A stretch of 64,000 bases of DNA from Podarcis cretensis (Eukaryota). The notes beneath the pieces were generated by a model. It saw only the letters and a list, made by a program, of their open reading frames with translations, made no database searches and was not told the origin of the DNA. Below, in pieces: positions 1 through 64,000 of the stretch. The translations under genes and the position numbers were made by a program. The stretch is taken from positions 65,782,001-65,846,000 of the forward strand of contig OX638155.1 of the NCBI GenBank assembly GCA_951804945.1, written 5' to 3'. Within the stretch, counting starts at the first letter, position 1, and the number at the start of each line of letters is the position of its first letter.

Positions 1-686
1 TGGAAACCTTAACAGTAATTCCTTGGTCTCAGTCATGCTCCATACCTTTCATGTTACTGACTTTATTTAGATATTATGCTAATAAATATATGCACTATAT
101 AGACTTTTTGTATAACCTTCTAGTAATTTATGCAAACGTGCAGTGCTTTCTTTCATAACCTCTAACAGGCCTCCTGACAATTTCTGGTTTTATTTCAGTG
201 TCATGGCTAGGTTCCAGTGCAGGGAATTCCATTCTGTCTATTAACTCCCCGTGACCACTGCAAATCAATACAATGTTCTTTATGTCCATAAAGGCTTGCT
301 GCTCTACTGGTTTTCTGTTTATTGAATGCTCATTTAATATGCCAACACATTTGCCCACAAAATACAAAATACAAGATCAGTGGCACCTTGGGTACTGCTT
401 TTGTGCAATAGGTACTATATTTGAGGGAGACAGAAAATATTGCTTTGGTTCAATGCTCCCATTCCAAAAGATCTTATGCAGCACAAACCATGCCACAAAT
501 TATATCTTTGGCATTCTATGGACAGCATAATACAGGGAAGTCGCAATATGGGCAAAAGGCAACAGGAAGCCACATTCAGTTAAGCACTCTCTGTAGTTTA
601 TGGGCATAAAAAGCACACTTTACAACTTGTTTGTTAGCATTTCATTTTGCTTTACTGTGAAAAAGCTTCTCACTAAACATAAAATA

Positions 687-1070
687 TCATAGAATTGTAG
701 AGTTGGAGGGGACCCTGAGGCTCATCTACAGTAGTCCAAGCCCCTACAATGCAAGAATCTCAACTAATGCACCCATGACAGCCCAACCTCTCCTTAAAAA
801 CCTCTGATGGCCATCCGACCTCTGTTTAAGTATACCACCTCCCAAGGAGTACATTCCACTGTTGAGCGGCTCTTACTGTCAGAAAGTTATTCCTGATGTT
901 TAGTTAGAACCTCCTTTCTTGTAACTTGTACTTCATTTGTGTCCTAGACTCTGGAGCAGGAGAAAACAAGCTTGCTCCATCTTCCATGTCAAGCCCTTTC
1001 AACATTTGAAGATGGCTCTCATATCTCCTCTCAGTCTCCTCTTCTCCAGGCTAAACATACCCAACTCCCT
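687..1070 (-). mobile_element. CR1 LINE 3' fragment (decayed)
   Basis: Begins with the CR1 tail complement catagaattgtagagttgga. Ends in sequence reading [15 protein letters not shown] on the minus strand, homologous to the CR1 at 39.7-40.3 kb. Confidence 0.85.
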
Positions 1071-2385
1071 TATAATGCTTCCATTTCCCCCTTGTTACCA
1101 TTGCAATAAAAAATCAAGAAATAGCAGAAGATACATGACACTAAACATGATAAATATTTAACAGCAGCTGTACACCTTTTCTTGAAAACTTTAGGTCAAT
1201 CAGAAAATTATAAGGTTTGTAAATGGTCCAAAACCACATTCCTCTTTTTTGTTTCTCAGGCTATATAGTTCTTGTATCTCCATACTGTTGAAAGTATCTA
1301 ACTTCCTCACTGTGGCTATTACTCTTATTCACTTGTTAATGTTCTTGTAATGTCTCCACATTCTTTTCTAATTTCACTCACTTCTGCCTTATATGGGCTT
1401 TCCAAACTAATCTGTAGCACCAAAATCCCCATTTCATCAGACTTTGTAACAGCAATTTGGAAAATCTTCCATAGTGTAGAAATTTATCTTCCAGGTTCTT
1501 ATAGTCTGAGGACTCAATTCTTAATTTATCCCAAAAGAAACATTAATGTCCTTAAAATCTGCTACAGCTTTCCACCAAGCACTGAATTGATGTCTTTTGT
1601 TGGATTCCTATTAACATTTGTGAACCTTTTTCTCTTACACTCTGGAGAAAAGTGTGTAATTACTCTGCCTAATATTTATAATGATTAAAATACAGATTGA
1701 TGTTGATATACTTTGGTCCAGTTTGGATGTTACATTCCTGGCTTAAAGAGTTATAGTTTGTTAAGTAGGGTATAAGTGTTGGATCCATGTGCTTTCCTCT
1801 CCCTTTTGCCAGTGGATCGATCTTGGTTTGTTCCCATTGTATCCATTCAGGCATCATGCTAAACCAGAATTTAGTTTGATGTGACTATGTCTGGGTGATC
1901 CTTGGGCTTGCATGTTCCCTGCTCATTTCTTCTAGTGCAGTTGTTTGGAAGCATTCACTACTATTTTTGCTTAGCTGCAGTTCACTGCTTTGTCCATACT
2001 GACAAACTGTGGTTAAGGCTACCTATGGTTTGTTTGAAATAAGAGAATTTGAAATCATAGGTTGAAGTTTCCATCTTTCAAACAAACCATGGGTCATGCC
2101 ATGTTTCCCTGCTTCGTTTCCCAGTACATGACATCTGAACACAGCCGTTATGTCTGAAACAGTGGTTTAATGTTGGTTTGAGCCCACTTAGTAAACAGAT
2201 GTTACATTACATTTCCCTGCTTACAGATGCAATTGGGAACAGTAGTTTAAACAGACGAAGACTGAAGTGCTGAAGCTGGACTCTGAAGCGCACAGACTAA
2301 GAGACAGAGCTAATTTCTGGCTCAACAAAATATTATTTTATTTATTTATTATTTAACAAAAATTATATACCATTTACTAGAACAA

Positions 2386-3098
2386 ACCCCTTCATGGATC
2401 ACTGCCTTGCTGTGGCGAAAGGGCCTGAATAACTCAGAGAAGCTATGAGCTATGCTGTGCAGGGCCACCCAAGATGGATAGGTCATAGTGGAGAGTTTTG
2501 ACCAAACGTAATCCACCTGGAGCAGGAACCAGCAAGCCACTCCAGTATCCCTGCCAAGAAAACTCCATGGACAAAGACACCTATGACAAACCCAGACAGC
2601 ATCTTAAAAAGCAGAGACATCACCTTGCCAACAAATGTCCGTATAGTTAAAGCCATGGTTTTCCCAGTAGTGATGTATGGAAGTGAGAGCTGGACCATAA
2701 AGAAGGCTGATTGCCGAAGAATTGATGCTTTTGAATTATGGTGCTGGAGGAGACTCTTGAAAGTCCCATGGACTGCAAGAAGATCAAACCTCCCCATTCT
2801 TAAGGAAATCAGCCCTGAGTGCTCACTGGAAGGACAGATCCTGAAGCTGAGGCTCTAATACTTTGGCCACCTCATGAGAAGAGAAGACTCCCTGGAAAAG
2901 ACCCTGATGTTGGGAAAGATTGAGGGCACAAGGAGAAGGGGACGACAGAGGACAAAATGGTTGGACAGTGTTCTCGAAGCTACCAGCATGAGTTTGACCA
3001 AAGTGCGGGAGGCAGTGGAAGACAGGAGTGCCTGGCGTGCTCTGGTCCATGGGGTCATGAAGAGTTGTACATGACTAAACGACTAAACAACAAGAAGA
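2386..3098 (+). mobile_element. RTE-BovB LINE, internally deleted (5' region fused to the ORF 3' end)
   Basis: ORF pieces MTNPDSILKSRDITLPTNVRIVKAMVFPVVMYGSESWT... and MRREDSLEKTLMLGKIEG... are the BovB C-terminus. Tail gactaaacaacaa. Candidate TSD AGAACAA at 2379-2385 and 3099-3105. Confidence 0.9.
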
Positions 3099-5013
3099 AG
3101 AACAACAAAAGACCACTATGCAGTTTACAATAACTACCTAAAACATTCATTTAAAACACCAAATACAAAACAAACACAAAAAACAAGTTCCATAAAAGTA
3201 TAGATTTTAAAATGCTAATTTTAAAACACATACCTATTAAATGCATGTGTCAAAATTACAGGCCCAGGTAGGCTTGCTGGAACAATAAAAAAGTTTTTAG
3301 CAGACACCAAAAACAATACAGTTAAGGAACTAGCCTAATATAAATGGAAGAGAAATTCTAAAGTGTAGGCGATGCCACGCTAAAATATGGATCCTTTGCA
3401 AGTGTGGAATGATAATTATGTGGAACTTGTAAAAGGGCCAGTCCCACAGATCTAAGCAGCTGAGAAGGTTTATTAAGTTAATTAAGCCAGAAGCATTATC
3501 GCCGAAGAGCCCCTTTGAGTGTTTTTCCCCGATTGCATGTAAGTGACCCCTAGGCCTGCTCCACATGGACGTTTTGAAGAGCCATTATAATGTCTGCTGG
3601 TCTATCATGCAAGCAGGATGATAAATAAAAGGCAGGTGCTAAAATGCAATCTTCAAAAACATAAACAGAAGCTTTATTCGCACCAGTATTTCAATCAAAC
3701 ATTTAACAGCATTTAATTAAATTAATATGCAGGTCAAATAATCAATCTTGCACTGAATGCGGGAAACCAGACTTATTTTGACATCTAACCACCTTGTACT
3801 ACATTTCTCCCTTTTGTCAATAGACAGCAGCAATGGTAGCATCTGTGCTAGCTACCAAGTTCTAGGACAAACACTTTCCTAAACAACAATGATTTAAAGT
3901 AAGTTTTATCTAGGAAAGCTGTGCTCAGGGGCAATGCCCCTTTCAGCAGGACCTCTTTGCAGTAGACCTCTTTCCTTTTTGTTTTTGTTGTGGGTTTTTA
4001 AAATTCATTTTTCTGTCTGAGCTTGATGGGAGTGAAAAGAAATTAAATGACTTCCCCAAGGCCAGAAAGAATTCAGCAGCTCAGTGTATATTACAAACAT
4101 CACTGCCTCCACTCCAGTGTCCTTTATTCCAGCCAATAGACTCTGCAACTCTTACATATTCAGCCAAATGCCACATTTTATTAGTTTGAACTGAATACCT
4201 GCTTAGAACAACCACGCTTCTGTATGATTTGCAAATTGGGCCACGTAAGATCAGGAGAAGTGAAAAACAAGGGAATACCTGTACACAGAAAAGATGTCTC
4301 TTAGCAAAATCAGTTACGTTTTGGCTGATGTATCATAACCAATTGCAAATATTAACTTGTCAGCATGTTTAGTCTATTCGTCCACACCTTTCACAGGCAA
4401 ACAGGAACACCTACCTATTATTTCCCCCTTTCTTATAAACCAGTACCTTAGAATCTTTGTATTCTGCTTTTGCTACAGTGGAATAAAAAGCAGCCTGTGT
4501 CATAAAGCTTTAGCAACCTAGGCTTGGTAAGTGGGTCAGAGCTGGGTGGTTTTCCTGCCCGCAAGAATAATCATCACCCTGAACACTTCTTTTCAGAAAA
4601 GTCATGTGCAGTCGTGCCACCTTTGCTTTAATAGTAGAAGCCAAAAGGCTCCTAAGGCTATGAGATAACTTCACAGTAATCTTGTGTTCCGTAGATGCCC
4701 TTCCAAGTCTACCTTCAAACCTGATGATGTACCAGCAAACAAATGCTAGTTGGAGCCCTTCGGTTTTGCCCTTCTCTGCTGGACCTGTCATTTGCCACCT
4801 CTGCTGCTCCTTCCACTCAACTATCACCTCCTAACCTCTGATAAGAGAAGTTTCTGGCAACTGGCTGGCAGGGTCTTGTTAGCATACCTCAGTTGGAGGT
4901 AGAAGAGGAGTCAGTAATAGGTGGAGGGGACAGACGTAGCAAAGTATGGAGCCAGCAGGGAGCTGAAGAATAGAAGGAGTGTCTTCAAGTTGTGGGGCTA
5001 TTTGACAACTCAG

Positions 5014-5014
<1 letters not shown>

Positions 5015-5050
<36 letters not shown>

Positions 5051-5149
5051 CATCATCATCATCATCAAACCTCAGTCCAAAGATCACAGGGTGGTTTAAA
5101 AAACACAAAAATGCATAACATAATAACAAACAAAAACAATACCCCACCC

Positions 5150-5193
<44 letters not shown>

Positions 5194-5530
5194 TTTTATT
5201 TATACCCTGCCCTTCCAAGTTCAAAAACCAGGCTCAGGGCGGCTAACAACAAATTTTAAACACTTAATTGTAAAAGCAGCATAAAATCCAGTATAAAAAC
5301 ATGAATAACAAAAATCATATTTCAGAAATCAATTTAGGGGAAATCCATCTAATAAACATTAGATAATCACCAGGGCTAGCTAGCTGAATTAGTCAGGTTA
5401 GAAAGCTATAGGTTGTTTAATTGGCCAAAGGACTGGGATGAATGTTTTTGCCTGGCACATATACCGGTAGATATATAATGAGGGAGTCAGGTGAGCATCC
5501 CTGGAAGAGAGCATTATACAAGCTGGAAGT
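5015..5530 (-). mobile_element. L2-type LINE 3' ends (two nested fragments) with (TTA)n/(TAA)n tails
   Basis: tttatttataccctgccct...gggcggctaacaac motif after (TAA)n at 5150-5194. Flanks resemble the old L2-like ends at 26.5 kb and 61.85 kb. Confidence 0.6.
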
Positions 5531-6724
5531 CACTGCAGAATGAAGCGAGCTTGAAGTTAAGTCTGAGCTAAACCAAACCCCTGACTTGGCAATCTTCTTT
5601 GTAAATCACCCAAGGTGAAGGCCTGTTTCCATGGCCTGCAAACATAGCAAACACTTTGTCTCATATCACATAGGAGGAGGAGGTAGCATGCTCTTCTCGA
5701 TTCCCCAGTTATCTGGGCAATAGCAGTGACCATTCAGAGTGATGGGAACCCAGAATGAAGACAATGTGCCGTGCTCTGAATTAGCCATGTTTGTTTTCAA
5801 AGTGCTAAATCTAATAGACTATTTGACATAATTACATTCATAATGTGATTCTTGATTCAAACAGATTAAAAAAAAGTAAGCTTGCGAGGGGGTCTTCCAA
5901 AGGACTCCAGGGACTCCAAAAATGTATTTGTGATGCCAAAATCTTCTTCTGTGAACAATCAGGACAGTTTTATTCAGAGCACCTCTGCAGAACCCCATCT
6001 AAATTATCTTTATTACATCTGTCTTGTTAAAAGCCAATATAAATAATGGTGGCTGCACTGATTCCCAGCCTGGCTGCTGGCACTGGTACAATCCCACAAA
6101 CACTCCAATCTGATGTGAGTTGGGGGCATCAGACTGTATTATTTGGCTATAAAATAGAGGGGGGGACATATAAAAGGAAATAATATTGAAGATTAAGTCA
6201 AGGACTCTCCTTTGTATTCAGAATCAGGCTCCAAAATGCCAACTCTACTAGCTACAGCTTTAGTGGGTCTTTGAAATTCCTATTGCTTGGTTTTTATAGG
6301 AACCTGAGTAAAGAACATTAGCTCTGTTGCTGCAATCTCACAAAGCCAATTGGATCTTTAAAGCAGTGAAATGGTCGAAGTCATTTCAAAGTAAATAGGG
6401 TGTAAATGTAAGTGATTCAAGAACTGGACAGAAATGGGGAACGCACACATTACATCATTCATTTGATAACTGCAGGTACAGCTTTTCTACAGTCGTCATG
6501 GACCACTGCCTCTTAGTACATTAGAAGCATGACCCAACACAACAGGAGTCAAGCTGGGAGGGGATAAAGACCATTCTGCACCTGTTTTCATTCAATACAA
6601 GTGCATTTAGGGGATCAGCTACACTATTTCAGCAGGTCCAATTCCTACCCTGCAAACACATCATTCTCTGCAGACTAAACAACTCTCATAGCTGACATCT
6701 TGAACAGGCTACCTCCTCCTAAAG

Positions 6725-6859
6725 CACCCTTTCCCATCCTTGAGTCCCCAGATGTTGTTGCATTACAACTCCCATCATCCCTGGAAGCAGGGCCAGTGGT
6801 TAGGGATGATGGGACTTGTAGTCCAACTACACCTGGAGACCCAAGGATGAGAAAGGCTG
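6725..6859. mobile_element. hAT-type palindromic MITE
   Basis: Imperfect palindrome (caactcccatcatccct / agggatgatgggacttg) with a perfect 8-bp TSD TCCTAAAG at 6717-6724 and 6860-6867. Confidence 0.85.
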
Positions 6860-8861
6860 TCCTAAAGTGTCCTGGAGAATGAAGTCTCTGCCTTTTTCTA
6901 GGATGCTTCCTGTGGTCCAGATGGCATGCTGCATCCTGTAGCCAGGAGCATGGGGTGCTGTCCCTTGAGACTGGGACTACACATTACAACCAAGCTGTGC
7001 CCAGCACCAAAACCAGTTGTCCCAGTCTCTTTCTCCTCTCCCTCGTGTAACATTCAGGACATAACATCATCACGTTTTGAAATCCCCTTCCAGTTGCTGG
7101 GGGAAGGAAATGCACAACGTGATGACATTATATCTTACCTTTCCTCTACTAACCTCATAGAGGAGAGGGGAAAGAAGATGCTAGAAAGTGCCGGAACTGT
7201 GGCTTAGTGCCAGCAGACGAATTACATAGGTGGTGATCTTGCCTGAGTACTCAGACCTTTCAGATTCAAATTAAAAGGGACATCTAGAGGGTGACTGGCT
7301 ATGCATTAACACTGGAACAAAAAACAATGCCGTTGGAATTTAACTAAAGTTAAAGATTTAAATATACCCAGAGTATGTCGTATAACATTTAACAGTTAGA
7401 TGCAGCAACTGAACTACTCATAGTCCTCAAACAGGGACGTCCCAAGAATACCAAGACCACAACTACAAAGACAACTGTGGTTTTGCAGTTATCATAATGA
7501 ATGAAATTGCCTGACTGAGATGGAATGCAACAGAAACCAAAGATCTGTGACTTGAGTGATGTCTTTGTTGAATTTTGGAAAGGTGTGCACAATTTTGATA
7601 TCAGTACTAGCACCTGCTTTTCTAATTTGGTCATTTATACTCTTGACCCACATATTTTTATATATTTGTGATTTGTAATCATTAATACTGTTTAAGGATG
7701 AATAAACTAAAACAAAGAAACCCTGAAACTTTCTCTCTTTTCAGCACAAAGTGGCATGTCCTATTATTTCTTCCCCCTTCTACCTGTTGTGCCTACTTTT
7801 CCCCATCTCTTGCCACTTTACAAACCCAGCTTTTTCCTTTCCTTTTTATTTCCACAGATAAGAAGCCTTTCATGTTCATCATTCCATTTTATTTCTCTCC
7901 TAAACCACTGAACCCCTCTCTCTCTTATTTCCCACCAACAATCTAATATTGGGTTCCCTGTTTCTAAATTTGTGTCCCTGCAAGTTTGTTGGAACCCCAG
8001 TATGAAAAACTTAGTACATTTCATTAAAGAACTGAATTTTTAAGTCTTGGATTTAGAAGCTCAGGCCCTCTAAAAATATCTATTTTCATCCAAATGAAAC
8101 AAAATTGCAATTCAGTAGCACCAATCTATTAAAAATGCTTGTGTACTTCTATTTTTCTAAAAATACATATTCAATATAGTTACATACTTGAGGATTAGTC
8201 ATGCTGAAAATATAGATATGGAAACTAAATAGGAACTATCACGCAATCATACAATCAGACACCTGCTATGCTTCTAGTTAATCAGTGTTATTTTTGCAGT
8301 ACTTTCAATATGAAACCATTATTCATTTTTTCTACATAGCTGGTCAGTATATCATCATCATCATCATTAACTACAACAACAGCTTTTACAGACTTTTTAA
8401 AAATGGAAACACGTAATTTTTACTACCTGTATAATGCTATTTGTATATATGTTGTTTTATAAAGTAATGAAAAAAAAACCTGGTCCTTACTCCATGAAAC
8501 TTGCAAATTTTACAAATTCACAATACAAACTTTGAACCTGTGCAACCTAAATTGAAGACTGACTTCTATACTATGGACAATGAATACAATAATCCATTGC
8601 TGTATGTCAGAAGTAAGTTCCATTAAGTTCAATGAGACTTACTCAAGTAGCCTAGATAACATTGATTATCATTGCATGGAATACATGGCTAAGTAATAAG
8701 AAATAATAGAGAACCAACATCCCTAAGAGGTCATCAATAATGTGAAAAAACATGGCTGGAATTACTTCCCATCAATGGCCTAACAATGTACAGCACAGCT
8801 AGTTATTTCAGAGCTTGAACTGTCCATTGGACTGTCAATAACACTTTAAGTGTATGAGATA

Positions 8862-9069
8862 CAGTGGTACCTTGGTTTGCAACCGTTTTGGATTACAACT
8901 GTTTTGGATTACAATCACCTCAAACCCAGAAGTGTGTGTCCCTTTTTTTGGATTACAACCCATTTTGGGGGGAGGCCCCATTGGCGAAAGCGCGCCTTGG
9001 GCTACAACCTGTTTTGGTTTACAACCGGGCATCCAGAACGGATTATGGTTGTAAACCAAGGTATCACTG
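8862..9069. mobile_element. Tc1/mariner (Tigger/pogo-like) MITE
   Basis: TIRs CAGTGGTACCTTGGTTT / AAACCAAGGTATCACTG with TA TSDs and internal ttttggattacaac repeats. Confidence 0.9.
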
Positions 9070-9704
9070 TATAGCAATATTATTTGTTCGTAAGGACCGG
9101 ATTGCCCAGCCTCATACTCCTTCTCAATGCTGGAGTGGATAAAAAGCCATGATTCAATAAAAAGATTTTCATTTTCTGACAACTGTTTTAAAATATCTTA
9201 ATTCAAAGCTAAGGGAGTAATAATCTATGGATGGCATTCCAGGAAATGGATTTAGGAAATGCCATTTTGTATATTAGTGTATCATTCATGGAGCTCATCT
9301 AGGCCATTATCTACCTGAGCTCTGGGTTACCAAAGTCTGGGCTATGGCCATACTAATCAGAAGCACAAATAACAAGTTCCATCGATAATACTATTTCATC
9401 CATCCCACCACAGAAAAGGTCAATTTTTCCCCCTACATAAGTAATGTATTTCTCCTAAAAATGGAACACAAAAAAGGTTCTCTTAGCACATAGGTGTGGG
9501 AGCATGCAATTCTTCAGATATTTGGACCCCCAGCCAGTTAGGGTGGTTTGTATGGCAAAGCAGGAAGGAACAGTAATTTTACTGAAGAGTTTTTAAATAG
9601 ACCTCTGAAGCCTTTGTCCTCGTAATTCCTATCCCTATCTGCTTGTTCACACTTATCAGTGCCTTCCCATCTTCCACTGGGCACCCACCAACCCCCAAAA
9701 TATA

Positions 9705-9946
9705 CAGTGGTACCTCGGGTTACATACGCTTCAGGTTACAGACGCTTCAGGTTACAGACTCCGCTAACCCAGAAATATTACCTTGGGTTAAGAACTTTGC
9801 TTCAGGATGAGAACAGAAATCGTGCTCCAGCGGTGTGGTGGCAGAAGGAGGCCCCATTAGCTAAAGTGGTGCTTCAGGTTAAGAACAGTTTCAGGTTAAG
9901 AACAGACCTCCGGAATGAATTAAGTACTTAACCTGAGGTACCACTG
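9705..9946. mobile_element. Tc1/mariner (Tigger/pogo-like) MITE
   Basis: TIRs CAGTGGTACCTCGGGTTA / TAACCTGAGGTACCACTG with TA TSDs and internal ttcaggtta repeats. Confidence 0.9.
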
Positions 9947-10667
9947 TACAGCTCACATACAAAGACATAGAAAACAGAGTGTGGGATTAACTGGATTCCA
10001 AGAGGAGGGTTTCACTTCCAGCCAAGCGTGAGGGGATGTTATGAACTATGCTTTTTATATCTTCTGCAATTAATCAAGCTTATGTTTTGTAAAATTGTGT
10101 TAATCTTCTATGATCACTACAAGCTTTAAAAAGAAAAAAAATTCCAGTTATAGGAACATTTGCTCCAAATTATGTAAGGGGTACTCTAATAAATTATTTT
10201 TCATTCAAAAGTCCTCTCCCATCTTTGAATGAGTGTGATTAATTAACATAAATAGGGATAATACCTCTACAGCTGAACGTATTACAGTGTTATACTATTT
10301 CGAGAAATATGTATATGCCCATATGTATTATTCAGATGTAAATGCAACTGAAACTAGAGAAGTGTTCCCAAGGGAGTGAAAGCAACGCCATTAAAGATGC
10401 TGTTCTGAAGGAATTGTCTGAAGCTTGCAGTATTTCCAAATGCAACAAGACAAGCACAACAACTAAATGAAGACTAACAGTGGTCAAAGGCCATTATGTG
10501 CTTCGCTCCCTTCCATGCCAGCCCACGAAAACAAAAACAAAACAACATCACACATTGCACAGAAAATAGTGCTAGCTAAAACTCAAAATTAAATGCAACT
10601 AGAGCAAGGGCAAACTATGCAGAATTAATTGTACCGTATTAAGAAGCAGAAGTTAACATGGACACTA

Positions 10668-11309
10668 TAGTCACATCCACACCATGCACTGAAAGCATAT
10701 GTTAAGATTCCTGCTCCGTGATTGCAGTCATGAGATTGTTGTCTATCACATGACGGTGTATGTTTTGACTCCACAGAGTGGGAAGTGACGGAGACAGGAT
10801 GTTTGTGTTACTGTGTTCCGTGAAGTGGGACTATTGTCCTTTGTCCTTTCTCTTTCCTGTTTGATGCTGAAGAGGAAGGAGCTGAGTTAAGATGCTCTGA
10901 GTGTGTATATGTAAATAAATGCAGATTAGCCAAATACTGAGCTACTGAGTTCTGTTATGCGAACTGTGATAACTCTGGAGATCCCTAAGTGTGCCAGTGT
11001 CTGTTGGCATCGGTTGCTGTGATGTTCGGTCAGAAGAAAGCTTTTGCAGCTCCCAAACGATCGACCAGAAGGGAGAGAACATGCCAGTTGGGCATGTGTC
11101 TCTACCAGGGTCCTACTCAAGAGTAGGATGGCTCCTGACAGCATATGGCTTCTCCCCCCCCCAAAAAAAAAATAATAAGCCTGGGAACTGTAGTTTGTTA
11201 AGGATGCTGGAAATTGTAGCCCTGTGGGGGGTGAAGTACAGTTCCCATGATTCTTCTTTTTTTGGCAGGAAGCCCATGTGCTTTTATTGTATGGTGTGGA
11301 TGTGACTTA
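10668..11309. mobile_element. Palindromic MITE (possibly PIF/Harbinger-type) interrupted by the solo LTR
   Basis: TIRs agtcacatccacaccatgca / tgtatggtgtggatgtgact. A related, LTR-free copy lies at ~62169-62352. Confidence 0.7.
10700..11140 (+). mobile_element. Solo LTR (LTR retrotransposon or ERV), 441 bp
   Basis: Starts TGTTA, ends TGACA. Perfect 5-bp TSD GCATA at 10695-10699 and 11141-11145. AATAAA at ~10914. Confidence 0.85.
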
Positions 11310-13189
11310 TGGTAAGACAAGGAAAACAAAGAATAAATCAATTTGGGAAGGACTGGGATTTCAAGAAATTTCAAAATGTGCAATAAGGAATGGTAAGATG
11401 TAACTCATTTTCTAGTGTAGGCAATGAGGAAACTCTTACAGACCCCAATCTTCTTGAAAGTAAATGGTCTCCAAAATTACAGAGTAAGGAATGGATGCCT
11501 ACTGTTTATCGAGTGATTCAATAAAGGGGTGGAGTTAGTGATTTTTCAGAGTGGGAGCAAAATTTCTTGAGGTTCAGTGTCGGTGGCAGCAGTTCTGCGG
11601 GTTTTTTTGGTTTTTTGAAGGGGTAGGATAGGACTTCTGCCTTAGTGTCAGTGAACATTTTCTCTGCAGCCACTAGCTACCATTTTCCCCACCAGAATGA
11701 TTTCACTTTGTATCACAGCATTTGTGGAAATAGTAGTGGTTGCTAGGAGGTGTTGCCACCACCCTCCCAAAGCTCCTAGAACAGAACTTTTTTACAGAGG
11801 AAAGTTATGTTGCTGCCACTACCAGAGAAAACAGCAAAATATAATAGGTTGTCAATATCTGCTGCTGCTAAGGGAAGGCCTACTGAATATTTATATTTAT
11901 TTATATTTGTTTATTTTTTTGCTGCTTCCTAAAAAGAACGTCCCCACCAGAGGTTTTTTTTTTTGGGGGGGGGTGAATCATTTCCCTTGAATGTTGAGCA
12001 GAAAGTTCTCCATTGAGAACTTTAGTTCAGACCTTATTCCTGGTGGTCTCTGGGGTTGTCTTGCAGATTATCCAACTCCCTGTGTGATTGGGTTGAAGCA
12101 CTCAATAAGAAGCAGCCAGATATCATGGCTGTAAATGCAGCTTCTGAATAAACCACAGCGGCTTCCTCTCTAATCAATGTATTTAGTATTAGGGTCTAAT
12201 ATATTGAATGGAAAAGCCAAGAGAACAAGGGTGTAAAAACCCTGAAGTGTTACTGTTACTTACACTTACTAGAGTGCTTCTAGAGGCAATTCCAATTGCT
12301 TCTCAAAATGTCTACCTAAATTAGTTGAAAGGCTATCGTTTTGTAGTAACAAGAAAATTTAATTAAGCCTTGTGCTTGACGTGCTCTTGCAATTATTCCC
12401 CTTGGTTCCATTATAATGTATTTTAATACTACAAGATAACACTTGTTTGTGGTAAAAAAAAAAACCTGAAGAAACGTCTCAGTGTAATTTTAGATTATTC
12501 CTCGCTGTGAATATTTGTAATTATTTTTGTCAATTATGCACTTTTTTTGTTCTCCCGCCAACAGAATATTTTTAATCAGTTCATGCAGTGAACAGATTTG
12601 AAAACAACCTTTCCCCTAGGCCCCTTAAGCAAGCTGATTCCTAAGAATATAGAATATTTTCGGTGAGATCTACATTTGATCTATACTAAGAGCGATTTTG
12701 TTTGACTAATTACACAGACCTTTGGGGATGCAGAAGCACCACCTTCGAATAAAACATCAGCTAACCTTTTGATCTTTGCTAGACATGTGTCTGTGCATGT
12801 AGCCGCTGCTAAAGGAATCAAAACGGATTTCTGTGAAGCTGTCTATTATTTCTATTAATTTCTGAATTGCCTTTCACATGAGTCTCAATGTGATCTGGAA
12901 ACGTGGCATAAAAACAACTGACAACAAAATTAGGTTTAAGATACAAAATCTTTGTGCAACAAAAATATATCCAGTTTCAATAGTAGTATAATACTATAAT
13001 AGTAGATACCTGTTGTATCTCATAATTAAGGGACTAGGAACCAGGTGCAGGATGAAATCTTCTCCTAGCACAGTCCTTCAAATTTCCACATCCTACTGAA
13101 CTTTGCCTTGTCTCTCTATTGCATTAATCATGGTTAATGCTAAGCAGAATTTCACCCCAAACTATCATCTGTAGCCATTTTCAATCACT

Positions 13190-13323
13190 NNNNNNNNNNN
13201 NNNNNNNNNNNNNNNNNNNNNNNNNNNNNNNNNNNNNNNNNNNNNNNNNNNNNNNNNNNNNNNNNNNNNNNNNNNNNNNNNNNNNNNNNNNNNNNNNNNN
13301 NNNNNNNNNNNNNNNNNNNNNNN
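13190..13323. other. Assembly gap (N run), adjoining an L2 3' fragment at 13324-13410
   Basis: Run of n. The right flank matches the L2 copy at 46.0-46.3 kb (aaaagcttccct...agggctgccttcagatgtctt). Confidence 0.98.
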
Positions 13324-13884
13324 GGCAGCTTCCAGCAAAATATAAAAATACAATAGTCTGTCAAACATTAAAAGCTTCCCTAAAGAGGGCTGCCTTCAGA
13401 TGTCTTCCCACCTCTGTCATCTTCCACTGACCTATTGGCAGTGTCAGCGCTAACTCTCCCTCCGACATTGTCCTCTACTCCAGGCACATCCAACTCCCAA
13501 GAGACTGGGATCAGTATAAAAAAGTATAAAAGTATATACTTTTATAAAAAGTATAAAAAACTGACAGTGTTCTATCCATTGTCATTGGAGAGAGGAAGAG
13601 CATACGTGGGGTGGGTGGATTGCCCAGAGTTACTGAGGGGTTTTTTTTTAGGAGGGTAGTGCCCAGGGATGTTTAGCACTTTTGGGGGGAGGATTGCACA
13701 CAGTCTTTTAGCTTTTTCCTTGTAACTTTTTGTACACGGTAAGGATCCCATGATCTACCAGGAGCAACTAGGGATCTAATGGTAGCTCGCAATCTACTGG
13801 TTGGACATCCCTGCTCTACTCCATCAAGCAGCTGCTACAATCTCCGAAACTCTACTCCAGAAGAGCAGCAGGGCTGCAGGAATA

Positions 13885-14129
13885 GTGAAGAGTTTGGATT
13901 TGATATCCCACTTTATCACTACCCGAAGGAGTCTCAAAGCAGCTAACAATCTCCTTTTCCCTTCCTCCCCCACAACAAACACTCTGTGAGGTGAGTGGCA
14001 CTGAGAGACTTCAGAGAAGTGTGACTAGCCCAAGGTCACCCAGCAGCTGCATGTGGAGGAGCGGAGACACAAACCCGGTTCACCAGATTAGGAGTCTACC
14101 GCTCTTAACCATTACACCACACCGGTTCT
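13885..14129 (-). mobile_element. tRNA-derived CORE-type SINE (Squam3/MIR-like)
   Basis: Minus strand has an A-box head gtgtggtgtaatggttaagagc, a CORE-like tgggtgaccttgggctagtcac, and an L2-like tail. Confidence 0.75.
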
Positions 14130-16368
14130 CACCACACCAGTAGGTCTTGAACTGTTGAGACCATCTCTGCTTTAAGAATAAACCCCTGGTGCCTTTGGTG
14201 TTGTGTGGAGTCCATCATTTCAACAGCGGATGCAACTGGGTGGGGAAGAGAGCTGCAAACGAACTCCAGATGTGTTTCAGTGCAGTCCTTGCTGGATTTT
14301 TCCGCAACTGTACTAATGTCACAAACTGACTCCACGTGAAAAGAAAGATTCTCAAAGCACACAACTCCAGTTTTTGGGGTGGGTCACACTGGCAATAGAT
14401 ATTAGCAGTGGAAGGGGTGATTACAATGAACACTCCCAAGAACAGAGGCAGTCTAGCTATCCATGTTGGAGCTAGAAAGTGGGGAGAATTTCCAAAATAA
14501 TATTTGGCTGTTGAAGGCAACATTCGGCCGAATTCCAAAGGAAACCTCCCTGCCCTGTTTGTCCAGGCAGATAAGGAGATGATGTCAGTATGAGGTACTC
14601 AAGATATCAGGCAGTCTGAGGGGAGCAGGTGAGGGGGGGAAGCTTTCATAAAATTAACCATGGTTTGATAATCTGTGGGACAATTTGTGGTTTGTTTCTG
14701 TGAAACTATATATAGCCACTATAACTGCATTATTAGGGTATGATATTTAATTTTCATGGCTGCATTAGATGACTGCCTGCTGAAAGTCCAGCTGATTCTA
14801 TTTCACTTTTGCGTTCATTATTCTAAAAAAAGATCACTAATTGTTTCTTTCAATCGTTCAAAAGTAAAACCCGCTTACGTGTGCGTTCTGTGCAATTTTG
14901 ACCTTCTCTCTAACTGCCACACAGTTCAGCAGTAAAATGTACTGCTCCACTACTGGAATCCAAAGTTTTTATTTGAATAACATACTTCTGTAGAAATTTC
15001 CCAGGCTTCTATTGACATGCCAGACATTCACAGAGTCAAGCAATCACAAGACAGCTCTATTAGCAATCTTGAAGAGGTATGGGATAAATAAATACCTATC
15101 ACTTTAGAAACAATAATAATAATAAAATACTGGTGCTTTTCCTTCCCTCTTCAATGCCACTTTATCCTCCGTTCTTAATCTTTAATTTCCTATCCCCAAA
15201 TCCCTTTATAGTGAAATTACTAATCTGCTAATGAGAAACAGCATATTCATCAAAACCAATTAATGTCATATTGTTTGCAGTGATACCTTCTCTCTCTACC
15301 CCCTTTCCCTTCAGATTAATAGGGCTGTTGCTCAAACTAAAATGGAATTTTAATTACATGCACAGAGTTTCATATGAAAGATAGTGCAGACTAAACTAAT
15401 GGGCAGAGGTGACGACAGCTACCATTTCACCGCAATAAAGTCAAATTTGGCCTGTCTTACATTGCAGGAAAAAGACGTTGCAATGTTTCTTGACAGCTGC
15501 AGTGATAGGAAACATATTTTGTTTGAATTGCTGAAGGAGCACACGTTAATTCTTCACAAGAGTAGACCCACTGAAAATAATGAACAAAACTAACTTAGGT
15601 CTATTAATTTCAATGGGTCTACTTTGACTAAAACTTAAGCGACTACAACGCCTGGTTTCAAAATCCCACTCAACCATGAAACTTATTGAGTGGCATTGGA
15701 ACAAGCTATTGTTTCTCAGTCAAATCACTTCACAAAGTAAAATGGAAAACCACCAAAAGCACATTGAAAGAAGGATTGATAGACAAATGGATAGACTGAA
15801 CAGTACTCGAAGAGGGAAGCAAGGGAACAGGGATAATTTCAAAGTTGGAATAAGAAGGAAGTGGGTAGCCTAGCCTATGTACAATTAAACCCACCCCAAA
15901 AGATGATGCATAGCATCCTACCCCAATCCAAGCAGGGAGCCACTGACCTTCTGCATAATCCGCAAATAATGACCAAGAACCATCCTCTTGGGTAATTTGG
16001 AACACTCATGTTTTGATTTCACGCCAAACCACTTAGAAGTTAGACTACAGTCAAGCATTTAACATTTTGTTAAATAAATAAAAAACAAATGCATAGTACT
16101 AAATGTATAGTACTACTTTGAACTTATGCTGGATATAAAGATGGTTGAATTGTATATAACAACTGAACAGGCACAAAAAGACACTATGGGTGATATTCAA
16201 CTAAGTTTTACTCTGAGTAGAACCACTGAAATTAATGAACCTGACTAAGGACCATCAATTTCAATAGGTCTGAATACCACCCCAGAGTTGTGCATTATGA
16301 CCATTTATCAGGTAACTGAATACCATACAGTATTTTAAATCAATGGTATCAATTTATTGTTCTTTCCT

Positions 16369-16369
16369 C

Positions 16370-16403
<34 letters not shown>
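16369..16403. repeat. (CTAT)n microsatellite
   Basis: Direct reading. Confidence 0.95.
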
Positions 16404-16442
16404 CAACCATTTACATACTGCTTCACACCTCAGTCTGTAAGC

Positions 16443-16544
16443 CAGGTCTGGGGAATCTTTAGCTTACCCCATGGCCAGGCTTGCTAGGGCTGGTGGGAGT
16501 TCTAATTCAGCAACAACTGGAGGTCCAAAGGTTCCTCACACCTG
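16443..16544. mobile_element. hAT-type MITE
   Basis: TIRs caggtctggggaa / ttcctcacacctg with a degenerate 8-bp TSD ctgtaagc/ctctaagt. Confidence 0.7.
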
Positions 16545-16552
16545 CTCTAAGT

Positions 16553-16909
16553 AAGGTAAAGCTGAAGGTAAAGGGACCCCTGACCATTAGATTCAGTCGT
16601 GACCGACTCTGGGGTTGCGGCGCTCATCTCGCTTTATTGGCTTTATTGGTACAGCTTCCGGGTCATGTGGCCAGCATGACTAAGCCACTTCTGGCGAACC
16701 AGAGCAGCGCACGGAAATGCCGTTTACCTTCCCGCCAGAGCGGTACCTATTTATCTACTTGCACTTTGATGTGCTTTTGAACTGCTAGGTTGGCAGGAGC
16801 AGGGACTGAGCAACAGGAGCTCACCCCGTCGCAGGGATTTGAACCGCCGACCTTCTGATCGGCAAGTCCTAGGCTCTGTGGTTTAACCCACAGCGCCACC
16901 TGCGTCCCT
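16553..16909 (-). mobile_element. Sauria SINE, full length
   Basis: Minus-strand tRNA-like head gggacgcaggtggcgctgtgggttaaacc and (ACCTTT)-type tail. TSD taagt(a/g)aggta. Confidence 0.92.
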
Positions 16910-17019
16910 TAAGTGAGGTAGGGTAAGGTTTAAAAAGTTACAATAAAAATAAAATCAGTTATCCATAAGATCAGAAAGCATACTTAAAATGCCTGTTGAA
17001 ATTAAAAATAAAACTTCTC

Positions 17020-19267
17020 TTTTTTTAAAAAAAAAATAATGTTTATTACTTTTAAACACTACAAAAAAGAAAGAAAAAAGAAAAAAGACAAACAAAAAAC
17101 ACACACAATACAATACAATATAAAAACATTACACAGCACTAACACCATAGACTAAACAAAACAAAACAAAAACACTTTAACACACATCATACAATTTCAA
17201 TGTCATATCTTTCATTTACTTGTTTCAACGACCTCCTCACACCTCCCTTTTTGTATTCCACTTCTGTTGATTGTTTCAGCAATTCCTTTCCATCTTCCTC
17301 TGTTTTCTATCCTATAATTATCTTAACATATTCTAACCTTATTCTTCCCTAATACTCTAATAATCTATTTAAACTTAATTCCTTATAACATTTCTACTAA
17401 AGCCATATAACTTCATTCCAACATTTTTCTAACATTCATTAATTTTACAATATTTCTATAAATCGTCTTTAAACTTTTTCCAGTCTTCTTCCACCGACTC
17501 TTCTCCCTGGTCTTGGATTCCGCCAGTTTCATATAGTCCATCAACCTGGTGATCTTCTGTCCGATGCTCTTAGCTCTTTTCCAAGTCCCTTCTGCAGATC
17601 TTCTTCATATTTATACAAAAACTTTACTTTGTCTTCTACTGATCTTATTTTTATTTTCCTTCCTTTGAAGCTGAAGAGTAGACCTTGGGGAAACTCCCAC
17701 CTGAAGATGATTTTATTCCTTCTCAGCAAGGCAGCCAAATCTTCGTAGTTAGACCTAAGATCCAAAAGCTATTTCAGGGCGTCTTTAAAAATTTCAACTC
17801 TTGGCTGTTGTACCTCCAGGCTCCTCCGATAGTGCCAACAGTTTCCCACTCTGTTCCTCTCCCTTTTCCCTCCTCTTCCAAGTCTGAAGGCCCTCACAGT
17901 TTTAATCTCTTCTTGACCCAAGTCCAAGTCCCAAAAATCAGCAAATTCCTGTGTGAGGAAATCTATCATACTTTCCTTCTCCAACTCAGGTAGGGCTCTG
18001 ATCCTCAAATTCGTTTGTTTTTCTTTAAGCTCAATCATAGCAAGCGTCGACCTATGGTCATCCAGTTGCCTCTGCAAGGCTGGGACTCTCTCTCTCTCCA
18101 ATTGTGTTACATTACATTCAGCAGCAACGGCTTTCATCCTAGCTTCCTCCGTAGTCTGCCATGTTAAAGTAGATTCCTGGATCAATTTCTGGATGGTTCT
18201 GTATTGATATTCACCTTTTGTCCCAAATTATTTATACTTTCTGTATTAAATTGATTTTAGTAGTTGCAGCTTCCACTTTCGCATTTGTCACTTCTACTTT
18301 CTTGTTAAGCTGTTCCAGTGAATCACTTATCTTATTTAATGCAACCGCTAAGGCCTCTTCTATCGACATTCCTCTTGATTTTGAATATGCTGGTACAAAA
18401 GCAGTAGAAGAAGCAGCAGCAGGGGAGCCTGATGTAGAGGGAAACAGTTTCTATTTAAGTTAGTCAGTAATGTCCTTTTTTAAAACACAGCTCAAGCAAT
18501 GAAGTTAGTTTCAATTTTCAGTTACATTTACTCCTTTTTTAAAAGCAGACGGAGACAGTGGAAACAATGTATTTCTCTTATTAGCTAGCTGTCAACGAAC
18601 GATCGCTGTCAGTGAACGTTCCAAAAAACATCAGTCCTGCTAGCAGCCCGTTTCCAGGATCTGAGCGGCGGTATTTTAACTCTCTTTGCTCTCTCCCGCA
18701 GGCTTATTCAGTTCACAACTCCCCCCCTCTCCTCCTGCCTCCAAGGGGGGGTTTAATATTCTTTACCGATGGAAATTTAGTCCTTTACAATAGGCTTTCC
18801 AAGACTTCAGCTTGCAGCCTCATTGCTTCAGTCTATTTACAAAAGGGGAAGGCGGACTTCCTGTATTGAACCTCCCCATTACGATACCAAATTAAACGTT
18901 TAGAAATCCAATTCTCCCGCTTCAGCTCTACTCACGGGTAGTTACTTTAGATTCAAATTGTCCACAGGAAAAAGTCAGCGCTCTCTGGCAACAGCTATGT
19001 GGCTTTGCTCCGTGGAAGAAGCAGACAATTCGAAGCACCAGCGCTGCTCACCCCACGTCGCTCCAGACCCCCAAAACCGGGTTTCCCCATGAGTAGGGGA
19101 GGCGCAAAAGGTGCCTGCCGAATCCCACATTCACAGGCTTCTCCCGCCTGTGATTTTTTGCGTGTCTCCGCCTTTGCCGTGGCGGCCAGAACCAGATTCC
19201 CACGGGGCAAATTCCTCCCGATCAGAGGAATTCCGCCATTACTGGAGGCGCCAACCCGGAAGTCCCC
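17020..19267 (-). mobile_element. Non-autonomous L1 derivative (HAL1-like): 5'UTR, decayed ORF1, ORF2 C-terminal remnant, 3'UTR and A tail
   Basis: Perfect 17-bp TSD TAAAAATAAAACTTCTC at 17003-17019 and 19268-19284. CpG-rich 5' end GGGGACTTCCGG. L1 ORF1p-like motifs NLRIRALPE, RAFRLG and FRWEFPQGLLF. Confidence 0.88.
17541..18369 (-). pseudogene. L1 ORF1p-like coding region, disrupted
   Basis: ATG at 18369 gives MSIEEALAVALNKISDSLEQLNKKV (coiled coil). Frameshifts near 18250 and 18195 and an in-frame TAG at 17771-17769. Ends ...ELRASDRRSPG*. Confidence 0.8.
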
Positions 19268-21431
19268 TAAAAATAAAACTTCTCATTAGGTGATGCACAT
19301 TCAAGAGTGGGGAGGCCTCTCTGATTTCAACAGGGGTTCCACAGAGTTGGGCCCAGAGTACTGAACACATGGCTCCTGGTGGATACAAGCCATACATCTG
19401 GGCCATGAGGGATCCTCTGAAGATCTCAGTGACCGATTGGGGATACAAGAAGTCAGGCACTTAAAGTATCCTGGATCCAAGATGTTAAGAGTCTTGTAAA
19501 TGTATAATAAATGCAATGTATAATAAACTCACCATTTTAAGGTAAATTCGCATGAACCCTTTCCAGGCAGAACGTTCCACTGAATTAAATGGGGCTTACT
19601 TCTTAGTAGACCTGTATACCATAATCAGTCAAATGAAACTAGTCTGCCTTAATAACTACTGTTACTATTTTATAATTAAAAGATAGAACCTGGATAGAAA
19701 TTACAATTGATCTCTTTGTCTAAAGTCACAGGCATAGGCAAGGAATAAGATTAGTATTAGTGATGCACTGAATAATTTAGCTGTGTGTAAAACAAATTAG
19801 GGCATGTTCCTTTGTTCATAAGATGGATGGTGCAACAAAGAGGTAGGTATTTTAATATCCTGCTTAATGTCAACTTAGTAAATGAGATTCTTCCTTAACC
19901 TTTCTGCTTCATTCACAAAGATGGATGGCCACAAGGCCCTACAAAGAAAAGCACACAAATGTTTGAGGAGATGATTCAAAGAGTTGGGGCATCTCTTAGA
20001 AGTGGGAATCAAAGAAGTCACAATTTAAAAAAAGGAAAATATGCTTTTTATGCTTTCAACTGAATACCTGAAATGAAATTATATAGAATCACCTACCTAC
20101 GAGTTACCTATTTTGTGAAAAGGAGTAACCACAGGAAACCATGACGTACATACTGTTAAGTGGCACTATTATGTAATGCTTAGTTACCTAAAGCATTTCA
20201 ATTTAATCAACTCCAAAATGCTTTAACTCTTGAGATGTTATCACTGAAACTGACACATTTGCAATGAGTCCTGTTACATATTATGCACAATGGCAGAATC
20301 ACCTGTGTTGAATCACCATTGGCTGTGGATTATGGTGGAAAGTACCGATGCAAGTCCATCAGTCCACTTGATGTACACTGCCAATGTAAGGTTACTTCTA
20401 TGGAGAAGAAGCAACCAATCCTCCAAGGGGTGGCATTGAATTGGTATTGAGAACAGAATTTCAGTCAGTAGGAAGAAGACAAACATTCATACATCTGATC
20501 CTTTCTTTCTTCTTTCTTTTGTTCACACAAAGTCTCTTCCCATACTTCCTGGAATATATCAACATTCATTGTAGAAAAGAGTCACCAACCTTTTTAGGTA
20601 GGTGGGCACATTGGGATTTTTCAGCTAAATAATGTAGATTATGTTCCTACGCTTAATATGGAGAATTTGCAGAACACTATCCCTCAGAAAACTCATTGAA
20701 CATACTGAATGATACATTTTGGCAACATCACAGGGTGGTGTGCCAGATCGATATTCTTTTTCAGTAATGAGATTTGCTTTTGTTTGTTGTGTTTGAATCA
20801 TTAGTGAAATCTTTGCTCCACCATGCCTGCCCAAAAGGCTTTCCAGTCCACAGGATGTCACCATATGGATGCATCTCCAAACAATATGACAACCGAGCCA
20901 ACCAAAGAGCAGCAACAGCACAAAAAGCCCACAACACCTGTGAAGGGCCTCTTATAACACAGGCTTCCACTAGAAAAAAAACGTATCAAGGCAACCACAG
21001 CACAATGACAAACAGCCTTTATAAAGGAACTGATCTAATTATAAAGTTAAATTACAGGGTTCTTGTAAAGAAAACACAATAACAGCAATGAGCCTGGAAG
21101 TGGCTAAGTTCCCAACAAAATCATCCCTATTAGCTTCTATTCATGACTTGAATTATGCCTTTTTATCTCTGCACAGCATTCAGCATTTACTTACCATTAA
21201 ATTTTGAAGCATTGCAACTTTCTGCTGACATTAATTCATTCCCCAAAATAGAAGACTCCAGCCTTTCCTCTGTTAGACATTTAAGCCATTCAGGTGTTTA
21301 TTTCCTTGTTTCTTTCTTGAACTTTAGAACAGCAAGAAAGCTCAGGAGTAGAGGCATGATGAATGAGAGGCGGTTTTCGAAAAGGCAGAAATGTTGTCAC
21401 TTAATCTAACAATAAAAGAGCAGCCTCCTAC

Positions 21432-21646
21432 CTTGAAAACAAACATTTCCCGACGAAGAATGGCTAGAGTGTTAAAATTTCCATCGCAGATGTTGGGCTT
21501 GGCTCCAGGGTAAGAAGGCTTGTCTCCTGTGGGTGGCCGTGGAGGTTTAGGCCTGTCATTCTTCCGTGGATCTGCTGGAGGGACAGAACGATGTGGGGGC
21601 ACTGTTGGCAGAGGTCTTGTTGGTGGCGGGAGTTTGTCAGGTGGCC
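21432..21646 (-). CDS. MMP16: MMP16 exon 6 (proline-rich hinge and start of hemopexin domain), 215 bp
   Basis: ttttccccccaaag|GG CCA... = (G)[71 protein letters not shown]|gtagga. Confidence 0.97.
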
Positions 21647-22737
21647 CTTTGGGGGGAAAAAATGATACTAGCAGATTAACGTCTAGGAGACTGCATACTT
21701 TTCAGTTGATGATGCCATGAGCTGAATTTCACAGGAGCTGCAAATTAAACCCACACGAAACAAGCAAATTTGCACAGACAATCTGGCAAATAAAGGGAGC
21801 TGGTATCTCAACAGTGGATTGCTTGTGGCCCTTAAAACTATGGTATGGCTGAGTTCCACAGCCTTTATCGCCAATCCTACCAATTAATTGGGATGGAAAT
21901 GTTTAAACAGTAATCTGCGGTTAAAGCTTAAGTTAATTAATCACACTTGAGTAGCTGATTAGAGCTTGCAGCCCTGTAACTTTTTCCGTTTTTCTTTTTA
22001 AAAAAAATGATTGCTAAACTTCTTAGCAGCAGAGATAAGTCTTAATACACGGTAGCAAAAAATGTCTGCTGCCAGTGTATTTCCTTTTCCTTCTTTACTA
22101 TAAATTGGGAAATGGACAAATTGGAATTAGTTGCTAGCTTCAAGGCCAGACTACTCACACTGAATTAATTAGATCTAATCAACTTCGCATAATTCCGGTC
22201 ATGCTGAATGTGCATAATTTGGGTTACTGAATTTTTGCTATTTTGATTTGCTGTAAGTTACCAGTAGCTCCAGCTATTTTATACTGCCTTGTTCACTGAA
22301 GCCAAATCATACTTAGGGCAACACTACTCTCCCTGGACAAGAAGTTCTCAAAGAAGAACCTGTGTATAACAGATTCTGAACAGCTGGTGCCTGATTAAAA
22401 TTGGGATCTAATGTCTAGTCATCACAAATAGTGGCTGAGGAGGCAAACTTGTGTTTGGACTGCATCATTCTAGACTGCAGGTTTCACTGAACATCCGTTT
22501 CCTCTGCCAAGTAAGCCATCACTGTGGTTTACAAAAGTATGCATGGTGTGAAATAAGTGGAGATAGGCATTTCTCTTCCTCTCTAAGAACACTGCAATTT
22601 GCGGTCATCCACTAAAATTGACTGGCAGTAGATTCAGGGAAGACAAAAACAAAGTGTTTCTTCATGCAAAATGTTGTTAAGTTGTGGAATCTCCCGCCAC
22701 AAGATATTTGCCAAGGACAATAACCTGTGGGTTAGAG

Positions 22738-22866
22738 CAGGTGTGGAGAACCTTTCGCTCTCCAGACATTACTGAGCTGAAACGTCAATCACTGCTGACC
22801 ATTGGCCATGCTTGCTAGGATTGATGAGAGGGCAATATCTGGAGGGCCAAAGGTTCCCCATACCTG
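22738..22866. mobile_element. hAT-type MITE
   Basis: TIRs caggtgtggagaacctt / aaggttccccatacctg. Same family as the 16443 and 52711 copies. Confidence 0.75.
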
Positions 22867-24304
22867 GTTTGGAGGATTTCATTTGACAGGTCCATGGATA
22901 ATCTTTCAATTGTCATGGTGAAATGAAGCCACCAGGTTCAGAGTACTGGTTGCTAGAAGGCACTTCGTAGTTATGGTGTCATGCCGTGGGGTGGGGGACC
23001 AAAGGTGGTTTACATTTTTAAACTACTAAAACAAATACAAAATATAAAACGAAGAGTGACAAGAGCCAATGGTATGTGATTCTTGGCCTGGGCTTCCTTA
23101 CTTCTGCTGGTCAGGGATGCTGGGAGTTCTAGCCCATCGTAAGTCTACCTTGGGTATGACATAGTTGAATACAACCCTAAATACTTATTGACAAAATCTT
23201 CATAACAGCTATCCTTAGCAAGTCACTGATTCAGTCCACAGTTTCTTACCTAAGGAAACCAATGAACCAGTGAACAATATTTAATCTAAACAGTAAAACA
23301 AAGGCCATTGTTGATTTTATCACTGTGGCAGCAGAATCAGGCATCTTCCAGGAGACAATATCTGGTTGAAAAATGCTAAATCCAAACTAAAGTTTCCACG
23401 TGATGTCATGTTTAACTTCCCAAGGGCAATAAAACTCTTCAAAGTACAGCTTACAGCTGCTAGATACTGGTATTTAGTATGAAGGCAAAATAACCTTGTC
23501 TGGCCCTTCTGTCTAGACTCATGAGGTCATAGAAAACATCTTCTTCTGCTCAACCACACAGGAGAAACCCAACCATTTAATTTCCTCTGTGGAGCAGCCT
23601 GGATATGATAACACATATGCAACAGAGTAGCATCTACCATGCTGCTCCTATATAATCTTCTATCAATGCACCCAATGCTTAGCACCCAGTTCAACAGTGC
23701 ACATTGGAGCAAGAGAATATTCCTCTCTGCCTGAAGCGGCTTGCAAACTAAAACACACACACACATTTCTCAGAAAAGAAAGAAAGTAAAGGAAAGAGGA
23801 AGAGGAAGGAACAGCAAACATTTTGGTGCAAATAAAAATCTTAAACAGAAGTTTAAATCAAACTTTAAAATACAAGAAGCCACAATGAATAAATGAACAG
23901 AAATCAAAGATGTCAGAAGGCAAATTAAAAAATGGCAGTGCTGATCCTACACCATTTTGGTGGTACCTGGAGTCAGCGGGGGGAGTGCAAACCCAAATGA
24001 TGTGTCCATCCCCACCCCCTCTAATGATATGTGTTTGCTGAATTTATTTCTGCATGAATCTAAATTGCATGCAGAATATTTGAAAACCTTTGGGCAAAAA
24101 TCAACCCTGAAAAGGGTTGTTGTGGTGATTTACTACCTTAGCAGCGGTATTGGCCCAGAATAAATACTACTTGTTTTGCTTATCTTTAGGGGGATAATCT
24201 GGCATTTCTAGTACTTAATGGAGAGAGGAGCTCAGTTTGCCTGGTGTGAAAGAAAAAAGGAACATGATGATGAACTTCTGTAAGGATATATTGGAATGAG
24301 TCAA

Positions 24305-24453
24305 GAGAGGAGCTCAGTTGGTAGAGCATGGCTCTCTTAAGCTGGGAGGTCGTGGGTTAGAGCCCCATGTTGGGTGAAAGATTCCTGCACTGCAGGGGGT
24401 CGGACTAGACAATCCTCACGGTCCCTTCCAACTCCACAATTCTGTGATTCTGT
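24305..24453 (+). mobile_element. Short tRNA-derived SINE with a CR1-type 3' tail
   Basis: Head agctcagttggtagagcat...gggttagagcccc followed by the CR1 tail ggtcccttccaactccacaattctgtgattc. Second copy at 32649-32786. Confidence 0.8.
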
Positions 24454-25023
24454 GAGTCAAGTGCAAGCAAGTGCTTCAGTGAAGCAATCAAATGGAAAGG
24501 ATGGCTGGAGTGAAGAAGAACCAGGAGTTGAATTCAAATGAAGACTGAGCCAATGGTTTGTCCTAGAGGAAGTCAGCTTACTATGTTTCTAAGATGACTA
24601 GAGCAGATATAAGCAATAAGATAGAAGAAAGAGGAAAGAGAAGGGCAAAGGAAAGAGGAAATATTAATATTTTAAGAGAAGTCTAGGTTCTCCTTGAATA
24701 AAAAATATTTGTACTACTTGGTTAAATATTGAAGAACATTGTTGCTGTTAAGTGTGGATTTCAGTTCAACTTGTGAACAGTATCTGAAACATGGTGGTTT
24801 GGCAAAAGCCCTTGGCTTTATCTCAACACAGAATCAAAATCCCTTCAAGGAAATGAATACAAACAACAAGAACAAATAGTTATTGTAGTTTGCATTTTCA
24901 TATTTGTTCAGTTGTAAGCACAACCCTCAAGCTACAAAGTCTGACTCAAAATTGTAAGGTAATTCCCAGAAATGTTTAAGAGACATCTACCCCTCCTTTT
25001 AACGTTCTAAACATGCTCTAATG

Positions 25024-25274
25024 CAGGGGTCAGCAAACTTTTTCAGCAGGGGGCCAGTCCACTGTCCCTCAGACCTTGTGGGGGGGCCGGACTATATTTT
25101 TTGGGGGGGAATGAACGAATTCCTATGCCCCACAAATAACCCAGAGATGCATTTTAAATAAAAGGACACATTCTATTCATGTAAAAACACACTGATTCCC
25201 AGACCATCCGTGGGCAGGATTTAGAAGGTAATTGGGCCAGATCTGGCCCCTGGGCCTTAGTTTGCCTACCCATA
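25024..25274. mobile_element. hAT-like non-autonomous DNA transposon
   Basis: Termini caggggtcagcaaact / agtttgcctaccca with gggcc subterminal motifs. TSD not clear. Confidence 0.7.
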
Positions 25275-25471
25275 CATGGAGCTTTTAAACAAGTGGATTG
25301 CCCCATTCACTTCAATGAAGGGAACAGATAGTATGCACACAAGGAGTGCATAAGCAGATGTGCAACCTTCAATGGATGCATAGTGCGCACAACAGTGTAG
25401 GAGTGTATATATCTGGAAGTGACCCATCCCATTAGAATTTTTTAAATATTTTAAAGAAATAACCAGCATAC

Positions 25472-25633
25472 CATATATCTTTTGGATTCCCTGCAAATCA
25501 TCATTAGGTAGTTTGAAGTTGTCGGTTTCCATGTACTGGTAAAATGGAGCCATGATGGCAGTAGGGTCATTTGAATGCTCCAGACCCAAAGCATGTCCCA
25601 GTTCATGAACTGCAACTAGAAACAAATCGTTCC
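25472..25633 (-). CDS. MMP16: MMP16 exon 5 (zinc-binding motif and Met-turn), 162 bp
   Basis: ctccag|GG AAC... = (G)[53 protein letters not shown]+G|gtatgc. Contains HExGHxxGxxH. Confidence 0.98.
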
Positions 25634-27499
25634 CTGGAGGAAAAGAAGAAAGAAAGAGGAAAGTTTTAAAACTGCCTTATCAATGCATTCACTGTATTTG
25701 ACACAAAGCACTTCTTGAATGACTTCAAATCATTTTACACATGCCACCCCACACTTCCTCAGGCTCCCGGCTTTATGAGTCAAAAGTTCCCAAAGGAATC
25801 TTAAGTATGCTCTTCTTCTGTGTGATTGACTCATGTGTGGCAGACTATACGTGTGATGCTGGGAAATAAATAATAATAATTTGATTCAAACCTGGAAAAG
25901 GTGGGAAAAAGCTGGAGAGTCCTCTTGGTTCATGAGGAGACCCTCTCCAGAGCCCAAACACGACAGCAGTGAGAGAGGAGAAAACCCAAAAGAGACGAAA
26001 CACAGTGGGGTTTTGTTTTGGCTATCCAGTCTCCCCACCTAGCTGTGAATGCATGTGCTAGCACATCCTCCAGCCTCCAGCCAGCCCTAGAGCAACAATT
26101 CTAATTGTGGATATTTATGGATACAGTATTTTTGGTCTGGATTGGAGAGAGTGTGGCAGAGAGGGAGCTTAAAGAGTGTTGAGAGGGTGCTCCCCACTTA
26201 TGCAATTTTCACTTATTTGTGCTGCGCCCCTGAACATAACCCCCATGTAAGTGGGGGAAAACCTGTACTGAAAAATGTAATGAAACTGAAAAATAATAAT
26301 AATGATTTCCACAACTATATTATTGAGGTTTTTTAAACGTCTGGGAGCAAACTTTTCATGGTAAGCACTTGGTGAAAAATAGACTTGCTTGCTTTCATGA
26401 AGCTGCATATTTCATAACAAAGGCTATAGTAAGTAGTAACAATTCATCAATTATAGGAATGCAAGCTTATTTGCCAATTATTATCATTTATTAAATCTGG
26501 ATACTGCCCTTCATCCGAAGATCACAGGGGATCTCATTTTGTAAAAATACAAAATGAGAACACAAAATACATAATGAAAACAAGAACAAAAGCAAACCAA
26601 AAACCATCTTCCCACAACACATTTAAAAGGACAGAATATTAATCAGCAAAAGGCTTGGTTACAGAGAAACATTTTCGCCGGTGCCAAAAGATAAGTAATG
26701 AAGGCAGCAGGTGAGCCTTACCCCAAATATCTCAAATTGGAGAAGTGCTTACAAAAGCTGAATATTGACATATTACCATGTTAAGTTTCAACAACCCCAG
26801 AACTAGACTCTGCAATACAACTGGGGGGCTTATTTTCAAAGCACAAGTTTCACAAATGAGTGTACCAATATATGTTTCAAACGATGCTTTCAAGATCCTG
26901 AGCAGCTGAAGTAGTGGTATGTGATGATGATTGTTGTTATTTAAAAAATTAAGTCTGTTTTGTTTTATGAATCATTCCCTCGAAGCACCATTTTATCAGA
27001 GTTCAAGGTCGCTCTTCCGAATTAGAGCATAGGGGGACAGACTAAATTAACCAAGTGTTCACAATGATGAGAAAGTCAAGGGGAATTTCAATAGAAATTG
27101 AATTGACACTTCCTTGCTTGGATTTAGCTGGTTTGTTTCCTCCCGGAGCATTGTCTCAAAGCTATTTCATTGTCTAAATGAATATACACAATGGGCTTAT
27201 ATGTGAGCCAAGTTTATTCTACTTTACTGTTGTCCTGTCTACCTGTAAAGCCATGTGAAGCTAAATGACTCAGTATTTTATTTACTTTATATATAGTGTT
27301 AATTTCTGGATGAAATCCCCTCAAGGTGGAAAAGGATGATATAAAATTACATTACATTTAAAGCTTTGTAATAATAATGATACCATTAATGCAAAGGGGT
27401 ATAGTTTAAGGTACACACAGCCAGGACTTTGCTGAAGCTAAGCAGTACAGGATCTGGTTTGTGCCTGAATGGGTGACAACAGCAACAGATGTAAGCTTC

Positions 27500-27741
27500 T
27501 GCACTTAGGCAGGGAGAACTACCAGCAAGGACAAATAGTACATGTGAAAAGGATCCAGGGGTTTTAGTGGGCCACAAGCTGAATATGAGTCAACAGTGTG
27601 ATGCAGTAGCGGGGGGGGGGGAGTACTGCTATTCTAGGCTGCAACAACAGAAGTATAATGTCCACATTGGAGGGCGTTGCAGTGCATTGGAGTAGATGAC
27701 TATCTGAATCCCTTCCAACTCTACAATTCTATGATTCTATG
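27500..27741 (+). mobile_element. CR1 fragment with an internal deletion
   Basis: gaaaaggatccaggggttttagtgggccacaagctgaatatgagtcaacagtgtg (CR1 ORF2-like) is joined to the tail cccttccaactctacaattctatgattctatg. Confidence 0.75.
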
Positions 27742-30700
27742 AACCTGGGAACCATAGACATACCACCTTGGATTCCATGAGAGAAGAAAAGCAAAATATA
27801 AATTTAAGAAAGAAAGAAAGAAAGGTCAAGAGCAGTTCTTTCAACTGGCCCTGGAAACACACTAGTATAAGGCCAACGGGCACAAAATTGATTTAAGGTT
27901 TTCAGACCTCTTAGCCCCAACAAGCACTCAAACAGCCACATTGTGTGAATGAGTTTGATTCTAAAGAAGACATAATTTTATTCTATCTTTATGTTGACCG
28001 TTATTACAACACTGGATGTTTGAAGGCATTCAGGAAACCTGATAAACCACGAGCAAACAGCAAAAATAAATCCTAGTTTCCAGTAACGAGCAAATAGCAT
28101 TCCTCCCGTAACTACTTTAACCCACTGACTTCCTCTATAGGCAGTTAGGCAACCTGCGAAATTTACATTCCATGCATTCATTCATTTCATTTATATACCG
28201 CTTACCATCCAAAGCATCTTGAAGCGGTTTACAATAACTAAATACATAGGTGTGTTTAAAGATATGCATACACACACAGCCCATAATAAAGCTATGTCAA
28301 ATAAATCCATCTAACATGTAACAAAATACATAAAGAATATTCGTGTCCATAAGAATAATATAAATATAATCAGAGCACTACAAGGCAGTATAATATAAAT
28401 TTTCAAACATCACAACAAAGATACAATTTTCATCCAAGCTCACATTACCACTACAAGCATTCACTACCTCAACCAATACCTATGTCAACCATAGGTGAAG
28501 CACTCATACTCAACAATATGACATCCCCCATAACAAAGGGTCACTGCCAAACATTTGTATAAAATGAATGCCTAATAGTTGAGACACTATACACACTATA
28601 CACATGCCACTTTATACTATACACATGCCCCACCCCTGCTGAACTAATAGCCCTCTCCCATCTCTCACTTGAGAAGGGCCCAAATCTATATCAGAGCTGG
28701 ATCTCATGCTGGAGGGAACAGAACTATTTTGATCCACTCGCTCCCAACTATAGTATTACAACATACCCAATACTGCAGAACTTAAAAACCTAAAACACTT
28801 GGGGTTTTGGTGTGTAGTTTTTGTTTGTTTGTTGCATTCTGTCATATTATATTTTGTACCACTGAAAGTTCAGGCACTTTCAGATGCTATAAACGATTAA
28901 AAGAAGAAGAAGATACAATTCAAGTTGTGTACATTGTGATTCTTGGATCTAATTCAAACAAGCAGTCATACCGTGCAATGAAATCCACCCGTTGCCCTGA
29001 AATTGAGTTACACTATTATATGTGTTCTCACTGCCTAGGTTGCACTGATCATTCCAGTTACCTCCTTCTGTGAGGTGTTTAGCGCTCCACAGAACAGCCA
29101 AGTATAATTCATGGGTTGCCCACCCCAAATCCCATGGAATAAAAACAAATGTATACATGTTCAAGCCAATGTGGAAATAATAGTTTGCCTATGACAAATT
29201 TAGACAAAGGTTTTCTAATTAAGATGGGGAATGACTAGACAGGCTGAGGGAGGTCTTGGCTAATCCATAGAGCTATTCATTTCTCATTAACACTGTGGAG
29301 GAAATGCTCTGAACTGTCTGTATTAAACATAAATGTAGCATATAAGTTTGGGAGTAATGGGGTTAACTTGTACATGAAGTTACTCTATCATTAAGGGCAA
29401 CAATTGGGCAAATATGTAATGAAGAAGACACATTTGTTATTGATATAGTGAGAACAGGATACCTTTTTTCAAAACACAGCTAATAATCTATCACGTTGAA
29501 AGTGGGTGTTTACACAAACTGTATATGGCAAGCAATGTTTCTGTGCAGGCCAGTTGCTACTGAGATGAATGAAAACTTGTGCAGGATCAATGCTCGATCA
29601 ATTCCACCATAACTCACCAGCTTACTTGCATCATTGCTGTATCAGATACCAAGAATGTGAATGTTGCACTTTCAAGCATCTCTGCCTGAAGTCCTCTCTC
29701 TTGCTGTGTCTCAATGCCACATGTGATATATCTACAGTTGAGACACTTGGCTCCCCCAGGGGATTCATCTCTGAGATTCCGCTGGTGCAGGTTCCTGCAG
29801 CACAGCTTGGGTCCACTGTGTCAACTGAGCTGGCAGCAATGTGAAATTTACTAGAAGCTGATTATCTGCAGTTCAACAGAGGTTGGGATTTTATTTTTTT
29901 CATAAATTTCTCCTGGCTGCTAGCACACCATTGAAAATGAAAATAAATAAATAAATGACTGAGCTCAGCCTGTATAGATTTGAAGTATGTTTAATATGAA
30001 CCCTGTGTTTCTACAATACTCAGAAATTGGTGAGTTCTGTTAAAAGACAATTAATTTATATTACTCTACAGGATTTAAGTCACTTTTCAAATCAGGGAGA
30101 CTGATGAAAAGAGGCCATGGGTGGACATAAATGTGAAAATGTATGCATAAAATGCCAGTATTGCAGCTTAATAAGCATGAAGGTTTTCTTCAAGTTTCTA
30201 AGAGTTAAAGCAGATGATCTGCAAGTTCCCCATATTATTTAAAATAATGCATAAATCACAAGCTTGCAAAAAAGTAAAAGGCATGCTCCTTTCCTGAAAC
30301 TCAGATAATTAACCTTGATTTTATTCTGCTTCTGAGAGAGACGCACACTGCATGTTAAAAATGAAATGATGTACATTTAGAACACAGAATATATGTGGTA
30401 ATCTATAAAAAGTGGTTGTCTCTGTAAGAAACCATTTGTCCCTCAGCTAAGAATGTGTGGGAATACCAGAGGAAAGAGGTGATTAGCTTTTAAGCTCCTC
30501 ATCTTCTAAGCCATTTTGACAATGCACAGAAATTGCCCTTCCTCAGGATGTTTACAAGTACTTGCCTCTAGTAAAATGTACTGAACTGTAGCCTTCCTAG
30601 CTGTCTTCACATCCCTAATGTTGATTCATTCAATCTAATTTAATTCTTGATTAAATCAGATTAGCTAGATTTGGTGATTTGCTAAGCAATTGGGTTAAAC

Positions 30701-31131
30701 TAGATGAAGTACATCTCTATAAGTCTCTAGGAGGGACTCTTTCTATACTGAGATAAAATGACAGCCAAAGAAGGGTAATAACTCTGAAATGAACATACCT
30801 CCGGATTTAAGGAACACTGTTTACTAGGGGCATTGCATGATAAGAATTATTATAACCATTACATTTTTATATAATGTGTGTGTGTTGTTCTGGCTCCCGT
30901 CCAAAACCAGTCATTTTTTTGTAGTTAAGTAAAAAAAAGTAAAATTTCATTACAGCCGTTTAATGGTACAAACTCAGCAGCTAGGAAAGAACCATATTTA
31001 ATCCAGGTGCTCTTACAATACAGAGGAATAGCAACAATATGTCCAGTCAAAGAACAAAGGAGAAGATTTGAGAGTCCAAATTAGCAGCAGGAGTTGCAAG
31101 ACTACATGGGAGCTGTGATGGGAGCAGCTGC

Positions 31132-31553
31132 AGAGACCACATAACACCAGTCTTGAAAGACCTACATTTCCGAGCACAATTCAAAGTGTTGGTGCTGACC
31201 TTTAAAGCCCTAAACTGCTTTGGTCCAGTATATCTGACGGAGCGTCTCCACCCCCATCATTCTACCCGGACACTGAGGTCCAGCACCAAGGGCCTTCTAG
31301 CAGTTCCCTCACTGCGAGAAGTCAAGTTACAGGGAACCAGGCAGATGGCCTTCTTGGTAGTGGCGCCTTCCCTGTGGAACGCCCTCCCACCAGATGTCAA
31401 AGAGAACAACTACCAGACTTTTAGAAGACATCTGAAGGCAGCCCTGTTTAAGGAAGCTTTTAATGTTTGATGTATTATAGTATTTTAATTTTTTTTGGAA
31501 GCCGCCCAGAGTGGCTGGGAAGCCCAGCCAGATGGGCGTGGTATAAATAATAA

Positions 31554-31606
<53 letters not shown>
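31132..31606 (+). mobile_element. L2-clade LINE 3' fragment with (ATT)n tail
   Basis: HITPVLKDLH...RAQFKVLVLTFKALN...LWNALP...FRRHLKAALF is the L2 ORF2 C-terminus. Confidence 0.9.
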
Positions 31607-31607
<1 letters not shown>

Positions 31608-32190
31608 ATAAGTTTCCCTGCCTACCTGGCAAGCTTTGAAGCAGAGGTGGAGAAAGTTCAGCTCTCGTGAAAAACCCTGCCCCTATGAGCATTCCTGACC
31701 CAGAGAAAGGTGCTTTTTTGAGGGAAGCGAGTCTCCTCCCTTCTCTTGATGCACCACCTCTCCTTGGGAGAGGTTGCTAGGAGTGCCTCCTCTTCAAAAC
31801 TTTCCTGTCCAGTCACAGCAGGCTGCATCCCTGAGCACCCTTGAGGGAAGGGGCAGCCCCAGGTCTACTACCTCATCAGGTCTGGATTCACCTGGGGGTA
31901 GAGGGCACTTAATCATGTGGGCTCTGCTACATAGCCTCTTACCCCAACTACTCCTTCTGAGTCCCTCACTTTCAGGTACCTCCCATTCCTGATCAGATTC
32001 CAAGGGCTCAGAGGAACCATGACATTTTGTACATAAAAAGAAAATTCTGCTCTGTCATTTACCTCGTGTATTTTATATTCTTATTCCTATATTTGTTGTT
32101 TAAGTATGATGGAAAATTATCCTTAATTGTGATATATTATGGAAATGTCTGCTCTTCTTTGGTTTGAACTCACATTTAGTTTTTTATGTA

Positions 32191-32345
32191 CAGTGATACC
32201 TTGGTTTTCGGAAGTAATCCATTCTGGAAGACCATTCGACTTCTGAAACATTCGAAAACCAAGGCACAAAGGTGGTCTGCAGAAAAATGAAAAAAATAAC
32301 ATGTACACACAGTGGAAGCCATTCGACTTCCAAGGCATGTTCAAG
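32191..32345. mobile_element. Truncated Tigger-like MITE (one TIR)
   Basis: TA|CAGTGATACCTTGGTTT terminus resembles the 8862 element. No right TIR seen. Confidence 0.6.
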
Positions 32346-32648
32346 GAGGTGAGTTTCCTTATATCCACATATCTTCTAGTAGATATCATAACACTACTTG
32401 ATAACATATGGGTACGGGTGATATGTCATCTGAGCAATTTAAAAGCTTGTCCTCTAATATTAATGCCCAAGAATTTTAGAAGTACAGGAGACCTGATATA
32501 AGATCGTTTTTCACCATCTAATGCCTGTCCCCCATCAGGCTTTCATATCAGAGATACCTTTAATCAAAGTTGGAGGATGCAATAATTTACGCAGCTGGGA
32601 CATGGATACTTTGAAATAAGGAAGCGTATTCTTGCTACCATCTCTTAA

Positions 32649-32786
32649 TAGCTCAGCCAGCAAAGCATGAGACTCAACCTCAGGGTTATGGGTTTGAGCC
32701 CCGTGTTGGGCAAAAGATTCCTGAATCGCAGGGGGTTGGACTGGATGTCCCTTGCGCTTCCTTCCAACTCTATAATTCTACGATTC
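32649..32786 (+). mobile_element. tRNA-derived SINE with CR1 tail (decayed)
   Basis: Homologous to 24305-24453. Confidence 0.75.
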
Positions 32787-33595
32787 AAAGCCTATAAGAC
32801 AAAAGTAGATAACCTCCATCCTGTGGCCTTAATTATACCCAGCATGACCCCACTGTAGCCTCCAAGACTGTTTCCCCCAAATCCTACCCTCCTGTCCCAT
32901 GCCTGACATAATATTTGATGTCAGGGATGAAGCAGGTGGAAACACAGTTACCAAGAAATGATCAGAACCCTTGAGGAGCTTGGTGCAGGACCCTTGTTGT
33001 CTGTGCTGACACCGAGCAACCTGCAGGGATCAGCTGTGCTATAGAATTCCCCACTGGGAACTTCAAAGCTGCCCTTTGCAGCAGAGGGAAGTTGCCACTG
33101 GCAAGTCCCTCCTGATGCAATTAGCTGCTTCAGGAGGGATTGCAGACTGGGAGGGGGGCAAAGGGTTAAATTTTAAAAAATCACTTACACAGCAGTCCCA
33201 AGCATGTGCGCTCTACCACAGTTGGTTGCCATGTAAAGCTACAAACAGACACATAAGGCACCGAGCCAAGGAATGCATGTAACATAGTACGTATTTTGGA
33301 AGATGAGTCCCACCTCTCCCGAATTCCCAGGAGAAGTGAGGGCTCAGCCAACAAGGATCCTCTTAAACTCTCAGAAGGTCATTGATCTGAGAACTTTCAC
33401 AGCTTACAGCCCTGATTTAGGCTCACTCCATTTTCTTTCGCAAGTGTTGTAAGAATTTTCTGTAATAGCTTATGGAAGCCACAACTGGACTTTAGCAAAT
33501 GTCTTCAAATAGTTTAATGGTGCTGGATGGTTCGTTTGTTACACTGCCCCTCATCCAAAGACATAAAGACCGGGTATCCTAGAAGCGAAAGGAAG

Positions 33596-35694
33596 ACTTC
33601 CGGAGGTGGCGCCTCCGACAATGGCGGATTCTCCCTGATTTAGAGGGAGACAGCTCCACAGAAACCGGGTCTTACTGCTGCAGCGAAGCGGGGACCCTTT
33701 CAAAAATCGCAGGCGGAAGAAGCCTGCAACCGTGGGACTCGGCGGGCACCGTTTGCGCCCCTCTGTTTGGCAAAGGAGCTCTACAAAGGGCTCCGGAGTG
33801 AGACGGTCGTTGGCGTGGTGCTGAGAGTCAATCGCTACTTCTGTGGAGTGAAGCTGCACAGCCAAAGTCGGAGAGCGCTGTCCTTTTTCCTATGCCAATT
33901 CGGATTTCAAACAACAACCCGTGAGTAGGACAATTGAAACTTGTGGATCAAAAGTATACCTTTGAATTAGAGCCGAGACGGGAAGTGTAAATAGGAAGTC
34001 CGCCTCCCGCTCTTTGTAGAAAGATCAAAGCAAAGACTTTACAAGCTAAAAGCCGTAAATTGACAGCCTGGAATTTCCTGCTCTTTTAACTACCAAACCC
34101 CCCTGACAGCAGGAGGATAGGGGGAAAACAAATCGTGACTTTGCAAATCCTGCAGAGAGTAATTTAAGAAAATAAGTCTTCACTGTTCCTGACCTGGGGA
34201 CGGAATGAAAGGAAAGAAACTGTCGGTGGTGCCTATAACAGGAATATAAGAAATCTGACAGATAGAGTTGGAAGGGGGAAAAAAGTCCAATGCTGCCTTC
34301 TGCCTGATTGTTTTATATTGAAAGGAAACAAAATATCTGAAAATCGAAAGTAACTTTTATTTTCCCTTGTTGGATACACTGTAAAAATGGATGCTAAAAA
34401 GTAACTACACCCCCTAGAGGAGGTCTGCCAGTGCTTTTGTTTTATTCTATAAAGAGAACATAGCAGCTGGGAAAATCAGACTGTGGGACCAGCTTTCTGA
34501 CCTTGACAGAATGATGAGAGAGGAAGTTTTATCTGCCCTGGACAAAATATATGATGTGCTGCAACAGATGGATGAGAAAGTGTCTCTTATGAATCAAGAG
34601 ACGGCCTACATTTTAGCTGCAGTTAATAAGGAGGTGCCAATGGAATGTACAGTTACAGAAATTGCACAACAATCTACCCAGGATATTGACTTAGGGCAAG
34701 CGCATGAAGTTATGAATGTATCTCATAAGACACAGAGTCTTCAAGTTTTACAGGATCAGAAGCCGCAACATTGGGAGATGGAATTCGCAGGACACTGGTT
34801 AAATTGTGGACTTAAGAGAGTTATTATCTTTGGTGGGATTGTGAAACAAGGGGAAGATTATCCTTGGATTTACTACCCTTTGGATTACAAACTAGATATT
34901 GGGGAGTGCAACACTGGGGAATGGGACAACTGGATAAAAGGAGATGAAGAATTTTACTGCATAGAGTCCTCCAGGGATTGGCTCCCCAAAGAGAAAGAGA
35001 AGAAAATACGAAAGAATACAACAGGGAACAAGGATCTATGTAACTACAAACAGAAACAAGAAAACTCGCAGAGGGGGCCTGGAGGTGACTTGAGTGCCTC
35101 AGATATTAGAACGCCGGACTGACAAGGGTGAAAGACTTAAGGACTGACATTATCCGGAACCAGGAAAAGGGACGTTGGAGAAACTTAAAATGAGAAATGC
35201 TTTTGTAATAAATTCATATTTATGGAATTAGTGTAATTCTAATGAAATACTGAGATGCTGGAAAGGAAGTAATTGGCTTTAGCAATGGTTTAAATCTAAG
35301 AATTTTAAAGATTTGAGGACAAGATAAAATTGGGGAAATAAGAATTTGTAAGAATGGGTTGATTATAAATGAAAATATGAGGTAAATATCACATGGGGAT
35401 ATATAATTAAGGGTAAGACAAGTGGCTATGAATTTGCTGAATTAAATTTAAAATGGAATACAAGGAGGGAGGTGAGAGGAAGTCAGGAAAATAAGTTAAA
35501 GAATGTTGAGAATTTGAAAGGAGAGATTTTTATTTTTATTTTTCTTATCTTTTTGTTTTTTGTGTGGAATTTTTGATTTTTGATTACTGTAATTTTTCTT
35601 TTTCTGTCTCTGATGTTGTTGGTTTTTTTGTTATCTTTGTGGTCTTTATTCTTGAGAAAACTTAATAAAATATTATTAAAAAAAAGAAAGAAGA
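33596..35694 (+). mobile_element. Non-autonomous L1 derivative (HAL1-like), diverged relative of 17020-19267
   Basis: Perfect 15-bp TSD AGAAGCGAAAGGAAG at 33581-33595 and 35695-35709. 5' end (g)acttccggaggtggcgcctcc...aatggcgga. AATAAA followed by an A-rich tail. Shares 5'UTR and 3'UTR blocks with the 17-19 kb element. Confidence 0.88.
34511..35122 (+). CDS. Intact 203-aa ORF of the non-autonomous element; highly diverged L1 ORF1p derivative
   Basis: Longest ORF in the track. MMREEVLSALDKIYDVLQQMDEKV aligns with MSIEEALAVALNKISDSLEQLNKKV, EFAGHW with EFADFW, and QRGPGGDLSASDIRTPD* with QKGLGKELRASDRRSPG*. Expression unknown. Confidence 0.6.
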   Translation: MMREEVLSALDKIYDVLQQMDEKVSLMNQETAYILAAVNKEVPMECTVTEIAQQSTQDIDLGQAHEVMNVSHKTQSLQVLQDQKPQHWEMEFAGHWLNCGLKRVIIFGGIVKQGEDYPWIYYPLDYKLDIGECNTGEWDNWIKGDEEFYCIESSRDWLPKEKEKKIRKNTTGNKDLCNYKQKQENSQRGPGGDLSASDIRTPD

Positions 35695-38600
35695 AGAAGC
35701 GAAAGGAAGTGCTACCTCAATCAAATATTCAAGTTGTTTCTTTTAGATGGTGTTTTGTTTTCCCCACAAAACTTTATCGCCCTTGTTGTTTGGGAATTAA
35801 TACAAATGCTTTCAGAGCCACAATATATTAAGGTTTTACTGAGCACTCCAAGAAGTTGTTCATCTCTTTTGAGAAACACAAAATTCAAATTGCCTTCATT
35901 AGCAGAGCAATATAGTGTGGAAAATGAGCCTGGTACTTTTCAAGGGGGATGGCAATTTGCATTTTTGCTAAATAATCAAGCTGTTGCATTCTCCCACCCT
36001 CTTGTAGGACAGAGGAACATGCGAAGAACAATCACTCAACCAGCTAATCCTCTTGACACTCTGGAGTTCAATTTCGTTTTTAAACAAACTGTCACTGAAG
36101 TTCTCGGCTGTTTTATAAGATATTTTAAGTGACAGCAGACCATACAAGGACTGTACTCACAGAAACCACCACTTATGCCAGGAGCTGGGACTGGGGTGTC
36201 TAACTCTGAAGAATACCTTATACCTTTAATCTAGTTATATATTTTGCTCCACTGTGACTTTTGGATGTCTAAGATAGTGTCTTCACAAAGGGACCTTGCC
36301 TGGGGATTTTCGTACCTCAACTCAAAAGGTTAAATGTATTTTTAATTATTTTAATTTTAATTATTTTAATTATTTAATTATTTAAATTAGTTGTTTTGAG
36401 AATTTGTATAAGCTTAATTCTGTTGAATTGTGATTTCCCACCCCCATGTAGTTTCAGTGACATTTCTTTAGTGAAAAATTTAACTAATAACTAAAAAGTT
36501 ACTGTGGCCATTACTGATTTAGTACCCGATGGAAGTAAACTGGAGTATGACTGGAGAGGCTAGGAGGAGAAGGAAGGAAAAGCCCTGTTTTGCTAACAGA
36601 ACTCTGCGTACAGCTCATATGTTTGGGCCTAATTCTGTGAAACTCCCTCCCATTTGAGATCAGATGGAACCCCTACCTGTTGAACCTTTGGTACTTGGTA
36701 AAGACCTTTTCCAGAAGGCATTTTAAGTGACTTTTCAGATTTAACTTCACTGTACACAGCTAAGGGAGCAATTCAATTTAGCACTAAGGAGATCACTCCC
36801 TTAGCATAAGGCATAAGCATTTCTGCTTGCCTGATGGAACAATCTCTTTCCTCCCTCCTTTGTGTTTCATTCAGGAGTTTCTCTCAACACTCTCACTGAG
36901 CATTTTTCCTTTTTTTGGGGGGGGAGACCCTGTTGCACTTGGAAAAGTCTTGCATGGGCTTCTGCTAGCAGGTCTAGTTAGTTGGAATATAAATTGTTGA
37001 TATATACATTGTTGAAGGGGAGTACAAGCAGTGATAGTTGATAGGTGTGCTGTGCCAGGTTACATTTCCTCTTCGTATAACTTTCTTTAGCAGATTGCAC
37101 AAATTCCTGCTGGTGTGAATGCAATTCAAAAGCACTATAATATACTGTATTGATTAATATCCAGCAATCTGAATTTGTTACTGAATTATTATAGTGTTCT
37201 GCACTACTGGCCACACACACACATATGTCATCATCATCTTGTTTGATAACCTGCAGAGTAGATTATTTCCTCTTGTCTAAGAAACACGTTCTGAATATGC
37301 TTCCAGGCATCACGTTGTAGAAAAGGGACATTGGGGCAACACTCTGTGATGTGATGTTGACCCAATAATGCCTCAAGTGACATTTATGCCTGATGCTGAG
37401 AACTGCTGCACCAGGAAATAACTACTTCAGAAGAGGAGAGTGCTGATAATTTGTGATGTTGAGCTAGCACAACGACGATGCCACCCTCAGTGGTGCAGAC
37501 ACTGTAACTATACCCCACCAATCACAAAGGTTTAGAATTTGGCAATTAGAGCCTTACATCTACAAACATTTCACATATCCTAGTATCATGACTTATTGCT
37601 AGACAACCCAATATTATTAAACTGTGGTAACAGTGGTTTGGCAAGATGAAGCAGCACAGCTGTAGCCACTCTAATATCTCCCCCTTGAAAGTGCAACTTT
37701 TCCTCGCATCAGTATCTCTTCAAAAGCCTAGAGATACAGTAAACAGTGCCTCCCTCAGCGCAGCTGCAGTAATCAGCCATGCCCCTTGCACCAGCTTGAG
37801 AACCCAGAATTTTGATCCAAGATGCTTTGGCTTTAACACCAACTCCTACACTGCAAGACCCACAACAAAGCGAAAAAGAGTCAATTCCAAAACCATTTGT
37901 AAATTTGATCTTTAGTGAGCAGATCAAAGGAAATGCATTGCAGTGGGTATCTGACGTGTTTCTCTGGTTAGGTCTTTAATTAAAATTCTATCCCATAGCA
38001 TTTTCTTCGGCTGCTGCTTTGCTATTGAGGTTCCTGAATTACCAAATGCTTCCTCTGATGCCGAGGTGAGATTTAAAGCTCTAAGTACACAGTAAACCAT
38101 GAGCGGCAGAGTTCATTTTGCTGTCAAGGGGATAGGATTTCATCTGACATAAGTGAGAATCCTATAGGTTTCTGTGATAGTTGAGATCAATAAACTGCTG
38201 TCTTATTGAGCCTGCCACGCTGAAAAAAAAAATGCACCATTTAGATGTGTTACTATGCTGGACTCATCCTAGGTAGTATTAGATTAAATCCTTGTTACGG
38301 ATATTTAAATGCAAACATTGTTCAATAAAAGCCCGAGTTGGGGGGGGGGAGGTGGATCCCTGAAAAAGAAAAGAAAAAAAGTGTCCACAGTTACCCCAAA
38401 CCAATCAATAAACCTCAATATACATTTTGTATGCTCATAAAGCCTTAATTACCAATTCTAGCCTTTTCTCCTTGAAGGACATTTTAATTTGAGTTCAGGA
38501 TATAGTTCCTTCCTTTTACAGACATCACAGATAACTATTTTGCCTTAAAAACCATATTGTTTGAACCGGACATCATGCAGCAAGCAAATCCATTTAATGT

Positions 38601-39409
38601 GCAGTGCAATCCTAAAATGAGACTACTCAGAAGTAAGAGCCACTGGGTTCAATGGGATTTGTTCCCAGGTAAGTGACTGTAGAATTGCAGCCTAAATCAT
38701 CTAATTAACCACCAGCTTTAATTTGCTTACCTATCTTAATCAAAGTATTCTTATCTTTTTGAACAATACTTGCAGTGTGAATTTCCAATAGCCCCATCCT
38801 CATATGTTATTCTGTGCAAACCTATATTATCATGTGGTTCCAGTTTCCGATTATCTCTTTTGATGGTAGCAAAAGAGTACTGAAAAACTCTTGGCGATTA
38901 AAAAATATATATTTATAATAAGGAGCAAATAAACACAGATGTGTTTGCTCTGTGTTACGAACCAGTATGATTCACCTCACCTGCAACCTCCAGCCGAATT
39001 TATACATAGCGAAATAGTGAGTGGATGCATTTCTCAATTTCCTACAGCTAATTAGATATTTATTTTTGGTGTCCATACAGATGCAGCAGGCAAGATTCCA
39101 GCTACTGAATCCCTATATAGGACTCTGCAAATCCCTATAAATACTGGGGCACGGGGGTGGGGATAAAAGAGCATTGTATGTCAAGAATGGGTAAAGAAGA
39201 TGGGCAGGGGTCCCTTCTTGGTTGTGCAAACATTTGGCAGACCAAGAGTTAATACAGTTAATGCCAGAGAGTAATTGAGTTTGGATAGCTATGAAATCAG
39301 GTGCTATTCCTTCACCGTGTGTAGAATGGGGTGTCCCAGATGGTAATGCTAGGGTTTTCAAAAAGTGAAAATCCAGACAATAAAGTTTGACAAAGTTTTA
39401 AAAAGTTGC

Positions 39410-39546
39410 ACCTGGTTTTCAGCATCGTGATATATCACCAGCTAAACATCATGATATACCGATATATCACGATGTGTGAAATAAGGATGGAGCTATGTAG
39501 AGGCACTGGATGGCTTCACGATTTTCCCCATTGTGATTTTTGCATA

Positions 39547-39612
<66 letters not shown>

Positions 39613-39717
39613 ACCATGATTCACAATATATTGCCAGGTCAAAAATTATGAAACCGATATCACGATATGGACTTCAAATCAGCATTGGACATTATATCAA
39701 TATATCCCCCAGCCCTA
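39410..39717. mobile_element. hAT-like non-autonomous element fragment containing a (CT)n(CA)n microsatellite
   Basis: Repeated cgatat/atatc motifs and terminus atatatccccagcccta. Microsatellite at 39550-39613. Confidence 0.55.
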
Positions 39718-39719
39718 GT

Positions 39720-40320
39720 AGCCAATGTAATTCTGGGCTGCATCAATAGGAGTATTGCATCTAGATCAAGGGAAGTAATAGTGCCACTGTATTCTGCTCT
39801 GGTCAGACCTCACCTGGAGTACTGTGTCCAGTTCTGGGCACCACAGTTCAAAAAGGACACTGACAAACTGGAACGTGTCCAGAGGAGGGCAACCAAAATG
39901 GTCAAAGGCCTGGAAACGATGCCTTATGAAGAACGGCTAAGGGAGCTGGGCATGTTTAGCCTGGAGAAGAGGAGGTTAAGGTATGGTATGATAGCCATGT
40001 TCAAATATATAGAAGGATGTCACATAGAGGAGGGAGAAAGGTTGTTTTCTGCTGCTCCAGAGAAGCGGACACGGAGCAATGGTTCCAAACTACAAGAAAA
40101 AAGATTCCACCTAAACATTAGGAAGAACTTCCTGACAGTAAGAGCTGTTCGACAGTGGAATTCGCTGCCAAGGTGTGTGGTGGAGTCTCCTTCTTTGGAG
40201 GTCTTTAAGCAGAGGATTGACAACCATATGTCAGGAGTGCTCTGATGGTGTTTCCTGCTTGGCAGGGGGTTGGACTCGATGGCCCTTGTGGTCTCTTCCA
40301 ACTCTATGATTCTATGATTC
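39720..40320 (+). mobile_element. CR1 LINE, 5'-truncated, ORF2 C-terminus still open
   Basis: [46 protein letters not shown]...[13 protein letters not shown]. (ATTCTATG)n tail. Candidate TSD CTAGTA. Confidence 0.95.
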
Positions 40321-40674
40321 TAGTATCTGTTCACGCACCAAAAGTTACAATATATGCTATTAGCTTTAAAAATAATAATTCCCAGACATAACATTAACCA
40401 GGAGATAAATCTTTACATTGTTTTATAGCATACAGTATGTTCAAAATAAAGCCAAGCTCATCGTTTCTGTGAGATAGGAAATTGTGCGACAGGAGATTCC
40501 TAGCGTTCCTTTTGCAAAGTTAAATCCAATTGCCAGCAACATTACCGACACTGAAATGCAGCCATGGTGGCTGCTGGGTGCCACATTTAGGTATGCAATC
40601 AACCTTCGGTTCTGTATGTACATAATGTACTAGAGATAGAAATGGAGGCTGTTTAAGTATAACTGGGTTCTTAC

Positions 40675-40979
40675 CATCATGATTAGGGTTTCCCAAAGTC
40701 CATGGCTCATCTGAGTCAAAATGAGTATCTCCCCCAATTCCTGGCCCGGGAAAGTAAGCATGAGCCAAAAATCCTCCCTCCCCATCAAAGGGAGAGCTGT
40801 CTCCATGAAAACCTGATGCAAAAATGATTGTAATATCCACGTCCCTCTTGCCATTCTCTAGTTCAATGTAAGGAACTTCCTCAAACGTCAGAGGGGTTAC
40901 ATTCTGCCACACGTCAAAGGCACGGCGAATAGCTTTACGGGTTTCAGCATCTCCTACTTTCGGAGTGACGTTCTTTATG
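40675..40979 (-). CDS. MMP16: MMP16 exon 4 (catalytic domain including the MT-loop), 305 bp
   Basis: tttgcag|C ATA AAG... = (S)[101 protein letters not shown]+G|gtaaga. Lies within ORF 40520..41017. Confidence 0.98.
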
Positions 40980-41921
40980 CTGCAAACAAACAAAGGTAAT
41001 GTCCTTATTAGTAACACTGCTCACTTCTACTTCAAAAGCAATGAATTGTTTTGACACAGTCCGTACTGGGGGAGGGAAATCAGTCTTAAGGGGAAACAGT
41101 CAGCATTAATAACACTTAACATTAGCATAGTTCAGAGCACTACACATACATATCCTAGTTAAATATACTCACATATATTACCTAGCTATATCCATACATA
41201 AGGTTAAGTCAGGATTATTACCTCCAATATTGCAGATGAGCTGATTGAGGGTGTATAAGGCTTGCCTAAGGCCATCTTTTGAGTTCATGGCAGAGGCAAA
41301 AGTTTGAACCAGGGGCCTCCTTAGTCATGCTCAGTCTCTTAGTCACTCTGTTACACAGTGCTTAAGCATTATTAGTAAGTGACTGTTACATCAGATCTTA
41401 GTTATCTGATCAGCAGAAGCAAAATTTCTCTCTTCCCCGACTGGTTAAAAATAAACATCTCTCACAAAAACTTATTTGACAGGCAAGAACTGTCTGTTTT
41501 CATATTAGATAATAATTACAATTATTTAGTCAAATGATGGCACTTCATTCTGATCAAACAGATGCAAATTATATCTTATTATTGATTATAATTAACAACA
41601 GGATAACAGGCTAGGCACCCACCCAAGAAGCACTACACAAAGCATGATAATTAACAGGTACTTTTTAAGGACAGTGAAGCTATTGACTCAATTCTTGGTA
41701 ACTTAAGTATACAACTATCTCTAATAAATACAACTGTCAACACCAGTTGTGACTGTAGAACTGCTCCCAATGCCCCACTGGCAAAAGAAACATCCAAACA
41801 GAGGAAGAACTCAATGCTGCAGTTTCTACCCATGCTAACCCTCAGGAAAAGGTATATAATAGTCCAACTGGAGAAACTGCAACAGGATCCAGGACTGGAA
41901 GGAGGCCAGAGTCTGATTTTT

Positions 41922-41965
<44 letters not shown>
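41922..41965. repeat. (GA)n microsatellite
   Basis: Direct reading. Confidence 0.97.
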
Positions 41966-41967
<2 letters not shown>

Positions 41968-44900
41968 CTTTAGACCCTTCCGGAAAGAATGCTTCCAAGC
42001 AAAATGTGCAGGTAATTTTCTAAGCAATTTCTATGAAATATGCCAGCCTACTTGCTCCTGCCTTCCAATCTTTTTAGCCAAAGACTGAAGTCAGAGATGT
42101 GATTGACAAGTGGGTTGTTTGGACACCAGGCTATAAGAATGCCTGAGGTGTGAAGGAGCCGTTGTTAGTCTTCAAGTTACCACAAGTCAAACTAATTTTG
42201 TGGTCCTTTATTTCATGGGCTTCATTTTGGGAGAAAGGGGGCCCCAACCACCTTAATCTGGCCTTGCGTAGTGCATGGAGAGGAGCTATCACATTACATT
42301 GTATTTCCTGTTGCATGGTGGGTGAGTGGGTGTGACAACAAGTCTCAAATTACTCAGTCAAACATGAAGGAGAGATGTTCCTGGGACTCACATGCCACTG
42401 GGCTAACATGGGAACACAGCCAGAGAGTCACACAGAAGGCATCTATATCTTTCACCCTAACATGCTCCCTTGGTTTCTTTTCTTTTTTTTCTCAAATTAA
42501 TATTTTTAGAATAACATTTTCCCCACCCCCCAAGTATGTAACAAATATATATGGAACAAAGGCTTCAGAATGAATATTCCAAAAATATTTCAAAAGGAAA
42601 CATTCCAGAGCGCAAACATGTTATGTAACAGTTATATAAATTTCCTCCAAATGTGATGCTTTGTCAGAGCAGAAAATTTTCATGAATAAAATCTTGGATG
42701 ATTCATTGATGCAACATTATAAATCATGCCAGATTATAAGGCACTGCATATCTCCAAAAAGTGCATATAGAGCTCTCATGTTTCCATTTTTTAAAATAAA
42801 ATAACCCTGTTATGTTTTACCTAGCCCATTCATAGTCACTGAAAGATCAGGGATTAATTAAGGCTATTAGAACATAAAATGGCAAGTGGGGAGTTGATAC
42901 CCCTGAAAGCACATAAAATTCAGTGCACAGAAGCAAAATCAAGTTGGGAGAGCTGAGTATGTCTGCAAGTGATGAAGTAACGCAGTCCTCCTCAGTAATC
43001 CAAACAAACAGTAATTCAGATGTCTGGATTATCTGAAGACTTTGGATGCCCTCCAAGGCTGGCTGCTGCTGATAGAGGAATGGCTGTCGCTGGCCCTAGC
43101 TAAGAACAACAATGCCAAGGGGTTAAGTATTCTAGCCTACAAGCAGGCTGCATGAGAGTGAGTGCTGGCTATTTGGCCCTTTCTCACTGCTCCCATTCAG
43201 TTATAAGCAACCAGTCACAAGCAGCCAAAGCGGCCATGCCACTTTAGTCCTACATTGCCACCATCAGAAGTTATTTGTTTTATATAATTGTAATTCCTTT
43301 CTAGTTGCATTTTGACCCAAATTTATTTATTTGTAAGAATTTCTAGACTGCTTGATACACACACAAACCCCCTAAGCTTTATACAAAAGTAATGTAAAAA
43401 CAATAAAACTGTATAATAAAAAAGCAGAAACAGGTAAATACAGGAATTCAGAAATAACTGGTCCAGTCTTGAGCCCCCAAAATGTCAAAAATTGAGCCCC
43501 TGCAATGTCTTGCAATGAAGTGGAGGCTCCAGGTGGAAATGCAACGACCAACTTTATGCAACTCTTCTTAAAAATTTTACACATTTCCAGAGAGTGCCAT
43601 GTTACTCAAAAGATTGTAGTTTAATCCTGAGTACTTGGTTAAGAACAAAACAAGTGCAGGTAGAGATTGTTGTTTAAAGGAATTACAGCAAATAGACCAG
43701 ACTCAAATGCGGCCACAACATTTTTGTTTTGTTTTGTTTTATGATTTCATTTCATTTCATTTTAACATCTTGCTGCAGAAAGGAATACAGGCATCTCCAT
43801 CTTCTAGCACTGACCTCTGCATTTTTGGCGTACACTACAAAATTTTGAAGGAGGGCAGCAAGGAGAATCTGTCTCCAGAATAAATGGGAGGTTTGAAGCA
43901 AGAATCAAGTTGAGTTTCCACATACATAGTGGATGAAGGTGGTGGGGGTGGGCCTGACATCCTTCTTCAAATCTTCAGTGGAACACCTGAGTGGGGTCGG
44001 AATTACAGCTTGGAATCAGTCACAACAAATACAATCTCAGCTCCACTCTGCTAAAGTGATCTGTTGCAAAACCCAATTGACTTTAATAAGGTCATGATTT
44101 CACGTACTGTTTTAGCATCAAGAGCAATCAGTAAATTACAGGCCTAATACTTGGTGGGGAAAGCACTTGTAGTATGTAAATATCATCAGTATGGTGGGAC
44201 AGCAGTTAACCACCAATGTCCATCTTCTGAAAGCAAAGATTTCCAGAAGACTTTGAGTTTGGTGACCCTTCTAGAATCAGATTCCTCGCCGTAAGGCAAT
44301 ATATATATATATAAATTCTGTCCTTGAGCAGAGGACGTTTTGCAGCCATAAACAGAAAAAAGTGACGTTTTGATACATGAACTCTAATAGTAATAACACA
44401 AGAGCACAATTTTAAGCATATACACAATTCCGTGTGATAGATGAGCCTGCCTTGTTGATGACAGATGCAGGGAAGGCTGAATTGAAGAAATACATAGTTT
44501 TGTGCCATTTTCAATAAACAGGTAAATTGTTAAGTAGTCCCTTTCTGTCAATTTTGCCTTTCCGTCTAAAATGCAGTTGTTCCCAGACATCCACAGTCAT
44601 ATATCTAACCTGTCAAAAAAGAAAAAAAAAAGCAGCAGCTTGTGACAACAAGCACTTTTCTCAATTTGGTAACTACTTTGAGCTTTTGGTCCTTTTGACA
44701 GTATTTTCAATGGTATGGGGAAGACTTCCTTCATGGCAGATCCCTTTCACTGCTGCACAATTTGTATAGACACCAAATAAGATGCCAGAAGGCTGTTCTC
44801 ATATATATAAAAATATAAACACAAACACACATACTACACACACACATATTTTGTGCGTGTGTGTGTTTATATAAGTATAAATGTATGTATCGGCCTTTAC

Positions 44901-45358
44901 TGCTTCAACTATGGGTCACAACAGAGAAGAAACAGTAAAATAAACTAGTGAATACAACAAAACAAAACATTCCTAAAAGCAGTAAAATCTTATTTATTAT
45001 ACTAGTGAGAAGGAAGAAAGCTGGGTTGAACTTTAGAAGCTACCAAGGTGAATTCCACCACTGCTAACAGAGTCAATCTATTCCAAGAAGCCCACAGAAA
45101 AATCAGTTTTCTGCAATTCAGACCAATTGGCTTCCCCGTCAAGAGAAAGATGAGTTTTGTAACAGTGTTTTTTGACTGACACCAAATTGTTCAGGATGGC
45201 ATTGACTGTGAAGAGCTCCAACAAGATCTATTTGAACAGGTTGGCTGGAAACTATGATCTAGTTATGACTGTACCATAAAGATTGATTGGAGTTGTGATC
45301 CAACAGGTGGCTGTGCAGTGGTCAGTCCAAAATGGAAATGCTTATTAGAAAAGGGGTT

Positions 45359-45401
45359 GAAGAAGAAGAAGAAGAAGAAGAAGAAGAAGAAGAAGAAGAA
45401 G
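45359..45401. repeat. (GAA)n microsatellite
   Basis: Direct reading. Confidence 0.97.
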
Positions 45402-45789
45402 GTAGCATCTTTGCCTTGAATCCAAAGATAAGTTAACTGAAATAAGTTCACAGAAGGAAAAGTTTCCCATTCTTGCCTCACTACAACAGTGCCTGCACCT
45501 CCCCTAGCAAGCACTTGTGCCCTCCTGAATAATGTGGGATAGGGCACAGAGGGCTGCTTAGGGACTGAATGGATATCTACCTGCTCTGAGGCAATTAGCC
45601 CATCCCAGCTGTCTCTCATGTGCCACCACACACTGCAGAGATCCCCCACCCACAAAAACCCACCTGGAGAGGTTTTTAAGGGAAGGGAATTTTTCCTTCT
45701 GGAAAGTTCTTTCAATTAAGTTAGCTTAGGAATCAACGAGTTATATCTATATCTGTTGGATTGTCACTGGATGCCACTGGTTGTCCCCC

Positions 45790-46570
45790 TAGTCGGTGAG
45801 GTTCATTTGATATCAACACAAAACTCCTGTAGGATGCCCTTCTGGTAGATTCAGCAGATGCCTATGGTCCTAATGTTTGTTTGCTGAAAGTCTTAGTCAC
45901 CTCTAGGGGTGAAGTCGAACTGCTGCATTAGTAGCACTCAAATGACCTTCCCAGGGCAATAGACTTGGCCATGTGCATGGAGGTCCTGGGCTACCCAGAT
46001 AACGACAACAACAACAACAACAACAACAACTTATTATTTATACCCCGCCCATCTGGCTGGGTTTCCCCAGCCACTCTGGGCGGCTTCCAACAAAAGATTA
46101 AAATACCATAGTCCTTCAGATATTAAAAGCTTCCCTCAACAGGGCTGCCTTCAGATGTCTTCTAAAAGTCTGGTAGTTGTTTTTTCCTTTGACATCTGGC
46201 GGGAGGGCGTTCCACAGGGCAGGCACCACTACTAAGAAGGCCCTCTGACTGGTTCCCTGTAACTTCGCTTCTCGCAGTGAGGGAACCGCCAGAAGGCCCT
46301 CGGCGCTGGACCTCACCCCCTCCCCTCAGCCTTACTGATGTGGTCCAAAGAAAAGCAGAGCAATGTGCTTGGCGCCAACTTGGCTGCAGCAGTTGCCAGA
46401 AGGAGGCATACAAGATGCCATCCAACCATCTTAGGGACTTCACTCCGGATTTGTGTAGGGTTTACTCCTTAGCTTTTTCTTCTCCTTAAGATATCCTGCA
46501 AGGCAGTGGAGGTTTTGGATCAGAGTTTTCCTTCTCAACTTGACGAGCCCCATCAGCCTTCTTCCCTCTT
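45790..46570 (-). mobile_element. Old RTE-like LINE 5'-region relic, split by the L2 insertion
   Basis: Flanks 45790-46000 and 46316-46570 resemble RTE-type 5' sequence (ggatcagagttttccttctc...gacgagcccc). Recognition is from memory only. Confidence 0.45.
46003..46314 (-). mobile_element. L2-clade LINE 3' fragment
   Basis: Minus-strand RSSAEGLLAVPSLREAKLQGT...FRRHLKAALLREAF. Same family as 31132-31606. Confidence 0.9.
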
Positions 46571-47513
46571 CACCACAAGCAGAAACTGCCTCCTTGACCA
46601 TTGGACCCACTATTAGTCTCATGTGCTCAATCCAATAGTTATTTTATTATGAACTAATTAAATTAAACCTCTGCATTTAGTGACAGTATGCCTCTGAATA
46701 ACAGTTAATAGGGCACCTACATGCCTTGTTTATGGGTTCCTTGGAAAGCTCTGACTGGCCACTCTGGGAAACAGGACCTGCGACTGAATGAAGCCTTGCC
46801 ATTGCCCAGCAGGGTCCTTATCTTCTTAACAGACCCCACCTTACAGGAGAAGCCTGCTTCACACTTTGAGAACTGCTACTGAATTCTCAACATAGTTCTT
46901 TGAATTATTGATCACACCCATTAAGAAAGCAATTTCGTACAAAGTAAACTCAAGATACAGGGGGAAATCTTGCTGCCTGGAATACACGACACAGAGAAGA
47001 AACAACTAAACACAATATAGGCAACGGAGTGAGGTGGAAACAAAAGATGGTCCAAGAGGGTGTGCAGTTAATCACATTCATTCATTATCTGGGGGGAAAG
47101 GGATAGCTAGTGAGTGAGTTTTCCAATTTTTCTGACTATACGTAACAGCTCAAGATGCAGACATCTAAAGCAGACAGCGAGCTCTGTAGCACTTAGTCTC
47201 AAAACAAGGTGACTGGCAATAGAATGGGAAATGAAATCCAATGTTGGTAACCGCATAGTGGGAAGAAACCCTAACTTGGCTGTAAATCACTCAGGGAATA
47301 TAAATCATCAGAATCAGTGTCCCTAAAAGGGAAGGGGGAAAGACTGCTAAAATAAGGGAGGAGAGGAAACATCTTATTTAAGATTATACCCTGATTTATT
47401 CTGGAAGCTCAATCTAATTCCACTTTGGCATAGACTTGAAGGCCCCCAAATCCAGAAAGCACTCCCCGCCCGCCATGACCTGGTGAGCATATTTAGATGA
47501 GTAGACCCAACAA

Positions 47514-47874
47514 GGGACGCGGGTGGCACTGTGGGTAAAACCTCAGCGCCAAGGACTTGCCGATCGCATGGTCGGCAGTTCGAATCCCAGTGGCAGGGTG
47601 CGCTCCCGTCGTTCGGTCCCAGCGCTTGCCAACCTAGCAGTTCGAAAGCACCCCCGGGTGCAAGTATATAAATAGGGACCGCTTACCAGCGGGAAGGTAA
47701 ACGGCATTCCGTGTGCTGCACTGGCTCGCCAGATGCAGCTTGTCATGCTGGCCACGTGACCCGGAAGTGTCTGTGGACAGCGCTGGCTCCCGGCCTATAG
47801 AGTGAGATGAGCGCACAACCCTAGAGTCTGTCAAGACTGGCCCATACGGGCAGGGGTACCTTTACCTTTACCTT
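47514..47874 (+). mobile_element. Sauria SINE, full length (distinct subfamily)
   Basis: Head gggacgcgggtggcactgtggg, B box gttcgaatcc, tail acctttacctttacc. TSD tagaccc. Confidence 0.92.
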
Positions 47875-48218
47875 AGACCCCACTTTTGTTCTTCCTGAGC
47901 AATTTCCCCAGAAAAGTTGCCAAGGCTGTTGAAAGATGTTCATAGAGGTTTCAAGGGAGGCAAGAGGTTAATTTGATAGTGAGAGCTTCAAAAGAACACT
48001 TTATATAATCACGGACCATTTGGACTCCAGAAAATCATTCATTGCTTCTGCAGCTCATGAGCATTTTCTCCCAAGACATGCAAATCAATATTTTCAAGCT
48101 GCATACCAACATCATTGTCTTTGACAAATCATATCTCAGTAATAGAGCTGCATTTATTTATTTATTTGCAATGCTAAAGCACTTACAAGGGAAAGGGTCA
48201 CGGCTCTGCTTTCATTAC

Positions 48219-48341
48219 CTGTAAGTGATATGTTTGTGTTGCCACTTCTGTCCTGTTAATGCGTATCGCTTTCGACGAATATTAAATCTGGAGTTGCCTC
48301 GTGTCTGATCAGGCACACCGCAACGAGGCTTCTTCATCCAG
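48219..48341 (-). CDS. MMP16: MMP16 exon 3 (cysteine switch and furin site), 123 bp
   Basis: tttaaag|C TGG ATG... = (D)WMKKPRCGVPDQTRGNSRFNIRRKRYALTGQKWQHKHITY+AG|gtaatg. Contains PRCGVPD and RRKR. Phase 2/2 fits exons 2 and 4. Confidence 0.97.
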
Positions 48342-49571
48342 CTTTAAACAAATAAGGAGACAAAGGAAGAGATCAATGGCACACAGTGGCAATAACTTCT
48401 TAATGCAGCTGACAACCACTAGCTCATTTCATTAATAAACAGCTATTCTCTCTCTCCACCCTTCCAAGATACGACTCCCACCCACCACCCACTTCCACAT
48501 CTATTCATCTATTTCCTGGCTGGCATTTCTAAATTGCACATCCCATTAGAATACCCATACAGGGAGACAGAAAGTGGCAAGCAAGCAGATTGGTAGGTGG
48601 GGTTGCTACCTGTTCATGATTTGCATGGATCCTTCGTATTCAGGAGCTCTGTGCAAATTAAGCAGGAAATCAACAATGTATGGTGCTTTGTGAACTGGGC
48701 TCTGATTATGGCTACCTTCAGTTTCTTTTATTTCAAAAAAAGTGCCTGGAGGGAGAAGGCAGCTCCTTGAGAGAGCAGAGAGCAACAGCAAGAATGATTT
48801 ATATGTAAAACCTGCTATTAATGGAAGCTGCGGAACCATGGAAGCTGGCTCTCCCCACCCCCAATCAGTCTAGTTTAGTGTGATCTGACTGGCAGGAGCT
48901 CTCATGGTTTCTGACAGGTCCTTTCCAGCCCTACCTGAAGATGCCCAGGATTGAACATGGGATTGAGCATGCAAAGCATGCATTGCACCACTGAGCTTCA
49001 TCTCTCTCTCTCTCTCTAACCCATATTATAGAAATATAATGCACATTGGAGGAATGAGTAAATGCCCCCTATCTCATTTGCTTATTGTACCACAGGATGG
49101 CTTTGCCGGACATTTCAATCTACCTGCCCTCTGGTTTAACTTGCTGAATTTCTAAAATAGCAAAAGCACCATTTTCTACACTGATCTCTCTCTCCCCACC
49201 CCCCCACCCCATGCATATCAGGGCATTGATTGAATCTGCACATGATGTGCACAGGATAAGCAGAGCTCTTGATACAATCCTTTTTGCACTGTGTTCTCAT
49301 GAGTCAATGCACTCATGTGCATCGGCAACATGCAGGGGGGTGGGAATGATGTAAATTACAGTAAATGTGCAGTGGAATGAACAAAAATCAAAAGATAGGA
49401 CACATGACAGGTAACTTTGACAATCAAGTCATTTGGAAACCCCATAACTGGAGAGAGATTCAGACAGGAGAATTTCATAAGCATTCCTAGTATATTGTGT
49501 TCCTTACTCTGAAAACTAAAATTGTTGTGTAAGATAATAACACATTACTATTACTATTATTATTATTATTA

Positions 49572-49614
49572 GGTCTGTGACTGGACCTAATGGTCAGGGG
49601 TCCTTTTACCTTTT
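49572..49614 (+). mobile_element. Sauria SINE 3' tail only
   Basis: gactggacctaatggtcaggggtccttttaccttt matches the tail of the 16.55 kb copy. Confidence 0.7.
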
Positions 49615-50994
49615 AAGATAATAAAGGTCTATAACGACCATTAGGCTTTGTTGAATACCACCATTATTAGAAACTCACAATTATACCTAATCACAACGAC
49701 AATGCCCTAATGTTGCATTCCTTTTGAGTTACTGAAACAGTGAATAGCTGAGCTGTTTGTATTTTGCCATGTAACACTAGGAAGCTGCTCTCAACTTCCA
49801 AGGTTCGCTAATAACTACAGGAGCATTTACAGGCAAATAAAATGCAATTGATTCAAAAAGTAATTCCACAGTTTGGATACAATCCAATACAGAATTAGGA
49901 CATAGAATTGATTTCCCTTGCCTGAAATTAGCTGAAGTTGGTGCAGGATTGTGGCCTTTGTGTTTAGATGTCTCTCTCTCTTTTTCAAGTCATTTTTAAA
50001 AAATCTGAACAAGCTTCGTTTCATTTCATCTCTAGCCCAAAAACACAGAGAGATTGTTTGGTCTCAGGCTCTGACATAATTGAGCTTCTCATTAGTTTCT
50101 TTCCACTAAGAGCAAACAGCCTTAATTAGCAAAATACAGTTTCTCGGTGGGAAAAGGGCACAACAACTTCCTCGGCAAAATCCCCTGCATTAATTGGGTG
50201 CAAACTCTGTGGGAAAGACCAAAAGATAACCACCTCCACCCACATGGCCACATTCTTCACCTTCAGCCTTCACTTGCATCAAAGGATCAGGCAATGATAA
50301 AGTAGCTCCCATGCTGCAGAATGCGCATGGCAGTAGCAATTCAGGGTTGATCAAAACTGAAATAGATCAAAAGTGAGCAGGGAGAATAGGTGTTTGACTT
50401 CCAAGGAAAAAGCTAATGAATATTAGATAAATATTAGACTTTCTCTGGAAGTCAGCCAAGTGAGTCAGTCTGAGGGTTTTTATTGTTGTTGCCCTTTTGG
50501 CATACAGAAAGGCTCCCTTTCTTGATCCACCTGCATTCAGCTCAATCCAATATAGAAAAACTGGTCTAGGAAACACTAGGATATTGTTAAGCCTCTGTAG
50601 GCAGGCACTCCCCACCCCCACCATTTGTAGCACAACATAACAAGGTTAACTGCAATTCCCATCATCCCTGACCAATGGTCTTGTTAGCTAGGGATGATGG
50701 GAGTTGTAGTCCAAAAACAGCTGGAGACCAAAGTTTGGGAAACCCTGGCTTAGATTAGGTGGGGTAATCATATAAGGGTGGTAGAGGTACAAAGGATCCT
50801 GTTTTAATGCAGAAGAAAGAGAACCACGTGGAAAGGATGTTCTTCCCATTATTTTAAATGTCAAGCAACTATCAATACCCCATATAATCCCTCCACTAGT
50901 TGGAGGGATTACCTCAGCATTCACTGAGCCTACACTAGGTAGAGGGAGTCTTATTAGCTTACAAGGCAATCTTACATGCAAATGATTACACTTA

Positions 50995-51215
50995 AATATG
51001 ATAGCCATCTAAAGGGCTGTCATATGGAGAATGGAGAAAGCTTGTTTTCTCCTGCTCAGGAGGCTAGGACCCAATCCAATGGATTCAAGTTACAAGAAAG
51101 GAGATCCGGACTAAACATCAGGAAGAACTTTCAGACAGTAAGAGATGTTTGACAGTGGAATGGTCTCCCTTAGGTCCTGCTGCTGGACTCTCCCTGCCAA
51201 TTCTTTAATTCTATG
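50995..51215 (+). mobile_element. CR1 3' fragment
   Basis: Homologous to 39985-40320 (aaacatcaggaagaacttt...acagtaagag). Confidence 0.8.
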
Positions 51216-52710
51216 AAATATGCTCTGAAAATAGGAGAGATGCATTCCCCCATTTGATAATTTGTGTAAAATGGCCGCAATACAAAGAATGACACAACTA
51301 GACCCAGTATGGGCTTTGCGGCCCCAAGTAGCCTCCCCCCCCCCCCAAAAAAAGCCTGTAGGCTGGCATTCTATACAGGAAGCCACAAAAAGGGTAAGAC
51401 AGAATAGAGACTGCTTATCACATAAAGCATTTCCTAAGTCCATCCGGGCATATAAAAGTTCTTTGGTGCGGACAAGCCCTTCAGTATACGTGAACAAACC
51501 CTCAGGATTGCAGCCTGTCATTTCATGAAACTGTCACTGAGTCTGAATAGGTATCCAAAATACAGAGGGAACTATCTTTTCTCTTGTCCAACAGGCGCTT
51601 TGAGCTCAATGCTAGCAAGAGAGATAAAGAAAAGTCTTTTGGAGTCCTCACAATGGAAACCATGTATGCTTACTCTGATAAGAAGAGGCTTCCAATTTAA
51701 AATGAACGCTACTAAGAAACCATTCATGGGCTAAAGAAAACAGATCCTTTCTTTAACAAACAATAGTTAGCAGATTTACAGTAACAGTGATGCAGGGGTT
51801 CAGTCAAATTAAATTCAGGAAATATTATTAGTTGTGCATTCTAATTGTTAGTTCCGCAAACAGAAAATCTCATGGAGTGGGTTTAGTAAACATTTACTAA
51901 ATATTTAAATGAAGGATGGAGCTGCTTCTCTGACACAGCAAACATTTATTTCTTTTCTCTTGTTGTATGGCTAATATCTTACATGCTTAAAGAATGTACC
52001 AACATAAAAATGCAGGTGTCTTCTAGTGAGGTTGAAGGGAAATCAACTCCTTTTAGGCAAAAGTCCTTTCTCCACCCCACAAATAGGCTGAACTAGCTGG
52101 GCTGAGAAACAACAATGCCCCACTGATAAATTCAGAATAAAGACATCACAGAGTTGACCCTGTAAAGTGCATAGACATACGGTGAGGCTCACCACCAGCT
52201 ATCAAGACAGAGACTCGTGTTGAATCTGAACAAGACCTGCAACTTCTGAACCAAGGACTTATGTCTTGGATAAGTAAAAGGGGAACAACTTTAGCAATTG
52301 GCTTCTGCTATCCCCCACCACACACATACTTGCGTTGTGCAAGAGTCGGTCTTGTGGTACTTACCCAAAGACCCGACATTTGAAAAATGTTGCTTGATAG
52401 CTATCTCCACAATGCTATTCAAGCACAACTGCCAGAACCTTGCAGACCTTTTGCCTCAAAAGGGAGCGGATTGTAGTGAACTGAAATCATCTGGACTGAA
52501 CCTACCTTTTAAGTCCACCAATGTAAATTCCCACATATATTTTGATACCTAATTCTAGGCAAGTACAGTTAACTCTGAACATGTGTGGAGGACAGCACTA
52601 CAAAATGGATTTGCTTTTAAAATGTTAATGACAGGTCATATCAAGTGCAGCCGGGATATTGCGATCGTTAAAAAAAGACAGCTTAGGTGATGCATTGGAT
52701 CTGTATAAAA

Positions 52711-52850
52711 CAGGGCTGGGGAACCTGTGGCCCTCCTGGTGAATTGCTGGACTCCAACTCCCATCATCCCTGATCATTGGTCATGCTGACTGGGACAGAG
52801 GGGACCCGGAGTTGAACAACACAAGAAGGTCCACAGGTTCTCCACCCCTG
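52711..52850. mobile_element. hAT-type MITE
   Basis: TIRs cagggctggggaacctgtgg / ccacaggttctccacccctg. 8-bp TSD gtataaaa/ctataaaa. Confidence 0.85.
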
Positions 52851-53922
52851 CTATAAAATCTTAAGGAATTTCCTTCCACTTGCATAGAAAGGTCTCTTTT
52901 TCAGATAGCTAAAAAAGACCATCACAATATATTATTTTGATCAGCGGCTGTGACTGATAGACTAAGGGGTCTTCTGAAGAGTGCATGTATGTACTAATTT
53001 GTATTTAAAATAAGACTATATTATGTGTGTTTTATAGATTGTAAGCACTATAATTTGTAATAATAAAAGGGTGTGATTTATCTTTAAAAATAAACATAGA
53101 CATCCATAATCTTTCAGATGGTTTTAGCCTGAACAAATGTAAGGGCAACATGCGGTTCTCATGCATTGATACTATACAGCTATTACACCAATAAGCAGCA
53201 CTCATACACATTGCAGTAAGCAAATAACAAAAGACAGATGGTCTCACCTTAAGGTGATATCACTACATCAAACGAAAGAGGCAAGGGATAAAGCAAAAAC
53301 AAGAACTATTATCCTATGTTAGAAATACTCTACATACATTTATTACACATAGAAATAAAATCTGGAACACAGTACAGAATTATTTGAGAAAAAGGTTGTT
53401 GTTTTCAAAAAATATTATTTTTGAAGTCATTTGAATCAGAGATCACCCATTGTTTACACTCACTGCAGATGTAATGGAAATACCTCTTTCCATTATGGAG
53501 ATTTAAGGAGATTGAGATTAGGCCACAGGACTGTAGCTACATCCCCTCTCTAGAGTATATTTATTTATTAAAAGCATTTATACACCACCTTTAGGCCCTA
53601 ATACAATTTACTACATTAAACTCATTAAATTATTTAAACCAGAAAGCATTAAAACAAGCCAATCAACAGGCAGATGGTAATTAAAATAAGTCCAAATCTA
53701 GGTTGAATTAAATGTTTAATGCATTTGCATTTAAATATACAGGATATGCGAGTACCAATTTAAGCCTCATGTGTGAAAATGACCTTGGACAATGTATTTC
53801 AGTGTTTCAGGATGGATAAACATTTTGTAACTTATTTTCCCTCTCATCTTAGCTGTGCCTGAGTGCTACAGTCCAGCCAATAACAGTAAACTATGGTTAA
53901 GACTAACTAGGGTTTAATTTTA

Positions 53923-54275
53923 AAAGGTAAAGGTAAAGGACCCCTGACAGTTAAGTTCAGTTACAAACGACTGTGGGGTTGCAGCGCTCATCTCGCTTTA
54001 CTGGCCGGGGGAGCCGGCGTTTGTCCATAGACAGTTTTTCCAGGTCATGTGGTCAGCATGACTAAGCGAAACCAGAACAGTGCACAGAAACGCCGTTTAC
54101 CTTCCCGCCGGAGCAGTACCGATTTATCTATTTGCACTCTGACATGCTTTTGAACTGCTAGGTTGGCAGGAGCTGGGACCGAACAATGGGAGCTCACCAC
54201 ATTGCGGGGATTCGAACCGCCGACCTTCCAATCAACAAGCCCTAGGCTCTGTGGTTTAGACCACAGTGCCACCCG
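53923..54275 (-). mobile_element. Sauria SINE
   Basis: (AAAGGT)n tail complement, body homologous to 16553-16909, TSD tagggtttaa. Confidence 0.92.
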
Positions 54276-57200
54276 TAGGGTTTAACTTAACTGCTGTTAA
54301 ATCTCCTACCAACTCCTGACTGCATTAAAGGCAAGAAAGGGCTTAATTGCCATGATCCCCTGACCCACGCTCCATCACTGTTTCTTCCCATCTTCATGGC
54401 CAAAATGACAGGCACAAGATGTTTCTATCTGTGACTTTAACTTCCTATATGCACTACAGGGATGATTCATAAAAAGGGAATCCACTTTTTTCCAGCATAC
54501 TTGTGAACTAGGTTGTATGTTGCCATGCTCAAGAGTGGAGACGGAGGAAGCTGCTATCTGGACAAGCCCTCTGTGAGCCAAATCAGTGGCAATGTGTGTT
54601 GAAAACAATAATGTTTGCTCCCTTAGATATTACAGAGACAGACAAGGGCTGTAAATAATCCAAATGGCCCATTTTCAATCCTAAACTTCAAAGCCATGGC
54701 TGAGAAGAGCTCTCAGGCTTTGTCAAGCATTTGATGGCATTTTTTTGCAGAGAATATTCTTCCCATCGTAAAGGCCTTTGTGCTCAAGGGAGGGATTTAG
54801 CACAGAAGACAGAATCCACAGGTAGGCAATCAATATTCAAGTTTCATTCCATATCCTTTCATCTCACTAGAACTATTTATAATCCACAGAACATTTTAAC
54901 CCAAATTCAATTACCCTTCGGAGTAAAGAATTATCATGTCCTATAGCCTTTGTATGCATTTGCTTCGCTTTCCGTTGCAGTGGTCAAAAGAATCGTCAAG
55001 TCACTGTAACAAATACTTCACTATCATTAGCTTTAAACAAGAGGTATGACTCAATGTATGATGTATGTCGAAGCACAGCTATGGCAAAGAAATATACTGC
55101 ATGCTGATTTCTGTAACCTAGACACATTCTGTCTAGGACTGTCCTTATTTAATGTAAATGAATTTCACAAACCCTATATTTATCCCAAGAACACATTTAC
55201 ACTTAAGTTAGTAACATACATTTTAATGAACTGCATACTTCCCGTTGTTTGTTGCTGCTACACTTGTGGATTTCTTTCTTGCATATACTTTTGAGCAGTA
55301 TTTCTCTTTTTTTAAAGCATCATTACTATAATCATCATCCCATGTCAACTCCTCAACTTTGTAAGTGAAATCAGGAACTGATGATAATTGCCAGCTGAAT
55401 GCACATAATCACACATGACAAGTTACACATAGGGTTTACTCAGTTTCTCACATAAAAGCAACTTCCATGACATCCATTGTAGAGTTGCTCCATTCTCTAT
55501 CAAATGCTGCTCCACAGTGAATAGAATTGTAGATGATTTCCAACATCACTTTTCAAAAAGGAAACAAGTCATGGCCACTTGGGCTGTGAAATAGTTGTGT
55601 TTTCTGGTCCATGTTAAATTGTGTGATAACCTTTCCAGAATAAAAAAGTTTTTTAATGTTTGCGATAGACTCACAGGAAATATTTAGGAATACATGAAGG
55701 GAATGGTTATGGTAGAACACCTGCTTTGCATGCAGAAGTTCCAGGTTCAATCCCTGGGCGACTTTTCCCATTAATACTGACCTACCTGGCAGTTGTTCCT
55801 TGATAGTTTCCATGCTGCCCTACCAATTTTAAAGGTGAAAGGCCATAATCTCCAATGTTCATTATAAACTAGTATCTTTTGATCTTGTGAACTTTGAAGA
55901 TCACAAAGATAGATAATAATTCTAGACTATCCTTAATTCTATTTGGGATTATCTAGATGCAAAACATCTAAAATATATACTTTCAGGCGTATCCAAGACA
56001 CATTGTGCTTTGCAAGTCTTCTCCCTCCTGCACACTCAGTCAGAACCTAAAACTACATCAGCAGGGGAAAAAATGCTTAGGAGGACTGAAGCATAACAAA
56101 TGCTACAACAGCCAAATATCACAAACTAGTATGTGCTGTTTGCACAAATAGAAGCAGAGATGTTTAAGGCTGCATGCTAAATCTTCAGTTCAAAGCATTC
56201 TTCCTTGTGTGTTATATTGAAATAGAGCAAGCAGTCTTCCAAAGAAACAAAGCTAATTCTGATTTTCCAAATGTTCCTCTTTCAAAGGGAAGACTTTATG
56301 AAACCATTATAGAAGGAAATCAAAAGCATTAGGCTGAAGAAATAGGAATAAAGAAAATAAGAAAATTTAAAGAGATAACCTGGCATTTTTCTTGCAAAAC
56401 ATAAAGCTTATTAAAATAATATTTTGCTTTCACATATGTTCCTCTGGCTTTTGAAATCTATATCATTTCCCAGTTTAGTAAGACTGGAATTTCCCCTTGA
56501 TTTTACTATACTTTAATCTGGTTCTGAATAAGAGGGAGAGAGGCTTCTACTTAAATGAAGTCAGGCAGATACCAGGCAGATTTCAGACAGCAATATCATC
56601 CCTAGGCTGAGGGCACCATAAACAGAAACTCCAATTAAGTCTGTAACAATTCAGTTTGTTACAGCAAGCTTTCACTGCACTAAACCTGCCTCTCCTACAG
56701 GGGGCATGGAAACATCATGTCCAGCTTGTCAAGAATCCTAATGGATGCCTTCCAGCAGGCTTTCACAAATATAGTTTTGCAGAAAAATTGGATCCGATGT
56801 GATGTTAATACAAGAACTCTGAGAGGTGACATTGTACAAGTATTTTGAGAGCTGACATTGTTGCACAAGTAGTAGCACTCAAGCTTAAATGTCACCACAG
56901 GTATAACAATAACAACTCCAGTTGCACTAGGGGGTTCATAGTATCTTTTGCAAGTGCAAGACAAACATTGGATTTGGCTGTTGTGCTACAGTACGGCTGA
57001 TAGACCCTAGTGGAATGGCTGTACAGTATTACATGTGGGCTGCCACAATTGGATATCACCCATTGTATTTCATCAGAAAAATACCATGAGAAGTTAGGTG
57101 ATGCTTGATAAATATAGACTTCAGCAGCCCTATAGCCAAGGCACACTGCTCATATGAGCATGTTCCTAATTGAGGCACACATTTTTAAAATTAACATTGT

Positions 57201-58110
57201 CTTGATGAAAATGCATACCAGATGGTTGCAAAATGTTATCACTTCTCTTTTCCAGCTTGCTATGAAAAGTTAGGTTTCCATACGTTCCGTCACAATATGA
57301 GAAGCTGGAGACAACCGAACAATGTGATTTGCATGAAATTATATTGTTTGAGAGCAGAATGGATGCCCTCAGAAGGTGGTGAACTCTCCTTTTTTGGAGG
57401 TTTTAAAGCAGAGGTTGGATGACTATATGTCAGGGAACTTTAGCTATGACTCCTGCATGGCAGCGGGTTGGAGTCCCAACTCTACAATGCTATGATTACA
57501 TAAGTGGGGGCCAAGGATCTCAACCTATATACTTTATAAAAGTTTGGATGGGCTAATTGCCCTAGTTAATTGCCATCCTTTCTCCAGGGCCATTGCTTCT
57601 TCTATCCTGGTCTAAATTAAAAGCTAGCAAGTGATATTACAAAAGTAGCTTTGAACCAATTCCAATAATACATGTTGTGGGTCTGTCCATTAAAAGGTTT
57701 CAGAAGAAACCCCTCTCTATCACTAAGCCTTTGGATTGTGGTGCAAATAAAACTAAAACCTATAAGACTAAGGGATAAATCTAATGCACATCTATTCCCA
57801 AGAGTTTATTAGTAGATTTAGTTTTCCTTTAAGCTCTTTTAATTGGCTTGCAGCTCAGCTCAGGAAGTATTTAAGATGATCATCGCAAGTTGCACTAAGC
57901 CTGATCAAGAAGATTCTGCTTTTAACTAGAAGATTACCTCTCAAAAAACTTATATTGGCTATCCTAATTGAAAACAACTTGATTTTTTAAGGGGATTTTA
58001 GGTGCAAAAATCAGCACTTGGAAAAGCAAACATCTGAGAACTACTGAATACTCAAAGATACGATGAAAGGTAGTAGAGCAAAATTAGTCAACCTGCTGTA
58101 GTCATCTAAT

Positions 58111-58279
58111 NNNNNNNNNNNNNNNNNNNNNNNNNNNNNNNNNNNNNNNNNNNNNNNNNNNNNNNNNNNNNNNNNNNNNNNNNNNNNNNNNNNNNNNNNN
58201 NNNNNNNNNNNNNNNNNNNNNNNNNNNNNNNNNNNNNNNNNNNNNNNNNNNNNNNNNNNNNNNNNNNNNNNNNNNNNNN
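58111..58279. other. Assembly gap (N run)
   Basis: Run of n at the tail of a BovB copy. Confidence 0.98.
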
Positions 58280-58458
58280 TCGTTTAGTCATGTCTGACTC
58301 TTTGTGACCCCATGGACCAGAGCACGCCAGGCATTCCGGTCTTCCACTGCCTCCCGCAGTTTGGTCAGACTTGTGTTTGTAGCTTCGAGAACACTGTCCA
58401 ACCATCTCGTCCTCTGTCGTCCCCTTCTTTTTGTGCCCTCAATCTTTCCCAACATCAG
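58280..58458 (-). mobile_element. RTE-BovB 3' fragment
   Basis: Reverse complement closely matches 2904-3083. Confidence 0.92.
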
Positions 58459-61194
58459 ATAGAGATAGATATCACATTTATCACTGTAAGCAGGGATTCA
58501 GTTTTGATTGCCCTGGTTATCATGACAAGTGAGATGAAAGGAACTGTAGGCTTCCTCTCCATTCAGAAGTTCTATGCACCTACTGGAAAAAATGCTGAGC
58601 CAGTAGTAGGTGGCATGACCTCCCATTGTTGCTGCTGCTTACCAGGGGGTAGAGGGGGAAACTTGAGGTTGGTGTGGCACCACTCTACCACCTAGTTTTG
58701 CCCACCAGTTAAACTTGGCTTGTTATGTTTGGGGGGAGATAATAACCTAGCTCACTTGCCTTCAAAGGTTCTAAAGCAGAGCTAAAATAGCTCCATGTCA
58801 TATTCCAATAGTCGTGCAAAAGGACTGGAGAAGTACATTCACTCCTGTTTCCTGCTACCAGGATGAATTCTCCTTTGTAATTCTTTTTGGTGGTTTTAGC
58901 TTATGGAATTTTCTTCTCTGCCTCCAACTCACTTAGCAGTTCAGAAAACACACTACTGAAACTGCTGATGCCAATCTCGGATTGGAAAAATCATTTCATT
59001 CCACTCACTCATTCATTATTGCACTGAAAAGCAATAAAGAGCAGGCCTCATGGGTGCCCTAAGGGAAGGTGAATGGGTCAGAAATACTTGAACTTTAGGA
59101 ATTTAGAGAATCCAGCAACAGGCATCATCTTAGCCGTAGACTGAGAAACTACAGGATGCCTTCTAAGAGCTCTAGATTTCAGTAACATATTTCAGATTTA
59201 ATAGACAGGGGAGAGATTAGAGACAGGGTTCTCTGTTAAGCTAACATGAATGAGCTTTTTGACAGGAGAACAGATCTTCAACTGCTTGAAACTTTTAAAT
59301 GCCACATTAGTGGCAGTTTGGGAGAAGCTGTACATTTCACCAAAGGAAAATCACCTATTGCAAACGGACAGTAAGGAAAGTTATAAATGGAAAAGGAAAA
59401 GATAAAAGAAGTATGTTTTCTCAGTGGTAGTTGCTGCTACCAAACTCCTGGAAGCAGGGATACTGAATGCAGCAAAACAGTTTATAGGGAAACTTCATTC
59501 TGGATTTGAGAAACTAGGATCACTATCTAGTTTACAGATTGACCACAAGAAATTCGGTGCTACACTATTAAGTGTTCTTATGGCCATGTTGATTTCTTAA
59601 AGTTCCCTACACAGATGCACAAATCACCATACTGGCTTGGATTCAATTGTTGAGCATCCTTATTTTAAAACATTTTGAAATCTGGGCTGAAAATTAATGC
59701 AGAAGGTCACATCCAGGGATGTTGGCATACAAAAATGCAAAGCTAAAAGGAACTAAAGGTTTTCCTTACAATTTAATCGTCAGATGAAAGTACTTAGCAT
59801 TATAGCTAACAAAGTCATTGTGCAAGTGGAACGGCTTCTGCTCACTCAACAGATTTCTGCTCCCTCATGTCCCCCTGTGCAGCCCTCACATCTGGGGTTC
59901 CACCAACTCTCTGGAGCAGTTTTGGGGATGTCTGGCAGTGTTTAGGGGGGAGGAGAGAGAAGGGAAGATCCATAATGTAGGCAGAAGTTCTTCCCCTCAC
60001 ATCATGACTTGATCAGATTCAACTCTTAATCTGATGTCAGTAGAAACAAGGTGATGTGTAATAACTTTTAAAAATAAAAATTAAGATGCTGCACACAAAA
60101 AACAAAGGGGTTTTTGCTATTGACACCAATTGGCTGCAGACTCCAACCTTACATATTTTTGGGAATGTCCCACTGGATTCAAACAAAATCGCTTCTAGGT
60201 GTTTGTATACAGGACTGCAGTCTTAGCCTAAAATCCTGTGTCTACCCAATTATTAGCATTTTTAAAATAAAGTGCCATTGATGTACAGAGGTCTGTGCAA
60301 AGAACATATAAACTAAATCCTGAAAATTTGGAAGGCAACAAACGACTGGGGAAGAAACAAGTGAAAATAAGCAATCTGGGGGGACAGGGATGGAGGACAG
60401 AATGGGAGAGACAATTGTAGCAGCTTGCCTTTCATTTAAGAATATAACATAAAAAAGAACCTTGCTAGATACGGGCAAAGGCCCATATAGTCTTAACATT
60501 CTGTTTTCACAGTGGTGAACTACATGCATTTGAGAAGTTCAGTAGCACTTGTGATTCCCAGCAAATGGTATTCATTCACTTTGTCCTTCCTATGACATTT
60601 TGGCCTGTGCAAGGTTTCCAGTTTACATAAGTACCAGATAAATGATGACACATGACTACATACATTTCCTCACAATGTTTCTCTAAACATATGCTTTTTT
60701 TGCTTCACGCCTATACTGTAAATATGCTTTCAGTGATGGCTGTTTCCCAAACTATCGTTCTAAGAAACTTTCCAGTGTCAAAGCAAGGGGTGACAGCATG
60801 TGTGACAGAGAAGCCTATTTTCTATCTACTTTTGAAAGTTATGCCACATATGAAAGCCAATTTCTTCCTTCTAATATTTCCCACACTAACCTATCAAATG
60901 CTTTGTCACCACCATAAAAAATTGTGAAGTGAAAGTATTTCTGTTGAATGTTTATATAAATATTGATTTCCCATGTCTGTTTTTCATATTCCTTTCCTCT
61001 CTTTTTGTGAAATGGACTCTTACTGAAACTTCAATTATATCCTATAGAGTTCCTACATTTTTTCACCAAACATATGTTATATTCAGAGTGACCATTTAGA
61101 TTTGCAGAGTTATCTTAGCTGGTCAAAAACAAAAAAAAAAATTGCACTTCAAGGAGTTTAAAGAAGCAAGAGCAGTCCAGTAACAATTACTTAC

Positions 61195-61343
61195 TCGATT
61201 GTGTTCCTGTCCACTTTTCCTGTCATGTTAATGCCATAGAACTGCTGCATAGCAGCTATAGCAGATTTCATTGTCTCTGCAGTGCGCAACACTGACATTC
61301 TGGGGTCAGTTGGTGGAAGATAGCCGTACTTTTGTAGCCACAC
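61195..61343 (-). CDS. MMP16: MMP16 exon 2 (propeptide), 149 bp
   Basis: Reverse strand reads ttatag|GTG TGG... = VWLQKYGYLPPTDPRMSVLRTAETMKSAIAAMQQFYGINMTGKVDRNTI+GA|gtaagt. Matches the MT3-MMP prodomain as recalled. Not in the ORF track; read manually. Confidence 0.96.
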
Positions 61344-64000
61344 CTATAATGACAAGCATAGTTTGTATTAGGGAAGATTTGCAATCTACTATCCCCTAGG
61401 TGCCATCTAGTTAAGCTTTTCTTTCAAACGTTAAAAGATGCAATTCAAACATAGGAAAAACAAATCAAAATGCATTTTCTTAATATTCACTAAGAATGAA
61501 ATACAGTGTTTATGATCCAATTATTGCAGTGGAATGTGCACACTTTGATATCTCCAGACTGTATCCATAGGCAAGAAAGGTTGTAAGAATAATTATTATA
61601 TATATATCTTATGGATCAGAATAAGGGGCAGCATGGAAGGACCATTTGGTAGACAGGATGACCTATTTTTATAGAATCGGGTTGTTATTGTTGTTTTAAA
61701 TGTTGTTTTACAACCCAAGCAGACAGTCCTCACATTACTACCCAGCATCTTCCGGCAATCAGCACCCTCAAGTCCACTGTCAATTATGTCGGCTGAGGTT
61801 TCAGGTCAAGGACAACAGCAGTCCCATTTTTTCCTTATTATTATCATCATCATTATTTCTATACTGTCCTTCATCCAAGGATCACAGTGCTGTTTACAAT
61901 ATGAAAACACAAAAATACATACCATAGTAACAAACAAAAACAATACCCCCAATACACAGTTTAAAAGTCCATAGATTGTTTAATTAGCCAAAGATCAGGG
62001 AGAAGAAGAATGTTTTTGCTTGGTGCCTATGTAACAAAGGTACCAGGCAGGCCTGCATGGGGAGAGCATTGTATTGAAGCAACGTGGATGCTGCTGACAC
62101 ACACCAAAACATGGGGGCTACACTTGCTTCTTTTAGCCACAATGTGCTTCTTTTAGCACAGGAAATCTAAGGCCACATTTGTACATTACTATACTTCTCA
62201 GAGTCGTCAACAATCAATCAAGGGAAGCTCTGTGAGATGAACAGGAATCACCTAACAATTATTGGAACCCTTAGCAAACTACAACTCCCATAATTCTTTT
62301 GGGAGGAAACCACAACCGTACTGCTTTAAACGCATGGTGTGGATGTAGCCTGAGAATGCAGTTGGGGGAAGGGGCAACAGTAGCCCCTCAATCCTGGCCC
62401 TTTAAACAGAGTCCTAGAACTCACCCTTCACTGTGAAATGAAGCGCTCACAGATTCACATTTTTATTTTGTATTTCATTCAGAACTTTATAGAGATCTTT
62501 TAAGCAATACACACACAAACCCTCTCTCTTCCATGTGCTGAACTGTAACCAACAAAGAGTTGATAAGCATCTGACCTAATTAGCAGTGATGTGGTCTGAT
62601 TTTCCACATTCAGCTAAGCCACGTTTATCTCTTACACATCCTGGTTTAATTTCCTTTTAAGAAGAAACTCTCACCTTCAGGCCACATCCTTCTTGGATGA
62701 AGGCCCTCCTCTAATGTTGTTCTGTTCCATTTGGAAATGTTTCATGTGTTTGTAATGATTTTACCCGTTTTTATAACTGTATTTTATTGTCATAGCCCAC
62801 CCTAGCATGTTATAGCAAAGGCAGAATGATCTTATAAATAAATAAAAGACTGTGTCTAGCTTATGTATTTAAAGGTTTGCAACTAACATATTTAAAGCTT
62901 TGCAGCTTCCTATCTTGTACCTTGTGAGGAAGTTGTCAAATCACAGTGTGCTGATACTGGGCTAATCAGTGTAACTTTCACAATTAGAGTGACAAATCCC
63001 CATCATACTTCACTTGCAATGTCAACTTACACACCATCACTAGATGGAATAAAGGACTGTAAGCTTCACATAAAAGTGAAATGTACACCAGCTATAGAAA
63101 GGCAATCCTAAAAATATCCACTGTTCATACTAACCATTTATTTTGAAATAACCTATCAGTTCTTGAGGTCTCTATTCCCAAGTCTAGAAGAACATTACCA
63201 GCAAATCATCCCTCTAATGCTAGTGTAATGTCATGAATGTTGTTTGGGCATATCTATGGGTGCTCCTGATCTTAAGCCTGATGTGCTGCCACAGGAAAGT
63301 TTTAAGACTTCTCCAGCCACTGACCACATTAATAGTAAGCCACCCTTCAGAGGGACACATGTCAGTGGTGGACATGGCCGAAGTACTGCATGCATACACT
63401 CACCACAAATACAGACTACACAAGCAACCACACACAAATCCACACATGACAAATGCAAGTACAGAGCACACGCACAGCACTGGGAGATAAAGCTGGTGAG
63501 ACATTTCCCATGGCTTGCCAGTCCAGATCTGGGACACAGGTTCATGGCAGATATGGCTACCTGTGGCTACTGGCCATGATGGCTATGCCTCCACAGCTGG
63601 AGGCAATCATCTGTTTTAGCATTTCAGCTTTCAGGTGTTTATTTATTTTATGATCAAGCAGTGTATAATTTTTTTAATAAGTAAATAACATAAAAAAGAG
63701 TGGAGAGTGCTCTTGTGCTTGGGTCCTGCTTGTGAGTTTGTCACTGTGAGAATAGGATGCTGGACTAGATTGACTTTAAAAGCCCTTTCCTAAGACTGCT
63801 GCAGCTGTAAGTTCTTAGGCTGCAGCTTTAACAAGGAGCAATAGCCTGAACATGAAATTACTAATGCAGTCATTCAAGAGACAAGCTTTTTGCCCAATCT
63901 GTTTTACACCCTACATAGACATGTTGACGGAACCTTTGTTAAGGAAGTATTATTTATGAACAGGATTTATATCCCTCCTGACAACAAAAATACTCTGAGT

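What the first reader, a model, noticed from the sequence alone, without database searches (positions are those of the whole stretch)
17020..35694. Two related ORF1-only (HAL1-like) L1 derivatives point to a lizard non-autonomous retroelement lineage
Seen in sequence: two elements of about 2.25 kb (17020-19267, minus) and 2.1 kb (33596-35694, plus), each bounded by a long perfect TSD (17 and 15 bp) and an A-rich tail, so each inserted in this short form. They share the 5' start (GACTTCCGG..TGGCGCCTCC...AATGGCGGA), internal 5'UTR blocks (GAGAGCGCTG.CTTTTTCCT, ACCCGTGAGTAG, AGGAAGTCCGCCT) and a 3'UTR block (TGGAATACAA..AGGGAGGTG.GAGGA.GTC). In both, the ORF1 stop runs straight into a remnant of the last ORF2 codons (MDYMKLAE/IQDQGEESVEEDWKKFK in copy 1; IRNQEKGRWRNLK in copy 2), with no endonuclease or RT. 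Established: HAL1 (half-L1) elements in mammals encode only ORF1p and are thought to borrow L1 ORF2p. Inference: the same breakpoint in two strongly diverged copies means a long-lived replicating parasite lineage of L1, not two chance deletions. I cannot tell whether it is already catalogued.
Basis: partly seen in the sequence, partly recalled or inferred. Interest (0 to 1): 0.85.

Follow-up and report, generated by a model that had tools for sequence, protein, structure and literature searches.

The report
Lizard half-L1 retroelements, recently active
Two 2.1-2.25 kb jumping elements in a lacertid lizard genome are L1 retrotransposons that kept their promoter, first gene and tail but lost the reverse-transcriptase gene; they belong to a multi-copy family that was still inserting after closely related species split, a lizard counterpart of mammalian 'half-L1' (HAL1) parasites.

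Summary
Both elements sit exactly where stated, with perfect 17- and 15-bp target-site duplications, an AATAAA signal and short A tails. Contigs from two related species carry the precise empty site for copy 2.

The two copies are collinear homologues, about 70-80% identical in blocks. Copy 1 carries a decayed L1 ORF1. It is 50% identical to a 356-aa lacertid ORF1p whose sequence and predicted fold match human L1 ORF1p. The stop codon is followed directly by the last ~40 codons of L1 ORF2, 84% identical to a Podarcis ORF2 end.

Copy 2 has the same junction, seen only by DNA alignment. Its open 203-aa ORF is a shortened ORF1 with most of the RRM deleted (profile-profile E 9e-12).

Hundreds of contigs from four species cover copy 2, including its ORF-to-tail junction. 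This is therefore a replicating ORF2-less family, presumably driven by L1 ORF2p.

A single origin is likely but not proven, because copy 1 is closer to ORF2-bearing L1s than to copy 2. I found no paper describing HAL1-like elements in lizards. Dfam and Repbase could not be checked.

The scan has noted, and once followed up, similar elements elsewhere in this genome.

The parts
17020..19267 (-). Copy 1: full-length ORF1-only L1 derivative, 2248 bp
   Evidence: It is flanked by a perfect 17-bp TSD.
19268..19284 (-). Copy 1 TSD, 5' copy. The 3' copy lies at 17003-17019.
   Evidence: The match is 17/17 and the target reads T|GAGAAG.
18370..19267 (-). Copy 1 5'UTR. It starts with extra G residues, then an ETS-like ACTTCCGG and a YY1-like AATGGCGG. 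The first 350 nt are CpG-rich.
   Evidence: In one search, GC is 0.57 and CpG o/e is 0.77, against 0.24 for the window.
17541..18369 (-). Copy 1 ORF1: coiled coil, RRM and CTD. It is decayed, with two frameshifts, in-frame stops and a short RRM deletion.
   Evidence: In one search, P0005 residues 91-308 match at 49.6% identity (E 2.6e-61) and P0004 matches at 74%. P0005 is L1 ORF1p-like.
17429..17540 (-). Copy 1 remnant of the last ~42 codons of L1 ORF2. It directly abuts the ORF1 stop and carries a 13-nt loss that shifts the frame.
   Evidence: P0016's C-terminus matches at 84% identity over 32 aa (E 3.7e-17 pairwise).
17020..17428 (-). Copy 1 3'UTR, with a T-rich tract, AATAAA and a short A tail. 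The conserved purine-rich block lies at 17195-17263.
33596..35694 (+). Copy 2: full-length ORF1-only L1 derivative, 2099 bp. This is a young insertion.
   Evidence: In one search the empty site appears in two other species, and a same-species contig crosses the 5' junction with 0 differences.
33581..33595 (+). Copy 2 TSD, 5' copy. The 3' copy lies at 35695-35709.
   Evidence: In one search the joint 33580>35695 has 15 letters fitting both sides.
33596..34510 (+). Copy 2 5'UTR. It has the same start motifs as copy 1, and the first 350 nt are CpG-rich.
   Evidence: In one search, GC is 0.56 and CpG o/e is 0.85.
34511..35122 (+). Open 203-aa 'mini-ORF1'. It has an N-terminal helix, most of the RRM deleted, a degenerate CTD and a conserved C-terminal tail. 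The ancestral stop is at 35129-35131.
   Evidence: In one search, hhalign to long ORF1 gives probability 97.4% and E 9e-12. In one search, only helix 2-41 is modelled.
35132..35254 (+). Copy 2 decayed remnant of the ORF2 end, homologous to copy 1's tail.
   Evidence: In one search the DNA alignment gives z 6 for the tail and z 10 for the wider region. One search found no protein-level match.
35255..35694 (+). Copy 2 3'UTR, with a T-rich tract, AATAAA and an A-rich tail. The conserved block lies at 35451-35519.
   Evidence: In one search this block carries by far the highest contig depth.

Best explanation
**What they are.** Both elements are full-length members of a lacertid-lizard family of non-autonomous L1 derivatives of the half-L1 (HAL1) type.

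**Anatomy.** Each element has these parts, in order:
- an L1-style internal promoter: a CpG-rich 5'UTR that starts with an ETS-like and a YY1-like site
- an ORF1 gene
- the last ~40 codons of ORF2, directly after the ORF1 stop
- the L1 3'UTR, a poly(A) signal and an A tail

The ~3.5 kb that encodes endonuclease and reverse transcriptase is missing.

**How they move (inferred).** The elements are transcribed from their own promoter. Their RNA is then copied into T|purine-rich target sites by ORF2p supplied in trans by autonomous L1s of the same genome. This leaves 15-17 bp TSDs.

**Two subfamilies are present.**
- Copy 1 keeps a long ORF1 (coiled coil, RRM, CTD), now decayed.
- Copy 2 carries an open 203-aa mini-ORF1 with most of the RRM deleted. 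Its subfamily is multi-copy in at least four species, and it inserted here after the host split from a species that differs by about 1.7% in the flanks.

**Origin.** The shared ORF1-stop/ORF2-tail junction most likely reflects one founding deletion followed by long diversification (about 0.6).
For: **Insertion marks.**
- Both TSDs are perfect and the A tails are present.
- The empty site, with a single TSD copy, is seen in contigs of two other species.
- Both copies begin at the same nucleotide motif. Copy 1 has extra 5' G residues.
- The first 350 nt are CpG-rich.

**ORF1 is L1 ORF1.**
- Copy 1 matches P0005 at 49.6% identity over 228 aa, E 2.6e-61.
- P0005 matches human L1 ORF1p in the PDB: 2ykp at E 0.0046 and 2ldy at E 0.027.
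- The top ten Foldseek hits of its AF2 model are all human L1 ORF1p, with E between 1e-8 and 2e-7.
- P0004 (P. raffonei) joins a copy-1-like ORF1 to L1 ORF2p residues ~752-882, E 3.9e-15.

**ORF2 tail.** Confirmed for copy 1 and by DNA alignment for copy 2.

**Mini-ORF1 derives from ORF1.**
- tblastn of P0002 on copy 1's C-terminus gives 51% identity, E 9e-12.
- hhalign gives E 9e-12.

**A family.**
- 1073, 938, 769 and 337 contigs were laid from the four species. For the same-species run they fall in four identity classes: 128 at 99% or more, 176 at 95-99%, 344 at 90-95%, and 425 below 90%.
- Contigs 35049-35313 (2 differences), 35096-35276 and 34898-35249 bridge the junction.

**No ORF2 elsewhere in the elements.** No EN or RT match occurs anywhere in the window.
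Against: - No lacertid L1 DNA with ORF2 could be fetched. The parent's junction sites and 5'/3'UTR identity are therefore untested, and dependence on L1 ORF2p is inferred only from hallmarks.
- Pfam Transposase_22 does not hit any of these ORF1 proteins.
- Copy 1's tail is 84% identical in protein to P0016, and its ORF1 is 50-74% identical to long ORF1 proteins. Both figures are far closer than anything it shares with copy 2. That fits a single origin only if the copy 2 lineage evolved much faster.
- Selection on the mini-ORF is unclear. There are 7 synonymous against 14 non-synonymous variants, and the AF2 model is mostly disordered (pLDDT 35.8).
- No RNA run was available.
- The multi-copy status of the copy 1 subfamily was not tested with reads.
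Confidence: 0.82

Rival explanations
1. **Recurrent origin or 3'-end exchange.** The long-ORF1 type (copy 1) and the mini-ORF1 type (copy 2) arose separately from different L1 lineages by the same deletion, for example an RT template jump or a deletion at a favoured site. Alternatively, one of them later replaced its 3' part by template switching onto a contemporary L1. Either way, the shared junction would not date one ancient founder.
For: - Copy 1's ORF2 tail nests inside present-day Podarcis ORF2 diversity. It is 84% identical to P0016 but only 65% to P0017 and 59% to P0019.
- Copy 1's ORF1 is 74% identical to P0004 and 50% to P0005.
- Copy 1 against copy 2 is only about 63% identical in tail DNA, and about 32-51% identical at the ORF ends.
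- Other internally deleted L1 forms exist in lacertids: P0004 and scan note s1-835105.
Against: - After allowing a 9-nt insertion in copy 2, the junction is at the same nucleotide in both copies.
- The PG-stop tail motif (LRASD.R.PG) is shared by copy 1 and all mini-ORF1 proteins. The long ORF1p P0005 lacks it and runs on past that point.
- 5'UTR and 3'UTR blocks are collinear throughout.
Confidence: 0.27
2. **Dead-on-arrival products.** Each copy is a one-off retrocopy of a spliced or internally deleted transcript made again and again by autonomous L1 masters, as with human SpIREs. There would be no self-propagating ORF2-less lineage.
For: L1 RNAs are known to be spliced and the products retrotransposed (established knowledge of SpIREs). 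The junction lies exactly at the ORF1 stop.
Against: - The mini-ORF1 has large internal RRM deletions that an autonomous master would be unlikely to tolerate.
- The same shortened ORF, with the same junction, occurs in many near-identical and many diverged contigs in four species, and as diverged intact ORFs in Podarcis lilfordi.
- The codons that should precede the tail in ORF2 (…K-A|M-D-Y) give no obvious AG acceptor. This is a weak point because the parent DNA was not seen.
Confidence: 0.06
3. **Host gene or retrogene.** The ORFs are a domesticated ORF1-derived host gene family, like mammalian L1TD1, or processed pseudogenes of one.
For: Open ~200-aa ORFs are annotated as hypothetical proteins in Podarcis genomes.
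Against: - Every part outside the ORF is L1-like and travels with it.
- The locus is empty in sister species.
- Hundreds of dispersed contigs match.
- The copy 1 ORF is decayed.
Confidence: 0.02

Closest known systems
Mammalian HAL1 (half-L1) elements (Smit 1999; Bao & Jurka 2010, as cited in PMC5753468)
   Same: - They are non-autonomous L1 derivatives that keep the 5' region and ORF1 and lack ORF2.
- They carry L1-type insertion marks.
- They form families of their own.
- PMC5753468 states that HAL1s arose several times in mammals.
   Different: - The host is a lacertid lizard.
- The ORF1 is not recognised by Pfam Transposase_22.
- About 40 terminal ORF2 codons are retained directly after the ORF1 stop.
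- One subfamily carries a ~200-aa mini-ORF1 lacking most of the RRM.
- That subfamily was active very recently, whereas human HAL1 copies are ancient fossils (my own knowledge).
Autonomous vertebrate L1 (Type II ORF1p: coiled coil, RRM, CTD; ORF2p: EN-RT)
   Same: - The ORF1 fold family is shared, via P0005.
- The ORF2 C-terminal codons are shared.
- The poly(A) signal and tail, 15-17 bp TSDs, T|purine target and YY1-like site at the 5' start are all shared.
   Different: The elements have no endonuclease, RT or cysteine-rich domain, and are 2.1-2.25 kb long instead of about 6 kb.
Human SpIREs and other internally deleted or spliced L1 retrocopies
   Same: They are L1 copies with a precise internal gap, inserted by the L1 machinery.
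   Different: SpIREs are sporadic dead ends. Here the deleted form is itself a diversified multi-copy family in several species.
Truncated human ORF1 proteins that act in trans on L1 (PMC5605252)
   Same: They are shortened ORF1 products encoded by non-functional L1 loci.
   Different: That paper's title and abstract concern trans suppression of L1 by truncated ORF1p. Whether the lizard mini-ORF1p helps its own RNA, interferes with L1, or does nothing is untested.

Membership tests
HAL1-type non-autonomous L1 derivative | The coding region descends from L1 ORF1 | tested here: met
   - Copy 1 matches P0005 at 49.6% identity, E 2.6e-61.
- P0005 matches human L1 ORF1p by sequence (E 0.0046) and by fold (top 10 Foldseek hits, E about 1e-8).
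- The mini-ORF1 profile matches the long ORF1 profile at E 9e-12.
HAL1-type non-autonomous L1 derivative | ORF2 (endonuclease and RT) is absent | tested here: met
   - The elements are 2.1-2.25 kb long.
- Podarcis ORF2 fragments hit only the last 32 codons in copy 1 and nothing else in the window.
HAL1-type non-autonomous L1 derivative | Insertion by the L1 machinery (TSD, poly(A), full-length 5' end) | tested here: met
   - The 17- and 15-bp TSDs are perfect, and AATAAA plus an A tail are present.
- The empty site is seen in two species.
- Actual dependence on ORF2p cannot be tested with these tools.
HAL1-type non-autonomous L1 derivative | Forms a multi-copy family with the same deleted structure | tested here: met
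   - For the copy 2 subfamily, contigs from four species cover the ORF, the junction and the UTRs.
- The copy 1 subfamily was not tested with reads.
- Unchecked scan notes report more than 10 similar elements in this genome.
HAL1-type non-autonomous L1 derivative | Encodes an intact ORF1p | tested here: inconclusive
   - Copy 2 has an open 203-aa ORF, but it is shortened.
- The copy 1 ORF1 is broken by frameshifts and stops.
L1 Type II ORF1p (Pfam Transposase_22) | Match to the Pfam Transposase_22 models | tested here: not met
   No hit at E up to 1 for the window ORF pieces, nor at E up to 10 for P0002-P0007.
L1 Type II ORF1p (Pfam Transposase_22) | Coiled coil, RRM and CTD architecture | tested here: inconclusive
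   - The P0005 model has a long helix, a beta-alpha-beta-beta-alpha-beta unit and a CTD. It matches 2ykp, 2yko, 2ykq and 2ldy.
- Copy 1 aligns along it.
- Copy 2 keeps only the N-terminal helix and degenerate ends.
SpIRE-like spliced L1 retrocopy | Junction corresponds to GT..AG sites in the parent L1 | not testable with these tools

The most novel reading that the evidence does not exclude
The ~200-aa mini-ORF1p is a functional, selected protein of a new kind. It would be an ORF1p derivative that has shed its RRM but kept the N-terminal coiled-coil helix and a strongly conserved C-terminal tail (G.G.DL.ASDIR.PG). Through it, an ORF2-less element would capture L1 ORF2p or co-assemble with L1 ORF1p. 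That would make this a protein-coding hyper-parasite of L1 that is currently active in wall lizards.

Hints from this work:
- Intact ORFs only 35% identical to each other share both ends.
- None of the 12 best-supported indels among family contigs falls in the ORF, which makes up 29% of the element. The chance of that is about 0.016, but only 12 of 95 indels were listed.
Probability: 0.3. Interest if true: 0.75.

Novelty: new member of a known kind. Interest (0 to 1): 0.55.

Why it matters
Half-L1 elements are known as old mammalian fossils, so how an ORF2-less L1 competes for ORF2p despite L1's cis-preference has never been tested on a living example.

These lizards carry a young family with intact copies, and insertions differ between close species. 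Two natural variants are available: a long ORF1 and an RRM-less mini-ORF1. That makes it possible to ask directly:
- whether ORF1p is needed in cis
- which 3' sequences ORF2p recognises; candidates are the retained ORF2 tail and the highly repeated purine-rich 3' block
- how often non-autonomous L1 lineages arise

The family also matters for annotation. These ORFs are currently filed as hypothetical host proteins in Podarcis genomes.

Tried and rejected
**Searches that found nothing useful**
- Pfam on all ORF pieces and relatives gave no L1 family hit.
- phmmer of the window ORFs against PDB sequences gave nothing useful.
- A word-based protein search with copy 1's 138-aa piece gave no hit.
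- The ESM Atlas gave no usable hit.
- A PDB profile search with the long-ORF1 alignment returned only generic coiled coils.
- Rfam, tRNA and tandem-repeat scans found no small-RNA head and no 5' monomers.
- Scan look-ups by sequence were blank.

**Analyses that were inconclusive**
- The AF2 model of the mini-ORF1 had pLDDT 35.8. That is too poor for a fold search, so none was run on it.
- Complex prediction on three copies of mini-ORF1 residues 1-60 gave no verdict (score 0.17). It counts neither for nor against self-association.
- RNA folding of the conserved 3' block in both copies showed no structure beyond shuffles (z +1.1 and +0.05). A stem-loop recognition signal is therefore not supported.
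- Counting synonymous and non-synonymous variants from other family copies gave 7 to 14, which is inconclusive.

**Tools and data that were unavailable**
The DNA around the Podarcis proteins, and any ORF2-bearing parent, could not be examined.
- No RNA run held the stretch.
- The Bao & Jurka 2010 paper is not held.
- Paper searches for HAL1-like elements in lizards, Podarcis or Anolis found none.

**Readings rejected:** chance deletions, segmental duplication, and a host retrogene.


Full report
**1. The observation**

Reading both stretches confirms the stated limits.

- Copy 1 runs from 19267 down to 17020 on the minus strand. It lies between two perfect copies of a 17-bp target-site duplication, at 19268-19284 and 17003-17019.
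- Copy 2 runs from 33596 to 35694 on the plus strand. It lies between two perfect 15-bp copies, at 33581-33595 and 35695-35709.
- Each ends with AATAAA and a short A-rich tail after a T-rich tract.
- Each target reads T|purine-rich, which is an L1-endonuclease-like site (established knowledge).

Both elements begin at the same motif: an ETS-like ACTTCCGG followed by a YY1-like AATGGCGG. Copy 1 has a few extra G residues in front, a known mark of full-length L1 copies (my own knowledge). The first 350 nt of both are CpG-rich, with GC 0.56-0.57 and CpG o/e 0.77-0.85 against 0.24 for the window.

The copies are collinear homologues. Significant blocks run at 70-80% identity in the 5'UTR and at the start and middle of the 3'UTR. 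No other copy lies in the window.

**2. Direct proof of insertion, and of a family**

Logan contigs of four runs from four coded species were laid on 33000-36300 at 80% identity or better.

*Empty site.*
- In two species a contig joins 33580 to 35695, skipping 2114 bases, with 15 letters fitting either side. This is the empty site with one TSD copy.
- One of these is a 1069-bp contig that covers both flanks with about 1.7% differences.
- The other species differs by about 4-7% in the flanks.
- The same-species run has a contig crossing the 5' junction without a difference.
- Copy 2 therefore inserted after a very recent split.

*Family.*
- 1073, 938, 769 and 337 contigs from the four runs lie on the element.
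- In the same-species run they spread over all identity classes: 128 at 99% or more, 176 at 95-99%, 344 at 90-95%, and 425 below 90%.
- Contigs cover the ORF (34517-34925, 10 differences).
- Contigs also bridge the ORF end into the tail and 3'UTR: 35049-35313 (2 differences), 35096-35276, and 34898-35249 in the most distant species.
- Their k-mer depths are about 4-16 times that of the single-copy flank contig. The tool warns that depth is not a copy number, so I use it only to say 'multi-copy'.
- The purine-rich 3' block (35442-35552) and part of the 5'UTR (33666-33998) are far more repeated than the ORF. That is expected if they are shared with other L1 lineages and with 5'-truncated copies.

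**3. The ORFs are L1 ORF1 and a shortened derivative**

*What sequence libraries gave.*
- Pfam, PDB sequence search and the Atlas do not recognise the window ORFs.
- An exhaustive phmmer search with the 203-aa ORF found only two relatives. One is a Logan protein at 91% identity. The other is a Podarcis lilfordi hypothetical protein at 35%.
- A profile search added two more ~200-aa P. lilfordi proteins and three longer ones.

*The longer proteins settle the identity.*
- P0005 (356 aa) aligns with copy 1's ORF at 49.6% identity over 228 residues, E 2.6e-61.
- P0005's best PDB sequence hits are human L1 ORF1p: 2ykp at E 0.0046 and 2ldy at E 0.027, collinear over coiled coil, RRM and CTD.
- Its AF2 model is mediocre overall (pLDDT 57) but better in the coiled coil and CTD. 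Human L1 ORF1p structures are its ten best Foldseek hits, with E between 1e-8 and 2e-7.
- P0004 is annotated as a gene in P. raffonei. It joins a copy-1-like ORF1 N-terminal half (74% identity to copy 1) to a segment matching human L1 ORF2p residues 752-882, E 3.9e-15.

*State of the two ORFs.*
- Copy 1's ORF1 is decayed. It has two frameshifts, in-frame stops and a short RRM deletion.
- The 203-aa ORF of copy 2 and its ~200-aa relatives align with the long ORF1 profile at probability 97.4%, E 9e-12. The alignment is collinear, with two large gaps that remove the second half of the coiled coil and most of the RRM.
- Both ends are shared with copy 1: the N-terminus at 32% identity and the C-terminal 55 residues at 51% (E 9e-12).
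- The mini-ORF1 model shows only an N-terminal helix, residues 2-41. The rest has low confidence.

**4. The ORF2 tail and the junction**

A search with the ORF2 part of P0004 returned Podarcis ORF2 fragments that run to the natural C-terminus.

*Copy 1.*
- The last 32 residues of P0016 match copy 1 directly downstream of ORF1 at 84% identity (window 17527-17432; E 3.7e-17 pairwise, 1.9e-11 window-wide).
- The ten residues before them appear in another frame, starting at the ORF1 stop codon itself.
- Copy 1 thus carries the last ~42 ORF2 codons, minus 13 nt.

*Copy 2.*
- No protein-level match is left.
- The DNA after the stop aligns with copy 1's tail through to the ORF2 stop (z about 6 for the tail, about 10 for the wider region).
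- Copy 2 has a 9-nt insertion that creates an early stop. The ancestral P-G-stop is shared with copy 1 and the P. lilfordi proteins. It lies 9 nt further on and is followed at once by the tail.
- The breakpoint is therefore the same in both copies.

**5. Mechanism**

*Shown:* descent from L1, loss of EN and RT, own 5' start, L1-type insertion marks, family status, and recent activity.

*Inferred:*
- transcription from the CpG-rich 5'UTR
- mobilisation in trans by ORF2p of autonomous lacertid L1s; ORF2 fragments of such elements exist in Podarcis protein sets
- a possible role for the retained ORF2 tail and 3'UTR in being picked up

The conserved 3' block has no predicted RNA structure.

Whether the mini-ORF1p is needed is open.
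- For a role: diverged intact ORFs share both ends, and none of the 12 listed indels falls in the ORF.
- Against strong constraint: variants split 7 synonymous to 14 non-synonymous, and the model is largely disordered.

**6. One origin or several**

The identical junction, the shared tail motif absent from the long ORF1p P0005, and the collinear UTR blocks favour one founder.

Against a simple reading, copy 1's tail is closer to P0016 (84%) than P0016's relatives P0017 and P0019 are to copy 1 (65% and 59%). Copy 1's ORF1 is also closer to long ORF1 proteins than to the mini form.

Three scenarios fit these data:
- the copy 2 lineage evolved much faster
- 3' or 5' parts were exchanged with L1 by template switching
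- the deletion recurred

I put a single origin at about 0.6.

**7. Comparison and novelty**

The elements work like mammalian HAL1 and meet its defining features. The exception is that the ORF1 is not recognised by Pfam's Transposase_22 model, though a close relative matches L1 ORF1p at fold level.

PMC5753468 states that HAL1 encodes only ORF1p and arose several times in mammals. My paper searches found no report of such elements in lizards. Dfam and Repbase could not be consulted, so the family may sit unnamed in automated libraries.

Within this scan, first readers noted more than ten similar ~1.6-2.4 kb elements elsewhere in the same genome. One follow-up (s1-836300) called a 240-aa-ORF copy an L1-dependent retroposon with a novel coiled-coil ORF.

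The present work adds:
- the link of that ORF type to L1 ORF1p
- confirmation of the ORF2 tail
- the empty site

**8. Limits**

- All read evidence is from contigs, not raw reads.
- Species names are coded.
- No RNA data were available.
- The copy 1 subfamily's copy number was not tested.
- I built no consensus of the family.
- The two N stretches in the window (13190-13323 and 58111-58279) were left untouched.

Noticed in passing
window 40520-41017 (-) and 25266-25625 (-): Two ORFs match Pfam Peptidase_M10 (matrixin), with E 2.8e-30 and 3.2e-21. They look like exons of a matrix metalloproteinase gene on the minus strand. Copy 2 lies between them, antisense and probably intronic. Copy 1 lies downstream, in the sense orientation.
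   Followed up: partly
P0004 (Podarcis raffonei, LOC128406054): This annotated 'gene' is an in-frame fusion of an L1 ORF1 N-terminal half to L1 ORF2p residues ~752-882. It is another kind of internally deleted L1, and is filed as a host protein.
   Followed up: partly
window 35442-35552 and 17195-17263: A purine-rich 3'UTR block shared by both copies is by far the most repeated part in all four species' contigs. It has no predicted RNA structure and its role is unknown.
   Followed up: partly
window 24382-24450, 27669-27737, 32718-32786, 40252-40320: Four copies of a 69-nt repeat end in ..CCTTCCAACTC..ATTCTATGATTC. From memory this resembles CR1-type LINE 3' ends.
   Followed up: no
window 16571-16900, 53935-54273, 47512-47683: A SINE-like repeat of about 200-330 nt is present three times at 78-86% identity. 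One copy lies just beside copy 1's 3' flank.
   Followed up: no
window 13190-13323 and 58111-58279: Two N stretches, each directly followed by a repeat copy (13324-13407 and 58280-58458). They were left as they are.
   Followed up: no
window 31556-31605: A perfect (TTA)n microsatellite with 16.7 units.
   Followed up: no

Follow-up and report, generated by a model that had tools for sequence, protein, structure and literature searches.

A full-length non-autonomous L1 derivative with an eroded ORF1

The window, the whole 64,000-nucleotide stretch of Podarcis cretensis DNA that was analysed, carries on its plus strand at 33595..35694 a full-length non-autonomous L1 deletion derivative of ~2.1 kb, a member of what we call family B. 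The element is enclosed by a 15-bp target-site duplication, the 5′ copy of which (33581..33595) shares its last base with the element start and the 3′ copy of which lies at 35695..35709; this 15-mer occurs in the window at 33581 and 35695 only, and the two occurrences are identical. An L1-type 5′ UTR/promoter (33595..34510), which begins GACTTCCGG...ATGGCG as in the lizard clade-1 L1, is followed by an eroded ORF1 of 203 aa (34511..35122), by a decayed stretch corresponding to the final ~40 ORF2 codons with the L1 3′ UTR after it (35123..35663), and by AATAAA with an A-rich tail (35664..35694), all on the plus strand. The segment 35123..35663 aligns colinearly with the 3′ end of the autonomous copy L132, comprising the end of its ORF2 and its 3′ UTR. 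The 5′ consensus of the lizard clade-1 L1 is given in PMC5381506.

A search of the 1.5 Gb genome returned 24 matches to the element at 94–100% identity, the majority of which cover it entirely; the nearest copies are 99% identical. L1-type 5′ ends number 3,336 in the genome, and a control pattern gave 0. Copies are carried by many contigs, and an exact target-site duplication of at least 9 nt was found for 32 of 55 copies examined. The poly(A), the target-site duplications and the dispersed copies show that the element has multiplied by retrotransposition. It is HAL1-like, being non-autonomous and having arisen by deletion of nearly all of ORF2 from an L1. From this structure, ORF2p is probably supplied in trans by autonomous L1, young copies of which (L304, L305 and L308, at 99%) are present in the genome.

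Two putative splice-like motifs are conserved in the 5′ UTR, a donor-like GTGAGT (33921..33926, plus strand) and a branch-point/acceptor-like stretch ending in AG (34400..34417, plus strand). With loose patterns, the donor-like site was found in 178 and the acceptor-like site in 161 of 192 full-length 5′ ends. The two sites lie ~490 nt apart and are kept in L1, in all ORF-bearing families and in an ORF-less family, G, described below. In 7 of 7 B subfamilies, the ATG of the ORF is the first one past the acceptor-like site. The 192 full-length 5′ ends yielded no spliced genomic copy; the 14 lacking a donor-like site were inspected by eye. The elements are often nested in, or adjoin, each other or other L1 copies (L058, L063, L087, L181, L297, L369). 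Elsewhere in the window, the stretches 39650-40320, 2390-3090, 16560-16910, 47510-47870 and 53920-54275 are, as we assume by eye and from self-comparison, ordinary squamate repeats, presumably CR1-like 3′ ends, an RTE/Bov-B-like fragment and Sauria-SINE-like copies.

The ORF at 34511-35122 (+) translates without a stop and lies within 34418-35122, the window's longest frame free of stops. The first-pass annotation had described it as an L1 ORF1p derivative that lost its conserved motifs, and both parts of this description were borne out. Profile-profile comparison (HHalign) of 12 family ORFs with 11 L1 ORF1p gave a colinear and significant alignment of 201 columns (96.4%, E 1.4e-9), the segments quoted as common with another element of the window, copy 1, are found in both, and NLRIRALPE and FRWEFP are missing from the 203-aa ORF. 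The centre is rich in Trp, Tyr and acidic residues as described, residues 81-160 being net acidic with 14 W/Y/F in 80 aa. The ORF had been judged ~70 aa shorter than the ORF1 of copy 1; it is shortened, but the loss is larger, since the copy-1 family has an intact ORF of 327 aa, and autonomous ORF1p measure 384-396 aa. Copy 1 itself, which had been taken for an L1, is rather another ORF1-only element (17020..19264, minus strand), a member of family A, which is a less eroded family of the same radiation; the copy is broken by a frameshift and an internal stop. By BLASTP, similarity to the intact ORF of the copy-1 family is significant over the C-terminal 77 aa only (E 8e-5).

In the family B ORF, the RRM is mostly deleted and the CTD motifs are replaced. 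AlphaFold2 (mean pLDDT 42.6) predicts a single helix, residues 3-41, where alone the pLDDT exceeds 50, and no fold beyond residue 41; no conserved basic patch or RNA-binding domain is left in the ORF. Pfam scans of the 203-aa ORF, five relatives and the parent ORF1p gave nothing above the curated cut-off, the ESM Atlas gave no usable match, and the homologue searches returned two family relatives only, both of them predictions from contigs (P0002, P0005). The profile of the parent ORF1p reached human ORF1p in a PDB sequence search at E 0.071 only; a fold search was therefore used, in which the model of the parent, with its coiled coil, RRM and CTD, matched human L1 ORF1p (Foldseek E 2.9e-6). 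These data show that the family B ORF originated from L1 by internal deletion and that its RRM and CTD were eroded through in-frame changes. Tested against the three parts of a working ORF1p (coiled coil, RRM, CTD), it fails to encode one.

Constraint on the frame, the C-terminal tail and the N-terminal helix

One hundred family B loci were fetched, 14 of which were redundant, being the same locus as another or identical to one. Among the 86 distinct copies, the ORF is intact in 50 and broken or (5′-)truncated in 36; the intact copies encode 201-213 aa and span subfamilies down to 72% identity. None of the 86 copies carries a stop or frameshift shared by a clade, whereas simulation predicted 30-34 stop-creating changes on the internal branches of the family (1.18 substitutions per site). 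Openness by chance, which the first-pass annotation had set against its own proposal, thus does not hold for the family. The openness of the copy at 34511-35122 is in part a matter of its youth, and it is the family data that speak against chance; this copy differs at 5 codons in a near-private way, and 3 of these differences change the amino acid. One CpG codon was converted from CGA to TGA in 8 separate copies, none of them sisters, and the change founded no subfamily, while a CAA sense change of the same codon is fixed in one subfamily. When successive subfamilies were compared (seven comparisons), the ORF had 12 gaps and the UTRs 161 (87 + 74, of which 14 and 19, respectively, are divisible by three); the 12 ORF gaps are net in frame, partly since intact copies were chosen.

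For family B, dN/dS was 0.55 on internal and 0.61 on terminal branches under a codon model that treats the two branch classes separately. As a non-coding control, codons were also read through the UTRs in the same orientation; the internal branches then gave 0.71-1.03. By this control the body of the ORF is weakly constrained, near neutral (0.55-0.75), and the terminal-branch value below 1 points to model bias or to unsampled evolution of the masters on terminal branches. Among the parts of the ORF, the C-terminal tail alone lies far outside the controls. The first-pass proposal of selection for translation itself stands as regards selection for the frame; translation alone is insufficient, because amino acids of the tail and heptad positions are constrained too.

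The tail corresponds to codons 193-203 and the stop (35087..35122, plus strand), DLSASDIRTPD-stop. Across the families it reads [DE]L[RK]ASD[IV]RxP[GD]-stop, ending in Asp in family B and in Pro-Gly in most families, and its constraint reaches position -10 or -11. The youngest subfamily, including the copy at 34511-35122, has fixed Ser at position -9 in place of Arg/Lys. Position -3 varies among S, T, N, L and D, so a reading of the tail as a phosphorylation site was dropped. TGA, TAA and TAG all occur as the stop at the same position, TAG in a C subfamily. On the internal branches of family B, the last 12 codons gave a dN/dS of 0.07, the lowest of 17 windows (next 0.35), with a synonymous rate of 1.5x; the difference from the ORF average has a p value of 5e-5 for a window picked after the alignment was seen.

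An earlier all-family fit on copies picked by the motif (tail dN/dS 0.098) was replaced by a motif-independent one, which combined 26 intact ORFs picked by their 5′ end with 18 B, 12 A and 13 L1 sequences and left the tail out of the tree. In the eroded lineages, the last 11 codons had a dN/dS of 0.147 versus 0.75 for the body (p 1.6e-6), whereas the L1 and A branches gave the reverse (tail 0.85, body 0.31). This shift indicates that constraint moved from the domains to the tail. The tail pattern occurs in the genome 1,767 times exactly when TGA or TAA is required after it and 1,987 times without requiring a stop, with 0 for the control; at least 1,767 copies thus keep the tail, in sister families that are otherwise unalignable. 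In ORF-bearing sisters the motif DNA has an identity of 0.78 versus 0.65 for its surroundings, and in family G 0.71 versus 0.81, with indels. Taken together, these data show that purifying selection acts on the tail and on the stop right behind it.

Just upstream of the tail, codons ~181-192 (35051-35086) had a synonymous rate of 0.36-0.44x the average in three fits, a possible RNA-level signal or composition effect.

The predicted N-terminal helix (codons 3-41, 34517..34633, plus strand) is amphipathic and would be a remnant of the ORF1p coiled coil. In each of 19 lineage representatives, three of its heptad columns hold hydrophobic residues. Ancestral hydrophobic cells were kept in 108 of 133 cases at the N-terminus versus 303 of 600 elsewhere (p 0.004 by column, with the start Met included and lineages that are not independent). 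The dN/dS of the N-terminal 30 codons (0.69) is not below that of the rest of the ORF. Residues 1-45 modeled with two parent coiled coils gave a complex score of 0.38, a value that the tool grades as weak, while the best of 3 controls scored 0.00; passing scores of at most 0.60 came from 5 of 78 solved complexes and from all 4 mismatches that passed out of 180. These runs used no alignments and had a contact agreement of at least 89% and a partner pLDDT of at least 66. They lend weak support to the role of coiled-coil partner that had been suggested at first pass. Human ORF1p with distinct coiled coils are reported to form heterotrimers upon co-expression only (PMC10588031), and an article on lizard L1 indicates that lizard ORF1p may not be trimeric (PMC5381506).

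Parent L1, sister families and the ORF-less family G

The autonomous L1 copies encode an ORF1p of 374-396 aa with ORF2 directly after it, and the named relatives of this parent ORF1p are wall-lizard proteins. Its C-terminal region carries two or three RASDRRSP-like repeats. In the non-autonomous elements ORF1 stops at the first repeat, after which come the final ~40 ORF2 codons and the 3′ UTR. The tail thus corresponds to a repeat that is relaxed in the parent L1, where it lies 45-60 residues before the stop; a young autonomous L1 family has an ORF1p without the tail motif. The ORFs of the non-autonomous families form a graded series, with 341 aa in A0, 327 in A1, 205-260 in D, 174-216 in E, F and C, and 201-213 in B. 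The eroded families are one clade (100/99) within the L1 ORF1 sequences, and the internal branches of their tree amount to ~4.7 substitutions per site. For families A0 and A1, the comparison of a single with a repeated origin of the deletion gave a p-AU of 0.26. Ile at position -5 occurs in two lineages; that they gained it independently is not claimed, as a single origin was not rejected (p-AU 0.22).

The autonomous lizard ORF1p (L131-L150, L304-L308, P0006, P0008, P0010) have a conserved end of their own, EQxLGA[VT]GGxxx-stop, which sits a few bases upstream of ORF2 and could bear on ORF2 reinitiation. P0008 and P0009 are annotated as Podarcis muralis TRIM39-like proteins whose C-terminal half is an L1 ORF1p RRM/CTD; they represent either a gene-model artefact or a TRIM-ORF1p fusion.

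A census of the first 80 of the 3,336 L1-type 5′ ends, all from one contig, comprised 46 ORF-bearing non-autonomous elements, 23 members of family G, 3 autonomous L1 and 8 interrupted or unassigned elements. The tail could be read in 43 of the 46 ORF-bearing elements, and 36 fit the loose motif. Five of the exceptions are single-copy lesions and two (L307, L321) belong to one drifted lineage. L307 and L321 have an open ORF of 182-185 aa with the drifted tail ASxVWD[LP]G-stop, a natural mutant. Family G, which derives from E, has lost the start codon, the long frame and the tail motif; it is the commonest class sampled (23/80), and its subfamilies are at 97-99% identity. The first-pass annotation had overlooked this spread of a sister lineage that has no long ORF. 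The 23 loci (L291-L366, e.g. L330, L310, L295) are ~1.65 kb long, L1-derived and devoid of a long ORF, so that family G is in effect a Pol II-type SINE from a HAL1-like ancestor. A conserved short ORF in family G was considered and dropped, the short frames differing among subfamilies.

Possible action of the tail and comparison with known systems

We favour a reading, at a probability of about 0.4, in which a young ORF1-only L1 derivative is selected for its frame, its heptad helix and its last 11 residues, the tail likely pausing the ribosome at the stop. The fixed register of these residues with the stop suggests a pause at termination. They would remain in the ribosome exit tunnel until release, and delaying termination through a nascent-peptide pause would therefore be the simplest way to favour the RNA being translated; for a product without RNA-binding domains, the easiest time to do so would be before it leaves the ribosome. 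The exposed N-terminal helix might meanwhile join the ORF1p coiled coils of L1 particles, which would hold the poly(A) tail of the RNA close to newly made ORF2p and allow its capture, the middle of the ORF being a mere spacer. Such a model would parallel Alu with SRP9/14 and stalled ribosomes. Since family G is abundant and young without frame or motif, the device is dispensable, and tail and helix together would be an advantage, not a requirement. We suggest only tentatively that a relaxed repeat of the ORF1p tail became a new eukaryotic termination-pausing peptide and that the stalled nascent chain with its coiled-coil hook tethers the RNA to steal ORF2p. No stronger than this is our proposal that the tether does with protein what Alu does with SRP, and that one genome still contains all the evolutionary steps leading from an intact L1 to an element without an ORF.

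Other explanations were weighed against a pause at termination. The frame could let ribosomes run to ~500 nt from the poly(A) site and so favour RNA stability and escape from nonsense-mediated decay, while the tail would be a termination or degradation signal for a useless or L1-poisoning product. This is doubtful in our view. It would account for a fixed stop position and for a body near neutral from which stops and frameshifts are excluded. RxxG and PG ends, which resemble C-degrons, also count for it, although family B ends in Asp, not Gly, and a constraint up to -10/-11 exceeds what such degrons need. Disposal could pay, given the report that truncated human ORF1p bearing the coiled coil suppresses L1 in trans (PMC5605252); however, the hydrophobic heptad positions would be left unexplained, and family G is abundant without the long frame. 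An action of the released mini-protein appears unlikely: coiled-coil helix, disordered spacer and a C-terminal short linear motif binding ORF2p or a host factor would together help elements of the same cell, with family G riding free. Constraint at both ends, the weak score for a predicted complex with the parent coiled coil (0.38 versus 0.00) and the existence of a cheater lineage, as expected if the product is shared, agree with such a role. Yet no RNA-binding domain or conserved basic patch is there to provide cis preference, constraint over ~4.7 substitutions per site is hard to sustain for a public good, and the strict stop register would suit an action at the ribosome better.

We hold it quite improbable that the conserved 33-36 nt act as a signal at the level of RNA or DNA, for instance as a site for ORF2p or a host factor, and that the peptide is incidental. 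Some third positions vary little, the Ala codon being nearly always GCC in the eroded families, and the 11-12 codons before the motif have the low synonymous rate (0.36-0.44x) given above. Inside the motif, however, the changes are synonymous and their rate is normal or high (0.98-1.5x), the stop switches between TGA, TAA and TAG, and the motif DNA decays after loss of the frame. The suggestion at first pass of a dominant-negative of L1 ORF1p, which would make the ORF a host-serving L1 inhibitor as proposed for L1TD1 (PMC4161310), is very hard to credit, even with the coiled-coil remnant and the precedent of suppression by truncated ORF1p (PMC5605252). The ORF belongs to an element that still multiplies with target-site duplications and is kept on the master lineage, whereas inserted copies decay (36/86 broken or truncated), and the locus, with its 5 near-private codon differences, of which 3 alter the amino acid, shows no sign of being special; multicopy decay likewise counts against a domesticated host gene like L1TD1. 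That the copy is open by chance, as merely young and purine-rich, retains next to no probability: its nearest copies, at 99% identity, had little time to break, but the family data (0 clade-level stops versus 30-34 expected; 12 gaps in the ORF versus 161 in the UTRs over 7 subfamily comparisons) refute it.

The constraint bears on two open questions, how non-autonomous RNAs overcome the cis preference of L1 and why HAL1 elements keep an ORF. The radiation amounts to a natural deletion scan, in which thousands of copies show the parts of ORF1 that an L1 parasite must keep; after loss of the RNA chaperone these are an 11-residue tail in the register of the stop and a few heptads. If the tail does pause ribosomes, it would represent a new eukaryotic arrest motif; if it does not, it is still a clean case of new constraint at a deletion junction. 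What is new is a sharply localised terminal constraint in a HAL1-like ORF that fails as a working ORF1p. Our search of the openly available literature found no paper that describes HAL1-like elements of lizards, or such an element with a terminal peptide under constraint; the families may already be catalogued elsewhere, for example in Repbase or Dfam.

The tail resembles 2A/StopGo and the bacterial RAPP/RAPG arrest peptides as a short motif of tunnel length with a Pro-Gly end in most families; against a pause, it lacks the tested features of 2A and RAPG peptides. The 2A consensus is DxExNPG or D[VI]ExNPG followed by Pro, whereas the tail has D[IV]RxP[GD] before its stop, lacks the consensus Glu and is in another register. 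Stalling has been reported for 2A with a stop after it (PMC13405545). Unlike R-A-P-G or R-[AG]-P-P, the tail reads R-[STNLD]-P-[GD], and according to PMC12992588 the RAPG of ApcA tolerates no change at the second position and RAPP-type peptides cause no arrest in reticulocyte lysate.

L1 ORF1p (lizard clade-1; human 2yko/2ykp/2ykq) is the direct ancestor of the family B ORF, which retains its N-terminal heptads but has no predicted fold past residue 41 and a tail constraint that is new. Mammalian HAL1 (Bao and Jurka 2010, as cited in PMC5753468, PMC3627910 and PMC13756887) is likewise described as a non-autonomous L1 derivative with a 5′ UTR, ORF1 only, a 3′ UTR and poly(A), and with a coding capacity that was long kept. 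Retention of its ORF has been read as a need for a cis-encoded ORF1p chaperone (PMC3627910). Family B, an element of a lizard, differs in that its RRM/CTD is destroyed, with constraint shifted to the terminal 11 residues and the first heptads, and one branch of the radiation later lost the ORF. The proposed logic is that of Alu with SRP9/14, in which a non-autonomous RNA is proposed to bring its poly(A) near nascent ORF2p via the ribosome (PMC11485995). Alu, however, is non-coding and relies on an RNA fold, whereas the lizard element would use its own nascent peptide.
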